DNA from: Diplonema japonicum
Lineage: Eukaryota > Protista > Euglenozoa: Diplonemea
NCBI GenBank assembly: GCA_964019335.1
Contig: OZ025723.1
Span: forward strand, 1-64,000
Length of the DNA stretch: 64,000 bases
Reading direction: 5' to 3'
This document shows positions 1 through 64,000 of the stretch, piece after piece. Numbering within the stretch: the first letter of the stretch is position 1; every line of letters starts with the position of its first letter. The notes beneath the pieces were generated by a model. That model was not told the origin of the DNA and did not search any database. It worked only from the letters and a program-made list of their open reading frames with translations. The position numbers and the translations under genes are program-made.

Positions 1-48
1 GGGTTTGCGGGTTTGCGGGTTTGCGGGTTTGCGGGTTTGCGGGTTTGC
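1..48 (+). repeat. (GGGTTTGC)6 octamer tandem repeat, running off the window start
   Basis: Six perfect GGGTTTGC units followed by an A-run. Variants GGTTTGC(A/G) recur at 2398-2418 and 2914-2940. Confidence 0.9.
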
Positions 49-57
49 AAAAAAAAA

Positions 58-1337
58 TGGGGGGGCAGAGAGGGAGGGGCACTACCTTCTCTCGGGCGTG
101 CTGTCTCTCCCTCTGCCTTTTTTTCCTCCAAAGAGGGTCTGTTTTTCACCTCCGTGGAGGGTCCCTCTGGAGAGGGCTCTATAAAAGAAAAAGGGGGGGA
201 CAAATGGGGGGGAGGAACACTACCCTCTCTTGGGAGTGCCACCTCTTCCCCTCTCTCTCTGTTTTCCTCCGAAGAGTGTCTGTTTTTTACCTCCGTGGAG
301 GGTTCCTCTGGAGAGGGCTCTAAAAATGAAAAAGGGGGGGACAAATGGGGGGGAGGAGCACCACCCTCTCTTGGGAGTGCCACCTCTTCCCCTTTCTCTC
401 TATTTTCCTCCGAAGAGGGTCTGTTTTCCTCTGAAGAGGGTTCTAAAAAAAAAAAGGGGGCGGGTGGGGCACTATCCTCTCTCGGGAGTGCCACCCCCCC
501 TTGCCCACAAAAAAGGGGATCTAAAAAAGGGGGTTCATCTGTTAACCCAGGGGATGGGTCTTCCTGGGGTGTGCAGGTGAGCTTGGGGCCTACCGCACAC
601 AGGGTGATCAACACCCTGACACCAGTGGACATCCCAGACGGGATGTGGTGTGTCCACTGGTGTCTCGCTTCACCTTCCAACAGTGCCCATGAGAAGGGGG
701 GCACCAGGTATCTCGCCACCCTGTCCCCCCTCCTCATGACCATTGTGGTCTCGGCTCCGTACGAGAGGACTAGGACAATCGGTCCCAGCCTCACGTCATC
801 CTTGTGGGTGGCAATCCCACAACCAGACTTGTACTTGTTGACAAGTACCTGGTTGGGGACCACCTTGAGCCCTGCGGCGGCGGCCACCTCCCTCACCCAC
901 CCCTCCACCCCCCCTGGGATCCCCGTGGTGGGGCGCACCTTGGCGTTCGTCCCCTCCCACCGGTACCTGTATTGGAGGGTCTCCCTCCCTGAGTTCCCAG
1001 ACAGGGCCTCCCACTTTCCTGAAAGCAGGGCTTTTGGGAAGGCAGGGGCCGGGCCCATCCTCAACCCAGGAGGGTGTTCACCATACACCAGTACCCACCC
1101 CTTTTTTTCTCCCTCTTTTCTTCCCTCTTCAACAATAGCAGGGTCGGCTGCAGGGGTCGTGGTCGCGGCAGTCGTGGCTGCGGCAGGGGCGGCTGTGGCG
1201 GTCTCAGTTGTGGCGATCAGGGCGGCAGGGTCGGCTGTGGCGTTCAGGGCGGCTGGGGCGGCCGTGGCTGTAGCAGCGGCGGTCAAAACCGCGGTCTCTG
1301 CTAGTGATTTTTTTATTCAAGGTGGTGGGGATAACAT
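58..1337 (-). mobile_element. Degenerate mobile-element ORF encoding an AlkB-family 2OG-Fe(II) dioxygenase domain plus C-terminal repeats
   Basis: Manual translation of the minus strand. ATG at 1337, TGA at codon 7, then open to the window start, with an in-frame Met at 1058. It reads GRETLQYRYRW...PNQVLVNKYKSGCGIATHKDDVRLGPIVLVLSYGAETTMVM...VPPFSWALLEGEARHQWTHHIP...RVLITLCAV. HxD at 798-806, distal His at ~642-656. Confidence 0.75.
70..500 (-). repeat. ~141-nt (47-codon) tandem repeat, about 3 copies, in the C-terminal part of the AlkB ORF
   Basis: GAGAGGGCTCTA...GGGGGGGACAAATGGGG at 170 and 311 (period 141). Minus-strand unit is roughly EPSPEEPSTEVKNRHSSEENRERGEEVALPREGSVPPPHLSPPFSF. Confidence 0.85.
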
Positions 1338-1339
1338 GG

Positions 1340-1601
1340 AAATATAAGAAGTACATCAGATGTGTTGTTTGCTGTTGACCTCCTCGTTGGTCATCACCAG
1401 TAGCGCCCGAGTGGAAGAACGTAACGCAGATGCTCAGGGTGACGAACAGGCAGCAAACTGCACGAGCGCAGAATCTTGGTTACCCAGGACGCCCCGGCTA
1501 GGGTTGAGCACACCGCACGCATTAAGGACACGACGCGGAACGCAAAAGAAGCTACAACTCGGCCAGGGAGCGCCCCCTGTAATCAAGTAGGTAGTTCGTG
1601 C
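1340..1601 (-). repeat. Repeat family A (5' terminal/UTR region of the AlkB element), CpG-intact copy
   Basis: Lies directly upstream of the AlkB ATG. Alignable with 4435-4935 (inverted), 6341-6527, 6572-6625 and 7525-7670. Confidence 0.85.
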
Positions 1602-1703
1602 TTCATTGCACGCTTAACACCACCTAGTGTTGCAATCAAAGCCCCATTTATTTTATTATTTTTTTTTTCTAAAGGGGGGTGGGGGGATCTAGGGGGTGGG
1701 GGT

Positions 1704-2047
1704 GGGGATTCATACTGCCCAACCAGATAGTCTGGTTGGGTCGGCCCTGGCATCATGTGCAGCCTGGTGGCCTGTCGGGGTTCCTTCTCCCTGTGGTTTG
1801 CACGGTCACCTCCTCTTGCATTCCGTCTTGGATCCATTTTTTATTTTTTTTATTTTTTTTTAAAGTGTGTGTTGGGGGAGGGGATCCTTTCGGTAAGCGG
1901 CAGGCAGGCCGACAGGCAAAACAACCCCCCCAGACGACGGCAACAACAGACAACGGACGCAGCGGCAAACCCAGGCAGAGGCAGCAGGCACCAGCAGAAC
2001 ACAAACGACCAATAAAGTACAGAAACTGTAGCTTTAGAATCATTGGT
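1704..2047 (-). mobile_element. SL-headed retroposed unit, copy 2 (SL, ~150 nt, A-tract, ~130 nt with hairpin)
   Basis: Tandem homolog of 2048-2395. Starts with the SL and ends at GAATCCCC. Hairpin CCCAACCAGA-TAG-TCTGGTTGGG at ~1718-1740. Confidence 0.75.
2010..2047 (-). other. Spliced-leader exon copy (38 of 39 nt)
   Basis: Reverse complement is ACCAATGATTCTAAAGCTACAGTTTCTGTACTTTATTG. It carries the conserved euglenozoan SL 3' half CAGTTTCTGTACTTTATTG and a diplonemid-type 5' half, with one CpG>TpG change versus the other copy. Confidence 0.92.
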
Positions 2048-2395
2048 GGGGATTCATACTGCCCAACCAGATTGCCTGGTTGGGTGGGTCTCGGTGCCAT
2101 GCACTGCAGGCTGCGGGCTTGCTCCTGCGGGCTGCGGCTGCAGTCACCTCCTCCTGCGAGTCGTCTTGGATCCATTTTTTTTTTTTGTTTTATAGTGTGT
2201 GATGGGGGGGAGGGGATCCTTTCATTGAGCAGCAGGCAGGCCGACGGGCAAAACAACCCCCCCGGACGACAGCGACGACGGACAACAGATGCAGCGGCAA
2301 ACCCAGGCAGAGGCGGCAGGCACCAGCAGAACACGAACGACCAATAAAGTACAGAAACAATAAAGTACAGAAACTGTAGCTTTAGAATCGTTGGT
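2048..2395 (-). mobile_element. SL-headed retroposed unit, copy 1, with an extra relict SL
   Basis: Order is SL (2358-2395), relict SL (2342-2357), body, A-tract, hairpin CCCAACCAG-ATTGC-CTGGTTGGG, then the GAATCCCC end. Confidence 0.75.
2358..2395 (-). other. Spliced-leader exon copy (38 of 39 nt)
   Basis: Reverse complement is ACCAACGATTCTAAAGCTACAGTTTCTGTACTTTATTG. It differs at about 2 internal positions from the Diplonema papillatum SL as I recall it (AACCAACGATTTAAAAGCTACAGTTTCTGTACTTTATTG) and lacks the first A. Confidence 0.93.
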
Positions 2396-2418
2396 GTGGG
2401 TTTGCAGGTTTGCGGGTT

Positions 2419-2875
2419 GACAAGGGCCAACAAGGCAGAGAGAGGACACAATGGTGGGAATCTGGACACAGCTGTGGTGGCTTCTGAAAGGCAAGGGAGC
2501 AACCCTCACACTGCAGTACATCCCAAGTCACTGTGGTATTGCAGGGAATGAAGTGGCTGAGAGGCTGGCAGCGGCAGGTGTGAAGGAACAACAGAGGCAG
2601 CCAGTGAGCCTTGGATCAGTGAAAAACAAGCTCTGGAAATGTGCGAAAGACAGGATTGATGCAGAGCTGGACAAGCAGACAGCCTACCAGAAGCTGACAA
2701 AGGGCAAGGAACCCCCAAAGACAAACAGCTTGGGCAGGAAAGCCGAAGTCTGCATCAATCGACTGAAGACAGGACACCACCTGCTGCTGAAGGACTACCA
2801 TGAGGGTCCGAAGCAAAAGCCATGTCAGCTGTGTGGCACGAAGTGCTGCACCCTGAACCACCTGGTGATGAGCTG

Positions 2876-2878
<3 letters not shown>
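2419..2878 (+). mobile_element. Non-LTR retrotransposon fragment: RNase H C-terminal half plus CCHC zinc knuckle (I/ingi-like group)
   Basis: LQYIPSHCGIAGNEVAERLA (RNase H), RLKTGH and CQLCG...TLNHLVMSC. Truncated at both ends and cut by a T35 run at 2879-2913. Confidence 0.85.
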
Positions 2879-2914
<36 letters not shown>

Positions 2915-3724
2915 GGTTTGCAGGTTTGCAGGTTTGCAGGGACTTGAGAAAATAAATAAAAAGGGGGACTTGAGAATGTTTTTTTTTTTTTTTCTTCACA
3001 AGATAAACCTTAAGAGAAGATAAAAATATTCCAAAACAGACAATCAAGTTCCAACCTGGGAGGAAGGCATGGGTTTCTCTTTTTCTTTATGGGAGGGAGA
3101 GGGGAAGAAGAAGAGGCAACTCCAATTTAAATGATAAAAATTCAAAAATAAAAATTACAAAAAAGTCTTAAAAATAAAAAGTTGTGACACAACAAGTCCA
3201 CCGATGAAAAATGAAACCCAAGAGGAAGGAGTGGGTCTCTTCTTTTCTTTTTTTTTTTTGGGGGGGGGAAGGGAAGGGAAGGAGAAGAAGAGGTAAATTC
3301 TAAAACATACTAGGGAGGAATGAGTGGGGCAGGGGGTAAAATTTAGGAGGGGGAAAGAGGGAGAATCAGAATTTCAAAAAAAAAAAAAAAAAAAAAAAAG
3401 AAAAAGAAAAAATAAAAATAAAAAAAAACAAAAAAGAAAAACAAAAAAAAATCTAAGTGGTTCTATCTAGCCTGGCTGTTGTAGCACCTGTTCCCTATTC
3501 TTTATTTTTCCCTTTTTTTTCAGAAAAAAAAAAACAAATGTTTCACATCTTCCTATGGTGGGGGGGGGGGGGGGGGGGCAGAACTGGGAGCCAAAGGCCT
3601 TAGGCCAGAGGCACTCCTCGAAAAACCACAGCAGACCACAGACCTCTTCAGTTCAATTGAAGAGATGATCACACAGGACCAGCAGTAGAAGTAAATAGAA
3701 TAGTAAAGAAAAAAAAAAAGAGAA

Positions 3725-4030
3725 AACAGGAATGGAGAACAAAAAGAAAGGAAATAGTGTGAGAATTGAGATAATTAATGGGATGAACAGGACAAATGAG
3801 AAAAGAAAAAGAAAAGGGAAAAGAAAAAAAGAGAACAAGTGTAGGAATATAAATACAGATAAGAAGAGTGCCATGAAGAGAAGAAAGAGGAAGAAAAAAG
3901 AAAAAAAAAGTTTGTGAGCAGCAGCCTTATCTAATCCCGTTTACCCAAACAACCCAACTCGTTTACCCCCAGAAAAAGAAGAAGAGGAAAAAAAAAAGAG
4001 AACAAGTGTGAAATAAGAAGAGTGCCACAA
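3725..4030 (+). repeat. Repeat family B (purine-rich, ~300 nt); second direct copy at ~6866-7150
   Basis: Both copies share GGAAATAGTGTGAGAATTGAGATAATTAATGGGATGAACAGGACAAATGAG...CCTTATCTAATCCC.TTTACCCAAACAACCCAACTC. Confidence 0.9.
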
Positions 4031-4233
4031 AGAGAAAAAAAGGAACAAAGAAAAAAGAAAAGAAAGAGAAAAGAAACAGTGAGCAGCAACCTTAGAAGGA
4101 AAAAAAAACCCCCTAGAAGGAAAAAAAAAAGAAGAAAGAAGAAAGAAAAAAAAAAAAAGAAAGGCAAAACTTGTAGATAAAGACCCTGCAAATGTGTGGT
4201 ATGAGTTGCTCACCCCCCTACCCAAAAGTGAGC

Positions 4234-4360
4234 AAAGTGTCCATTAAAGAAAAGCAAGCCAGGATAGACTTGTGTACCCTTTTTTTCACTCCTCTCACTT
4301 TCACCCACCCAGGCCCCACCCACCCCTACCCCTACCCAAGGCCAGGGAGGGAGAAAAAGA
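4234..4360 (+). repeat. Repeat family C (~125 nt); second direct copy at ~5979-6105
   Basis: Both copies share AAAGTGTCCATTAAAGAAAAGCAAGCCAGGATAGACTTGTGTACCC...CCCAAGGCCAGGGAGGGAGAAAAAGA. Confidence 0.9.
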
Positions 4361-4434
4361 AAGGAGAGGGCTTGGCCAGCCAAAAAAAAAAGAGGTTTAT
4401 TTAAAAAAAAAAAGGAGGCTGGTGTTGGCAGCAC

Positions 4435-4935
4435 CCTGCACAAGAACTGTCTACTTGATTACAGGGGGGTGCACCACAGCCGAGTTGTAGCTTCTTCTGC
4501 ATTCTGCATTGTTTCCTTAATCACTGTGGCTGGGATGTAGCTTCTTCTGCATTCCACATCATGCCCTTAATCACTGCAGCCAGGTTGTAACTTCTTGCAT
4601 TCCATGTCATTTCCTTAACCACCACAGCCAGGTTGTAGCTTCTTCTGCATTCTGCATCGTGTCCTTAATCACCATGACCAAGTTGTAGCTTTTTGTGTTC
4701 CATGTCATTTCCTTAATCACGATGGCTGGACGGCTGGGTTGTAGCTTCTTCTGCATTCTGTGTTGTGTCCTTAATGTGTGTGGTATTCAGCTCAACCCCA
4801 GCCAGGGCACCCCAGGTAACTAAGATTCTGTGCTTGTGTGGTTTGCTCAGTGATGACAGATGAGGAGGTCAACAGTGAACAACACATCTGATGTTTTTCT
4901 TATATTTTCATGTTATCCCCACCACCTGAAAAAGA
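4435..4935 (+). repeat. Repeat family A copy with an internal ~50-nt x6 minisatellite and the first codons of the AlkB ORF
   Basis: GTTGTAGCTTCTTCTGCATT...CCTTAATCAC units at 4484-4775. Ends TTCTTATATTTTC-ATGTTATCCCCACCACCTGAA (ATG at 4910), matching the reverse complement of 1320-1350. Confidence 0.85.
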
Positions 4936-5630
4936 AGATAAAAGATTTTTTTTTTTTTTTTTTTCCTACCAACAGTCAGCACCCCCATGCACACTGAATT
5001 TTTTTTCTTTTTTTTTTTTGTATATTGTGCACCAGGAGGTGCACATTGTGACACCCCTGTCAGTGTTGTTATGGGAAAAAACCCAGGGGGGTGGGGGGGC
5101 AGGGGGGCAAAAAAAATTTTTTTTCTAGGGACCCTCACTTATTTCTCATTTAGCACCCTCAAAACAGACTTTTTTGGAAATTTTTAGCCAAAAAAAAAAT
5201 TTTTTTTTTCCCAGGGGACCCCAAACTTGGGGTCACTTTGGCCATTTTTGACCCAAAATTTTTTTTCTGGAAATAGCCAGAAATCATAAAATTTATATTT
5301 AAAACACCTTAAAAACCCACTTCTGCAAACCAAAAAGTTCAGAAAGGTGTTTAGGTGGAATACACATCTCTAAACTATATTCTGAAGTAAAAAGTAAGTA
5401 AAAATCCAAAAATTTCAGGGGGGCAACTCATTCTCTTAACAACACTGGGAGGGTAATTTTTTTTTTTTTTTTTTTTTTTGAACACCCAATTTGGTCCTGA
5501 AAATGGAATTTTGAACAGCCAATGGAAAGTTTTGACCCTACTTGGACTGAAAAAAATCTTTTAAAAATCACTTTAGGAATTTTTGGAATTTTGGCCTAAT
5601 TTTGGGTGATGATAAGCAAAATGCTCCTTG

Positions 5631-5781
5631 AAGTAGGTTTCCCAGCTGTGGTTACCTAATCGAATTTTTTTTTCCTTCAAGGAATCAACTTTCTTCCGAA
5701 AATTTAAGATTTATATCATTCTAGCACCTTGTAACTCACTTTTCAGGAAACACACATTTTCACACATTTGAATTTATTCTT
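5631..5781 (+). repeat. AT-rich repeat with an inverted copy at ~6684-6808
   Basis: CTGTGGTTACCTAAT...CTTCAAGGAATCAA...ACACATTTGAATTTATTCT matches the reverse complement of 6684-6808. Confidence 0.8.
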
Positions 5782-6340
5782 AAGTTTTTTTCTGAACCTA
5801 TTTAATTTTTAAACCTAATAAAGAAAGTGTAAATCTCCTAATCAAAACTTTTTAGTCCAGTGTTGCCAAAATGGGTTGAAAATTAAAGTACCCGGCTGGT
5901 TACTTAATGCAGCATAGACAGAAAATTTGCAGTGTTGGGGTGGGCCAGACCCCTCAGACCACCAGTCTGGCCCACTACAAAGTGTCCATTAAAGAAAAGC
6001 AAGCCAGGATAGACTTGTGTACCCTTTTTTCGCTCCTCTTCACTTTCACCCACCCAGGCCCCACCCACCCCTACCCCTACCCAAGGCCAGGGAGGGAGAA
6101 AAAGACACACATGTCACACTTCCATCCCTCACCCATGCCTTCACTTTGATCAGGTCCTTGACCTTTCCCACTGGGGCCCTTATCCTTGCATTGCACCTCT
6201 CCAAGAACTCATGTAGTGTCACCTTGGTAGCACTGGCTCCCACCACAATGCCCACTACCCCTTCCTTCCCTGGTGTCGGGTGGTGTCTGCACCCCTGGGT
6301 CTGCAACTTGACCACCCTCCATGCCATTTCCAGAGTCCCC

Positions 6341-6527
6341 TAATGCAGATGCTCAGGGTGATGAATTGGCAGCAAACTGCATGAGCACAGAATCTTGGTT
6401 ACCCCAGGTTGCTATGGCTGGGGTTAAGCTGCACACTGCACACATTAAGAACACAACACAGAACACAGAAGAAGCTACAACTCAGCTGCAGTGCCCCCCT
6501 GTATCAAGTTAACAGTTCTTGTGCAGG
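6341..6527 (-). repeat. Repeat family A copy, CpG-depleted
   Basis: Aligns to 1422-1601 with the CpGs replaced by TG or CA. Confidence 0.85.
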
Positions 6528-7524
6528 CACCACCAACACGACGAACAGGCATTTCCTCCATCCATTTGGCTGGTCATCACCTGTAGCACCCTGAGTGGAA
6601 GAACAAATTGCAGATGCTCAGGGTGAGTAAACTACTTAGGGCACCTATTTCTAGGGGGATTTTTGCTCCTCTTAAATGGTGAAAGAATAAATTCAAATGT
6701 GTATATCCTGAAGTGAGTTATAATATAAATTTTAATTTTTTGGATGAAAATTGATTCCTTGAAGAAAAAAAAATTCAATTAGGTTACCACAGTTGGGTGA
6801 CCTATTCCTAGGAGGCTCAATATCACCCTCCAAAAAAAAAGAAAAAAAAAAGAGAAAAAAAACATGAACAGAAAACAAAAAGAAAGGAAATAGTGTGAGA
6901 ATTGAGATAATTAATGGGATGAACAGGACAAATGAGAAAAGAAAAAGAAAAGGGAAAAAAAAAGAGAACAAGTATAAGAATATAAATATGGATAAGAAGA
7001 GCACCATGAAGAGAAGAAAGAGGAAGAAAAAAAAAGTTTGTGAGCACCTTATCTAATCCCATTTACCCAAACAACCCAACTCATTTACCCCCAGAAAGAA
7101 GAAAAGGAAAAAGAGAGAACAAGTGTGAAATAAGAAGAGCACCATGAAGAGAAAAAATAAAAATACTTTCTACCCTCCTGCATGTGTTGAGCTGCACACT
7201 GCACACATTAAGGACACGACATGGAATATTGTGCTGTCAGTGTTGTGGTGATATAGTCACCACTTTCAACCTTGATGATGCAAAGAGGAAAAAAAAAGGG
7301 GGGGGGGGGGAAACTAGTTTGACACTCCATTTGTTTGTGTGCACAAGCAGAATTTTACCTAATAAAATAGCTCATTACGCTGCCATCAACTAGTTTTTAG
7401 TCTTGACAATAATATTGTTAAAACAAAAAAAAAGTAAGGAATTCCCTGTTCTGCCAAGTTCTGGTTCTGCCATTCTGCCAAGTTCCGACTTTCAGTTTGG
7501 CAGAAGGGAATGGAACAACCCAAT

Positions 7525-7670
7525 CCTGCACAAGCAGAATCTTGGTTACCCAGGACGCCCTGGCTGGGGTTGAGCTGAACACCACACACATTAAGGACAC
7601 AACACGGAATGCAGAAGAAGCTACAACTCGGCTGTGGTGTACCCCCTGTAATCAAGTAGTCTTGTGCAGG
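7525..7670 (-). repeat. Repeat family A short copy bounded by 10-bp inverted repeats
   Basis: Begins CCTGCACAAG (7525-7534) and ends CTTGTGCAGG (7661-7670). Confidence 0.8.
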
Positions 7671-8576
7671 TCCTTTAACTCATATATCTCTCACCACGGC
7701 TGGGTTGTAGCTTCTTCTGTGTTCCGCATCGATCACCACAGCCGGGTTGTATTACATCCAAATACAACATTTCTGGACATTTGTACATACCTGCAGCTGC
7801 AGTGCACCAGAGTAGATAGGTGCAAATGGCTTGATGGAGCTGTGCATGTCTGTGGTATGAAGAAGAAGAAAAAGAAAAAAAAAAAAAAAAAATCGTTGTC
7901 CAAAAATATTTGAAAAAAAATTGTTTGCAGGTGTGTCAAAAATTGCAGAAAATTTGAGTCTGGTCAGTCTGGTCAGTCTGGCCGATCCGGTCAGTCTGGT
8001 CAGTCCAGTAAAATGGGTACACCAGACCAGACCGGATTCACCTAGCCAAATCCTTGGGGAATTTTTGGGTCAAAAATGGCAAAAATGAGCCAAAGTAGGG
8101 GTCCCACTGAGAAAAAAGAATTTGGTCCATTGGTAGATGGTTAAGGGTGATTTTTACCTTGTATGAAGTTGGGAAGCTCATCCATTATAGTTTGATAGTC
8201 TTGAACGGATGCTTTGATAATGACAGGGTACACACCAAAGTTTTAAACACGTTGGGTGGACCATGGGATGTTGTTTCTGCACATCATGAACTCCAACCTC
8301 CACCTCCACTCAACTACTAGCTGTTGCACAGGATCAGTTGTGATAAAATACACCCCCACCCACCCACTGCATATTAGGGCCTTTTTTTTTTGCTCAGTTT
8401 TAGCTATTCCTATGTTGGGATGAGGGACATAATGTGCTGTTTTTGAGAAAATAGCAGTTTCTTTCTATTTTTCCTTTTCTTAAAACAGTTCCACTCAATT
8501 TCTTTTTTTACTGTCAAAGTAATTTTAATTCTTCCTTGTAATGTTACATAAATCAGCACCTGTCAAGAATCCACAC

Positions 8577-9455
8577 ATGAATCTTGTTGTGTTCCAGCAT
8601 GGAAGTCATGGGGCGTTTGGGGATTTCAGCACTGTAATTAAAGAGCTAACAGCAAGAAGGAAAGACATGGTTGTGTGGGGTAGTGATACATGTAAAGGGT
8701 TAGGAACCGATAAGGGTGTTGGTCCTGTGGCAGACATTATTGCAAAAGAGTTAGATGATTACCTTCTACCACTTCTTAATGACACTCGAGTGCAGGTCTG
8801 CTTTGTTGGCCACTCTATGGGAGGACTTGTTATCAGATCCTTAGTTACAAAAGCAGCTTGTTTTGCACATAAACATTTTGAGCCGGTGTTATACATCTCT
8901 ATTGCAACACCTCACTTGGGGATTAGACAGATAGGTAGCTTTATTCTGGCAATGGCATACATCATAGGTAAGGTATACTGTCAAACATACTTGGACTTGG
9001 CACAGGAGAGTGAGACTTTAAGCACTTTGTGTAACGATACTCACATTACAGCACTGCGAAAGTTCAAGAAGCTAGTCACTGTTGCCAATCTTCACGACCA
9101 CTTAGTCAGCTTTGGGACATCAGCACTGCTAACTAAGAGCTGTGACCCTGGTCTCCAACAAGACCCAACCTGTGGGAAGCTGCGATGTCCAGTGAGGTTG
9201 ATGCCTGCCACCGTCCCTGCTGATGAGCAAATCAGAGCATCCTTTTCGAGGTATACCGACTTCGGGAATTATCGTGCAAACAGGGTGGTGCAGCAATTCA
9301 AAACCCTGCGCAGTCTGGAGTGGGAGATGGTGGCTGTTGACCTGTTTTGTAGGGGGAATGCTGCACACTCAGACATCATCGCGAAGGGAAACTCTGCCCA
9401 TGGTGAATTCAGTGCATCTCGTCTTTCCAAGATAATAGATGAATCTTTTGAATGA
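8577..9455 (+). CDS. DUF676 / putative serine esterase-lipase (alpha/beta hydrolase)
   Basis: VVFQHGSHG, GHSMGG nucleophile elbow, ATPHLG, D-x-LV and a C-terminal His (AHSDII). An in-frame upstream ATG exists at 8541. Confidence 0.85.
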   Translation: MNLVVFQHGSHGAFGDFSTVIKELTARRKDMVVWGSDTCKGLGTDKGVGPVADIIAKELDDYLLPLLNDTRVQVCFVGHSMGGLVIRSLVTKAACFAHKHFEPVLYISIATPHLGIRQIGSFILAMAYIIGKVYCQTYLDLAQESETLSTLCNDTHITALRKFKKLVTVANLHDHLVSFGTSALLTKSCDPGLQQDPTCGKLRCPVRLMPATVPADEQIRASFSRYTDFGNYRANRVVQQFKTLRSLEWEMVAVDLFCRGNAAHSDIIAKGNSAHGEFSASRLSKIIDESFE

Positions 9456-9714
9456 TACAGTCCTTGCTCACCTGGGTGTACACCTAAGCCCAGGCAAGAG
9501 CTATGAAGTTTGCTCTCTTTGTGAAACCTGATGGCATCTAATATCTATGATGACACCTTCACGGACAGGTAGCGTTTCAGAGAGAAAAAGAAAGAAAAAT
9601 AGAAATTGAAAAAAAAAAAGCACCAATCAAAGTAAAAACATGAATTAAGTGTCTGTTCCTGATACTTCTTTATTCAGTTCCACTTGCATTGCTAATGCTT
9701 CTACAGGCGAAATT

Positions 9715-11068
9715 ATGAGTTTGGCTGAGGAACTGAAGAAATTAGCAGACCTGAAGGTAGCAGGGCTGCTAACCGAAGAGGAGTTCAAGGAAGCCAAAGG
9801 TAAGGTATTGACAGAGGGTGCCCATGGCGTCCCTCAGCCAGAAGTTCAAGCAACACCCAAGAAGCTGACACCAGATGTCACAAAACTACTGCATACAATA
9901 GACGACAGTATGGATGTTGAGAACGCTGTTGACATGTTAGGCATGTTGGTGGGGAACATCCTGAGTGCCCCGGACAACGTGAAGTACAGATCTATCAAGA
10001 CAACAAACGCGAAGTTGGCAGCTTCAGTGTTCAAAGTGCAAGGTTCTAAGGAGTTCCTTGAGAGTATCGGATTTGAAAAAGTGAGGGAGACTGTTTACAT
10101 GATGGGTATGCCCGACATAGAGATTCTGAAGGAAGCAAGAGAGCAACTGAGCAGAGTGAAATTCTTCAGGGAAATGAGAGACAGGGACCAGATGCGAAAG
10201 AAAATTGCCAACGAGATAAGGCATGAGAAGAGGCAGGGACACGTGCACAACGGCACCATTATACAATACTGCAGAGACGAGCTTTTAGGGAACGAGTCAA
10301 CAACATCGATATCATGGCTGAAGAAAATCCTTTGCAAGGTAATTGCATCTGATGACCCGGCCTTCAGACGAGTGAATGTAACGCCTGCGTTCTATGAAGA
10401 ATGCTGGGCACTTCCCGGAACACAAGAATTGTTGCTTGACATCGCTCGATGGGAAGTATCGGACGACTGCCAGGTGCTGCAGCTCCCACTAAACTCTTTC
10501 GCCGAGCAGCAGCATGAGGCAATTAAGTTCCTTGAAGGCATTGAAGTTGAGTGGCAGCAAAGGGCCATGCGAGAGGAAGAAGCGAAGCGTGAAAATGCAC
10601 GTGCAGAGCTCAAAGCTGTGTTTGATGCACGGAGGAGACAGACACAAAAGTCTACGGCTTCCGTTCACCACAACCCAACAGGAAAAAAAGTATGACAAAG
10701 CCACAACCGCAGGAGTATCACAGATCCCCATCTCCGAGGCGCTTAAGTACCTCACGGGCAATGCCCTGTCAGAGCCGGTCTCATCCGAGTCGGCAACACA
10801 AACACAAGCCAACCGAGAAGAAGATGCCACCGCCACCAGCCTCATCAATGACGTCGCTGCATTCATGGTATGCTCCCAACGATTATTTAAAATTTGGTAG
10901 GAAATAGCGCATGAAGCATCTGGTGCTGGTCAAGGCCTCCGCAACCCAGGGAGGATAGAAGCCAACAGGCTCCGACAGAAGTTCGCAGATGACCGAGACA
11001 TCGGTTACCTACACGATCTGAAGGAGGAATGGGAACGTAAAGCTAAAGAACGAAAACATGGATTGTAG
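9715..11068 (+). CDS. SHOCT plus tandem PUB-domain protein (spliced; introns ~10650/10657-10681 and 10868-10900)
   Basis: SLAEELKKLADLKVAGLLTEEEFKEAK (SHOCT); LVGNILSAPDNVKYRSIKTTN...EFLESIGF (PUB); a second PUB-like unit follows. The 3' exons are inferred and the first junction is ambiguous. Confidence 0.7.
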
Positions 11069-11158
11069 ATTTGCCTTCTACCGTTAGTTTCTCTTTTTAG
11101 TTTCTAGCCTTCCTTTAAATTGTTTGCAAATGCTAAACACTCAGCCTCAACAGGTAAG

Positions 11159-13072
11159 ATGGCGTCAGGGGCTGCTATTAATGCTGTAAAGTACAAAGTA
11201 CCCCTTTTTCAAGAGGAATCTGCGGACGCCCAGATACTAATCGACGCTAAAGCATCGTGGCAGAAATGCACGCGGCAAGAACGACGGCGGACCATCATCA
11301 AAGTACAGAACAAGGAGAAGCAAGCGATGGATCTTCGGATGTGGGTTGCTAAGAGGAAGATAGCCTGGTTGATAGGTGAAGAAGGGAGGTTGCGCACAGA
11401 GATCGTGAAGGTCTGGGAAGCGTTCGCAGAGGCCACCAAACAGCGTAGCGCTCTCATCATGTTGTTCAAAGAGCAAGAAAAAGCCAAGGAAAAGATGGGG
11501 TATCTCGCAAGGAAAGAGGCCTCGGCGTTCATCAATCTGTCGAAGTCAAATATCGACCTACAGCAGTACCAGTACACGCCGGTAACCACACATGCAGAGA
11601 GCGTGGTGCAGTGGTTTGTCTACAAGCCACCCAAGGAGTGGATAGTGGCTGCGCTGTTTAGAAGGCTCGATAGTGGTCTGCGGAAGAAGTACTTTTCGAA
11701 GTTGACAACTTTGCGATTTTTAAGGCAAAGAAGGCGAAGATTGAAACACCAGGTGGTTATGCTACTTTCCTCTAACCAGAATGTTGCACGCCAGAACGTT
11801 TATGAGAAGCTGTGTCGCTACACAAAGATGCAACGAAAGGAACGGGAGGCACACCGTGAAGTAGCACGTAGAGTACAGAGGACACATGCTATCCAAAGAT
11901 TGAAGCTTGAAGACCAGGAAGAGATCGGACGCTCTGACATCAGTTCATTCGAAGGGCAGACAACTATGGCCTTCGATTTCGAGTTTTCAAAAGGTAAGGT
12001 GTTGATTGTCGACTTCATCAAAAAAAAGGAGCGTGATGCACAGCAGCGGCGGAACATCGTGGCACGCCTTGCAAGAACACATGCACACGAGATGCTGAAC
12101 CTGCTTGTGAGGCGATACTGGGGCATTCTGAAGACGTTCCTAAATAGACGACGCAGACTCTACAAAGCAGTAAAGATGGTGCACACTGTAGTTTGTCATG
12201 CGATGAAAAAACTAGCTGCTGTGTATTGGAGAAAATTGGGGACATACACTAGAAAGCTGTTGAACGCGAAATGGAAACAAAACATGGCTGAGAGCTTCGC
12301 AACTTCAGCAAACTCCCTGAAGTTGCAGGTGTACTATGACAAGTTGAAGTGCTTCATGAAAGTCTCGCAAAAGAAACAACAAATTAAAAACATGAAAGCG
12401 AAAAGATTAGCAATGCAACGCAACCACCAACTCATGAGACACTATGTACGAAAGCTGAAAGCACACATGGAAGAAAGGAAGAAGAGGCGGATTGCATGCG
12501 TGCTGTTAGAGGACTGCGAATTGGCACTCCACCTGACATTTTATAGAAAGCTACTTGGCTACAGCAACATACAAATAAAGAAGCGAAGGAACGTGAAACT
12601 GGCAAACACGGCGCTCTTCAGCTCATGTTTGGTTCTATATAAACGATACTTCGTGAGTTTCATGAAGTACCACGCAAGGCAGAAAAAGCGTACGGAGACA
12701 GTGGCAACGCTACTGAAATCCACAGAAGAAGGGATCAAGCGCTACACTTTCTTCACTCTTAAGAAGTTATACCGCCACAGACGGGCCGCCAAGATGGCCT
12801 TGGCACTGTCGGTGTCGAGCGCTCTCCCACTTCAAGGTACTTACTTCCGAAAACTCGTGCTTTTGGCCACACGGTCCCTGAAGGCAAAGGCATCTAATAT
12901 GAGATTTGCTATTCTCCTCACAAGGCGGTACTTTAAGAAATGGAAGAAAACCAAACCTTCGATAGCAGCGGCTTCAATACGATACTTGAACGCCTTCAAA
13001 GCCGAGTTCCTCCTCGCCCGCACGCACCGCACTGTGCTGCGTTGCTACTTCGACAAATTCTGCTCTAGTTAG
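11159..13072 (+). CDS. Basic helical repeat protein, Sfi1-like
   Basis: Long ORF with ATG just after CAACAG. L-x-R-x-Y-[FYW]-x-K-L repeats at ~32-37 aa spacing. Confidence 0.7.
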   Translation: MASGAAINAVKYKVPLFQEESADAQILIDAKASWQKCTRQERRRTIIKVQNKEKQAMDLRMWVAKRKIAWLIGEEGRLRTEIVKVWEAFAEATKQRSALIMLFKEQEKAKEKMGYLARKEASAFINLSKSNIDLQQYQYTPVTTHAESVVQWFVYKPPKEWIVAALFRRLDSGLRKKYFSKLTTLRFLRQRRRRLKHQVVMLLSSNQNVARQNVYEKLCRYTKMQRKEREAHREVARRVQRTHAIQRLKLEDQEEIGRSDISSFEGQTTMAFDFEFSKGKVLIVDFIKKKERDAQQRRNIVARLARTHAHEMLNLLVRRYWGILKTFLNRRRRLYKAVKMVHTVVCHAMKKLAAVYWRKLGTYTRKLLNAKWKQNMAESFATSANSLKLQVYYDKLKCFMKVSQKKQQIKNMKAKRLAMQRNHQLMRHYVRKLKAHMEERKKRRIACVLLEDCELALHLTFYRKLLGYSNIQIKKRRNVKLANTALFSSCLVLYKRYFVSFMKYHARQKKRTETVATLLKSTEEGIKRYTFFTLKKLYRHRRAAKMALALSVSSALPLQGTYFRKLVLLATRSLKAKASNMRFAILLTRRYFKKWKKTKPSIAAASIRYLNAFKAEFLLARTHRTVLRCYFDKFCSS

Positions 13073-13152
13073 CTTGTGCTTTGCACTTCTTTTTCAAGTT
13101 GTGCTTTTCTTATTGTTTCATTTTGTAACACCTGCCCTAGCACTTCAGACTG

Positions 13153-15708
13153 ATGCATGACGATGTGTCGTGGGAGGTAGCTGCTGTTACCAGGAAGCGA
13201 AGTGTAGACATCCAAGACGTACCTGTCCTTGAGTACGAACACAGCAAAAGTGGGCTTGTGTTTAATGAGAGTTATTACAAGAGAAGGGACAGCGGCTTTA
13301 AAGACGACAAGGAAAAGAACGTCCCACCTGATCTTACACACACCAGCTCCTTAATACCGAGGAGCAAGAGGCTTTCGATTTTAGCCTTGCGCGGCTGGAA
13401 GGACCTACATGAGAACAACGGTATAGTGCCTGGAGAGTGCTACAAAAGAGCACCAGGTTTGGACCCGAAGGTCTTCCGACCTGTCAAGAACCCTTGCCGT
13501 CGGGTACTGCCGTTGCCTCTTAGGAAAAGGCCAATTGAAGGAACAGAAAAAAAAGAAGCATTTCATACATGGTACTTAAGGGAGAAACGCAAAGCGCAGG
13601 CTACAGTGGAGCAAGGTATTGACTACTACCCGAGAGATGTTGTCGATGAGGAAAGCGAAGAAAGAATCATACTGCTGAAGATAGCAGAGAAATTTACGAT
13701 ATTTAGCAACATGGCTTTCTGCGGGAAATGCCCTGTGAGGGGCGCAAGGATCATGTTGGTCATGCCTTTCCTGGCTGAGAACCTAAAAGACCTAAATCTT
13801 AGTACAATAGCACTTATCGCGACGAAGAACTGGGTGCGGGATGTTGCCACTGCCGTGACTTTTGTTAACGGCAAAGGCATCTTGTACTTGAGCAATATTA
13901 TGTGGCTGTACCAAAAGACTCCAGTTGTTGTCAAGCTGGTAACTGAGATAAGCTGCACTCTCCTCCGCTATCCGCAAACACATGTGCAAGTGTCCAAGTC
14001 CCAAATATTGCCTCTGATACAAAACACTTTTAATACCTACCCCGGCTGCGTTGATGTTCTGGCCCTGACTGTGAAATGCTTCCACACCATAGTGAGTCAC
14101 ACCCCTACTACAGAAGCCGTCATCAATATCTGTATGATGAACACGGGGTTGCCTGCTGTGATTAGAACTCTTTTGCGGTTCCAGTCAAATGAGAGATACG
14201 TGAAGCACTCGTTGATCTTTATCAAGAAGGTTGCTTCCTACCCTTGCTCGCACCGGATACTGCTGGAGGGCAACGGCCTGAGGATCGCAACAGGCACCTC
14301 AAGGTTTTATCCCAACCCGTCCTTCAAGAGATTCATGGGTTCTGCCATTTACAGCCTAAGCAAGCATCGGAAACTACGGAACACTCTTTGTGATCATGGT
14401 TTTATTGGGTACCTCCTTGAGTGCATCTTGGAAGATAACAAGCCATTCGCCGCTCAAGTGGACGCTCTGTACAACCTTGTTTCGAATCCACTGGACAGGA
14501 GCGCCATGGCGTGCCCGCTCGCCTTGCCCCCCGTTCTTGGAGCATTGTTACAACAGCCAGACACAGCATCACTCGTTAATGTTGCTAAAATAGAAGCATG
14601 CCTGAAGCGCACACTAACTGCCCAGCCTCTCCTCACCACCCATGCAGCAAGCCTTCGGCTGCATCCCATCCTTTACACAATGTTCCGCCCACCTGAGGAC
14701 ATATATCTTCACCGCCAGCTCTCCGCGACTGGGCACGAAAGACTCTACACGGCGACATACAGATGCTGCACCACACCTGTTGTGGCGACCTGTCTTTTCA
14801 TCCCAAAGGCCACCCTCTCCGCGAAGCAGCATCTAAGTGACCGCTTCTTCTCCAACCTCACAGCAAGGTTTACTTTGTACCATCCCAACATCTGCAATCT
14901 TGTAGCTTGGGCGTCTCAAGAGTGTATTCCCTTCCAAGAGAAGCGAGAAGTGAGCCCTGCTATCCACATCGTGCACTACTCATGTCTTGAAGGGGGCAAG
15001 GGGCTGCGGTGTTTGTTAGAAGACAAGCAGGATGAGATCAAAAAAGATGGCCTCGGCTTGCTGCTCGACACTATGGAAGGATGCAATGAACTCAGGGTGC
15101 TAGGGGAGTGTGGTTGGGGCGGCTTGAAGTATAAAGAGCTTTACAAGATACTAAGCGATATTCTGCTAGGTCTGAGGTACCTCGAGCGTTGTGGTGTGGG
15201 GTATAACGTCAGTATGCAAGACATCTACGAAGAAGGGGGCACGTGGAAGGTGTGGTGGGAGGGCAGAGACCCCGACCCAACTCTGAGCTCGGATGGATTT
15301 GGGAGAGTGTTAGCGGACATATTGTTTTTTGCAGCCCCTGCTGCTAGGATGGTGTTTGACAACTGTGGTGCCTGTCCGGGCGAGTTCTCGCCACTCTTGT
15401 TGAATGCACTCCTTGCACCGTCACACGGAAGGTCTTCATACACGGATGTGAGCTGCATCTCTGCCACTTCCCGCCCCTCAGTCACGCCAACACAGCTCCT
15501 TGCGACGCTGGAGGATATTGTCCGCTTGTCAGCATTCAAAACGGCTTTGCCTACTCTCACACTCGAGGCGTTGGCTCGCCACATCGTCGACTCCAGGCAC
15601 ACTTTCGCTACTATCCCTTCAGACACACTTGAAGCCTTTCTTGATCACCTTGAGAGCTGGGACGTTTGTGTCATCCCCTCTTTTGATGATTATCTGCCTA
15701 TTTTGTAA
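13153..15708 (+). CDS. ARM-like repeat protein with a C-terminal degenerate (pseudo)kinase domain
   Basis: 851-aa ORF. LYHPNICNLVAW and ILSDILLGLRYLE resemble kinase subdomains IV and VIa. No HRD or DFG motif. Confidence 0.65.
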   Translation: MHDDVSWEVAAVTRKRSVDIQDVPVLEYEHSKSGLVFNESYYKRRDSGFKDDKEKNVPPDLTHTSSLIPRSKRLSILALRGWKDLHENNGIVPGECYKRAPGLDPKVFRPVKNPCRRVLPLPLRKRPIEGTEKKEAFHTWYLREKRKAQATVEQGIDYYPRDVVDEESEERIILLKIAEKFTIFSNMAFCGKCPVRGARIMLVMPFLAENLKDLNLSTIALIATKNWVRDVATAVTFVNGKGILYLSNIMWLYQKTPVVVKLVTEISCTLLRYPQTHVQVSKSQILPLIQNTFNTYPGCVDVLALTVKCFHTIVSHTPTTEAVINICMMNTGLPAVIRTLLRFQSNERYVKHSLIFIKKVASYPCSHRILLEGNGLRIATGTSRFYPNPSFKRFMGSAIYSLSKHRKLRNTLCDHGFIGYLLECILEDNKPFAAQVDALYNLVSNPLDRSAMACPLALPPVLGALLQQPDTASLVNVAKIEACLKRTLTAQPLLTTHAASLRLHPILYTMFRPPEDIYLHRQLSATGHERLYTATYRCCTTPVVATCLFIPKATLSAKQHLSDRFFSNLTARFTLYHPNICNLVAWASQECIPFQEKREVSPAIHIVHYSCLEGGKGLRCLLEDKQDEIKKDGLGLLLDTMEGCNELRVLGECGWGGLKYKELYKILSDILLGLRYLERCGVGYNVSMQDIYEEGGTWKVWWEGRDPDPTLSSDGFGRVLADILFFAAPAARMVFDNCGACPGEFSPLLLNALLAPSHGRSSYTDVSCISATSRPSVTPTQLLATLEDIVRLSAFKTALPTLTLEALARHIVDSRHTFATIPSDTLEAFLDHLESWDVCVIPSFDDYLPIL

Positions 15709-15790
15709 ATATTTTGCACTACACTGATTATTCTAAGCCTTTTAATTTTAATTTACTTTTAATCAATTTAGCAAAACACCACAGTTTAAT

Positions 15791-17485
15791 ATGTTGATAG
15801 TGCTAGCACTGATACTTGCATCATGCTTCACTATCTCCGAAAGTACGAGGTGGACTCTGTACGAGTGTGAATGCCTCACTACGTGGACCGCAGATAGCTG
15901 CGAGGGGTGCAACAGTTCGGTGACTTGTACAGAAGGGTGTTGCAACCCCTCTAATGACCCTAAAGGTGCATGGTGCATGGTGAGAGACCCAGGTTGTGAA
16001 GGGGGGGACAGAGGCTATTGTTTCTCGACACCTACACCTGCACCACAAACCCTCGCACCTACTATTATTAGCCCCATACCTAAACCTATGCCTGAGCCTG
16101 ATCAGCCACAAGTCACGCGGAGTCTAACATTGGAAGCCGAGAAGGATGGTGAAACAAAAATACCGCTTGAGGAAACACTCACTGCAGCAACGGTACTTGC
16201 TGGTGTTGGGGGCAGCATGCCGCAAGCAGGGATGCTTATAAACATAGCTAATCTGTGTTATGACACAGAAGAAGTCCCAATTGCCATGTCCCCTGTGCGC
16301 TTCCCGCTTGGCGACTCCCACGTAGGTGCCATGATGGGCAATATCCTCCTCGGCGTAGGGTTGGTCCTCCTCCATGCTGTGCCGCTGTTGTGCAAGTCGG
16401 CTAGTGATCTATGGTTCCCGAAAGTCTCCTTTGCAGGTGTCATCCTCCTGTGGCCGGGAACATCTGTATTGTCATTGCGGCTGCTGGTCAGGGAAGGCAA
16501 TCTTATAGGGCTTACTGGGCTGGCGTGCACAGTCTTTGTGCAATTACTCGTCACGCTCGGCGGTGTGAAGTTAGTGAAAGAGAAGGGTGCTGCCTACAGG
16601 CGGGTAGTCATGGCAGAGCCTGCCTGGGTCAGTGCCTCAATAGGTCCCGGTGAGTGGGAGAGCACTACAGAAGACATGTATGTAGAGAAGTGGGGCATCC
16701 TGTTCCAGCGATACAACGGACTCACACACACATCGAAGATGTGGCTCACAACCGAACTAAGCTTCCTATGGTGCACGGCAGCCCTCAGCGCCATTGATTG
16801 GTCTGAGAGCGGTTGTAGAATTGCTTGTTTCATCGTAGCCGCGTTGTGTCTTTTGTACTTGACACTGCTGCTGTGGATACAGCCTTTCTCTTCTGTTCTC
16901 GACTCTCGATTCAACTGCTTCTCGTTGACCATGCAGGCTGTTGCGAGTATCTTGCGTGCAGTGAAGTCGGAACATGCGCACGACATGGTAGTGTTCGGCC
17001 TAGGCTGCTTGCTGTGCCTGAAGATCGTTCCCCAGGCACTGGGGTTTTGCTACAGGGCAGTGTTGGCTAGACAAGGCGCAGGCATGAAGCGGTGCCCGGA
17101 TGAGGAGAGTTTAAGAGAAAATGAAACCACGAGTACTCAGCCGATGCAGAACCCGACCCCCAAAGTCAAGTTCGTGCCACCTAAGGTGATTCTTCCCGAT
17201 GCCGATTCGGAAGAAGCACCCGAACAGTTCCACGGGGGTGTCTCGTTCTCGCACGCAGCGTCTGTTTTTACACCTTCCGAGCGAGAAGAAGATCTACTTG
17301 CGAGGCACTACGCTGCGCTTCGGAGAGAGAGCGCTATCAACGCACTCATGGATAATTGCTATACTCCCAACAACAAGAACATCCTTTCCCCCATCCCCGT
17401 CCCACCCACGCCCTCTTACTCAGCTACGTCGAGCTTCAGAATCTCATCACCCGCAATGCAAGATCTGGGCACGGCACTCATATAA
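15791..17485 (+). CDS. Signal peptide, Cys-rich kringle-like domain, PT linker and multi-pass TM region
   Basis: Hydrophobic N-terminus; CCNPSNDPKGAWCMV...GYC; GPGEW...KWGILFQRY motif among about 9-10 hydrophobic segments. Confidence 0.75.
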   Translation: MLIVLALILASCFTISESTRWTLYECECLTTWTADSCEGCNSSVTCTEGCCNPSNDPKGAWCMVRDPGCEGGDRGYCFSTPTPAPQTLAPTIISPIPKPMPEPDQPQVTRSLTLEAEKDGETKIPLEETLTAATVLAGVGGSMPQAGMLINIANLCYDTEEVPIAMSPVRFPLGDSHVGAMMGNILLGVGLVLLHAVPLLCKSASDLWFPKVSFAGVILLWPGTSVLSLRLLVREGNLIGLTGLACTVFVQLLVTLGGVKLVKEKGAAYRRVVMAEPAWVSASIGPGEWESTTEDMYVEKWGILFQRYNGLTHTSKMWLTTELSFLWCTAALSAIDWSESGCRIACFIVAALCLLYLTLLLWIQPFSSVLDSRFNCFSLTMQAVASILRAVKSEHAHDMVVFGLGCLLCLKIVPQALGFCYRAVLARQGAGMKRCPDEESLRENETTSTQPMQNPTPKVKFVPPKVILPDADSEEAPEQFHGGVSFSHAASVFTPSEREEDLLARHYAALRRESAINALMDNCYTPNNKNILSPIPVPPTPSYSATSSFRISSPAMQDLGTALI

Positions 17486-18223
17486 CTTGTGTTTTACTGT
17501 AATATCTACCTAATTAATTACTATACAACCTTCTAAACCTGTGCGAGAGCGCGAGATCATCCGCAACGCCAACTATTGAGATCCAGTGGACCCAGTATCC
17601 TCGACGGCAGCGGACCCAGTATCCTCGACACTGGTGTAGCTGCGATTCAACACAACAAGGAGGCTTGCCTCCAGCAAGCAATTTTCCATCCCTTTGCTCC
17701 TTAGGCACAATTGGCACCCTGCATGTCTTTCTGACTGTCGAAGTACCTTTTCCCTTTAATTCCCTGTCTGGCCTTCGTTTCCTTTTTTTTATATTTGTTC
17801 CGGTATTTTGTTTGTTACAGTAACAAGTCCTAACACTTCACTCAAAGTGACTTGCTGTTCTCCCTCTTCCTTTTTTTCCTCTGAACCCTTTCCTTCCCGC
17901 TTCTTCGTTTCTGCGCAGCTCGGGATGCTAGCTCTCCTCTCACCGGCAGAGTTTCAATCTTGGTCGCAAGGCTTCCAAAAGATTTTATGGCGTCCCGTCC
18001 ACCGACCTGAGCATCGTGCATCGCTTTCGATTGATACATTTCTTCGACTGACTTGGCACACGAAGCGCCTTCTTCACTGCTGCCGTTCTTTGCTGGACGG
18101 CAGCACCTGCGATCTTTAATATCTTTAGTTTCTTTTCATTTCTTCTTATAATATTTGCTACATGTCATTTCTTTTTCCTGTTGCAGTTCACACTTTCCCC
18201 AGGAAGGAAGAAAGGGCGCTACA

Positions 18224-19484
<1,261 letters not shown>

Positions 19485-21351
19485 GCCCCCTTTTTTTTCT
19501 TTTTTTTCCCCACCACCGCCAACCACCAGTTCGCTCCCCCTCCCCTCCCCCTTTTTTCTTTTCTTTTGTAAATAGGCATGTGCACTATACGGGGGATACA
19601 AAGGAGAGAAAAAAAAGGAGGGATGGGTCTTTCGTTTTTTTTATCTCCTGATTGGGTACTCCCCAGTACGGTATATTTACATTTTTTTAAAAAAACCTTG
19701 TTTGTGAATGTACCCCCCCTCCCCCTCCTTTTCTTTTTTTTTCATTGTACTAACGATCCCACAAGTCTAGCCATGCCCTTGGGGGGAGAAGTGCTGCTTG
19801 TCCGATCAGTGTACACCCCTCTTTGATGGAGGGTAGGGTGGGGTGCGGTGGGGAGGGGGAGGGGAGAATAACATAAATAACATAACATTATCCTGAACAG
19901 TGTTGTCTTTTCTTTTCTTTTTTTTTTTTGGCCAGTTGAAATAACTGTTTCCCGTCCCCTCCCCCCCCCTCCCTTCCCCTTATTTGTACGGTTTTCTTTT
20001 TTATTTTATTTTCCCCTACTGAATAACACATGATGTAACCTTCGTCCCTTGTGACCCAGAAACGACAGGAGGCAATGGGAGTACGAAAGAAGAAAAGAGG
20101 AACCCCCCCCCCCCCCCCCCCAGTACCCTTTCCCCTCTCCCAGAACAGATCCGTTCTTCTTTTTTTTTGAACTGGTGAAGGAAATAATGTGTGTAGCAAT
20201 TTGAAGTAAGGATATAAGTAAAAAAAAATTCAAAAAAAAGAATGCAGGGATGACAAAAAAAAAACAGGAATGAGTGACAGGATGATAATTTCATTTGTTC
20301 AAAAGCAAAAGGGGAGGGGGAAGGGCCACGAGAGGGAATGAGATAGAAACTGAAGAAGAAAACACCATATTCTGCTCCCCCCCCCCCCCCCCCCAACACC
20401 CGTACTAGTCACTGCGGGCCTGTATCTTCTGTTAGTGTAAGTATATAAAAGGAAGAGAGGAGAACAAGAAAAGGAAAGCCTCCTCCCCCCCCCCCCCCCC
20501 CCTCCCACTCCCGTCCCCCTTTTTTACTTCCATTTTTCGTTTTATTCCCAATCCCCTCTTTTTATTGTGTCTTCCCCTTTCTTTTCCCCTTTATAACTTT
20601 AGAAGAATACTTCTCTTTTTTCTTTTTCTTTGGGATGGTGAGGGTGGGGGGGGGGGGGGGGGAGTATTAATTATAAGAAAAAAAGTTTATCGTACGAAGC
20701 AGGCAGGGTCGTATGGGTTCCTGTTTTGGCATAGGTAAAAAGCAGAACTATACCATACCATACCGTACCATCATACCGGATATTTGTTTTTGTTTTTGTG
20801 AAACAAAGCCCGCCCCCCCCCCATTTTTTTAATCCTTTACTACACAAAAGGGGACCGTTTCACAGGCCCCCGAACTACTATTCACTTGCTGAGGCTTGTG
20901 CCTTTGCGCCCTTAGTAGTTACCCCGAAACAGGCTTAATCACAAGCTGACATCGTCAGCAGGAGCAGGAGGGGGGAAAAGAAGAAGTAAATTTGATAGCA
21001 TTATGGGAAATATAAAAAAAAAAAGAGAGAAAAAAAACAGGAGGGGCAGGGACAGAAGGTGGAAGAAAAATAAAATTAAAAAAAGAATTATATTCTGCAT
21101 AAAAAAGGAGGGAAAAAAGAAGAAAAGGGAGGAAACCATTATTGACACCCCCCCCCCCCCCGACACAAAAGGCCCCTCCTTCCCCATCCGCCCTTTTCAA
21201 TCCTCTCCCCCCCCCCCGTTTCTTCTTTTTGTTTAATGACTTTTAAAGATCTCGGTCCCTCCCTCTCACCATGTTATCCTCATCTCTTCTATACCTTCTT
21301 ATTTTATGTTGCCTAATATTATAACACCCCTATGCCTGACAACAGAACAAC

Positions 21352-22824
21352 ATGGCAGCAAGCCCCATCGCGAAGGAAGCAGAAGTGCCAATGGAAGCGA
21401 CGGTAAGAGTCATCAACAGGCGCATGCAAGGAGAGTCACTGTACTTTTTCGACTGCTACAGGATGCACAACGGCGAGTGTGAGATGCTTGGTGTCATGGC
21501 GCACAACAACCAAGAGCGCTTCGACACCGACATCCGCCACGTGAAGGTAGGGGACGTCCTGCGGGTCAGCGGTGTCGTCGACACCAAATTCACACAACCT
21601 AAGCCGCCCAGGAAGTTCCTGCTGCGCGTCAGCAACATCAAAGTCGTGGAGCCCTGGCGCAACATGACAGACAGCGAGGACGCTTCTAAAAAATTCACGT
21701 GGAGGATGCCCACTGACCTGAAGACCAGCTCAAAGTGCCGCCCCGTTGCCCTCCTGCAGTGTGTCAGTGCTGTCAACGACCGTCTGTGCTCTTACTTCGA
21801 TAGCACCGCCGCCACCGAGAACTCGAAAGCACGTTTCATTTTCATCTACGACACGCCTGAAGCCCCCAACGCACCTTGGAGACAGCTGATTGCTTGCAAG
21901 ACGCCTGCCGACACCCCCCACTTCCTTCATGGTGCTCTTCAAAAGGTGTTCCCCGTCAACCAGTCGGCGCCCGTTTTATCCTTCGCTGATGCGGTACAAG
22001 TCCTGAAGGCCCACATCGTGCAGCAGGGCACACGACAGTTCAATATTATCACCTACCCCAAGGCATTGGAGGCCCGTGTCCGCAGCGCGCTCCCCATGGA
22101 CACCCTTGCGACAGGAACTGATGACACGTACGAGAACCACTACCTGTGCTATGCAGACGGGCTGTTCTGGCTGGGACTGTCAGAACGCAGGGTGATCATC
22201 CCCTCACCTCTCATGAAGGTCGTGCCATCTGGCGCATATTGGAAACTGAATGAGATCATTGAGAGGTACCTCGGTGTCATGGGCAGAGTGGAGGCCTACA
22301 CGGGTAGAGACTGGGCTATCGACGTGGGAGCGTCTCCCGGTGGGTGGTCCTACAGCTGTGCCAAGGATCTGGGGACGAAAAAGGTGCTTGCAGTGGACCC
22401 TGCTGCGACGATGAGCCCAATGCTCAAGGAGTATGGGCTGCAGGATGTCGGCCTTGGCGACGGCAATATGTTGAAAGCATATGCGTCTGAGAACCCGAAG
22501 ATCTTCCAGCTGCAGGCAAGGGGTGAGCCTGCGCTGCAGGAGCTTGTCATTCCCTCTAAGCTCCCCATCGCTATCTATGTCTGCGATATGAACGTGCCGC
22601 ATGCCCACACCGTCGACCTTGCGCGCTCTGTCTACGACAGTGGCTTGTTCGAGAGACCGGCGCTAGTCGTTCTAACCTTTAAAAACACGCTGCGGTCGAA
22701 GCCTCAGTTCGCAGAGATTACCAGTGCCTCTGTCGAGTCCCTCTCGTGGCTCTCCAACATTAGGGAGATACATCTCTTCGCAAATACACAGCTTGAGACC
22801 ACTATTGTGGGGGAGGTCTTGTGA
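21352..22824 (+). CDS. FtsJ/RlmM-like RNA 2'-O-methyltransferase with an N-terminal OB-fold-like region
   Basis: PSGAYWKLNE, AIDVGASPGGWS, VLAVDPA, VCDMN, LTFK and terminal ET supply the K-D-K-E tetrad. Confidence 0.8.
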   Translation: MAASPIAKEAEVPMEATVRVINRRMQGESLYFFDCYRMHNGECEMLGVMAHNNQERFDTDIRHVKVGDVLRVSGVVDTKFTQPKPPRKFLLRVSNIKVVEPWRNMTDSEDASKKFTWRMPTDLKTSSKCRPVALLQCVSAVNDRLCSYFDSTAATENSKARFIFIYDTPEAPNAPWRQLIACKTPADTPHFLHGALQKVFPVNQSAPVLSFADAVQVLKAHIVQQGTRQFNIITYPKALEARVRSALPMDTLATGTDDTYENHYLCYADGLFWLGLSERRVIIPSPLMKVVPSGAYWKLNEIIERYLGVMGRVEAYTGRDWAIDVGASPGGWSYSCAKDLGTKKVLAVDPAATMSPMLKEYGLQDVGLGDGNMLKAYASENPKIFQLQARGEPALQELVIPSKLPIAIYVCDMNVPHAHTVDLARSVYDSGLFERPALVVLTFKNTLRSKPQFAEITSASVESLSWLSNIREIHLFANTQLETTIVGEVL

Positions 22825-23017
22825 CCGCAACCCACAACGTAGTTATCAGATCATACCACCAGTGGCGCGTGCACCTTGCCAACAGCACCGTGGCCTCTTA
22901 CGTTTAGTATCTTCTTAATTTTTAGGTCCTTTTTTTCCCCATCACCTCATAAAACAGAGTTAATGGAAAGGCGCGTGGTGGTACTGCACCTGTAGATCTC
23001 CGGTCATCCGACAGAAC

Positions 23018-26000
23018 ATGATACGATGCACGGTTTGCATGCTGCTGTTTGCAGTAGCAGAGGGCGCCATAGTGAGCAGATGGGACTTTGACACCAGTGA
23101 CCTCACAGACAGTGGTCCTGCGGGGAACAATGGGAACGGGGGGTACACATTCTCTGGTGACTCAGCTTGCGGGATGTCTCTAAGACTAGTCAACGGTCAA
23201 GCGGGCCCGACCATGGGGCCGAAGCCTGCCAACATGATACCTCTAGGGAACAACCCCTTCACGATGTCGACATATGTTAAGGTGATGACACCCGGTCTGC
23301 GCACACTGTTCCACATTGGTGCTGACGGATCAAATGCGTATCGCAAAGGATTGGCAATGGGGGTGCAAGGCAATCTGAAACTGGCCATTTACTGGCATTC
23401 AGGCAGTCAGTGGACAAATATTGGCCCTACACTCGCATTGAACACCTGGCACTTCATCGTGTTTCAGTTTGATGGGACAAACCTCAGAATCTTTTTGGAC
23501 GAGCTGTTAGTTAAAACGTACCCAATGACATTCAACCTTCAACCGTCTTCGAGCTACGGGACACTCCAGTTGGGTGAGAGGCACCATGGAGGCACACCGC
23601 TCTCGAGGGGTGGTGACTACCTCCTGGACGCAGCAATACTTGGAAACTCTGCCCTGTCGATCAACGAAATACGTGCATATTGCAAAACAGCTGCTCCTCC
23701 AACAGCTGCACCTCCGACTCCAGCACCGCCTACACCTGCGCCACCTACACCTGCACCTCCGACCAACCCCCCTTTGACCCCATTTCCGGATACAGCAGCA
23801 CCGCCAACTCTTGCACCTCCGACACCAGCACCTCCTACCCCCGCACCGCCCACCCCAGCTCCACCAACACTCCCCCCTCTGACACCGTTTCCAGACACAG
23901 CAGCACCACCTACTCCTGCTCCGCCCACCCTTGCACCACCAACACTCCCCCCTCTAACACCGTTTCCAGACACAGCAGCACCACCTACTCCTGCTCCGCC
24001 CACCCCTGCACCTCCAACTCTAGCTCCACCTACCCTTGCTCCTCCCACACTTCCTCCGTTGACTCCGTTCCCAGATACCGCAGCACCACCTACGCTTCCT
24101 CCATTGACTCCGTTCCCTGACACTGCAGCACCACCCACCCCTGCTCCTCCAACTCCGGCACCGCCAACACTCCCTCCCCTTACACCATTTCCAGACACAG
24201 CAGCACCACCAACTCCTGCCCCTCCAACCAACCCGCCTTTGACCCCATTCCCTGACACCACAGCACCACTAACGCAGGCACCTCCCACGCCAGCTCCAGC
24301 TACGCTCCCGCCGTTAACACCATTTCCCGACACTGCAGCACCACTGACACCTGCGCCTCCTACCCTTCCACCCCTGACACCATTTCCAGACACAGCAGCA
24401 CCACCCACCCCTGCGCCCCCTACTCCTGCCCCACCAACTCTCCCACCATTGACTCCGTTCCCTGATACGGCAGCACCACCAACATCTGCCCCTCCAACCA
24501 ATCCACCTCTTACCCCGTTCCCGGACACTGCGGCACCACCAACGCAGGCACCTCCCACGCCTGCTCCAGCTACTCTCACGCCGTTAACACCATTTCCTGA
24601 CACTGCAGCACCACTGACCTCTTCCCCATCCACACTTCCACCGCTGACCCCATTCCCTGATACTGCGGCACCACCGACTCTTGCACCCTCAACTTCTGCC
24701 CCTCCAACCAACCCACCACTTACTCCCTTCCCTGACACGGCGGCACCACCAACACAGGCGCCTCTTACGCCAGCTCCACCCACGCTCCCACCATTGACAC
24801 CCTTTCCTGACACTGCAACACCACTGACACAGGTGCCTCCGACCTCTGTCCCACCCACACTTCCGCCACTTACACCATTCCCTGACACGGCGGCACCTCT
24901 AACCCCTGCACCACTAACAGCAGCACCTCCTACCCAAGCACCCCCCACACTCCCGCCGCTGACTCCATTCCCAGATACGGCAGCACCGACTCCCGGTCCT
25001 GACACCACGACTCCTGACACGTTGGCTCCTGCAACAACTGCACCTTTGACTGTTAGTCCGCCAACTCTGTCCCCCGATACACCGGGCCCGCCGACAAAGG
25101 CGCCTGTGACTCAGGCACCTGAAACTCTAGTGCCGCCTACAGCAAGTCCCACACAGCCTCCACTCACAGTTGCACCAGTAACAGTTGCACCTATGACTCT
25201 CGCCCCGCCCACACTCCCGCCGTTGACACCTAACCCTGGCACTGCAGCACCAGATACCCCGGCGCCTCCCACACCTACCCCACCAACTGTAGCCCCTTTG
25301 ACACCTGCGCCCGACACACTCGCACCAGTTACAGCCACTCCAACACAGTCCCCTGCTACCTTGGCCCCCGTGACCATAACCCCAGCCACATTCCCTCCTG
25401 GTATACCCGTCACAAGTATCCCTGCAACACAAGCACCTGCTACTTTTCCTCCCGGCATTCCAGCTACTGATGTCCCTGCGACACAACCTCCAGCCACCTT
25501 TCCTCCTGGTGTCCCTGCGACAAATGTTCCTGCAACGCAAGCACCGTCTACCTTCCCCCCCGGTGTCCCTTCAACTGATGTTCCTCCCACACAATCCCCA
25601 GCTACCTTTCCCCCCGGTGTCCCTGCAACTGATGTCCCTCCAACACTGGCCCCACCTACGTTTCCCCCAGGTTTGCCCGCGACCGATGTTCCCTCAACGC
25701 AGGCACCCGTCACTTTTCCTCCTGGCGTACCTTTAACTAGCGTCCCAACGCTCGCGCCAGCTACCTTCCCTGGTATTCCAGTGACAAATGTCCCTGTGAC
25801 AGACGCACCACCTACGCAAACACCAGTGACTTCTGCACCACCTACTCAGCCTCCCACAACACTAACTCCGTCAACTATGATGCCCGGTGCACTACCAACT
25901 TTCGCGCCGGCGACACTTGTACCAGCTGGTCCCACATTCATCCCAGCGACACCTGCCCCCGCTAGCCCCACGTTCGTCCCGCAGACCGCTCAGCCGAGCA

Positions 26001-28595
26001 CACCGACACCTGGATCGGGTTCAACCACAACCGGTGCACCTATGACTTTTGTACCACCCGGGCACTCTATGCCAACCCCCATGCCGCCGACAACAGCGCC
26101 CCTCCCACCTGGGCAGACATTTGCCCCTACAGCGGTCCCTCCTGTACCCATACCGACGAGCGTGGTTCCGATCAAAGTCGAAGGCTCAGTCGACTCTCTG
26201 CAGATCCAGAGCGGGGGATCGGAAGTTGTCCTGAAAATTTCCCAGGGCGGGGGTCTGAAGTGGCCTGATGGCTTCCTGCCAACAGCACTACGCTACCCTG
26301 GCGGAGAGGTTCTGTTTGACGTCAACGCCACAGAGGCCCAGCGGTGCGGTGGGGGGCCTTGCATGGTCGTGGTATGTACTTCGTCCTTGCACAAAGTACA
26401 CATTTCAGGAAACTCTAACGCCGCCTTCGAGTTCCGGTTACGGATTGGCAGCAACAGCTGAGAAAAACAGTGCCTTCATCAGCACAACAGTATGCACCGA
26501 TTATGAAGCAACACAACAGGTCGTCTCGGAAACTGAAGTGCGCATTCTGATCCAAGATCGAGACTTCAGGGCCTACTCTGGCTACAGTGAAGATATCACG
26601 TTCACCATCACAGACTCTTCATTTGCCACAGGGTCAGCAGAGGCAGTTTGCAGAAGCAGCAGCGAGGCGTCTCAGGAGTACATGACATGCCAGTGCAATA
26701 CCACGAAAGGCCAAAGTGGGTGCAACAAGGCCATGAGGCTGACACCCCAGCAAAGAACCTTCCCAAACGATGACGAGCTCACGACGAGCACAACCACGGC
26801 AGCAGCAGTGGTGGCAGTTCTGGGCGTCATGATCCCTGTAACCTCTCCTTCCACAGGGAGTAGTTTATCCAGAGTGTCGATCCTTTCAAGGACTTCAATC
26901 TGTCCAAGTGAAGGGAAAATGGAGTTGGACAGGTCTCTGAATCCGTCGGGTCTAGAACTGGGTAGCGGTGACTACGTGCAAGTAAACGGTGCAGTAGTGG
27001 CCTCGATCCTCGTGCAAGTGGGGCTCATTATCGTCTCTCTCATAACGGCGTCAATAATGTATAGACAGATGGACGCACGTCGCGTGACACAGAGGACAGG
27101 CTTCACGTCGCTGCGCCGCAGTAGGGACGACGTCAAGTCGAAGAGCATTGTGCGCATCGTGCGGCACGGGCTGTCGAAGCATGACAGGACGTACTTGGCA
27201 GCGCGTGCACGCTTTGGATGGATCCTTCTGCCTGCAACTTTTCTCTACGGCGGGGCAATGCTCTCATGCATCACAGCTATTTTGTATTCGTCAAGGTTCT
27301 TCAAAGTAATCGCTGCCTTTGACTTAGTTATATTTGGGGCAGGCCTGCCCTACTTCACCTACCGCACGGCTGTGAAGTGTGTAAACCATTCGGATGTGCA
27401 TGAAGTGGAAGGCAACGACGAGCGGTCGCTGTGGCTCAAGACGTGGTGGGGCACGAGTGAATGGGTACAGGGCGAAGGCGTCATCGATGGTGCGTGGGTG
27501 GAGCTCCACAGACTGTTCTACGACGGGTACCACAGGAAGGCACGTTTCTTCATGACCACAGAGTTCCTGATGACGTTCGTCGTGAGCTGCCTCGGCGCGT
27601 GGGAGCCCACTACAATAGGCCAGTGCTGGATACGTGGGGGGCTTACCACCTTCGTAACGGTCTGCTACCTGTTGTACATGGTGTGGCTGCGACCGTACCT
27701 CGCTCCTTATGAGAATGTGCTTGAAATCGCATTTGTTGCAACGGAGGTTGTGATGCTGGTCCTGATCCTGATCGGGATGGGGGAGTACCGCCCCACAGAA
27801 CACTGGAGTGTGTACTATGCAGGGCAGCTGGCGTTCTACCTTGTCTGGTGTATTTTGCTGAAGGCGATCACAGACGGGTGCATTTTTGTGATCGACGAGT
27901 ACGCAGGGTGGAAGGACAAGAAGAGGCCGCAGGGATTCCTGCGACACTTGCTGTGCTGCGGTAACAACATACAAGGCGACACGCTTGACGAACATGTGCT
28001 GCGGCGGTTCCACGACCTGCAAGAAGAGCTTGAGATGGACGACGCAGAGTACGCAACGTACAGAGAGAGAACAAGCGAGGGGGGCACACCGGAGGCAAAC
28101 AACCCAGGGAGCAATGCAGGGAGCAACCCAGGAAGCAACGCAGGAAGCAACGCGGGAAGCAGAAGTAACTCATCGTCGTTGACAGCATCACTCATGCGCA
28201 ACGAGAGTGTTTATGCTGACATCTCGCACGCAGAGGTCCCATTCAACAGGACAGTGTCCACCTTCGGTAGGGGCGGCAGCACAATGCCCGTCACCCTTAC
28301 CGAGGGTGGGGTCTATGAGTACTCATCGCCTGTTACTGTAGAAGCACCTGTACCACCCTCTGCGTCATTGGGAGGTTTCCCCTCTTCCTTTGGTAGTGCT
28401 TTGGGGCCTGCCTTGGGGCGTGCTCGCCGCACTAACCCCATGCGTCCTCGGTCACGGTCAAATATGTCGCACCTTTCAAACTCAAGCGAAAGGCCGCCGT
28501 CGCCACCTCGGAGGAGGCCTTCACCTGCACCTTCTTCAATGTCGTCATCGCCGCCTTCACCTAGGCCCCTGGGTTTGACCTTCGTGGCAACGTAG
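23018..28595 (+). CDS. Large surface protein: signal peptide, LamG/ConA-like domain, Pro/Thr mucin stalk, multi-pass TM region (intron 26372-26408)
   Basis: NTWHFIVFQFDGTNLRIFLD (LamG_3-like). Removing the 37-nt GTATGT...TTTCAG intron fuses ORFs 23018-26461 and 26268-28595 in frame (CMVV|ETLTPP). Confidence 0.85.
23687..26170 (+). repeat. Coding Pro/Thr repeats: about 17x PPLTPFPDT with PPTPA pentamers, then PATFPPG(V/I)PATDV-type units
   Basis: Visible in the translation. Synonymous positions vary between units. Confidence 0.95.
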
Positions 28596-29462
28596 GCCTT
28601 GTGCCTCGTGCGCTGTATCAACATATCTTATTGTTTGTTTCGGGTTCGTTTCAGGTTTTTGGTACCATCATCACCCCTTCTTGTGGTACTGTCACTATGA
28701 TGCCCTTTGAGGGATGTTGTAACCACAATAATAAGGAAAGAAAAGAAGAAAAGGGGGGAAAAAAAAAGCATAGTCTTTTTTTTTTATATAAAAATATTCT
28801 TCTATTTTTAAAATACTATCTAAAACGGAAAAAAAAATCTTTTTTTTTTCAATTGCACGAACCCTCGTGTGCATCCCTTATATCCCACATTCTTGTACCC
28901 TTTCCCCTCCCTTTTTTGCACGATTGCACGCTTAACGCCACCTAGTGTTGCAATTAAAGCCCCATTTTTTTTTCTGTTTGCGATCTCTCCTTTTTTTCTT
29001 TCCGCCCTTTTTTTATATTTCTTGTAACAACAAAGTAGAGTGCGCCTGTTCGCTGCCCCTGTGCAATGGGGTACCGTGTGGAGGGGCTAAACATTAGGAA
29101 AGTAAAGGACCCCCCCCCCCCCCCCCCCCCCTTGAGTAGAAATGATTCTGTTTATTTTGCTTTTGTACTTCTGATTTTTGCAACTGAAAAAACACCGCTT
29201 TTCTTTTCTTTTTTTTAATAAATCCCCCTTCTTCCCCCCCCCCCTTTTTTTTGCAGGTGTCTTTTCTTCTCTTCGTGCGCAAAACTTTAAGAAAGTAGAA
29301 CTCTTATCAGAATCATCCCCTTTTTTTTATTTTACTTTTTTCTTCTTTCTCCAACGCCGTGTCATTACTCACAGGCCGCTGATAGGAGTGTGAATACGGT
29401 CCCATAATGGATCCAGTCACACCTTCTTTCTCCCCCCTTTTTTTTCCCCTCTTTTTCAATAC

Positions 29463-29522
<60 letters not shown>

Positions 29523-30486
29523 TTTCCTTTAGTCTTACAAACGTTTATCCTACAAGAGCGCATTAAAGAGGGGGGGAAACATTGAAGGTGGGGTGGATTC
29601 CAGCCATCCTGTCCATTAAAAAAAAAGAGAGAAAAGGTTAATCGATAGGAAACGTCTTTCAACGGTCCTATTCAAAAACAATTTTTTTTTTGCTCTTTCT
29701 TCCCCTTTTTAAATCTTGTGTCTTGCAGTGTACGTTTCTTCTTTTTTTTTCTTCTTTGTTGGAACAAGCTTAAATTGTTTTTGCAAAAAAAGATTTTTTA
29801 AAAAAAAAAATATGAGTAGAGGCAGCTTGTCCGTCCATCCCTACTTATTGGCTTGCAAACCAACCCCCCCCCCCCCCCCCCCCCACGTTTCAGTTGTTCG
29901 TCCCCCTTCCGTTCCTCTTCTCTGCTATGAGTGCTAATTCATGTTTTTGGCTCTTTCCTTAACCCAAGTTCCAAATTTTACTGAAGAAGTTCCTTTGGGA
30001 GAGAAAAAAAAAGGGGGTACGAAACAAAAAAAAAACCCCTGCTTGTTCCACCTCCCTCCCTTCTATTACTTCCTCCAGGCCATCTATCTTAGCTCTGGTT
30101 GGTGCCATGGCTACACTTACTATTGTGAATGAGATACGCCATTCAGGCGGGGCGCATGTTGCTAAGTTCTTCTTTTTTTTTTGTGGTGAACAGAAACAAG
30201 TTATCAAAAAGAATGTTGTGCGGCGCCACGCGTTACAAATAATTCTCATTGGGAAAAAAGTTTGCAACCATTGCGCATAAATAAAGTGAAAAAAAAAAAA
30301 AAAGAAGGTGCAATACCTTTCCTCCTTAACAGATATTAAGAGAAAAAAAAAAATCATTATCCTTTTCACCGACCCTTCGCTGCTTCCCCTTTTGCTTTCG
30401 TTCGGTCCTATTGGTTCGTTGTCCTTCCTTCATATTGTATTTCTATATATTATTAGTGTTGTGTAACAAAGCCCACCGCAGGCACG

Positions 30487-30885
30487 ATGGCTGAGTCAAG
30501 GGAAGAGGCGATGATGCACGCCATGGATGCATATGACGAAGCAGAGAAGGAGCAGATCCACCTCAATGGGCTCTGCAAGAAGGGTCTGGTGGAAGTGATG
30601 CAGGCGAAGATGCGACTAGAGCAGACGGAGGCGCGTGAGCTGCACCCCGAAGACTACCCTGAGGCAGCAGAGGCAAAAGTAAAAATAACATACCGCAAAG
30701 GAAAGCTTGACCTCATGCAGGCTGCCAAGGTCACCGACCCCTCCACCTACTTCAGCAGGTCCCCTGACGGCCTTGCTTCTGTCCAGAGTGCGTACGTCGA
30801 AGTCCTGCAGTCCGCCTTGCGGCTCAGCGAGAAGCGGCAAACATTGAAAGAACTGGCAGAACAGTATAAAAAACTGAGAGGGTAA
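30487..30885 (+). CDS. Vma22/CCDC115-like V-ATPase assembly factor
   Basis: 132 aa. N-terminal helix with G-x-x-x-[VL]-x-x-A-K, and DPSTYFSRSPDGLASVQSAY resembling the DPLxWFGxxPxSLRxAQxxF motif. Confidence 0.55.
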   Translation: MAESREEAMMHAMDAYDEAEKEQIHLNGLCKKGLVEVMQAKMRLEQTEARELHPEDYPEAAEAKVKITYRKGKLDLMQAAKVTDPSTYFSRSPDGLASVQSAYVEVLQSALRLSEKRQTLKELAEQYKKLRG

Positions 30886-31035
30886 AGACAGAAGGTGAGA
30901 TGGGATGGGATGGGTGGGGTGCACAGGAAAAATGAGAAGCCACCTACCTAGCCTCTCTTGCTGCACACTTATGTTTCTTTCAATCTAAAAACCACGCCAC
31001 ACGATCCACCATATCACACCACACAGGCATCAAGG

Positions 31036-32484
31036 ATGGCGGGGTTTAGTGCGGGGCTGAAGCTCACGGGTGTTGATGACTTCATCACCCCCTCCCAGGC
31101 ATGCGTGCTGCCGTTGATGGGAGAGAACGAAGGAGCTAACGAGGTGATGCGGCACAAAAAGGAAGCCAAGGGGAAGGACGAGAAGGTAAAGCTAGACCTG
31201 GCGGACTGCTTGGCTTGTTCCGGGTGCGTCACCACGGCCGAGACCATTCTCATGGAAGAACAGTCACTGGGGAAGATCCTGGAGGAAGTGGGGAAGAAGG
31301 GTGATAGGAAGTTTGTCGTGACGCTTTCCCCGCAAGCCATCGCCTCTGTGGGTGCTCACTTCGGGAGCAATGCCGTCGAAGCCTATTCACGGCTAGTTAC
31401 CTTCTTCAAAAAACACCTAAATTTTGATATTGTGATGGACCTCATCTGGGCACAGGCTGTCTCCGTCACCGAAACTACGACAGAGGCCCTCGCCCGCCTC
31501 GGGTCACGCACAGAACTTCCGCTTATCACATCTGCGTGCCCGGGTCTCGTTTGCTATGCAGAAAAGAAGGAGCGCAAACTTCTCCAACACCTTTCCTCCT
31601 CCCAGTCAGCACAGGCCATTGCAGGCAAGGTACTCAAAACCTACTTTGCCAAACAGTGGGCCCTCACACCTGGTGAGATCTACCACATATCAGTGCAGCC
31701 CTGCTATGACAAGAAGTTGGAGGCGACGCGCAAGGAGCTTAGGGAACAGTCGGAAGACGGTGCGCGCTACACAGACATGGTCATTGCCTCACACGAGGTC
31801 ATCGACCTCATGAAGGAGGTGAAGGTGGCATGGGAGGACCTTGCACCGAGCAACCCTACATGGTCGTCACTCGTGGGTGGCGAGATCATGAAACTGGTGC
31901 CCTCAGGGGGGAAGGACCCCTTCTTGGAAGGCTCAGGGGGGTACGCAGCAATAGCGATGATGGAGGTGGCAAAGGTACACGGAGTGGAGCTGTGCGTGGA
32001 CGACGTGCACAGCGGGGGCAAGGGTGAGAACTGGGAGGTGGTTCATAACAAGAAGAGACCCAACTTTACAGAAATGACGCTAAAAGTGAAGGGGGCGCCT
32101 GTATTCAAGGCAGCTCTGGCCTACGGTTTCAAGCACATCAGCAACCTTGTGAGGGTCACGCGTCTGAAGCCTGCCAATTTCACCAACTACGACTACATCG
32201 AGTTAATGGCATGTCCGGAAGGCTGCGTCAACGGCGGCGGGCAGATCAAGCCTGCGGGGGACGAGAAGAACGCAGACCTGGTGCAACGAGTGCGCCACTT
32301 GTGCCATTCCCTGTTGCATTCACACCCCTCAGACATCTCTGAGGTACTCACCATTAACTCCCTCTATGATTACGTTGGCTCCTCGCCAGGGTCGCAGCCT
32401 GCTAAGGAGTACCTCCACACCACCTACAACGACCTCAACCCCAAAGAAGGTGCACAGCCTTCGCTCACCACGATGTCTTGGTAG
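31036..32484 (+). CDS. NAR1: Cytosolic Fe-S assembly factor Nar1/CIAO3 (iron-only hydrogenase-like)
   Basis: DDFITPSQAC, LADCLACSGCVTTAE, TSACPG, PCYDKKLEA, YGFKHI and ELMACPEGCVNGGGQ. Confidence 0.95.
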   Translation: MAGFSAGLKLTGVDDFITPSQACVLPLMGENEGANEVMRHKKEAKGKDEKVKLDLADCLACSGCVTTAETILMEEQSLGKILEEVGKKGDRKFVVTLSPQAIASVGAHFGSNAVEAYSRLVTFFKKHLNFDIVMDLIWAQAVSVTETTTEALARLGSRTELPLITSACPGLVCYAEKKERKLLQHLSSSQSAQAIAGKVLKTYFAKQWALTPGEIYHISVQPCYDKKLEATRKELREQSEDGARYTDMVIASHEVIDLMKEVKVAWEDLAPSNPTWSSLVGGEIMKLVPSGGKDPFLEGSGGYAAIAMMEVAKVHGVELCVDDVHSGGKGENWEVVHNKKRPNFTEMTLKVKGAPVFKAALAYGFKHISNLVRVTRLKPANFTNYDYIELMACPEGCVNGGGQIKPAGDEKNADLVQRVRHLCHSLLHSHPSDISEVLTINSLYDYVGSSPGSQPAKEYLHTTYNDLNPKEGAQPSLTTMSW

Positions 32485-32574
32485 CGGACAGACCTCACGT
32501 TCCCCCTTGAACTACTGAAGAGAGCGTGAAGGTGTTCCTCCCTTATTGTTACGAAGAATAAAGCGAAAAAAAAT

Positions 32575-32614
<40 letters not shown>

Positions 32615-32756
32615 GCGAGTACTAGTTGCGCAACCTTAGGAAAAAGAAAGAAGAAAAAGTCACCCAGTGGTCCGCTTTTTTTTCCTGGCCACCAGCAGTC
32701 CCTGACTCTATTGCATTAGATCCCTTGCTCACAATGCCTACAGGAAAGAGGGTAGG

Positions 32757-34437
32757 ATGAACCCTGTCCAGGGATACAGGTACCCCCCATGCCACTACTT
32801 ACGCCAAGAAGACCTGGACAACCTGGGGAAGGACGACGAAGACGCGATGGTTGCTGTCGGGTTGGACGAGAGCATGCTGAGGACACCGTCAACAAGCGAA
32901 GAGGGAGACGGTGGGAACGAGATGGTGGGATATGAGAGTGAGGACGCAAGGATATCATGCGAAAAACCGAGAGTGGAAAAAGTGAAGGGTGGCAAGGTAG
33001 CGAGGGTAAAGGGGCTTGGGCACGAGAAGTTCGGGTTCGTGAAGGCCAACAAGTCCCAGTTGATCGCTCACTTGCTGCAGGCCGCCCTCATTGGGGCCAC
33101 GTTGCGGTTGCTAGTCTTTCCTCAGGCCTCGCTTGCGGTCGACAGCATGCCCGAGCCCCCTATAGACGCCAACACAACATCCACTGACTACAGGGAATAC
33201 CACCGCACTCGTCAACTCGCCTTTCTCTTCGCCTTCGGCATCACGAAGGCCTTCTCAAACGTCTTCGTGGGCCGTGCATCTGACCTCTTCGGCCGCAAGT
33301 TCACACACATCGTTGGCTGGATCTTCGGCATGCTCATGGCCACCGTGCTCATCAGCTCAAAGACATGGAGTGCCATCATCATAGCCAACATCCTACTTGG
33401 GGCCCAGCAAGCAGCAGCTTGGAGCAGCAACATCTTCATGATAACCGACATCCTGGGGCCGCGGAAGAGGGCCGTGTCGAGTGCTATGTCCAACTGCACC
33501 TCTGATTTCTCGTCTGTGGCCGCAGCATTCCTCGCCGCAGGGCTGCTGGACATTGCTGGGTACAACGGAGCCTTTGTGGGCGCACTGGTGTTGTGCATGT
33601 TGGGGGCTGTTGTTGCCACGATGCTGTTGGAAGACACGTCCTCATTTGTGGCTGTCGAAGTGGCTGCTGAGGAGAAAGGGCTGGAAGCAAAACCCTTGAA
33701 CACAAAGCACATGACAGCACTGCACTGGGGAACACTCGCAAAGCGTACCATGTGCACAAACCCCTCAACAGCAGTGATCTGCCTGACAGGAGTGACGTCG
33801 TCTATGGTGACAGGGCTGGTGTGGGGGCTCGCGCTCATCTGGGGGACGGAGCAGGGCATGGCTAACATATCCCACGCCGCGCTCAGCGCGTGCTACATAT
33901 TCCCCAAAGGCGTGGCACTCATCGTGTCGGGATACTTCTCAGACAGGTGGATGATGCGGAAGCCCTTGCTCATGGGCGGCTTGCTAGTCATAATTATAGG
34001 GCTCCTCACCTCGTCAAGCTCCGGGGAAGGCGATCTCACGACGAAGGAAATGTGGGCACGATTGCTGCTGGGGATGACCTTCATTGGGGTGGGGACAGGG
34101 CTCATATACCCTGTCATGTCCGCGGCTGTGGGCGACCACACGCCCGCAATGGTATGTGTTGACAGTCTAAAACGGAAAAAAAATATATGAAAAACAACAG
34201 GAACGTGCGTCGGCTCTTGGCGTGTTTAGATTCTGGAAGGACATAGGCTACGCCTTTGGTGGGCTTATCCCAGGTGCAGTGTTCTCACCTACTGAAGTAG
34301 ACTCGACCTTTGTGGCGTCCACACTGATCTTCTCTCTTGCCTGCATCGGCCTTGAACTGCTGCTCTTCATGCTGTACACTGAGCGATACCCTGCTACACG
34401 CAAGAAGGGTGGTGACGTGGTGGATAGTGCTCTGTAA
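32757..34437 (+). CDS. MFS transporter, bacterial-type (intron 34152-34200)
   Basis: FGITKAFSNVFVGRASDLFGRK, DILGPRKRA and GYFSDRW. The spliced exon 2 reads ERASALGVFRFWKDIGYAFG. Confidence 0.88.
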
Positions 34438-35160
34438 TACCCCTTTCCCCCCCGTGCACATTGATCGCTATCTTGAGCACTCTGAAGGGAGGAATGTATA
34501 GAAGAAAAGAGAAAATGAGAGCAAGATACAAAAGGGAGGGTGGCGGGACATGGCCCTGATACCATTTGTTTAGCTCTTTTATGGTATAAAACGATTTACC
34601 CTAATACACAAACACACACACCCACCTCTACCATATGATTTACTTTTCTGTTGTTCCCCCGTCTCTCTTTGTGAGTATTCAAAAAAAATAGTTGTCCCGC
34701 CCACCCGACTTCTCAAAAAAAGTCCAAATCCACGTGTATAAAGAAAATAGGGCATAGAAGTGTGCCGGAGGGGTAACCCGGGTGCACGATGAATAAAAAG
34801 GGGGGGGGGGGGAGCGCAAGTCAGAGACTCGCTTGGTTACCCAAAAAAGCATTACGATTTGAGTTTAAATCTGCACTATCCTGCTCGTACATTTATCTTT
34901 TACATACATATGTCCGGGTCCCCTTCCACAGAAAGGAAAGGGAGCTGGGAGGGGAACTATGGGATGTTTTGCGGTGTTGTCCATTATCTCCCCCCCCCCC
35001 CCCCCCCCCTCCCCAGAATAGTACCCCCTTCCCTTTACCAAAGTGCGAAGATGTATCTGTCAAAAAAACCTCTTTTATGTTTATTTTTTCCCCCCTTACG
35101 TTTAGTTTCTTTTTTTCTCTCTAATTCTTTCCCCTCTCTTCAACCCCACCACACGTTAAG

Positions 35161-36455
35161 ATGTCTTACGAGGATTACGACAGTGAAGTGAGCAGCTGTA
35201 GTGACACTAGATTATTCGCAGGCGGCCTATGTGGAGCAGATGACGAGGCGATCGAGAAAGACCTTGACAACGTAGACGAGGAAGGCACACAGTCGGCAAA
35301 CGTAAGGAAGACCTACGAATTAGCTAATTTCTTCGGGACCTTGAGCAGCCTCGGGCTTTGCGATCGAGTCGAGTATGCCCGTTAACCAAACACCACCACC
35401 ACGTGCACAGGATAAATGGTGACGACGATCGATTCATGTTTGTGAACAATCCTACGTCACCTGACAGTCTGCACCATTACCTGGTTCAGGACGTTCCTTC
35501 CACGCTGCTCGGGAACAAGTCCTTCTTGGTTATGGACACGGAGGTGCTCAGCGTAGGCAGCAAGAAGGCAAAGAACCAAATTTTCGTCCCGCTCGAGATC
35601 GCCTTCAGCGCCATCACCCAAACCAGCACGACGTACGCTGTACGCCCCGTGTACCACACCCCTATCAACCCTGGTACCGTCTCGGGACGTGTTCTGTCTC
35701 AAAAGGACGATGAAGGATGGTTGCTGACCTACCATTACGGTGTGAAACACCTGCACGCAATGGGTGCGAGCAGCCACTTTGAATCTGGTTACAACGTGCC
35801 CCGCGGTGCGAGGTCGGACTTCCTGACAATATGGAAAGAGCTGGAAGACCTCGTGGCGAAGCACAGCAACGTGATCGTCGTGAAGGGCGGGCAGGCAGAG
35901 AGACAATCCCTCGCATGGCTGCTCCACATGGCGAAGAAGCAGGCACCTGACCCTTCCCATCTCCCGGACAACGTGCCCTTCATGTTGGTCGATGCGAATA
36001 ATTGCGCGGAACTCCGCCAGCACGTCGTGGACCCACTGTGGTACCCCACAGGCTCCCCTACGACGTACGATGACCCTGCCTTGCTCCCGTTCTCTGATTA
36101 TTTCATGAGCTACAGCGCGTGGGATCAAAAGCCCACCTTCGGCGAATGGTCTTTTAGTGCAAGGTGCTACAGCGATATGAACAGCGAACTCAACTTCTCT
36201 GGTGGAGTCGAGAGGTATCTCAATGAATACACGCTGCGACACGTCCTTGCCCTGCACGAAGCGCGCATCTGGACAAGCGACAGTGAGGCGTGTGACTTCC
36301 ACAGCGAAGTGCAACCCATCCACGAAGAGTTCTGGTACACAGCGAACAACGAAGACATACCTGAGGACAAGGGGAGGCCCTTCCACCTTCACTGTTGCAA
36401 GAAGGACACCACTGCGTTGGCCAACGGGCTGGTGGCGGTGCTCTCCATGAAGTAG
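35161..36455 (+). CDS. Maelstrom-domain (DEDDh-fold) nuclease-like protein (intron 35373-35410)
   Basis: FLVMDTE...VPLEIAF...YHTPINPG...KHLH...RSDFLTIW...CDFH...HCCKKD. A 38-nt intron joins ORFs 35161 and 35358 in frame. Confidence 0.7.
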
Positions 36456-37000
36456 TCGGGCCCCGACTGCTCAATTTCAGTCTTGAGCTTGAGAGACAAG
36501 AAGCCTTAAGATACTACGATTTCTTTTAATATTCGTTCCTTTTTAAATTCCAAGTGTTCATAGCTCCCGCGGCATGTTTTGAAAGAAAAAGAAAAAAACG
36601 TCCCCCCGTTATGTACTTCGATCACCTACTTGCGCAAAAGGGTTGTATCGTGTTCTTCCCAAGCAGTGGCGGGGTGGGGTACAAACAGCATCAAAAAGGT
36701 GTAATTTAGGGGGGGGTTCCCCCGATGTTTTTCAAATCAATAAGTTATGCCCGTTGCATAAACTTCTCAAAGAGTGTAAAATAGGTCCTCTGGTGTCGTA
36801 AGACTTGGGGACAGCAATCGTGTGTTCCGCTCTTTGAGAATATCTAAGCCACCTCGGTAACTCCGCTTCGATTCCTACAGCGCAATCTAGATATCCCCCG
36901 GAATAAATAGTGAAAAATATATTGTAGCAGAGCAAAGGGTGCATTCATTGTCACACAGGTGCCCTATGATCTACCAAGATAGTGTGACCTGCTCACACCC

Positions 37001-40000
37001 ATGAAGCTTCAGGCGCTGTTTGCGCCAATAGACGTCTGCAATGCCACGGACTGCGTCATAGACACGCACAGGGGGAATGTGTTGAACAACAGAAGCGTCT
37101 TCACCGACGAGCACCACCCTGTGGAGGTTGTGAGGCGACGCAGGCGTTTGAAGGACATCCAGAATGAAGCGGCGCAGGAGGCGCTGAACAAAATCCTCGA
37201 CAGGGAGAAGAACTACAGCACCGCATGCAAGTCGGACGTGCTGCGCGTGGTGCGCAAAGCGACGAGGAACAACTGCAACCCTTACCTAAACCTGTCCAAC
37301 TCCAATATGAATGACACGTCTGTGTTGGTTCTCTCGTCAGTCCTCTCGCACCACCCTTCGATCACAGCGGTCGATCTCTCTTTGAACCCTATCACAGAAG
37401 TTGCGGGAACCCTGCTGCTAAAGGTGGTCGAGACCTCCCCCAACATCACCTCCGTTTCTATCACCGACACTCACATCCCGAAGAACGTCAAAACAGCAAT
37501 TCAAGCCGCAACACAGTTCAACCTCCATCGGCGCAGCCGGCACCTTGAGATAACCGCGACAAGACACACTGCACACCAGCTGAGTGCAATCCAGCAACTG
37601 GTCGACAAGAAGATCGATGCCCTGACCACCTTGCACAAGCTGCATAAGGCAAATATCGAAGACGCGTGGCAGCAGTCCTTTACAGAACTCCAGAATTTGC
37701 ACAAAACGGAGAAGTCTCGGATACAGAGGCATCTTTACATCTTGCAGCTTCGCAAGGACAAGAAGCTGGCACGAGACAACTTTGCAGAAGAAGAGTCAGA
37801 AGAGCGGTGTCTCTGGTTCGCACAAGAGTCCCTTGCCACTATCCGCACGTATTCCGTGTACGCAATCGACAACAGAGTTGCCATCACCTCCGAAGAAGGC
37901 CACACAAGAAGGGAGCTCAAAACAGAAGCCAAGCACGGGTGGGCTACGTCAAAGCACAAGGAGAAGACACGACTGCTGGCGGAGTATAACGTACGACTCG
38001 TACTAGAGGATGACGAGAACGCAGCAAGGAAGGTAGTGACGCACGCCTTGCTGGGGGAGAGGGGAAACTTGAAGCAGCACGAGCAGGCGTGTCACGCTAC
38101 AGCGATGGAACTCTTGAACCAGAGACTCGAACGAGAGGCGGCAGAAGTGCGGTGGAGGCGGCAGGAAGAACTCAGGCTTGAGAAAGAAAAACAGCACAAG
38201 AAAGAGCGCGAGGCACGAATACTGATGGAACATCAAGTAGGACGTGATAAGGAAGCGCGTGCGGAGATGGGGCGGCGCTCAACCGTGGAACGCGAAGAAA
38301 CTGCACTAAGAATTGCAATACTCGAGATATGCAAGATCAATCATAGTGTGGTGCAAGCGTACTCATCTCTCATCAAGGCTGAGCAGGGGAGGACAAAAAC
38401 TTACGCGGCCCAGCCAACGCTTGTAGTAACATCGAAGAAGGACCAGTCGGCGATTATCAAGCATTTCACAGGCACCACTAACGCCACGTCGCAGGTCACG
38501 AGAATCTGCCTTTCGCACGACATCGGCTTCCCTGATGAGGCCTCTTCACAGAAGAAGCGCCCAACAGATGTGAAGCTGGCACACAAAACAGACGTGTGGC
38601 AGGACATCTCCAAAGTAGTGCGGGAGCACCGCAAAGCCTACAAAGCGAAAATGACCGAAGCACGCGACACCATCAAGGAAAACTACAACGAGTGGCTCCC
38701 AGTACTGTACCCTGCCCTGTGCCTGAAGAAAGACGCACCCATCCCTGAGGACGCAGTCCCTTTGGTTAAGTACAGTCCAAACGAACTGGCTTTTATCCCA
38801 CTGCCACCTGCTGACCAGCCAAAAACACAGAAGTTAGAGATCTTAGGAGGCACCATCACAGTGTCATGCGTGGTGCAGAACAGTGACGTGGAAGGTGTCA
38901 AAATCACGGGACCTGCTTCGGAGGTTGAGAACGATACACTGCTGGTCGAAAACGAAGCGATACGAAAAGCGTTTAATGTCACCAACAAGGCGAAGCACAC
39001 GCTTACGTTTGAGGTACCGCACAACGCTAGCCTGCAGACTGTGGTGGAGGCCATTAACTCCGTGTCGTTTCTCAGCGGTGCCGCTGCTGACGTGGTGCCC
39101 TTTGAGAGGGTGGTGAGGTACAATGTGACGCTTCGGTACCCGAGCTTGGGGAAAACTGCCTGTGACGGAAGGGGTGTGATAGCCACTGCCACGCCGTTCA
39201 CCGGGTGTGCAGAAGCGGAGGCGACGTGCGAGGTGTCTGTTGCAGTGCTGCCCTCGCTGCTGCACATGCCCACGGGGAATGCTGCTGCTGTCGAGTACAT
39301 CGAGGATACGCCTCCCGACAAATGTGCATTGCTTGAAGACATCTCCTTGCGGCACCTATCCAAGGTGGTCATATCACCCACTGGGAGGTTCGTCTTCAGC
39401 CCTGCCATAGGCATGTCCTATGATGGGTGGGAATTGAAAGTGGCCATAGTTAGCGGGTGGACGGACGACGACGTGATCCCCATCAAGACTGTCTTCGAAG
39501 ATGACATTGCGTTTGAGCAGAACGAGGGCCCTATGCGACTCTCGCACGATGGGCTGTCCTTTGGTGAGATTACAGAGGGACGCCTCTACAGGTGCAAAGA
39601 TGTAGAAGAGAAGTACCAACCAGCGAAAGGTTTCAAGATCAAACTCTCTGGACCAGAGGCAAAGGCAGCAGTCCTCGTGAAGTTTTTGAAGAAGTTGCGC
39701 TACTACAACAGCTCGCAGAACCCCACAGAGGAACCGCGTGAAGTTGAGATTTCACTCCTTCACAGCGGATTCAAGTCTTCTGTAACGCTGGCCGTGAACG
39801 TCATTGGGACTGACGACCCTGCTAGCATGACCCTTCAGACGCACAGGCTGTTCTACAGGCAGAACTCCCCCACTATACCCGAGCACCTCAGGAGCTACGT
39901 GCGGCAGATCTATCTACCTGTGTGCGAAGGTATTGTGGTAGAAGACATCGACACTGACTTCTTCTGCGGCGGGTATGTGGTGCTGGCGATGTCGCAGCAG

Positions 40001-42418
40001 CAGAAAGGCGACGAGCTAGGGGTGCGCCCCTCCATGCTTCCCGGGTTGGAGGTGGTGAATGGTGACGATGGAACATGCAGACTGCTGCACAACGAAGAGG
40101 ATATCGGTGAGTTAATATCGGGCGCAGTGGTCACGGAAAACAACGCACCCACTTCACCTCTAGGGAAAGAGCAGTGTTCTGAAGTGAGGATACAGTTCGG
40201 TCTGTGCGTGCCTTTAACAAGTGTCCAGCAAGTCTTGCGTTGCGTGACATTCACGAATCTCGGCTTCATGCCACCCGAGGGCTGGCGGAAGATATCACTG
40301 TCCCTAATGTTGGGTCCCAGTGTGGGGCCTGGGAACGAAGTCGTCTCCGAAGAAGAAGGCACTTTGCTGGAAGACTCAATCGAGCTACGGGTGGTTCCAT
40401 CTCTGTTCAACATCCCTGGTGTGCACTCGAAGGCAGAATACAGGGAGGGATCGGGGTCCGTTAGGATCGCACCATTCGAAGTACTTTCTGACAAAGAGGG
40501 TTGGGTGGAGTCGGGATACAACGGCGGCTGTGTGTGGGTAGAGTTCGTTGAGGGTGGCAATGAGGACGATGTCGTCAATCTTAGGACAGGGACGGGCAAC
40601 GACGAACTGCGGATTGAGGTTCGCAAGGGGCAGAAGGCGGTGATGCCCACCTGCATCGCAGACACCATCTCGCAAGGGAGGAAGAAACTGGAGGCATTCG
40701 ATGACTCGCAGGAGGTGACCACAGCCACGTTGTCTCTCAAAGCTGCGACGAAATTCAAAGGAAAGCTTGGGAAAGGCAAATCTGAACCAGTTTGTGTGCC
40801 GCAACAAAAAAAACTGGAAGCGACGGGAAGCAACGAGGCACCCGAACAAGAGAGTTCTGAGAAGGGGTCGCTGAACTCTTCGGATATGGAAAGCCCAAGG
40901 TCTGAGGCGTCGCAGTCACCTCGTGCGGGGGCGCTCCTCAGAGACCGTATGAGGATAAAGGCGCAGGAGGCTGTGAAGGAACGCAAAGACAGGCGTAACA
41001 GTCTGGTGCTGGGCGCAAAGGACGGGATGCAGCAGCTTATTAAACGGGGGCTGGATGAGCGATCTGGGTTGACGTCATCGGTGAGCGATATATACATAGG
41101 GAAGAAGCACAAGATTGCGACACTGTCGATGGCTCGTGGACAATTGTTCGTGCAGTTCGCAAAGAGCGTTGCTAGGAAGGAGGTTGTAACAGTACTGAAG
41201 AGCATCACATACTCCAACGTAAACAGCGACCCGACAGAACTGCTGAAGATCTTACGGGTGTCTGTGCGCTGCAGCGGGTATGCACCTAGCCAGGCATTGA
41301 TGCAGATCGAGATCCAGAGCGTGGACGATGTCACAGAGATCGTCCTCACCAACGCAAGGCCGCGGTACCGACCGGGCAACATCTCTCAATACAAGTGCGG
41401 CGCTTGGCAGATGGCAGGCTTTGGGAAGCTCCATCTAGAAGACCCCGATACAACACACTTGGACGGCGGGGGTTTCGCTGTAGAGCTGCAAGGTGGCGGT
41501 GTCAAGGGCGATGTTCTTACCTTCATGACACCAGAGCAGCAGCAGCTAGCAGCACTGCAGCAGCAGTTCACAGCGTGTTACAACATAGCTGCCAGCGACG
41601 GGAAGCTTTTGCTCGACAACGAGGTGGTGGGGTGCATTGAGTTCCCGAAGAGCAGCGTGGCAGGGACGAACAACTTGAAGGCCACATTCCTGAAGCATGA
41701 CCCGCCGAAGCTCACACTTGCCATCGCCTCGTACATGATGAGCTGCGTGTGTTTCGGCACAAGCAGCAAAGTGACAACAGGGCAGCGCACTTACGTCTTC
41801 AAGGTGTCCGACGCAGACAACCCACAAGAAGGGAAGCAGCGTGTTGTCATTGACGTCTGCAAGCCGCTGATCGCCCCTCCAAGCGACAAGCCCGTAAACA
41901 AGACAATAAAAGCAGGCCAAACGGTTCAGATATTAGACAAAATGAACTGCTCAGTTGTGGAAGGGAAGAAAGACGCTTTCCTCACAAACGGCTTCGTGGA
42001 AGTGCTTCTTGTGGCCGACGCGGAATCCCCTGAGGAGCAGGACTCGCTGGTACTGACTGGTACCACCGCCGTTAAAGATGGCGGGCTTCATGTAGGCACT
42101 GAGTTCATAGGTAGGGTTGTTGTGCGGCAAGACACAATACGTGTGGACTTCGGGTGGGCTTCAAAAGCGAACTCGAAGAATCTGCAAACACTATTAACGA
42201 CAGCCATCCACTTCAAGTCTAGCGAAGATAGCACACCGCGCACGAGGACAGTCAACTACACAGTATGCCGTACTTTGGGGGGGAAATAAAATAGTTCAAA
42301 AAAAAAGAAAAAAAAAAAAAAAGAAAAAAAAAAAAAAAAAAAAAAAAAAAAACACCAAACACAGTGTTCCGATGCGAGTTCTGAGTGCTGCTTCAGGTGC
42401 ACTATTTCAGTGAAGTGA
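37001..42418 (+). CDS. Giant protein: RNI-like LRRs, coiled coil and several cadherin/Ig-like beta repeats (intron 42263-42364)
   Basis: LNLSNSNMND / VDLSLNPITE (LRR). Repeats D-x-D-T-x-x-x-x-GG...L-x-x-I-T-Y-S-N-x-x-x-D-P. The last exon reads CSDASSECCFRCTISVK*. Confidence 0.8.
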
Positions 42419-42531
42419 TGAGACAAGGAGGGGAAAAAGAAGACGAGAAAATACCCTTTCTAGGGATGTTTTGCATTTTTTTGCGGAATCTTATGGTGAG
42501 AAGTAACACGCTCTAAAACCGCACAGATGAG

Positions 42532-45500
42532 ATGAAAGAGAAGGAGCTGATCTCACATATCGAAGCCCAACTGAAGACGCTTGAACTTCTGCGAGATACA
42601 TTACGGAGCAATGCTCAGCACGAGAGGGTTGGGGGTGAGGTGGGACACAAGATACAAGAAGACAAGGAAGACGGCAGTGCGGGAGTAACACCCGAGTCGC
42701 CCACCAGGAGCTCGATTAGTGACGCTTGGAGTGATGAGGAGGCCCTCACGCCAAAGAGTTGTACTTCTCCCATTCTCGCAACTTTCGAGGCGCCCCCCGC
42801 GGCCTCTGGGGTAGATCCTTTACAGGCATCTGTCTCAAGACTGAAGAGAGCGGCCGATGCTGAACAGGTGTACCAAGCATCTCTCAAGGGTTCAGAGCGT
42901 GCCCAGGAAGAGCTCGACATCTTGAAGGCAAAGGAGTTCGAACGAAAAACACGTGTTGCAGAGAAACAGAAACAGCGCGATCGCGAGTTCACTCTGAAGA
43001 AAGACACGATCGAAAAGACCAACCTGAATAGATTGAGAGCCGAAGAGCAGCGCCGCCAAGAAGAGCTTCAAAAACGCAACAAGATGGCCGCACTGCTGCG
43101 CGAAGCGTCCCTTCAGGAAATGGAATCTCAAAAAAACGAGGAGCAGAAGTTGCGAACAGCACTGCGCAAGGCAGTGGACGAGAGAAAGGCGTCCTTCATG
43201 TCACACGAGCGGAAAAAGGAAAAAGAACGGGCCATGCTTAACCAGCTGGAATTCAACAGGAGGGCGGAGCAGCTTGAGGAGAAAAAAAAAGCCAAGTCTG
43301 TACAAGAGCAGCAAGAACGACGCCTCAAGGAAGCTGCGAGACAACAGGTGAAGGCAGCTGCTCAAGTACCACCGGCACCGCCTCCCCCCTCTCCGCCTCC
43401 TCCTCCGTCACCGCCACCGCAGCCAGCTTCCCGTAAGACGAAGAAGAAGCATAGCCAACAGGACGAAGCTGCCAATAAGTCGCAATCCCAGTTCGGGGCA
43501 CAACACCTGCGTACAAGGTTCAGGATGCTGTCCACCGACATGGAGCCTCCAGAAACTCCCGCTGCTTCTGCCACTACTTCAGCGATGCCAGCACCTGCTC
43601 CAGCTGCAGCTGCAGCGCCGTCCAATTTTTCTTCTTCAGCACCTCCTCCTCGTGCAGCTCCTGTCCCTGCCCCAGCTGCGAAGGTTTCAGTCAGCATCTC
43701 TGCTCCTGTTCCTGCCCCCACTCAAGCAACTACAACACCGCCTGCTGTCGCAGCGTGCACGGCTGTTTCGTTAATACTGCAATATAGTTATGTGTCTCTC
43801 CACTGTGCACCCGATCCCTCGGGGGCTGAAGGAGGAAGACCTAAACGTAAACCTAGTACTGTGACGGCACTGCGAGATGCGGTCAAGAATACAGCACCCA
43901 CCGCATCCGCCATGTCGAGGCATGACAGCCTTACACAGAAGCTTGCAGCGCAGCGAGAGCGCGAGGAAGAGGCTGCTCGTTTGACAAACGAACAAGTAAT
44001 ACAGCTGCGCGAGAGCGCAAACGTATCGTACAAGAGTGGGAGGTACAACGAGTCTGTTGGTCTGTACACGAAGGCCATGCAGGCGAACAACAAGTCGGCC
44101 ATACTGTACTTAAACAGGTCAGCTGCGTATCTGATGCTTGGGAAGTACAAGGAGGCTCTCAACGACGCGTCGCAGGCCAATGACTTAGAGGTATGCAGCA
44201 CAGCACGGATAACGGCGACACCCACACAGCCTGATAACGCAAAATCGACATTCAGAATGGCGAAACTGCACCTGATGCTTGGGAACCCACAAGCGGCACG
44301 GGCCCTTTACAACGCAGGGCAGCGAATACCGTCAGGGGTGGCTATGAAGGATAGCATCCAGCACGAGGTATGCTACAAGTAAGAAAAAGAAATAAACAAT
44401 CCACAGTTGCGGTGTTTGGAGACCGTGGAAGTGTGCCTGAAGCACCGCGACCAGCAGAACTGGAAGCAGGCATCCAGAGCGGCTGAGACGGCAAACGGGC
44501 TGATACCGTGCTTGTTTTTCCAGCAACTGCAAGGTGAGGCGCTGATCATGGTGGACCCGAAGGAAGCGCTGAAGCTGCTGAACGGGCTGGCAGCTGCCAA
44601 CCCAGCAGTGGCTGACATGCACCACCTGAGGGCGAAGGCCTTGTTCTACACGGCTCACGACAAGCTGTCAACAAACACAGCGTTGCAATACTTAACTAAG
44701 GCGTTGAGCTTGCTGCCTTCACACGCGAAGGCAAGATCGCTTCAGATGGTTATCAGCAGCTTTGAGAAGTTGCGTGATGAAGGCAACAAAGCATTCACTG
44801 AACACAGGTGGCAAGATGCACAGACAGCATACACCAAGGCACTAGCTCTCGACACGTTCAACCATAACTTGAAGTCGGTGATCCTCCTCAATCGTGCTGC
44901 GGTCCACTTGCAGCAAGGGCTCATCGAGCCTGCTCTTGAAGACTGCACTGCCTCCATTTTGTACGACGGCAACAACCACAAGGCGTACTTCCGCAGGTCG
45001 AAATGCCACAACCAGCAAGGCAACATTTTGTCAGAGATTAAGGACCTTAAATCTGCTTTGAAGCTCCAAAAGTGTGCTGAATACACAGACAGGCTGAAGC
45101 TGGCAGAAGCTACGTTCACTCAGAAGTACACAGCAGCCTCCGAAGAGGGAACGGCATCTGCAGAGAGCTTTTTTTGCAGGGGGAAGAATTCGTTTGGCGG
45201 GAGGTCACAGTTTGAGGCTGCTGACAATGTGGAGAAGGAACCAGTGAAGCAGCCACAAGCGAAAAAGCCGAAAAAAACGACCGCAAGAAGTGCGTCGCCA
45301 GGTGGCGCTCCGTCTCCGACCAGGGAGCGCTCCTCAAGCATGCCGAAGAGCAGCACATCGCATGGCTACAAGAAGCCGACGCACCCATTCTTCCAGAAGA
45401 AAGGCTTCGAGTTTAAAGGGTTCAAGGCATACGGGCAGGGCACGTTTAAAGGTGCTGCAGGGACACCTCCAAAGAGCCACAACTCACGACCAAAGTCAGC

Positions 45501-45759
45501 TCCGCAACGAAGGCAAAATCAAGCTGGAAGCGGCTCGTATTATGACGCGCTGAACGTGCCTTCTACCGTCAGCTCCAGTGCGCTGAAGGTTGCATACCAC
45601 AAGGCTGCGATGAAGTGGCATCCCGACAAATGGGTCTCCGCAACACCTGAAGAAATAAAGCATGCTGAACTCAAGTTCAAGGACCTCGGGCAGGCATACG
45701 CCACACTGCGTGACGACAGCAAACGGCGTGCCTACGACCTCGCTGTGCGCACCCACTAG
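42532..45759 (+). CDS. TPR plus J-domain co-chaperone (DNAJC7-like) with a long N-terminal coiled-coil/Pro-rich extension
   Basis: TPR motifs (LYLNRSAAYLMLGKY, GNKAF, LLNRAA) and a J-domain with KWHPDK. Introns at 44191-44229 and 44368-44406, possibly also 43755-43787. Confidence 0.88.
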
Positions 45760-46014
45760 AAAAAGAAAAAGTAAAGAGAGAATCCCTGAATTCGTTATGT
45801 TACCTCCCCCCAGCTCATGTTACCCATTGCATAAATGGTGAGTACGCCCCCTTTTTTCCCCTTTTTTTTCTTGTTCCGTTTCAATGTGTTTAAGTAAAGG
45901 CAACCAGTACATATCCCCCTCTCCTTGTTACAGTCGTTTTCCCCGTAGTTCCAGATTATTTGTTTTCATTTATTTTTTCGTTTCTGGTTGTGACGGCAAC
46001 ACCACTCCACAGGG

Positions 46015-49000
46015 ATGACCACGTGCATCGAGCAGATCGCGATCTCCGGGATCAGATCGTTCAACCCTGATGTGTCGCAACGACAAGGGATAAGGTTCCA
46101 GAAGCCTGTGACGATCATCCTAGGTCCGAACGGGAGTGGGAAGACGACCGTGATCGAAGCACTAAGGAACGCCTGCACAGGGGAAGTGCCCACAAACACA
46201 GGGAAAGGGGCAGCCTTCATACATGATCCCAAGATAGCAGGGGAGACCGAAGTGAAGGCGCAGATCAAGCTGCAATTCAGGACAGCGACAGACCAACAGA
46301 TGCTGATCGGGAGGAGCTACCAGCTGACACAACTAGCAAACAAGCAGAAGTTCGAGACGCTAGACGTGTCACTACAGACCCGCGACCCAAAGACAGGCAA
46401 GGTGGTGTCGCAGTCCTACAAGTGCTCCGACATAGACAAACTGGTGCCCGACCTCCTCGGGATCTCTAAGCCCATCCTCGACAACGTCATCTTTCTCCAC
46501 CAAGACGACACCAACTGGCCCCTAGCCGAGGCGGCAAAGCTGAAGAAGAAATTCGACGACATTTTCAGTTCAACACGCTACACCAAAGCCCTTGAAGAGA
46601 TCAGGAAGGTTATGAAGGAGAACAAAGAGAAGATCAAGGAGCACACCGCCAACCTCGCTGTCTTCAAGGAGAAGCGTGGCGTCGCGCACCAGTTGCGCTC
46701 TCAGATAGACGACACGCAGAAAAGGATACAAACGGCCAACGAGCACATGAAGTCCATCGATGTGAAGATCGATAAGGTGCAGGCACAAATCGAGGCGACG
46801 GGGAAGCAAGCCGACGAGATCCAGCAGCTGGAGAGCGACACCATCAGACTGCAGGGCACCGTGGAGGCGTTGGTGCAGCAGCGTGAGGTGATGGGCAGGG
46901 CGTTGCAAGTCATCAGCGAAGAAAGCGACGACAAACTGCAGCAAGCTCTTGAAAAGTTCGATAAACTTTTCACCGAGCTGCGCAACGCAGCTGCAACATG
47001 CGAAGGGCAGCTAAAGGGGCTGCACACCGACGCAAAGAAGGACGAAGAAATCGTCATGAAGCTGAAGAGCGAAAAGGAGTTCCTCGTAGCGCAGGGCCAC
47101 GAACATCAAAGGAAAATCCAGAACCTGCAGTACATCATGGCTGAAGCATCGCGTGTGCATAGCATAGCAATGCCTACTGTGAGCGAAGATAAAATGGACG
47201 AGAGGGAGATTATCAGATTCTTTGACACTTTCAAGACTAAAGTAGAAGGTTTGAAAAGCAAGAGAGAAGCTGTTCGCACGGAGATACGAAGGACGCAGGA
47301 GGACATAGAAAAGATGATATCTGAAGCCAGGCAAAAGAGGGACCACTTGGTTGCCAGCCAGCGTGCCATCGACACGCAAAACGAGACGAGTAGGCCCAAG
47401 CTGCGTGACCTCAAGGACAGGTTCAACATGCTCTCTGCTGCGGAGCAAGAGTTGGAGGACGCGAAGAAGAGGCACTCGGAGCTGGAGAAGGAATACGTAG
47501 AAGGCCAGAAGCACGACAGTGAGACGTCTGCAAATTTGAACAAGCTTCGTGATGAACACCACGAACTGCAGAAGAGCTCAGATACCTTGAAGCTTGAGGC
47601 ACGCTCTAGACGGGACGAGCAGGAGGCGGCACACAAACTCAAAATGCTCCGTGATGAAAAGAATAAGAAGAAAAAAGAAGAAGGTACTACTTTAGCTACC
47701 GCAAAAAAAAGGGGGGGACACCCACTACAGGCACAATGCGGACGGAACTGGAGACGCGCTTCACGCAAGTCGTCGGGAGGAAGATCTCAGCCAATGTATG
47801 AAATATGGGGCGAGGCGAGGATAACACATAAACACAGTACTACGAAGATGTGAACCAGTGCATCGAATCGAAGAAGGCATTGATTGCAAAATCGCAGAAA
47901 CAAGTTACACAAGCTGACAGAGAGGTTGCTGTTGCCAGACAGCAGATAGACCAAACAGTTATGCAAACCAAGAGGTTGAAGCAGGACGTGGCAAACAAAG
48001 AGAACCAGTACTCTGAGCTTGTGAAGGAGTACAACAAACCGCTTCCGGAGCTTCTCACGAAAGCTGAGGCGAAGGAGGAGAAGGACAGGAAGACGGTGGC
48101 GACAATGAAAGCGCTGCAGATGTGCCATGACAACTTCACACAGCAGGCGGAGGAAGAAGAATGCTGCCCTATATGCGCCAGGGGCATGAACGAGTCGGAG
48201 CTGAGTGTCATGACGAAGCACGTGCGTCAAAAACTGCAAGACGTTCCTGCAACCATTGCCAAGAAGGAGGAGGCCCTTGCTAAAACACAGCAGCTTGTGA
48301 AAAAGGTACGCGGACTGCTCCCAGTCCACGGGGACGTGACCCGTATGCAGAAGGAGATCTGCGAAGTCGAGAAAAAGCTGGCGGAGCACAACGACACATA
48401 CGACACGCAGCTTGAAGCGCTGAAGGACCTCACTGCAAAGATGGAAGCCCTCAAGTTTGAAGAAAGGGAATTCCACGACATGCAGAAAGGAGCCGAGAAG
48501 ATAAAGGAAACACACGTGTCAGTCGTGAAGCTGGTAGAAGCGATCACACTAGAAGAGGAGAAGATCGCCGCTCAGTACGGCGGAGGGGTACGCCCTCTGG
48601 ATCTTGTACTGAAAGACATCAACAACATCCAAGAGAAGATGGATTCCATTATCAAGACTCAACAGGAGCTCATGCGCAACGCGGAGGAGAAGCGCAAGGT
48701 AAACACCAACGTGCTGCACCAGCTGCAAAAACAAGCGTCGGCAATGACAAGCAAAAGCAACCAAGTAGAGGAAAGGGGTCGCTTGAAGCTGGAGTACGAA
48801 AGAGTGCTTGAAGATTACAAGAAGGGCAACGCAGAGATCGCTGAGATAAAAGCAAAACTACCTGTGATGGAGGAGCAGCTTGGCAAGTATGAGAGCGACC
48901 TGAAGCGCCAGAGGGAGGCAGGCGATGCCTCGGAGAAAGAGATCACGCAGCAGGTAGAGCAGCACCAGAATGACCTGTCGAGAATCTCAGCACACGTTAC

Positions 49001-50051
49001 TGATATCAAGGCATATATGGAAGACAAGAAAGGCGAGAGGACGGAGGCCATTCTTGGTAAGCTTATCAAACTGGACGACAGTCAGAAAGAGAAGCAGCAT
49101 CGCATTGATGTCACAGAGCAAAAGCTTTCAGAACTGAACAAGAAGGTCAACCAGCAGGATGTCACACGCAGAGAGTTAGAGGCAAACGTACAATACAGGG
49201 AAAAGTGCAACGAGGTGAAGCGATCCGAGCAGAAGCTGCAGAAGCTGAAGCAAATCATCCGTGAGCGGACCAAGGGACACGACGGTGTGTGGCTGTCGCT
49301 TGATAAACTTCGCGAGGAAAAAGGAAGCTTTGACAAAGAGAAGGCTACCTTTGCAGGACAGGCGCAGGCGAATGAAACGCTTCTCAGGGAGAAGCAGAAG
49401 GAGCTGTTCGGTACGAAATACGATAGGATCGACGAGAGGTACAACAGCACTTTGATCCGATTGGCCACGGCGCAGTTAACGGACGAGGACCTGGCGAAGT
49501 ACAGTGTGGCTCTGGACAGTGCGCTGATGCGGTACCACGATGAAAAGATCAAAGAGATCAACGAGATCATCAAAGACTTGTGGATGCGCACCTACAGAGG
49601 GCAGGACATCGACTACATCGAACTGCGCAGCGACGTGGAGGTCTCGACAGCGAGAAGCAGGAACTACAACTACAGGGTGGTGATGGTGAAGGGAGGAACA
49701 CAGTTGGACATGAGGGGCAGGTGCAGTGCCGGTCAAAAGGTTTTAGCCTCCTTGGTGGTACGACTGGCATTAAGTCAGGCGTTCTGTTGCGACTGTGGTA
49801 TCCTCGCACTGGACGAGCCGACCACGAACCTCGACGTAGAGAACATTGACTCGCTTGCCTATGCTCTGACAGAGATCATTGAAACCAGGAGAGGGCAGTC
49901 CAACTTCCAGCTCATCATCATCACGCACGACGAGCAATTCGTGCGGCGCATCGGGAACGCCTGTGGCACTGAGACGGTGTACCACATCAGCAAAGACATC
50001 GAAGGGTCCTACTCCACCATCGTGGAGCGCAGCTTTACCGAGATGATGTAA
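46015..50051 (+). CDS. RAD50: DNA repair protein RAD50 (introns 47684-47730 and 47796-47837)
   Basis: GIRSF, GPNGSGKT, zinc hook CPIC, MRGRCSAGQK, LALDEPTTNLD and IIITHD. The two introns restore the frame. Confidence 0.97.
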
Positions 50052-50164
50052 ACAAGCTCACTTTCCCTTGCGGTCTCCACCGCATTTTTTATCTCATCTA
50101 TCTTGTGGGATACCACATTTCATTTCTCCAATATTGCAACCAGTTGAACGCACTCAAGGTCATC

Positions 50165-51142
50165 ATGGGACACGAGCCGGTGGATGCGGTTAAGGAAGGG
50201 CGCGATGGATGGAAGGAGAGGCGAGACCTACTAAACATGTTCAAAGCAAAGGCGGTAGCGGCAATCAGGACGGAGGCCAAGGGCGAGGGTGTGGTTGCCC
50301 TGAGGGGGCTTGAGAAGGATGAGACGGTGCTTGTAGAACGCGCGGTGTCGAGCACGTGCGACATGCCACTGCCGAAGTACGATGCGTACTGCGCGCACTG
50401 TGGGGAAAAGGATATCAACCAAGCAGCTGCCTTGCAGTGCAAAGATTGTGGCGTGGTGTTTTGTGGTGCCGAGTGCAACGAGGCCTCAGGCACCTGGCAC
50501 CACAGCGGCACCCTTGGGCTATGCAGCAAGGACCTCACAGCACTACTGCACCAGCTGTCAGACCAACTGAAACAAGCCTATTACGCAGCACTGTTGGGAG
50601 CGCCACAGGACGTGGAAGAGGGGTCCATGGGTGCCGAGGAGCTTAAGATCATTCTACAGGTGTTTACCGACTGTATCCTGACAATGAAGTTGGTGTCTAC
50701 TCTGCATGGGATCGATGTGCTGCCAAAGGGGCTGGACACGTGGACACGAGGTCTCAGTGAGGAACAAAAGGAGAGGGGGGAGGCTATCATTGGGAACTTT
50801 CTGTCGAACATCGGCGACTGTGTACAGGGGTTCGACGAGGCGACCTTCATGAAGGCTTACGACGTGTGCGTCACGAACTCCTGGCCTGGGAATTCATCGA
50901 GACACCTATTTGCTGCACACTCGCTGCTGAACCACGCCTGTACACCGAACACGGTCTGCTCCATGATGCCCAAGGCCACCCTAAGAGTGAGCACTCTGGG
51001 GGCACTGCCCTCTGGAGCTGAGCTGTGCATCGACTACACTGATGGCAAGCCACCAAAAAGTTTATCAGAAGAGGAACGAGACGAGCTGGAGGCGCAGTGG
51101 GGGCACCCATGCCTGTGTGCAGAGTGTGCGAAGAGCGAGTAG
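50165..51142 (+). CDS. SET and MYND domain (SMYD-like) lysine methyltransferase
   Basis: KGEGVVA, CAHC...CKDC...FCGAEC, LLNHACTPN, ELCIDY and post-SET CLCAEC. Confidence 0.88.
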   Translation: MGHEPVDAVKEGRDGWKERRDLLNMFKAKAVAAIRTEAKGEGVVALRGLEKDETVLVERAVSSTCDMPLPKYDAYCAHCGEKDINQAAALQCKDCGVVFCGAECNEASGTWHHSGTLGLCSKDLTALLHQLSDQLKQAYYAALLGAPQDVEEGSMGAEELKIILQVFTDCILTMKLVSTLHGIDVLPKGLDTWTRGLSEEQKERGEAIIGNFLSNIGDCVQGFDEATFMKAYDVCVTNSWPGNSSRHLFAAHSLLNHACTPNTVCSMMPKATLRVSTLGALPSGAELCIDYTDGKPPKSLSEEERDELEAQWGHPCLCAECAKSE

Positions 51143-51192
51143 AAGCTGGTTTATTGACACTTCCCTCAACCAACAGCACCGCAGGACTTAAG

Positions 51193-51855
51193 ATGGACGA
51201 TGACCGGTCTACGTACTCGAGGAGGAGCAAGCGGAGCTTAAAGAGCAAGGCGTCTTTCTCGTCTGCGCACAGCAGGGCGAGCAGGGCAGCTAGTACGGCA
51301 AGCACCTCGCGCGGCGTGAGAGAAGTGGAGATGAGGCAGAAGCTGGCAGCGTTGCAAAGGAAACACGTGGAGCTGGCAAGGCAGCAGGAAGTGTATGAGA
51401 AGAAGATCGCAATGTTGGGCCACAACTACAAGGTGGTCGAACATGACTGTGAGATAGAGGCGAAAAATGTTCAAAAGGAGATGCAAGTCATGGAAGCTGA
51501 ACTGGAGAAGGACAAGCTTGTTTCTATCAGCAAAAGAGAAGAGTTGAATGCCTGCGCAACACGAATCATGGAGCTGCGCAAGCAATTCCTAGTCTGCTGC
51601 ACAATGGCGTCGTATAACTTTGTCCCTGCTGAGAAGTCTAGCGAGACCAAGATCGACATCTCTGAGATCCGCACACTCGCCAAAAAGCGCTCCACCATCG
51701 GGGAAGTACCTCCTGAGCCCTCTCCTCTGGCCCTGGCCCTTCGCAAGCATGTCGAGCTCCTTGCCGCAGACATCAAGGATCTTGAGGCAGGGCTCGACGT
51801 GCCTGACAGGCTCATCCCCTCCACACCGGAGCCGGTGGATGATATCATCTTATGA
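51193..51855 (+). CDS. Hypothetical coiled-coil protein
   Basis: ATG shortly after CCGCAG, with a heptad-rich E/K/Q central region. Confidence 0.7.
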   Translation: MDDDRSTYSRRSKRSLKSKASFSSAHSRASRAASTASTSRGVREVEMRQKLAALQRKHVELARQQEVYEKKIAMLGHNYKVVEHDCEIEAKNVQKEMQVMEAELEKDKLVSISKREELNACATRIMELRKQFLVCCTMASYNFVPAEKSSETKIDISEIRTLAKKRSTIGEVPPEPSPLALALRKHVELLAADIKDLEAGLDVPDRLIPSTPEPVDDIIL

Positions 51856-52130
51856 TGGCCCCCTTTACAGAGGGCCATTTAACGTGTTAGAATTAATGTT
51901 AAGTTCTGTTTTCTTTTTCTTCTTCTCGTTCTTTTCGACATATATTAACACCCCCTCGAAGAGCAGAGGATTTGAAAAAGAGAAAAATGCCGAGAAGCTG
52001 CTAAAACAAAAGGAAAAAAAAGGAAAGAGAAATCGGGTAACCAAATAAGCAAAACCAAAAAAAAAAAAAAAAAAGCAACAACAAAACTTCAAAAAGTGGA
52101 AACAACAAAACCAATAGTGCAGCCCACCTG

Positions 52131-55100
52131 ATGAGCGTTCTAGCTCCGGAGCGCGCGTACCAGAAGTTGGGGACGTCGCAAGTGCCATCCGAAAGACACT
52201 TCCGAGAGCTATGCAGCAATGGACTGTACTGCTTCGAGAACGTGGACAAGCTGAACAGAAAAGGAACGGGGAACAAAGCTGCGATTCTGGTCATAACTGG
52301 GAACATGGTGCTGCTGTGCACGAGGAAAGGGATTCTCATGAGGTCGCTCATGTTGCGGGACGTAGAGAAAGTTATGTACGCACAAGAGTCGAACGGGGTG
52401 AAGACTGCCATCATACCATTCAGGCACGTGAGGGACCCGGCCATGATGGTGCTGCTGTCAGGAGCGAACCCATTCCACCCCTTGAAAGTGCTAAGTTACG
52501 TAAGGCAAGTGCACAATGAAGAGCCGTTGAAAGAGGAGAAAGTCGGGGTAGCGTCACTACAGCGGCTTGCGTCGCAGATATCTTTCGAACGCCCAACAGA
52601 CTACATGAAGCCTACATGGGTGGAAAGGAAGCTTAGCGTTGAATCCGCAAGACGGCCGTCCATGCCGCCTGCAGCCAGCCCTATCTTGCCTGTCAACAAC
52701 CCAAGTGCTGCTGTCATGCCCAGGACATTCAAGATCGTCCTTCCTGACAGCTCCACAAGTGTCGGGTTGTCCTTCAGTGTGGCAGGGGGCGTCGTCAAGA
52801 CCACCGCCTGCGAACCGGGCAGCCCTGCCAGTAAGGCAGAGCTGGGCCCAGGTTACATCGTCACCAAAATCAACAACTCTCCCATCAGTACCTACGAGGA
52901 TGTCACCTCCGCCATCACCTCTGCCAAGGCCATGGCATTCGCACCACCTATTACTATCTTCATGGATGCGTACAATCCGGACTGGGCCAACGAACCCGAC
53001 AAGGTCCAATCCTCTGCCTCCCTCCTCCCCCCCAACGACCATGCCAACAAGGCCATCGAGGAACGGGAGCGAGAAGTGGCCGAGAAAGAGAGGGAACTTG
53101 CTGAAAGGGAAGAAAAACTCGCCGTTGCCAGAGAAGCCGAGGAAGCCGCTGCGAGTGAATTACTAAGTGCCGACAAAGTGTACCCCAAGGACACCCTGAA
53201 GAACATCACGACGTTCACCTTCCCGTCGCCCGCAGTGATGCCCTCTGAATCATCGAACTTCGAAGAGTCCGACGAAGGCGAGCCGATCAACCACGCTATT
53301 GACAGGCAGATGAACATGCGGTCGGGACCGGCGATCCTCCCTCCACCGCAGAAGATTTCGTTTGAAGTGGACGACCAGATGGTGGAGTTCATCCCTGAAG
53401 GGCAGGGCATAGGGGAGTACTTGAATGGGGTGAAGATGGGTGTTGCCACTATGTTTGTTTGGGACCCAACAACGCGTTTGCTACACGACCAACGGGGGCA
53501 TGGTGGGACTGTGCCGAAGGACGCACGGCTGTTGGAAAAAATAGCTGCCTTTTGCGATGTGAACAATGTTCCGCTCGACATACAAGGCGAAGGGTTCACA
53601 GTGCAGTACTCCACGCACAGCGGGGACAACCTGCGGTACTGCGCAGACCTTGGCCGACTGGGAGAGTACGTTAACGGTAACAAGATAGGCTACGCAACAG
53701 AGCTAGTATACGACGAGTTCGACGGCACTGTCACCAACCAGGCAGGCTCAGGAGGACAGCTCCCGGAAGCGAACAAGATGGAGCTCCTGCAAAAAATTGC
53801 CAAGCTGTGCGATGCTTGCGATGTCCCCCACAACATCGAAACAGAAGCCATGCTCCTCAAAGAGGCACAGCAGCGCGAGCTGCAAGCTCTGCGTAAGACC
53901 AACGCCGAACTTAAAAAACAGTACATGATCGAGCTGGAGAAGGAGAACTGTGCCATCGAGTCGAAGGAGGTGACACGTATGGAGAACGAGAAGCTACGCG
54001 AGGAAACAGAAACGAAGGCGAAACAGCTTGAGGATCTGGAGAAGCAACTCAAGGATCGAGAGCAGGCGCTCAGTGATCGTGAAAAACGTGCCGAAGACGT
54101 GAAGAACAGTGCAGCATCCCTTTATAAGAAGCTGCACAACCAACTGCGGGACAGCACAGCCATCCCAGAGGACGAGGTGGTCGACACCATTGAGAACATC
54201 AAGAACAACTTCCACTGGTATGACGTGTGCGCCTACTTCCAAGAGGACGGGGGCGACCTGTCGACCGAGCTGCGTGGGCTGTCGGAGCCGACGGTGCGGA
54301 GAATCGAGAAAGTGCTTGAAGAAAAAGGGCTGCGCTTGAGGAAGGCTTCAAAAAGAGCAGATCGCAAGCAAACCTTAGACACCAAGCAAATGGCCCCTGG
54401 ACAGAAGATGCAAGGCAGGGCGGCGCCTTCGTCTTTCTACCCTATGCGTGACGAAGGTGTGAGCGAGTTTGCTGACGAGTCGCAATGGGCAGTGTCTGTC
54501 CCCAGTCCGCACGGGCAGCCTACCTTCCGCCGTACTCTGACACCAACTGTACCTCCTTATCCTATGGCGGCTCAGGTCTCTCAAGCTCCCTTGCGGCAGT
54601 CATGGAACCCTAACCCTGCTAACCTTTCAAACCCCGTTTTCAACAATACCCCCGCTGCCCCAGCTCCCACCCCACAGTACGCAGCAGCACCGCCTCCTCA
54701 GATGCTTCCCACACCCAGGTACATCCCAGAGGCAGTGGCCCCAACATTCACCAGCCCCGAGGTACAAGGCGGGCTGGACACCATGGTGCCCAACTTGACG
54801 AAGGGGAGTGCTTCAACCGACTGGACAGAGACCATCAAGCAGTTGGAAGAGGCACATGATAGGCTCAAGATGTCCGCATCTCCTCAGAGGGCACACGATG
54901 ATGAGGTGTGGGTTTCTTTTTTAATGTCCCCCTTATCTCTAAAACCCGTTTGGTCAATCCTGGACTTGCTCTCTTTAAGAGGAAAATTTCGATAAATCTT
55001 ACAAAAAAAAAAAGGAGGGAGTTGGCTGAAAAAAAAACTTCTAAAAAATTCTAGTGTTCAACCCCGCGGAAATTGGGGGGGGGAGGAAAAAAAAAAAGAA

Positions 55101-55384
55101 AAAAAAAAAAAACAGACACCACGAGTTCATCAGCCAAATTTCTACCAAAACGGGTTTTAGAGATATGGGGCGTTGCTTATTTATTTAAATTTTCTGTATA
55201 ATTAAACACACGAAAGGTGGAGAAGAAGCTGAACCTGCTACGCGGGGGACCTGTGCATGCTATGCATGACGACGTTTTGATCGATTCATCTGATGCTGCC
55301 TACTCGGCCTCGTCGGGCCTGAGCGTCACAAAGCACCCTACTCTGAAGCACAAGTCTGGCGATGTTGCTTGGGACATGCTGTGA
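52131..55384 (+). CDS. PH-like (myosin TH1-like), PDZ, tandem unknown domain and coiled-coil protein; 3' exon structure uncertain
   Basis: ENVDKLNRKG...ILVIT (TH1/PH-like); VGLSFS...EPGSPASKAEL.PG..VTKINN (PDZ). Probable donor at ~54906 and probable last exon ~55217-55384 (VEKKL...WDML*), but I could not reconcile the phases. Confidence 0.7.
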
Positions 55385-56557
55385 ACACAGTGCCTGCCTT
55401 GTCTATTCCTACCCAAGCTGTTTATTTTCTTGTTGTCTTTTGTTCTTTCTACGATACACAACGGGCACCCCACTCGTTCTTATTCTGGTTCTTTTTTTTT
55501 CTTTTTTTGTTGTTGTTTGTTTGTCTTGCAATATCTTTTTTTGAGTTTTTTTTTTTTTTTTCTTTTTTTTTTTGTTTTCTTTTGCAATGTTAACCACCCA
55601 GAGTACAGAATTTCCTCCCTCTCTCCCCTACCTGGAGACTAGCCCGGGAATTAACGTTATATATCTCTAAAATCTGTCAAGCCTCCCCCCTCCCTCCCGT
55701 GCGAACTGCAGAGGTATTGTAAAGATAGTATGAGTGGCCCTTCAGGCACCTTGTTATTGTCGTTGGAGTAAGTGTTGAAAGTTCTTTTTTTTTTTTCCTG
55801 TCTCGGATAATTAGAAGACTTCCATCTCTATGAAGCTCCTTTACCCCCCCCCCCCCCCCCTGACGGGCTTGATGGGTTTTAGAGATATGAGGCGTTAAAA
55901 AAAAATAAGAAACCACGAAAAAAAAGGGGGAACCGTGCGTGATAAAAAAAAGAAAAAGAAGAAAAAAAAAAAGCAACACCAAATAAAGCCGTTATCTTAT
56001 AAGGCTATCAAAAAGAAAGAAAAAGGAAAACAAAAAAAAAAGGGGGAGAAAGAAGAAGGAGAGAGAAAAAAAAAGAAGATGGAGTGCAAACCTTGCCACG
56101 CTTCCTTTCTTGGGGGGTCGTTGCTTTACAGTTTTCCCATCGTGACCCCTTTTTTTTTTCTTCTTCTTTTTCCCGCCCTGTACTTCCCACTGCCCAGATT
56201 CTGTCACCTTTGCGCTTCCTTTCGTTTTCCTCTCTTACCTTCTGTCCTCATAAGGTAGTGACACTTTGTGCATGAGAACGAGTTAACAAGCAGAAAGAAA
56301 GAAAAAGAAAGTCAAAAAAAATAATCCTGCAAGTAGTTGCCTCCTTGGTTTAGTTTCTCTTGTGTATACCCTCCTCCTCCCTTTTCTTTTTCTTTGTTCT
56401 CTCCCACACCCTTGTCTATTTTTTTTTGAAAAAAGTTTTTTTTTTTTTTTTTTTCCCTCAATGAAAAAAAAAAAAAAAAAAAAAAAAAGCAATCCAAAAA
56501 AAAAAAAAAAAAGAATGGGATGTTAATCCCCCCGCTTTTCCTTCCTTAATTGGGGGT

Positions 56558-56596
<39 letters not shown>

Positions 56597-56705
56597 GCTT
56601 TTGGAAGATATTTCTTTACCGAGGGTAAAAAAAAAAAAAAAATCTCAAAAAGAAAATCTCAAAAAAAAAGAAGAGAGGAGAGGAGGAGGAAAAAATGCAA
56701 AAAAC

Positions 56706-59700
56706 ATGACGCTGGTATCAATATTATTACTTAAAACAACAATAATCAGTGGGCTGCTTCCACAGGAGGCTCGAGTGGAATATAAACATGCAAGAGACGC
56801 ATGCAAAAGAGTGGGGAGGGATGTAGTAAGCGATGTGGTGAACATACCAGAAGAAGGGACTTATTGGACAGGTTTAGCTTATGTAGACGAAGATGTTGGG
56901 GTGGTGCACACACGGAGCGGCCAAGAAGGGGTCGCCTGTTCTGTAGAAGGCATTGCTGTAGGCGAGATGCGAAGGGGTAGCAGGCTTGTGTATGCTGATG
57001 GAGTGCTGCGAAGTGCCAAAATAGGTGAACAGGCATCGCCAAGCTGCACTACCTATGGGCACCCTCAGCGCACATCCGAGACCCTTGGCATCGCACTGCC
57101 TGCTTTCACACCCATCGTCACCATCGAGAGCCCCAACACAACGAAGCACTCTATTGCTGACCCTTTCCCTCTTTCCCTGTTCTCGTACTACCCGTCTTTC
57201 CTTGATGAGCTCCATCCAATCTTTCAAGGGCTTCTTTACTACACTACTGGTGATTTAACCCTCGTGCATCCTGCCAGCGAGGCGCTGCCTGGCAGCAACA
57301 TTAATCCGGTTGACCCGAACTGCTTCCGCTCGAGCAACCCCACTGGGATGGCCCTCGGGACCGATGTAGACTTCACCATCGTTGTCAAATTCAGGAGCGA
57401 TATACCACCATTACTTTTCTTGCAAACAGTGCCAATAATGTCCTCTTACACGGACGCAAGCGCAACAAATGGCCCAGGGTGGGCGTTGTTCAGCCGCAGG
57501 TCCTTACTCGGCAGCAGAAAACTCGTGATGACGGTGTCGGGCTTGGAGTGCGTAGTGGACGACACATGGTTACCACCTACCGGTGTGTTCGCGACAATAG
57601 CTGTCGTTGTGGATCGTGCTGGGAGCATCACAATGTACCATGAAGACGGGAGGAGGGAAAAGTGCGACCACGCGCCCCCCGCACCCGCGACCGACGCCCC
57701 CGACACCGCCGTGCCAGCCACCGCCGCCCCACTCGCCCCAGTCCCCGTCCCCCCCTACACAGCCGTCCCTAGTACAGCCGAGCCGACTGCTGTCCCTGCT
57801 CCGGGTAGCATCACTGAGAATTTACAAGGGGACTGGTTCAGCGTGGGCTGTGATACCAGTAGTGGTGGTTCAGATCATTTCCCGGAATTCCAGCTAGCTG
57901 CACTATGGAGGAGGAAGCTGTCAGAGCAAGAGCTCTCCTCAGTCTTGCAAGGGGGCACTGCTTATCCTACTTACCCGGCTGGGAGCTTCACAGATATAAG
58001 CAACCTCCTGTGGATGGGTGCCACGGAGGGGAGCTCCTTCGTCATCCCGCCGTCACTGCCAACCACAGCTGACTGGATGGGCGTCACCTCGCAGTGGGCC
58101 ACAGGCCCCGACCCTTTAGTAGCAGGGCCGAGCAGTGCAGTGTGCGACTTCGACATGTCAGTGAACATGAGTGCCACCCCCACTGTGGAGCTGACCTTCG
58201 ACATCCCGACAGCTGTATTTTTGGTGGAGATATTTAAAGGGGCACCTGTCGAGTGCATCTCGAAGTTACGGTTCTGTTCTGCGTCATCGGTCTGCAGCGA
58301 CCATGACATGACCACGGGTGGCGACACGACCAGCTGCATTGTCACAGCACGCGTGCTTGACCCGAACTTCGCCGTCTCCACGATTGGGATAGAGACAACG
58401 GGGGCAGAGGGCTGTACCCTCGATGCTGTGAGGGTTGAAGGCTTCACGAGGGGGTCTGTGTCGCGAATCCATGCCAAGGGGCTCATAGGTTGGTGGAAGT
58501 TCGACTCCAGCTTAGATGACGAATCGGTGAACGGGTTGACGGGGACAACGTCACCTGCAGCAAAGTACACCCCAGGGCAGGTAGGCAATGCACTCGATCT
58601 GGACAACACCTACACCGTGCAGGTGGGGCCGTTGCCTGTTGCGTTCACAACGCCGTCTTTCACTTTGTGCGTCTGGGCGCGTGGTGCAGGGGAGATCTTT
58701 GCGACATCAATCTTCGCACTGGCCACTGCACCCGGCAGCCTGTCTTTCATCGTTTCGGGGTCACAAGTAACAAGCACGTGGGACATTACAGCACCCACCC
58801 ACGTCTGTGCTGTGTTGGCTACGAAAGAGCTTCACCTGTACGTTGGCGGGGCGCTGCAAAACAGCTCAGTGGTGACTTACCCCGCACTTTTAGACCCCAC
58901 GACTACTGGCAACGTGAGCATAGGCGATGGTTTCGTTGGTTCTTTAGACGAGATCAGGCTGTACAACATGCCCCTCTCCGCAGAAGCCGTTCTGGACTTG
59001 AACACGAACAATAGACAAAACACTGCGCAAGAACTGTCGCCTGTGTGGCATCCAAATGTCACCTACTCGTCAGGCACGTCCCTGGCGACCGACCACATGG
59101 CATGGTGTGTGAAAGTGACTGGAGTTCCGCCCAGCCAAACATGCAATGCTCAAGGAGTCGCAAACAAGACAGGGTGGCTGCCTACCTACCAAGCAAATCG
59201 TGTCGGCTATGGGCATCTAGCAGTGGAATCCGACATTGGCCAAGCGGTCCAACTAGAATGGGCGGCAGAGCAGCTTGACCTGTGGGTGAACGGTGTTGCC
59301 GTTAGCCTCGGAGCCCCTCCAGATGTATCTGGATGCCAGATGTGGGATAAGTGGAGCTACATACCCAAGCAGTTTGTCATTTCGGCGACCTGTAGGAAGA
59401 CGACAAGCACATTCAATTTAAAGGACGGATGGAACACATTACTGTTTAAAGTCACGTCACTAACCAGCAAGGGTCTGTACATGAGCATCAACCCCGCGTC
59501 GGATGTGTTGTGGTCGTACGTCAAGCCGCTTGAAGGTGTTCTGAACCCGAACGCGGTCGATGTTACTGTGACTGCGTCCTGCGGCGACCCAGACTACGGG
59601 GTCCCCTCCAACACCCATACCGTGCAAATGGCTGCTAATGCCACCATACTGTTCAACGAGACATGCTCAGATGTGGAGGTGCAATTGGACGTCGTGGACC

Positions 59701-62700
59701 CGCCGGGCCCTAGCCAGACCTTTGGCCCTTTCCTCCTGTACATCCTCGCCACGCAACTCTCTGTCACGGCGCCCACTAGCATCCACACGCAGCAGCTCTT
59801 CCGTGTCGCTATCGAGGCGACCGACGCTGCAGGTCGTGTGGACGTCTCGCAAGACACAGAAGTTACCGCAACCATAACTGCGTCCTACATGTGGGGGCAC
59901 CTCCTGTCGCAGCACGCCATACCCTCCACGGTGGCTGCCTCTATGAACTTCGTCAAAGGCAAGTTACAGTGGGAGGACATCTACTTCCCTATCCCGGGGA
60001 TCGCTATTCTCACTTTCAATTCAGCAAGCTTCCCGCCTGTCTCGATTACCGTCAACGTGACACACCATCCTTGTGACACGCCACAGTACTGCGGTGTAGG
60101 CTCAACATGCACACCAGAGTTCGGATGCCTGTGCCCACAAGATGTGGAGCAGTATGGATACTGGGACAGGGCGCAGAACTGCAAAACATGTATCGAAGGC
60201 TACGCGGGGCCAGACTGCACGATAGTGTGTCCTGGAATGCCGCATGGGAAGATCTGCGGGCATGGTACGTGCGACATAGGCAGTGGGCTGTGTGTTTGCA
60301 CCGACGATGACACCAACGGGCACTGGAAGGGAGCTGGGTGCAACGAATGCAAAGACGGTTACTACGGGATAGGGTGCGTGTTTGCATGTCCTACGTGTGG
60401 GACGAATGGCGTCTGCAATGGCGGTGTCGCAGGCAACGGCATGTGCATGTGCACGGTAGTTAATGCGGACCCTTCGGACTGTGTGACTTGCACGTCAGGC
60501 TACACCGGCAGTCAGTGCCAGTTAAAATGCCCTGATGCATGCAACTCACGTGGGACATGCGCGGACAATTCAGGCATTTTAATATGCACCTGTGATGTAG
60601 GCTGGGGTGGCGACTCTTGCAACATTCAGTGTCCTCAGACGAATGGAACAATCTGTGGTGGCCACGGCACATGTCAGCCGTCGGGTGAGTGCAACTGTTC
60701 TACTAATTTTGTAGGTATAGAATGCACGGAGTGCGTATATGGCAAGACGAACCAGAACTGCTCTCAAGACTGCAGAGCGATGACTCTTGTTGCAAACAAA
60801 ATGATGCCTTGCAGCGGGCACGGTGTCTGCCAGTTGGACAACACATGTACATGCGTGGCCCACTACTCAGGTCTCGACTGCGACATCCTGTGCCCTGGGT
60901 ACTCAGGCGATCCCCTACCTTGCAGCGGGCACGGTATATGCAACTTGGGCGGCACGTGCGACTGCTACGATGACGACACCAACGGGCACTGGGATGGAAC
61001 ACATTGTGACCAATGCATTGCAAACAGCACACGTGAATGGGTGGGGTCTGCTTGTGATAGAGAATGCCCGAACCCTATGAACTCGGTCTGTAGCGGCCAC
61101 GGTACTTGTGTTCTTCAACCTAATCCATATTGTCTGTGTGATTATACATTCTGTCAAAGCCAGTCGTGTCAAGGGACGTGTGCTGCAGCATGCCAGGACT
61201 GGGAGTGGGGTCAGACGTGTTCGCCATGCCCGTGCTCTAAGGGGGACGGTGTATGCGACCTAAATAGCGGCAAGTGCTATTGCAACAGCGGGAAATTCGG
61301 GAGTGACTGCAGTAGCACGTGTAACCCTCCTTGTGTGAACGGAATGTGCATTGACGGCCCGAACGGGCCCGCATGCAAATGTCACACAGGTTACTCCGGA
61401 GCAGATTGCACCGGCACTTGTGGTGGCGTGCTTCCCTTGGACGATGTCTGCGGAAGAGACCCAAGGAAGTGCACGCAGCCGGGATCCTGTGATTGTGGGC
61501 TCTTTGTTACAGAGCGAAAAATGACTGGCCCCAACTGCGATATTGAGTGCGACGGCGACCTTGGGGGTGGCTCTGGCTGCTCTGGCCATGGGACGTGCGG
61601 GGCTGACGGCTCCTGCACGTGTTACGCTAACTGGCAAGGCACTGGCTGCGGCGGATGTGTGCCGGGCAAGTCTGCTCCGGGGTGCACTGGTACATGTGTC
61701 AATGGTGTAACTAGTGGCGAGATATGCTCGTGCAGCCCTGGCTGGGCGGGTGACTCATGCGACGTCCCATGCAATGGTACTTACGTCAACAACAGCTGCG
61801 TGTGCGCCAGCGGGACATGGGGCTCCAACTGCAGCCTGCCGTGCAACCCTTGCACCCATGGTACAGGAGATTGCAACCAATTAACAGGGAACTGTATCTG
61901 CAAACCCTTCTACGCTGGAGACACGTGCGAGAAGTGTATCCCCGGGCGGAAGTTCGTCGACGGCACGTGTACGGAGGTGTGCTGCTCTGGGCACGGCGAG
62001 TGCAATGCGAACAACGCTTGTAAGTGCCTAGAAAGTGTCACTCAGGGGTATTGGGCAGGCACCATTTGCGAGCGTTGTAAAGAAGGCTACCGTGGTGTTG
62101 AATGCAAAGACAGAAACTTGTTAGCAACCCAGCTGCCACAAGCGAAGTGCAAGGGAATTGGTTGCCCTGTTGGGAACTGGTCTGTGGGCACACCAATCCC
62201 CCCAGTGATCCACACGCTGGACCCTGTGAACAACGCTGTCATCGCAGGGGGGTACCCTTTGTACACAGTGCTGAACGGCGACAGTTCTCCGAAGCAGCTT
62301 CCTATTCCCGCTGTGTGCCCTGGGGATCCGGGACCTGTGCTGTTCCTGCATATTTTTGAAGGAGTAATGTACACCGTGGTAAGCTGCGTGGGGAAGCCGG
62401 AACCAATCCTTGCAAAATGCAACTGGGTAGATGTCGGGGGCGAAGGTCGTCCGCAGGGGTGCAACACCGACTCGTCGAACACGTTCCCAGGCAACGAGGC
62501 TTTCGAATCCGGCGTGGGGGTGGGGCATCGACTGTTCCTCGCCTTCCAGACTACCGTCCACGTTGCTGAGCAGGGCGTGAAGGTCGCGACTACAATCGTG
62601 CACCCCTTCTCCATCATCTACTCTGTGGGGTTTTTAGGAGGGAACCTCCTCATCGGCGGGAAGACGTCGGTGGGGTGGGATGTCATCGTGGCAAAAGTTG

Positions 62701-64000
62701 ACACACCAACATTGCCTGCGGCCATCACTGCGTGGTCCGTCCGTGACTTGGCTCCGATTTATGCAGACCAGGAAACAGGGCATATGGTGTGTGGCACCAC
62801 TGTGCGCGAGTGGTTCCAAGGACAGAACTGCACACAGAACAGTGACTACTCATACGCCGCCTTCATCGTCACCTACTCCACAACGGCACTCATTGCACTG
62901 CAGGGTGATTACGACAACGTAGCCCTCCTGAGGGTCGACATGCAAACTAACCTCATGCGATCCATCGCCATTGTGAACAATGTGCTCCCCGGCAGGATCC
63001 GCGGCATGACGGTTGACGAGCCTGGTGACCAAGCTTTTCTGAGTTTCGTGCCTGATTCGAGACCTGAGGGATCGCTGTACAGGGTGCAGCTGTCGAACCT
63101 CTTGATACGGGGCGTTACTCAGATAGCTGAAGGTAATCAGCTACTCTACTCAATGCTTGTGCAAAACAGCGAAAGACTCCTGTGGGCAATTGCTTCTCTC
63201 ATGGACGTGGTTCTTGTCCCCTTTTTACTTCACGCAACTGACAGGATCACACCATACCTCAGCCACGTACAGGGCGGCACTAGACTCGCTGTTACTGGAA
63301 TAGGCTTCGTCGGTGAGGAGGCACCTCTTTGCAAAATAGGCAACAGCACGGTACCTGCCACTATTTACAACAGCACTGAAGTGCTGTGCGTCACAGAGCC
63401 GAGCGCATCGTGTGTCTTCGAAGATGTGTCCTTGTCCCTGCGTGACAATAAGTACGCACACGACCCCTTCTTGAAGGTGCGCAGGGTCGCGATGCCCGTC
63501 ATCACTGCCGTCATCGACGACATGACGCCCAAGGTGCTGGGCACCGACATCAACGTGCAGGGCAAGGGCTTCATCCCTTCCGAGTTCGCGAAATGCTCGT
63601 ACTCCTATATCACGAACTCATCGCGCACGTCGCCCGCCAGCATCATCGCAACACCTAACGGGCTGATGTGCCAGAACCCCATCACAAGCCCCAAGGGGAT
63701 CAGTGTCTCCCTCGACGGCCATGTCTTTTCTGAAGAGTTTCTCTTCCAGCGCGATCCCACCCTCATAGTTACGAACACGACGTCTGTTAACACCACGATG
63801 ACCATCAGGTCGGCGGAACGCTCGATGCTGGACCCCATCACTGTGGAAATGGCTGATGAACACTTGAATCTCGCGAAGATGCGTGACCCTGTGAACCACA
63901 CCGTAGCCATCGAGCTCACAGGACAGGGCGTGGGCGTTGGCTCGCCCTTGAAAGCTGAGGACAGCTGTCTGGACCCCGTGACAGGGAAGCCTACCATGGG
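56706..64000 (+). CDS. Giant extracellular protein (>2400 aa, partial): LamG-like domains, laminin/EGF-like repeats, IPT/TIG-like domains
   Basis: Not in the ORF track, consistent with no stop before the window end. ATG at 56706 (MTLVSILLLKTTIISG). The same frame at 60063 reads HHPCDTPQYCGVGSTC...CKTCIEGYAGPDC, and CSGHGTC repeats follow. Confidence 0.85.
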   Translation, partial: MTLVSILLLKTTIISGLLPQEARVEYKHARDACKRVGRDVVSDVVNIPEEGTYWTGLAYVDEDVGVVHTRSGQEGVACSVEGIAVGEMRRGSRLVYADGVLRSAKIGEQASPSCTTYGHPQRTSETLGIALPAFTPIVTIESPNTTKHSIADPFPLSLFSYYPSFLDELHPIFQGLLYYTTGDLTLVHPASEALPGSNINPVDPNCFRSSNPTGMALGTDVDFTIVVKFRSDIPPLLFLQTVPIMSSYTDASATNGPGWALFSRRSLLGSRKLVMTVSGLECVVDDTWLPPTGVFATIAVVVDRAGSITMYHEDGRREKCDHAPPAPATDAPDTAVPATAAPLAPVPVPPYTAVPSTAEPTAVPAPGSITENLQGDWFSVGCDTSSGGSDHFPEFQLAALWRRKLSEQELSSVLQGGTAYPTYPAGSFTDISNLLWMGATEGSSFVIPPSLPTTADWMGVTSQWATGPDPLVAGPSSAVCDFDMSVNMSATPTVELTFDIPTAVFLVEIFKGAPVECISKLRFCSASSVCSDHDMTTGGDTTSCIVTARVLDPNFAVSTIGIETTGAEGCTLDAVRVEGFTRGSVSRIHAKGLIGWWKFDSSLDDESVNGLTGTTSPAAKYTPGQVGNALDLDNTYTVQVGPLPVAFTTPSFTLCVWARGAGEIFATSIFALATAPGSLSFIVSGSQVTSTWDITAPTHVCAVLATKELHLYVGGALQNSSVVTYPALLDPTTTGNVSIGDGFVGSLDEIRLYNMPLSAEAVLDLNTNNRQNTAQELSPVWHPNVTYSSGTSLATDHMAWCVKVTGVPPSQTCNAQGVANKTGWLPTYQANRVGYGHLAVESDIGQAVQLEWAAEQLDLWVNGVAVSLGAPPDVSGCQMWDKWSYIPKQFVISATCRKTTSTFNLKDGWNTLLFKVTSLTSKGLYMSINPASDVLWSYVKPLEGVLNPNAVDVTVTASCGDPDYGVPSNTHTVQMAANATILFNETCSDVEVQLDVVDPPGPSQTFGPFLLYILATQLSVTAPTSIHTQQLFRVAIEATDAAGRVDVSQDTEVTATITASYMWGHLLSQHAIPSTVAASMNFVKGKLQWEDIYFPIPGIAILTFNSASFPPVSITVNVTHHPCDTPQYCGVGSTCTPEFGCLCPQDVEQYGYWDRAQNCKTCIEGYAGPDCTIVCPGMPHGKICGHGTCDIGSGLCVCTDDDTNGHWKGAGCNECKDGYYGIGCVFACPTCGTNGVCNGGVAGNGMCMCTVVNADPSDCVTCTSGYTGSQCQLKCPDACNSRGTCADNSGILICTCDVGWGGDSCNIQCPQTNGTICGGHGTCQPSGECNCSTNFVGIECTECVYGKTNQNCSQDCRAMTLVANKMMPCSGHGVCQLDNTCTCVAHYSGLDCDILCPGYSGDPLPCSGHGICNLGGTCDCYDDDTNGHWDGTHCDQCIANSTREWVGSACDRECPNPMNSVCSGHGTCVLQPNPYCLCDYTFCQSQSCQGTCAAACQDWEWGQTCSPCPCSKGDGVCDLNSGKCYCNSGKFGSDCSSTCNPPCVNGMCIDGPNGPACKCHTGYSGADCTGTCGGVLPLDDVCGRDPRKCTQPGSCDCGLFVTERKMTGPNCDIECDGDLGGGSGCSGHGTCGADGSCTCYANWQGTGCGGCVPGKSAPGCTGTCVNGVTSGEICSCSPGWAGDSCDVPCNGTYVNNSCVCASGTWGSNCSLPCNPCTHGTGDCNQLTGNCICKPFYAGDTCEKCIPGRKFVDGTCTEVCCSGHGECNANNACKCLESVTQGYWAGTICERCKEGYRGVECKDRNLLATQLPQAKCKGIGCPVGNWSVGTPIPPVIHTLDPVNNAVIAGGYPLYTVLNGDSSPKQLPIPAVCPGDPGPVLFLHIFEGVMYTVVSCVGKPEPILAKCNWVDVGGEGRPQGCNTDSSNTFPGNEAFESGVGVGHRLFLAFQTTVHVAEQGVKVATTIVHPFSIIYSVGFLGGNLLIGGKTSVGWDVIVAKVDTPTLPAAITAWSVRDLAPIYADQETGHMVCGTTVREWFQGQNCTQNSDYSYAAFIVTYSTTALIALQGDYDNVALLRVDMQTNLMRSIAIVNNVLPGRIRGMTVDEPGDQAFLSFVPDSRPEGSLYRVQLSNLLIRGVTQIAEGNQLLYSMLVQNSERLLWAIASLMDVVLVPFLLHATDRITPYLSHVQGGTRLAVTGIGFVGEEAPLCKIGNSTVPATIYNSTEVLCVTEPSASCVFEDVSLSLRDNKYAHDPFLKVRRVAMPVITAVIDDMTPKVLGTDINVQGKGFIPSEFAKCSYSYITNSSRTSPASIIATPNGLMCQNPITSPKGISVSLDGHVFSEEFLFQRDPTLIVTNTTSVNTTMTIRSAERSMLDPITVEMADEHLNLAKMRDPVNHTVAIELTGQGVGVGSPLKAEDSCLDPVTGKPTM

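Follow-up and report, generated by a model that had tools for sequence, protein, structure and literature searches.

A 64,000-bp window at the start of a Diplonema japonicum contig was analysed, and its positions 52-2046 (minus strand) are almost certainly (probability about 0.95) a dead copy of a non-LTR retrotransposon, of the R2/CRE (restriction-like endonuclease, RLE) kind, that is specific to chromosome ends and 9-10 kb long in its intact members. The initial annotation had proposed that a diplonemid transposon or retroelement carries its own AlkB demethylase; a retroelement of this sort is borne out by intact frames, which carry AlkB, OTU, RVT_1 and an R2-type endonuclease. When this identity is taken together with the mechanism discussed below, the whole remains the best explanation that we can offer, at roughly even odds.

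The copy at the start of the window

On the minus strand, an uninterrupted 438-aa frame occupies window positions 3-1316 and runs off the contig start. The profile search of the minus-strand translation that the initial annotation had called for gave a match to Pfam PF13532 (2OG-FeII_Oxy_2) that spans residues 107-227 (window 636-998) and, at 49.3 bits (E 8.8e-13), exceeds the cut-off of 31.2; the closest solved sequence was the AlkB domain of ALKBH8 (3thp, E 7.8e-8). The AlkB (2OG-Fe(II) dioxygenase) domain spans 597-1097 (minus strand). The iron triad is intact (H171 at 804-806, D173 at 798-800 and H223 at 648-650), and the AlkB-like frame read earlier from this strand is real. The other parts described with it were also located: translation and a tandem-repeat search put the Ala/Thr-rich linker ahead of the domain at 1120-1298 (minus strand), with a 27-bp tandem repeat at 1209-1268, and the 47-aa (141-bp) in-frame repeats lie after the domain at 72-427 (minus strand; 2.5 copies, 88% matches). 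As had been stated, the frame is antisense to the gene cluster, opposing a run of long plus-strand ORFs at 8.5-55 kb.

The frame belongs to the 5′ fragment of a family-A AlkB-OTU-RT-RLE retrotransposon (52-1317, minus strand; 96-98% identity to other copies by blastn). This fragment corresponds to positions 424-1530 of the intact copy C9 and is 3′-truncated, with an 8-mer array capping the break directly. Its leader lies at 1646-2046 (minus strand) and comprises the spliced leader (SL, 2010-2046), the 5′-UTR and a start ATG at 1835-1837 (MDPRRN...). Leader and AlkB frame are split by a 328-bp insertion of an unrelated dispersed repeat (1318-1645), on both flanks of which the window aligns to copies L005/L002 with an 11-bp overlap, about 11 A-rich bases being duplicated on either side. 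The inserted repeat is present again at 4441-4933, 6341-6626 and 7526-7659. The initial annotation had taken MLSPPP* as the start of the element and had noted that its upstream region and first codons recur at 4435-4935. The recurrence is real, but what recurs is the foreign insertion and not the element start; MLSPPP as a start codon carrying a TGA mutation was rejected because it sits inside this 328-bp insertion, and the true family start is MDPRRN, on the minus strand at 1837.

Of the 27 private substitutions of the window copy, 23 are CpG>TpG/CpA, and the corresponding share across 12 copies is about 54 of 74. Three of four departures from the AlkB consensus that had been ascribed to CpG transitions, namely G117R (968, within the RETLQYGY motif), S236L (610) and R240C (599), proved to be such. 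The fourth, NEY>NKY, is neither a CpG transition nor a mutation, since every family-A copy has NKY natively; a private E>K change is located at 866, in GLEVV>GLKVV. The RxSxTxR motif, which holds the 2OG-binding arginines, reads RVSITLR in full copies and fails in the window copy (597-617), where S236L and R240C turn it into RVLITLC. CpG deamination has cost the window copy one 2OG-binding arginine. The window copy is dead, with a 328-bp insertion, a truncation after about 1.5 kb with the terminal repeat on the break, and CpG decay; as a dead fragment it carries no functional weight.

Further pieces of the element lie in the window, all on the minus strand. A second copy, farther from the chromosome end, retains only its first ~345 nt (2050-2394, with SL at 2358-2394) and abuts the SL of the next copy directly. 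Just upstream of its SL are about three degenerate 8-mers (CCCGCAAA CCTGCAAA CCCACA; 2396-2420). The 3′ end of a further copy occupies 2879-3564; its 3′-UTR (2939-3564) matches C9 positions 636-1328, and after it come (TGCAAACC)3 at 2915-2940 and A35 at 2879-2913. An isolated 223-bp piece of the C-terminal coding region (6119-6341) is 94.6% identical to C9 1969-2191. The terminal 8-mer array detected by TRF at the contig start, (GGGTTTGC)6 at 1-48, reads (GCAAACCC)n on the sense (minus) strand of the element, and the 8-mer array is also present at other contig ends with mirrored polarity. The strand sequences of the terminal repeat are (CCCGCAAA)n and (TTTGCGGG)n.

Domain make-up and conservation of the intact copies

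Two intact copies, C9 and C31, share 99.67% identity over 8,966 bp, and each encodes one frame of about 2,800 aa in which Pfam recognizes AlkB, OTU and RVT_1. The order in the protein is leader, Ala/Thr linker, AlkB, 47-aa repeats, basic/zinc-finger region, OTU, RT, CCHC plus RLE, and a long C-terminal part. Full-length members have the spliced leader at the 5′ end and a short A run at the 3′ end. PF13532 scores 50.6-52.7 bits in C9. The OTU cysteine protease (PF02338) scores 46.7-49.5 bits in C9 and C31, against a cut-off of 23.3, within the same ORF and with the motifs DGNCMFHAL and NGNHYEY. The reverse transcriptase of the intact copy matches RVT_1 with E 3e-16, its closest solved chains being R2 proteins (E 7.8e-8). 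Both OTU and RT are absent from the truncated window copy. By sequence alone, phmmer against the PDB, Pfam and NCBIfam gave no match for an endonuclease, which was found by fold search only: the CCHC-RLE model (pLDDT 92.8) had R2 proteins as its only significant fold matches (9dou, E 3.5e-6; 9nl3, 9nl2 and 8iby). Among 19 relatives, H106, H118, E139, D169 and K199 of the RLE are invariant, and C90, D101 and D153 nearly so. No APE endonuclease (Exo_endo_phos) was detected in any ORF piece at E up to 5. The continuation into mobility domains, which the initial annotation had left to be checked, is thus present in C9 and C31, which run on into RT and endonuclease.

The best named relative is the SLACS 132 kDa protein of Diplonema papillatum, with 39% identity over RT-RLE; a CRE/SLACS affinity is suggested only by the annotation of this best match. 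The D. papillatum protein P0189 is collinear with the element (AlkB 290-380, OTU 1047-1128, RT 1510-1736).

Copy comparisons were made on natural copies only. In the comparison of families A and B, no domain is better conserved than AlkB (69% identity, dN/dS 0.27); the values are 52% and 0.28 for RT and 35% and 0.55 for OTU. The higher conservation of AlkB may stem partly from exchange of 5′ modules between the families, as dS rises from 5′ to 3′ (leader 0.24, AlkB 0.91, RT about 1.5). Family A, family B and D. papillatum all retain HxD, the distal H and RxSxTxR, and the HxD...H triad is invariant in a 51-sequence alignment. AlkB is found in two diplonemid genera and, being the most conserved part of the protein and fused to the RT, seems to be needed by the element.

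Possible role of the AlkB domain

The model of the C9 AlkB domain (pLDDT 90.7) has ALKBH6 as its top fold match (7vjs, E 7.8e-12), followed by ALKBH8, NMAD-1, ALKBH2/3/5 and E. coli AlkB, and it also resembles the AlkB domains within RNA-virus polyproteins. Because the DNA-acting ALKBH2/3 score nearly as well as ALKBH6/8 (E about 1e-9), the likeness to ALKBH6/8 leaves the substrate unfixed.

We favour, at slightly less than even odds, a mechanism in which the element enters the array by target-primed reverse transcription while its AlkB demethylates its own RNA. The RLE would nick the G-rich strand of the terminal array, a step suggested by placement alone, and the RT would copy the element mRNA from its 3′ end. 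AlkB, made in cis with the RT, would act on the ~10-kb RNA of the element itself and oxidatively strip it of methyl lesions or marks, with the RT-blocking 1mA and 3mC and possibly m6A as targets and full-length cDNA as the outcome. OTU may cleave the polyprotein, strip off ubiquitin, or do both. Because reverse transcriptases are halted by methylated bases such as 1mA and 3mC, the element offers a natural system in which to ask if retrotransposition is held back by RNA methylation and if elements counter it. A hint of transcription comes from low-depth contigs only, assembled from runs that are merely presumed to be of RNA; the SL-to-internal joints in those contigs hold only 21-22 nt of the SL and are untrustworthy.

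Action on DNA rather than RNA is an unlikely alternative, in which the domain would remove 3mC/1mA from single-stranded cDNA or telomeric DNA intermediates, or could repair the 3mC that cytosine-5 DNA methyltransferases leave as a by-product on heavily methylated subtelomeric repeats. To our knowledge, 5mC is not a substrate of AlkB enzymes, and the domain could therefore not undo the silencing mark itself. The very strong CpG>TpG/CpA decay described above, the five PF00145 cytosine-5 methyltransferase loci in the genome and the ALKBH2/3 fold matches speak for action on DNA, as does the report that DNMTs introduce 3mC that is repaired by ALKB2 (PMC7343188). However, the closest relatives in sequence and fold are ALKBH8, ALKBH6 and small AlkB-like proteins, not ALKBH2, and the known AlkBs of selfish RNA-based replicators act on RNA (PMC2553587, PMC9289625).

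We give still less credence to the possibility that the domain is a protein hydroxylase or chromatin-directed enzyme, along the lines of the Ofd2-like proposal, or a structural binding module. S. pombe Ofd2 (5yl6) is among both the sequence and the fold matches, the function of ALKBH6, the top fold match, is poorly defined, and at about 170 aa the domain amounts to a minimal core. Nevertheless, all families and genera retain the complete iron triad, the two 2OG-binding arginines and the RxTxQ(Y/F/W)G(Y/F) motif common to nucleic-acid AlkBs, and the dN/dS of AlkB is 0.27, all of which counts against this reading.

Placement at chromosome ends and comparison with known systems

The genome holds at least 118 matches to the element, in agreement with the earlier claim that the AlkB frame is multi-copy, and these lie on the minus strand at contig starts and on the plus strand at contig ends. 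In the 16 contigs of known length, every match except C24:40229 falls in the outermost 12 kb or so of its contig or in the terminal tandem array of C24. The 3′ end of the element faces the chromosome end and adjoins (CCCGCAAA)n, which often adjoins the 5′ junction too, many 5′ junctions being with truncated elements or other sequence. The SL heads every copy, and what lies upstream of it is 8-mers, the A-tail of the previous copy or a 3′-truncated copy. Simple insertion into the array is insufficient by itself, because the SL of some copies directly adjoins a truncated element body, without an intervening 8-mer. The SL at the copy heads is a complete leader on the 5′ boundary and not a split target, indicating that it was copied from a trans-spliced mRNA. 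The near-identity of C9 and C31, and that of the tandem copies on C24 (99.97%), reflects recent activity or homogenisation.

No canonical TTAGGG telomere was found anywhere in the genome. The 8-mer occurs at 28 loci in JGI metagenome contigs, none of which encodes the element and most of which are internal, unrelated arrays, so that they are uninformative on the array and its polarity; no paper was found to mention the 8-mer, whichever rotation was looked for. A terminal repeat whose A/C-rich strand carries the 3′ end would be the opposite of every telomere known to us. The family appears to form the majority of chromosome ends and to point the opposite way from known telomeric retrotransposon arrays.

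It is improbable that the family spreads mainly by subtelomeric recombination or break-induced replication, as a set of recombining subtelomeric genes of retroelement origin. Such spread would fit the almost complete confinement of copies to chromosome ends, the tandem array on C24 (10,659-bp period) and the frequent 3′ truncation, where 5′ truncation is usual for LINEs, and 99.7% identity between chromosomes suits gene conversion as well as recent transposition. Against this reading, each unit begins exactly with a complete SL and finishes exactly with a 3′ A run (including the A9|SL tandem junction on C24 and the A35 copy), features that mark copying from mature mRNA, and frames of 2,800-3,000 aa remain open in several copies.

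That the window holds a host ALKBH gene or pseudogene in duplicated subtelomeric DNA, as its lack of an RT and a frame cut by the contig end might by themselves suggest, can be dismissed, given the many copies at chromosome ends, the single frame joining AlkB, OTU, RT and RLE in intact copies, and the roughly ten separate host ALKBH genes at internal sites, eight of which were compared with the element AlkB and are at most 32% identical to it (26-32% for the best-aligned). Thus the finding that the initial annotation had named as refuting its proposal, a single-copy host ALKBH gene with no linked mobility domains, was not made. Recent capture of AlkB from a host paralogue was likewise rejected, the eight internal loci being no closer to the element than small AlkB-like proteins from metagenomes (31-40%).

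Accessory enzymes are rare in non-LTR retrotransposons. We found no paper describing an AlkB domain in a non-LTR retrotransposon, the only retrotransposon precedent being an orchid LTR element, nor one describing the AlkB, OTU, RT and nuclease make-up for non-LTR elements. A broader and speculative reading, which we think unlikely to hold in all its parts, is that the chromosome ends are built of SL-capped elements pointing 3′-outward, that the A/C-rich (CCCGCAAA)n strand carries the 3′ end, and that AlkB is required to free the 10-kb RNA template of methyl groups that block the RT or are imposed by the host. If this were true, long RNA-templated replicators would generally require RNA demethylation, and plant RNA viruses, the orchid LTR element and a LINE-like diplonemid family would each have met that need independently.

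Like CRE/SLACS/CZAR and R2, the element has a single long ORF in which the RT precedes CCHC and a PD-(D/E)xK-type endonuclease, lacks an APE endonuclease and may have a narrow target, here a simple repeat array; R2 supplies the fold matches of its endonuclease and SLACS its best named sequence match. It differs from them in the AlkB and OTU domains before the RT, in about 700 aa after the RLE and in its own 5′ end, which is a copied spliced leader. Insertion within spliced-leader RNA genes, a trait of the CRE/SLACS clade, was not seen; the copies lie at contig ends, in terminal 8-mer arrays, and not in SL RNA or rRNA genes.

Telomere-specific retrotransposons include SART1/TRAS1 of Bombyx, GilM/GilT of Giardia and HeT-A/TART of Drosophila. 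The element resembles these in being almost confined to chromosome ends, in head-to-tail chains at or in the terminal repeat, and differs from all of them in its AlkB and OTU domains. Compared with the Drosophila and Giardia elements its arrangement is mirrored, the 3′ end pointing outward and older copies being 3′- and not 5′-truncated, and it has an RLE where SART/TRAS have an APE endonuclease.

The orchid Ty3/Gypsy element is also a retrotransposon with a fixed AlkB-type 2OG dioxygenase, for which m6A RNA demethylase function was demonstrated (PMC9289625). That element is of the LTR type, and its ALKBH5-like AlkB, a recent acquisition, occupies an additional ORF of its own, whereas the AlkB described here is fused into a non-LTR RT polyprotein, is old (two genera) and is nearest to ALKBH6/8 and small AlkB-like proteins. 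The replicases of Flexiviridae and Closteroviridae (PMC544882, PMC2553587) likewise place AlkB before OTU in the polyprotein of an RNA-templated replicator, an order reported for Flexiviridae in PMC544882, and their AlkB domains, which repair 1mA and 3mC in RNA (PMC2553587), are similar in fold to the AlkB model of the element. In the element, by contrast, about 650 aa separate AlkB from OTU, and an RT takes the place of the RdRp; the likeness to these viruses is functional and gives no sign of shared descent or membership.

The AlkB frame and the element that carries it

Translation of the minus strand from window position 1337 gave MLSPPP, a TGA and then a 438-aa open frame that, being preceded by this stop and running off the contig start, was absent from the ORF list. 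The initial annotation had placed a hidden AlkB fold here, and the frame indeed matched PF13532 (2OG-FeII_Oxy_2; Pfam) with an E value of 8.8e-13 and 49.3 bits (cut-off 31.2 bits) over residues 107–227 (window 636–998). Among solved sequences, human ALKBH8 (AlkB domain; 3thp, E 7.8e-8) was nearest and S. pombe Ofd2 came second. The Ala/Thr-rich linker described before the domain and the 47-aa repeats described after it were found in the minus-strand translation at 1120–1298 and 72–427 (141-bp period, 2.5 copies), respectively. The reported antisense orientation also held, as the long ORFs of 8.5–55 kb are all on the plus strand and the AlkB frame points the opposite way, to the contig end. Eighteen long plus-strand ORFs at 8541–54995, with only three overlapping minus ORFs, read inward from a point ~8.5 kb inside the chromosome end, a run that looks like a first polycistronic gene cluster.

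At least 118 matches to the 438-aa frame were found in the D. japonicum genome (62.5 Mb, 132 contigs), and several of these copies sit within open frames of 2,700–3,005 aa. In the copies on contigs C9 (locus L023:1356–9956, minus strand) and C31, 2OG-FeII_Oxy_2 (E 4e-13), OTU (E 6e-12) and RVT_1 (E 3e-16) lie in a single frame, which bears out the proposal of a mobile element with its own AlkB. R2 retrotransposon proteins were nearest to the reverse transcriptase (RT) among solved structures (9nl2, E 7.8e-8). The 281 aa past the RT, to which sequence searches assigned no family, show the motif C..C...H....C and the pattern RPAD...D.V.V...K. The AlphaFold model of this region (19 relatives, pLDDT 92.8) matched significantly only R2 proteins (R2Tg 9dou, E 3.5e-6; 9nl3, 9nl2 and 8iby), and H, H, E, D and K positions do not vary in the alignment of the 19 relatives. 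Given the R2-like RT, the restriction-like endonuclease (RLE) fold and the fact that no APE endonuclease was found in the element, the family is a non-LTR retrotransposon with an RLE. The best named relative was a "SLACS 132 kDa protein [Diplonema papillatum]", with 39% identity across the RT–RLE region. The last ~690 aa, downstream of the endonuclease (L023 1359–3416, minus strand), are the least conserved part of the protein (26% between families) and matched no Pfam or NCBIfam family.

Two families were compared: A, comprising the window, C9 and C31 copies, and B, a tandem array on contig C24. AlkB is the part most conserved between them (69% amino acid identity, dN/dS 0.27), followed by the RT (52%, 0.28), RLE (38%, 0.45), OTU (35%, 0.55) and C-terminal part (26%, 0.67). 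The iron triad, both arginines and RxTxQ(Y/F/W)G(Y/F) are retained in both families and in three D. papillatum proteins, and are invariant in a 51-sequence alignment. Between the families, dS climbs along the element (leader 0.24, AlkB 0.91, RT ~1.5) and the leader (C9 frame residues 62–170) is 86% identical in amino acids, against 26–69% for the rest, suggesting that the 5′ part may have been exchanged between them more recently.

The AlkB model (pLDDT 90.7) was nearest to ALKBH6 (7vjs, E 7.8e-12), then ALKBH8, NMAD-1, ALKBH2, Ofd2, ALKBH5 and ALKBH3, and among viral models to giant-virus oxygenases and AlkB domains within RNA-virus polyproteins. In a search of 1.84 billion representative proteins, no match was better than E 3.9e-16 (36–40% identity), and most matches were stand-alone proteins of 170–200 aa. 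The long ones were D. papillatum proteins annotated as ALKBH8-type tRNA methyltransferase or hypothetical, or as "SLACS" among the members of their clusters; one, P0189 (KAJ9442719.1, 2,635 aa), has AlkB, OTU and RT at nearly the same positions as the D. japonicum element. The initial annotation's own counter-case was a single-copy host ALKBH gene; the host ALKBH genes (about ten) are internal, and the eight retrieved share no more than 32% identity with the multi-copy element AlkB. With the collinear D. papillatum protein and the distant host genes taken together, AlkB is an old possession of the element lineage, common to two diplonemid genera. A recent capture was rejected on the same evidence.

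Structure and decay of the window copy

The window copy is a 5′ fragment: 52–1300 corresponds to C9 element positions 424–1530 at 96% identity, its frame enters the terminal 8-mer array ((GGGTTTGC)6, window 1–48, the start of contig C76) directly, and the basic region and all parts beyond it are missing. Against closer copies (97–98% identity) the alignment breaks at 1317/1646, where a 328-bp insertion (1318–1645), with ~11 A-rich bases duplicated on either side, splits the remainder of the copy from its leader (MDPRRN..., ATG at 1837). "MLSPPP TGA" falls within this insertion, so that MLSPPP is not the start of the element frame, nor the TGA a mutation in it. Likewise, the element proved to be multi-copy as claimed, and the reason offered has to be dropped, since the recurring 5′ sequence belongs to the insertion, which is present again at 4441–4933, 6341–6626 and 7526–7659. 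This dispersed repeat is unrelated to the AlkB element and contains an internal 50/98-bp tandem part (4477–4720); the three additional sites are likewise within the first 8 kb. Inward of the truncated AlkB copy come, in order, a second unit represented by its first 345 nt only (2050–2394), about three decayed 8-mers (2396–2420), a plus-strand fragment of another retroelement (2451–2878) and the 3′ end of a third copy (2879–3564), consisting of 3′-UTR, (TGCAAACC)3 and A35. The retroelement fragment, with an RNase H end and a C..C..H....C motif (only weak Pfam matches, to RNase_H at E 0.008 and zf-RVT at E 0.7), has 8-mers on both flanks.

In a comparison with 11 natural copies (loci L002–L012; 12 copies in all, without a consensus), 27 substitutions over 1,266 bp proved private to the window copy; 26 of these are transitions, and CpG>TpG/CpA accounts for 23. 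Its CpG count is 45, down from 67. For the 12 copies together, the CpG type makes up about 54 of 74 private changes. Conserved AlkB positions were hit at G117R (RETLQYGY) and at S236L and R240C (RVSITLR, the 2OG-binding motif). These three are CpG transitions, as had been read from the sequence; the fourth one listed, NEY>NKY, is not, NKY being native to the family. Five cytosine-5 methyltransferase (PF00145) loci were found in the genome, and deamination of methylated CpG is likely to be behind the changes. The decayed 8-mers CCTGCAAA and CCCACAAA (internal 8-mers in L015 and window 2396–2420) are also explained by CpG>TpG/CpA.

Element boundaries and chromosome ends

Close to contig starts the AlkB-frame matches are on the minus strand, close to contig ends on the plus strand. 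In the 16 contigs of known length, all matches except one (C24:40229) fall either in the C24 terminal tandem array or no more than ~12 kb from an end. All copies examined share their first 37 nt, CCAACGATTCTAAAGCTACAGTTTCTGTACTTTATTG, containing the euglenozoan spliced-leader (SL) core; in two runs guessed to be RNA, the data being contigs of uncertain type, the depth of these 37 nt was hundreds of times that over the element body. The C9 copy closes with a ~700-nt 3′ UTR and A7, after which ~620 bp of (CCCGCAAA)n extend to the contig end. The C24 array (G000:C24:1–40000; L022, L026), whose contig begins inside a copy, has head-to-tail copies 99.97% identical with a period of 10,659 bp; at the junction, A9 abuts the SL of the following unit, with no 8-mers between. 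Its frame is 3,005 aa and 59% identical to family A in the AlkB part. With SL heads and A tails at their boundaries, the units are DNA copies of trans-spliced, polyadenylated mRNA.

Upstream of the SL stand a few 8-mers, which have often decayed into CCTGCAAA or CCCACAAA, or the A-tail of the preceding copy, or the body of an older copy truncated on its 3′ side. Such truncated copies pass directly into terminal repeat or into a new copy's SL (window 52, to the array; L025, on C97, about 8256; L010:3132; L007:1127; L012:1079; L017:2813), and their chains resemble a history in which ends were lost, capped and added to anew. Over 8,966 bp the C9 and C31 copies have 99.67% identity, which means that they were either copied recently or homogenised between ends.

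On the plus strand, left ends carry (GGGTTTGC)n (window 1–48; L023 1–618; L024, on C31, 1–430) and right ends (GCAAACCC)n (L002, L007, L012 and L025), so it is the A/C-rich strand, (CCCGCAAA)n, whose 3′ end lies at the terminus, a polarity opposite to that of canonical telomeres. A genome-wide search found no TTAGGG array; a TERT-like gene (Telomerase_RBD and a weak RVT_1) is located at C41:533974. Most contig ends inspected share a repeat phase, starting with GGGTTTGC (C1:1, C4:1, C76:1 and C31:1) or ending with GCAAACCC (last bases of L002, L007, L012 and L025), C9 being one G short; this reflects either a defined natural 5′ end or assembler trimming.

Possible mechanism and relation to known systems

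We tentatively propose, with a probability of about 0.45 for the mechanism as a whole, that RLE nicking, RT priming and AlkB demethylation of element RNA act together. The RLE would nick the G-rich strand of the terminal array and the RT would prime on the 3′ end of element mRNA, yielding a copy with its SL inward and its tail outward. The 8-mers ahead of the A35 tail in the third window copy suggest that transcripts are able to run into the array. AlkB, made in cis, would most likely strip 1mA/3mC lesions or m6A marks from element RNA. Both 1mA and 3mC stop reverse transcriptases, which is why AlkB treatment is used in tRNA sequencing. Action on element RNA is supported by viral AlkB domains that repair RNA (PMC2553587), by Flexiviridae replicases, in which AlkB is followed by OTU (PMC544882), and by an orchid Gypsy element whose AlkB is a working m6A demethylase (PMC9289625). 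DNA repair by AlkB, including removal of the 3mC that DNMTs are documented to make (PMC7343188), is an unlikely alternative to this RNA-directed role, and a role unrelated to nucleic acids is unlikelier still.

We found no description of AlkB in a non-LTR element in the literature, the sole retrotransposon precedent found being the orchid LTR case (PMC9289625); proteins of the AlkB–OTU–RT layout are already public under automatic names. In its proposed working mode, the D. japonicum element resembles site-specific elements of the R2/CRE type and the telomere-specific SART/TRAS, GilM/GilT and HeT-A/TART arrays. It differs from all of these in its extra domains, in its copied SL head and in having its 3′ end outward with older copies truncated 3′, the chains of such copies being the mirror image of the 5′-truncated arrays of Drosophila.

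Follow-up and report, generated by a model that had tools for sequence, protein, structure and literature searches.

CpG decay across a repeat-rich domain of Diplonema japonicum resembles the footprint of CG methylation on transposon islands

Introduction

The closest described systems in which a CG mark is confined to transposon islands come from outside the Euglenozoa: in Phaeodactylum, according to the available text of one study, knockout of DNMT5a strips CG methylation from islands of transposable elements (PMC9998398). Within the Euglenozoa, supplementary table 1 of a survey, as far as available, lists DNMT5 in 3/3 diplonemids with DNMT1 and DNMT4 each in 0/3, and the accessible part of the same survey gives DNMT1/3/5 as absent from 5 kinetoplastids (PMC12344493). 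A 5mC pathway has been predicted for Diplonema papillatum in the portion of that work available (PMC10161547). Diplonemids are placed between kinetoplastids, 5mC being undetectable in Leishmania (PMC7463849), and euglenids, in which 5mC has been called by nanopore sequencing in the accessible text (PMC12455990). A literature search, in which subscription papers lay outside reach and unrelated papers swamped part of the results, returned only gene-level predictions and no diplonemid methylome or CpG-depletion study.

The decay of CG to TG or CA is the usual mark left by cytosine methylation, since methylated cytosine deaminates to thymine. Here we describe such decay in Diplonema japonicum, from a lineage of marine diplonemid flagellates, in a window comprising the first 64,000 nucleotides of contig OZ025723.1 (assembly GCA_964019335.1). 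The original prediction had set this locus against kinetoplastid relatives; the 5 kinetoplastids surveyed do lack DNMT1/3/5, but the contrast overstates the surprise, because the organism is a diplonemid and diplonemids were already credited with DNMT5 and a 5mC pathway.

Results

Across a repeat-packed stretch of 6.5 kb about four-fifths of CG pairs have been lost to TG or CA, and the observed/expected (o/e) CpG ratio is 0.15 in this core (2501-9000) as against 0.77 in the downstream DNA. The core and the copies of family A, a non-coding repeat whose depth and loose ends indicate that it is abundant, are as follows.

2501..9000, no strand: core domain, depleted of CpG (o/e 0.15) but not of GpC
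1307..1600, minus strand: copy A1 of family A, which has 19 CpG and is the least decayed
4435..4720, minus strand: family A fragment and family-A-derived 50-nt minisatellite, whose CpGs went separately to TG or CA
4730..4939, plus strand: copy A2 of family A, in inverted orientation to A1, with 11/11 CpG lost in 4732-4847
6341..6626, minus strand: copy A3 of family A, in which no CpG is kept (13 lost, 1 at a gap), and fragment A6 (3/3 lost)
7526..7670, minus strand: family A copy A4, 3/12 CpG kept (7526-7659)

The end of A1 adjoins a T-run on the plus strand, and family A is likely a poly-A-tailed retroposon on the minus strand. The decay originally reported between 1422-1601 and 6341-6527 is real, stronger than first described and far above chance: when 1422-1588 is compared with 6341-6509, none of 14 CpGs is retained, six having become TG and seven CA with one at a gap, and transitions affect 13/26 CpG bases but 6/66 other C/G (p 4.5e-5). 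When the family A copies, which share ancestry and are hence non-independent, are pooled against 1307-1600, itself slightly decayed at 1399 and 1565, transitions fall on 44/98 CpG bases and 16/250 other C/G (p 6.7e-16), with a single transversion at CpG. Loss is near-complete, as had been claimed, for the copies at 4.7 and 6.3 kb but not for that at 7526-7659. The same decay was correctly recognised in the minisatellite, a part of family A amplified in tandem, where the four core CpGs of five units now read 13 TG, 6 CA and 1 CG.

At 41% GC the core is rich in AT, and it contains homopolymer runs. AT-matched intergenic DNA served as a composition control; CpG/GpC counts were 41/236 in the core and 163/240 in the control (p 2e-13). 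No loss of CWG was seen. At this one locus the depletion is limited to the repeat-rich region and genes mostly escape it; the edge lies beyond 7670, at about 9-10 kb, where two host genes are met.

8577..9455, plus strand: full-length gene for a DUF676 hydrolase (58% to a protein of Diplonema ambulator), with synonymous CpG use at 11/80
9715..10695, plus strand: PUB/SHOCT gene, the fading end of the gradient, synonymous CpG use 0.27 then 0.35

Synonymous CpG use climbs between 8577 and 11800 through 0.08, 0.20, 0.27, 0.35 and 0.51, the DUF676 value comparing with 1477/3061 in 16 other ORFs. The decay is thus graded and dies away over about 3 kb within the first two host genes, which argues for a regional domain. 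Part of the shift in the DUF676 gene is general AT drift, as non-CpG G/C is also lower at its synonymous sites (109/200 vs 0.70, p 1e-5). Genes further downstream are not CpG-rich as had been supposed: beside their o/e of 0.77, all 16 mildly avoid synonymous CpG (odds ratio 0.25-0.66). Comparison of the DUF676 protein with its homolog revealed no excess of CpG-type amino-acid changes (0/14 after C), an observation which counts against the reading preferred below.

Other repeats and elements at the locus differ widely in the depth of their decay.

1..48, plus strand: six copies of the 8-mer GGGTTTGC, junction CpGs intact in the sequence
3..1316, minus strand: frame for an AlkB-type 2OG-Fe(II) oxygenase (PF13532, E 8.8e-13) within a multi-copy element, partly CpG-decayed relative to other copies
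1701..2054, minus strand: SL-RNA-like unit 1, partly decayed
2045..2402, minus strand: SL-RNA-like unit 2, partly decayed at sites other than those of unit 1
2421..2879, plus strand: RNase H-like fragment, weak and under the Pfam cut-off, with 1 codon-boundary CpG seen against 10.2 expected
2914..2940, plus strand: second site of the GGGTTTGC microsatellite, all three junction CG appearing as CA in the sequence
3705..4040, plus strand: duplicate of 6838-7157, with 2 CG>CA and 5 CA/TG swaps

Decay of the AlkB codons is partial: at least 12 CpGs have been lost relative to other copies, but 17 remain in 525-1000. Since 8/12 of the losses listed alter the amino acid, they fit mutation and not codon choice. 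A search of 1840 candidates for longer homologs of the AlkB core found none, a weak negative, and the frame at 6046-6339 is not a second AlkB copy. The two SL-RNA-like units at 1701..2054 and 2045..2402 have no Rfam hit (0 matches at gathering score); they have 6 CpG in common, and both are decayed at differing sites where a single decayed copy had been described. The CpG bias of a 141-bp tandem at 49-495 is not significant. In coding tandem repeats at 23-26 kb the signature is absent, because transversions (228) are as many as transitions (CpG transitions 220/1018), although being short and diverged these form a weak control.

The direction of change was taken from a comparison of window positions 50-2870, largely upstream of the core, with other copies in contigs of four public runs. 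Every A>G or T>C difference listed restored a CpG in the other copy (29/29 among the 40 of 184 difference rows listed, none being non-CpG), where chance would give 34% (p 3e-14). Losses were skewed between strands, with 21 CA vs 8 TG among the differences listed (p 0.024) and 45 vs 24 in run X3 (p 0.015); such a skew is not expected from symmetric methylation alone and counts against the reading preferred below. Many of the other copies retain their CpGs, as do most of those of the AlkB element and of the SL units, so that repeat status alone is insufficient for decay; deep, near-identical contigs of these elements are among the CpG-intact ones. Five public runs contain at least half of the words of 1-9900, one of these runs possibly being the source of the window, and no RNA datasets are among the runs listed with window words.

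Discussion

The original attribution to 5mC deamination is the best reading of the pattern, because the losses are CpG-specific, occur on both strands and run from CG to TG or CA. We consider it likely that this diplonemid methylates CpG across a transposon-filled region, deamination explaining the CG to TG/CA changes in the copies. The domain affected is repeat-rich, and a regional target fits better than one set by repeat homology, since decay grades into two host genes and many copies are CpG-intact. In such a scheme CpG cytosines would be methylated over the domain and deaminate to thymine; 5mC would be present today, its putative writer being DNMT5, a CG maintenance enzyme; the depth of decay would reflect how long a copy has resided there and how far it lies from the core; and the mark may silence the elements by analogy with diatoms and Cryptococcus. 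By mutational proxy (0/29 non-CpG differences among those listed, no CWG loss) there would be little non-CG methylation.

That the footprint is historical, CpG methylation having since been lost or much reduced in the species, seems unlikely to us. The CpG-intact state of the deep near-identical contigs speaks for it, but at 600-904 one deep contig differs from the window at 9/305 bases and 7/9 of the listed differences are CpG losses; a copy just 3% from its relatives that differs mainly in this way points to recent action, and DNMT5 is retained in all three diplonemids surveyed.

Rather doubtful, too, is a CpG-directed enzymatic deamination of transposon DNA without stable 5mC, by a deaminase or mutator DNMT possibly acting on exposed single strands. 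It would account for the near-total loss in some copies and for the roughly 2:1 bias of C>T toward the minus strand, the sense strand of these elements; yet a single copy decays on both strands (6 TG, 7 CA), no flanking-base motif beyond CG is seen, and the smooth gradient into genes better suits a chromatin mark.

A RIP-like process, recognising duplicated DNA by homology and mutating the copies, would produce the heavy C>T/G>A change seen in linked repeat copies, and some fungi have RIP-like patterns in CpG context, in some cases of TCG type. Although raised in the original prediction, it is unsupported here and very improbable. Losses occur in all four 5' contexts (ACG 14, GCG 12, CCG 10, TCG 6) against availabilities of 12, 13, 6 and 7, TCG not being preferred; TpA/ApT is 0.80 in the core and 0.79 downstream, so that TpA gain is absent; the substrate index CpA+TpG is up, not depleted; near-identical CpG-intact copies abound; and decay reaches two host genes, presumably outside the duplicated DNA. 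In the accessible texts such defences favour CpA and are restricted to few fungal clades (PMC12543289), and one survey scores DNMT4/RID as 0 in all 11 euglenozoans (PMC12344493), while the available part of another paper assigns DNMT4 to Euglena.

Least credible, and largely refuted, is an origin in base composition, in errors of assembly or in GC-biased conversion within the other copies, as suggested by the AT-rich core and its homopolymer runs: AT-matched intergenic DNA retains CpG, half or more of the words of 1-9900 recur in the five runs (one possibly the window's source) and conversion would not affect CpG alone in 29/29 listed cases.

The mechanism of CpG methylation and deamination is textbook, and the gain therefore lies in lineage coverage, with a bearing on the timing of 5mC loss in kinetoplastids and on coexistence with base J. 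The footprint predicts context (CG), target (transposon domains) and edge (a spread of about 3 kb), so that testing diplonemids for 5mC would be both cheap and specific. It is a long shot that diplonemids run a DNMT5-centred CG heterochromatin beside base J in a polycistronic genome, the mark extending over some 3 kb of the genes that open an array, with the AlkB-type dioxygenase of the resident retroelement countering host methylation or its damage; if true, transposon and host in Euglenozoa would be engaged in an arms race over DNA methylation.

Among known systems, the best reading is CG methylation of transposon islands of the diatom and Cryptococcus type, which may be visible here as deamination. 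In the accessible text, Phaeodactylum tricornutum, other diatoms and Cryptococcus neoformans carry a DNMT5-dependent CG mark in TE-rich islands beside genes keeping most CpGs (PMC9998398), and diplonemids are credited with DNMT5 as their CG-type enzyme; unlike those cases, this one is known from its mutational footprint, in a euglenozoan whose gene arrays are trans-spliced and which has base J genes. The D. papillatum pathway (PMC10161547) and the diplonemid DNMT census (PMC12344493) predict the mark in the same lineage from gene presence in the parts available, whereas the window offers sequence evidence for CG context and a repeat-domain target. Naegleria gruberi (PMC12344493, section 7) and Euglena gracilis (PMC12455990) are discobans that carry 5mC at repeats or at endogenous viral sequences, but in the text available the DNMT1 of Naegleria methylates all four dinucleotide contexts and the regions and flanks of Euglena are alike heavily methylated, whereas the footprint here is CG-only and local. 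Fungal RIP (RID/DNMT4) shares the C>T/G>A excess in repeats, but as described in the available text it prefers CpA, requires Rid1 and mutates duplicated sequence while sparing the linker (PMC12543289), none of which fits here. The nucleosome-linker methylation of Micromonas, Aureococcus and Emiliania (cited in the accessible part of PMC9998398) shares the enzyme family; in the genes here, synonymous CpG has no significant periodicity on the scale of nucleosomes, the best z of 2.06 at 210 bp being reached in 29/100 shuffles of limited data.

Results

The window opens with 8 kb of nested repeats; genes start at about 8.5 kb, and all annotated genes lie on the + strand. The features considered are:

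3-1316 (-), AlkB-type 2OG-Fe(II) oxygenase reading frame of a multi-copy element
1307-1600 (-), A1, the least decayed copy of repeat family A
1701-2402, two 345-nt units without an Rfam match, which we take to resemble spliced-leader genes
2501-9000, core of the CpG-depleted domain
8577-9455 (+), DUF676 host hydrolase gene
9715-10695 (+), PUB/SHOCT gene

The predicted lower CpG observed/expected ratio (o/e) in repeats than in genes is borne out, with values per kb of 0.08-0.30 across 3-9 kb and mostly 0.6-1.0 beyond 10 kb. The CpG-depleted domain is a real feature, the CpG/GpC counts being 41/236 in the core versus 163/240 in three AT-matched intergenic stretches used as the composition control (p 2e-13). 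Decay of CG to TG or CA is partial in the repeats upstream of the core (o/e 0.52) and nearly complete within it. Synonymous CpG use is 0.08 and then 0.20 in the two halves of the intact DUF676 gene, rising through 0.27 and 0.35 in the PUB/SHOCT gene to 0.51 by 11.8 kb, a gradation consistent with a mark that covers a region and tapers at its edge. DUF676 takes 11 of 80 CpG-forming synonymous options, compared with 1477 of 3061 across another 16 ORFs (p 2e-10); since its non-CpG G/C is also reduced (p 1e-5), part of this shift is general drift.

Each of the 16 ORFs tested across 9715-54995 mildly avoids CpG at synonymous sites (odds ratio 0.25-0.66); methylation, either past or at a low level, could account for this, as could a codon bias of unrelated origin. 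This zone also holds a protein kinase A-like gene (18190-19460), by eye interrupted by several short GT-AG introns among mostly single-exon neighbours, an ORF (22964-26461) with a Laminin G/ConA domain and long Pro/Thr-rich tandem repeats (units of 15, 45, 54, 75 and 135 nt), and a RAD50-like gene (45994-50051; AAA_23, zinc hook, Walker B) in two overlapping frames probably connected by an intron.

Substitutions among repeat copies concentrate at CpG, as had been proposed: relative to A1, transitions in family-A copies affect 44 of 98 CpG bases and 16 of 250 other C/G (p 6.7e-16, the copies not being independent). Between 1422-1588 and 6341-6509, 13 CpGs are lost (6 to TG, 7 to CA), one falls at a gap and none is kept. 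The 50-nt minisatellite, amplified from family A, has likewise decayed, a given CpG becoming TG or CA separately per unit (13 TG, 6 CA, 1 CG). Copies of the 8-mer microsatellite at 1-48 are intact, and at 2914-2940 all three of its junctions read CA.

The inserted elements are bordered by this 8-mer, GGGTTTGC, at 1-48, 2398-2417 and 2914-2940, G-rich on the + strand at the window start. A 50-nt element at 1605-1654 recurs at 28923-28972 in the gene-rich zone, with one and two CpGs respectively, numbers too small to count. Contig depth in X3, one of four public sequencing runs, reaches 56,000-71,000 over 1285-1569 and 70-300 for an RNase H fragment, depth not equating to copy number; family A (1285-1660) probably represents a short retroposon present in great abundance.

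Contigs from the four runs were compared with 50-2870 for the direction of change. Among the best-supported 40 of 184 differences there are 29 A>G or T>C changes, every one of which restores a CpG (chance rate 34%, p 3e-14), so 50-2870 has lost CpGs retained by other copies; the other 11 comprise seven non-CpG transitions, one CG>TG and three transversions. Over 600-904, 9 of 305 bases differ from one contig of depth 858, and as seven of the nine listed differences are CpG losses the process is recent. In the AlkB-type frame 8 of 12 listed losses alter the amino acid, as expected for mutation of an unconstrained copy. C>T is in excess on the minus strand, roughly 2:1 (p 0.015-0.024), the sense strand of the elements in 50-2870, where 21 of the listed losses read CA on + and 8 read TG, and run X3 has 45 A>G to 24 T>C.

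Discussion

The decay is CpG-specific, two-stranded, polarised, recent and regional. 5-Methylcytosine (5mC) deaminates to T, yielding the CpG to TG/CA pattern. We consider it probable that the CpG cytosines carry present-day 5mC which deaminates, with DNMT5, to judge from relatives, as the putative writer; age and position would set the grading, and the mark may silence the elements.

Methylation once present and since lost is unlikely beside losses this recent, and enzymatic CpG deamination is improbable. A RIP-like process, part of the original prediction, is very improbable: fungal RIP prefers CpA and requires Rid1, in the available text of PMC12543289, whereas here CpG decays after each of the four 5' neighbours, CWG is undepleted in the composition analysis of the window and TpA/ApT is unchanged (0.80 in the core vs 0.79), which excludes a CpA-type signature. 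An artefact can scarcely be credited for a domain with such composition controls.

The original prediction drew its comparison from kinetoplastids; the organism is instead a diplonemid, DUF676 and NAR1 having their best matches in Diplonema ambulator (58%) and Diplonema papillatum. For D. papillatum, accessible parts of Valach et al. (PMC10161547) describe base J genes together with homologs of DNMT and a dozen of AlkB. In those of Sarre et al. (PMC12344493), DNMT5 is recorded for Sulcionema (2), Rhynchopus (2) and Hemistasia (1); these three have no entry for DNMT1 or DNMT4, and five kinetoplastids have none for DNMT1/3/5. 5mC is undetectable in Leishmania (PMC7463849) and called by nanopore in Euglena (PMC12455990), according to the sections available. 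The main text of PMC12695648 leaves diplonemids unmentioned, and our literature search turned up neither a methylome nor an analysis of CpG decay for any diplonemid; the footprint gives a specific, testable prediction for such a lineage. The mechanism itself is ordinary, and the enzyme already predicted in the lineage.

Nothing in the contexts of decay points to CHG methylation, or to methylation in every context as described for Naegleria in section 7 of PMC12344493, as far as that excerpt goes. Known here from its mutational footprint, the domain behaves like transposon islands under CG methylation of the DNMT5 type and is a candidate for that class, as in Phaeodactylum, where the accessible text of PMC9998398 has DNMT5a maintaining CG methylation of such islands and its loss de-repressing them.
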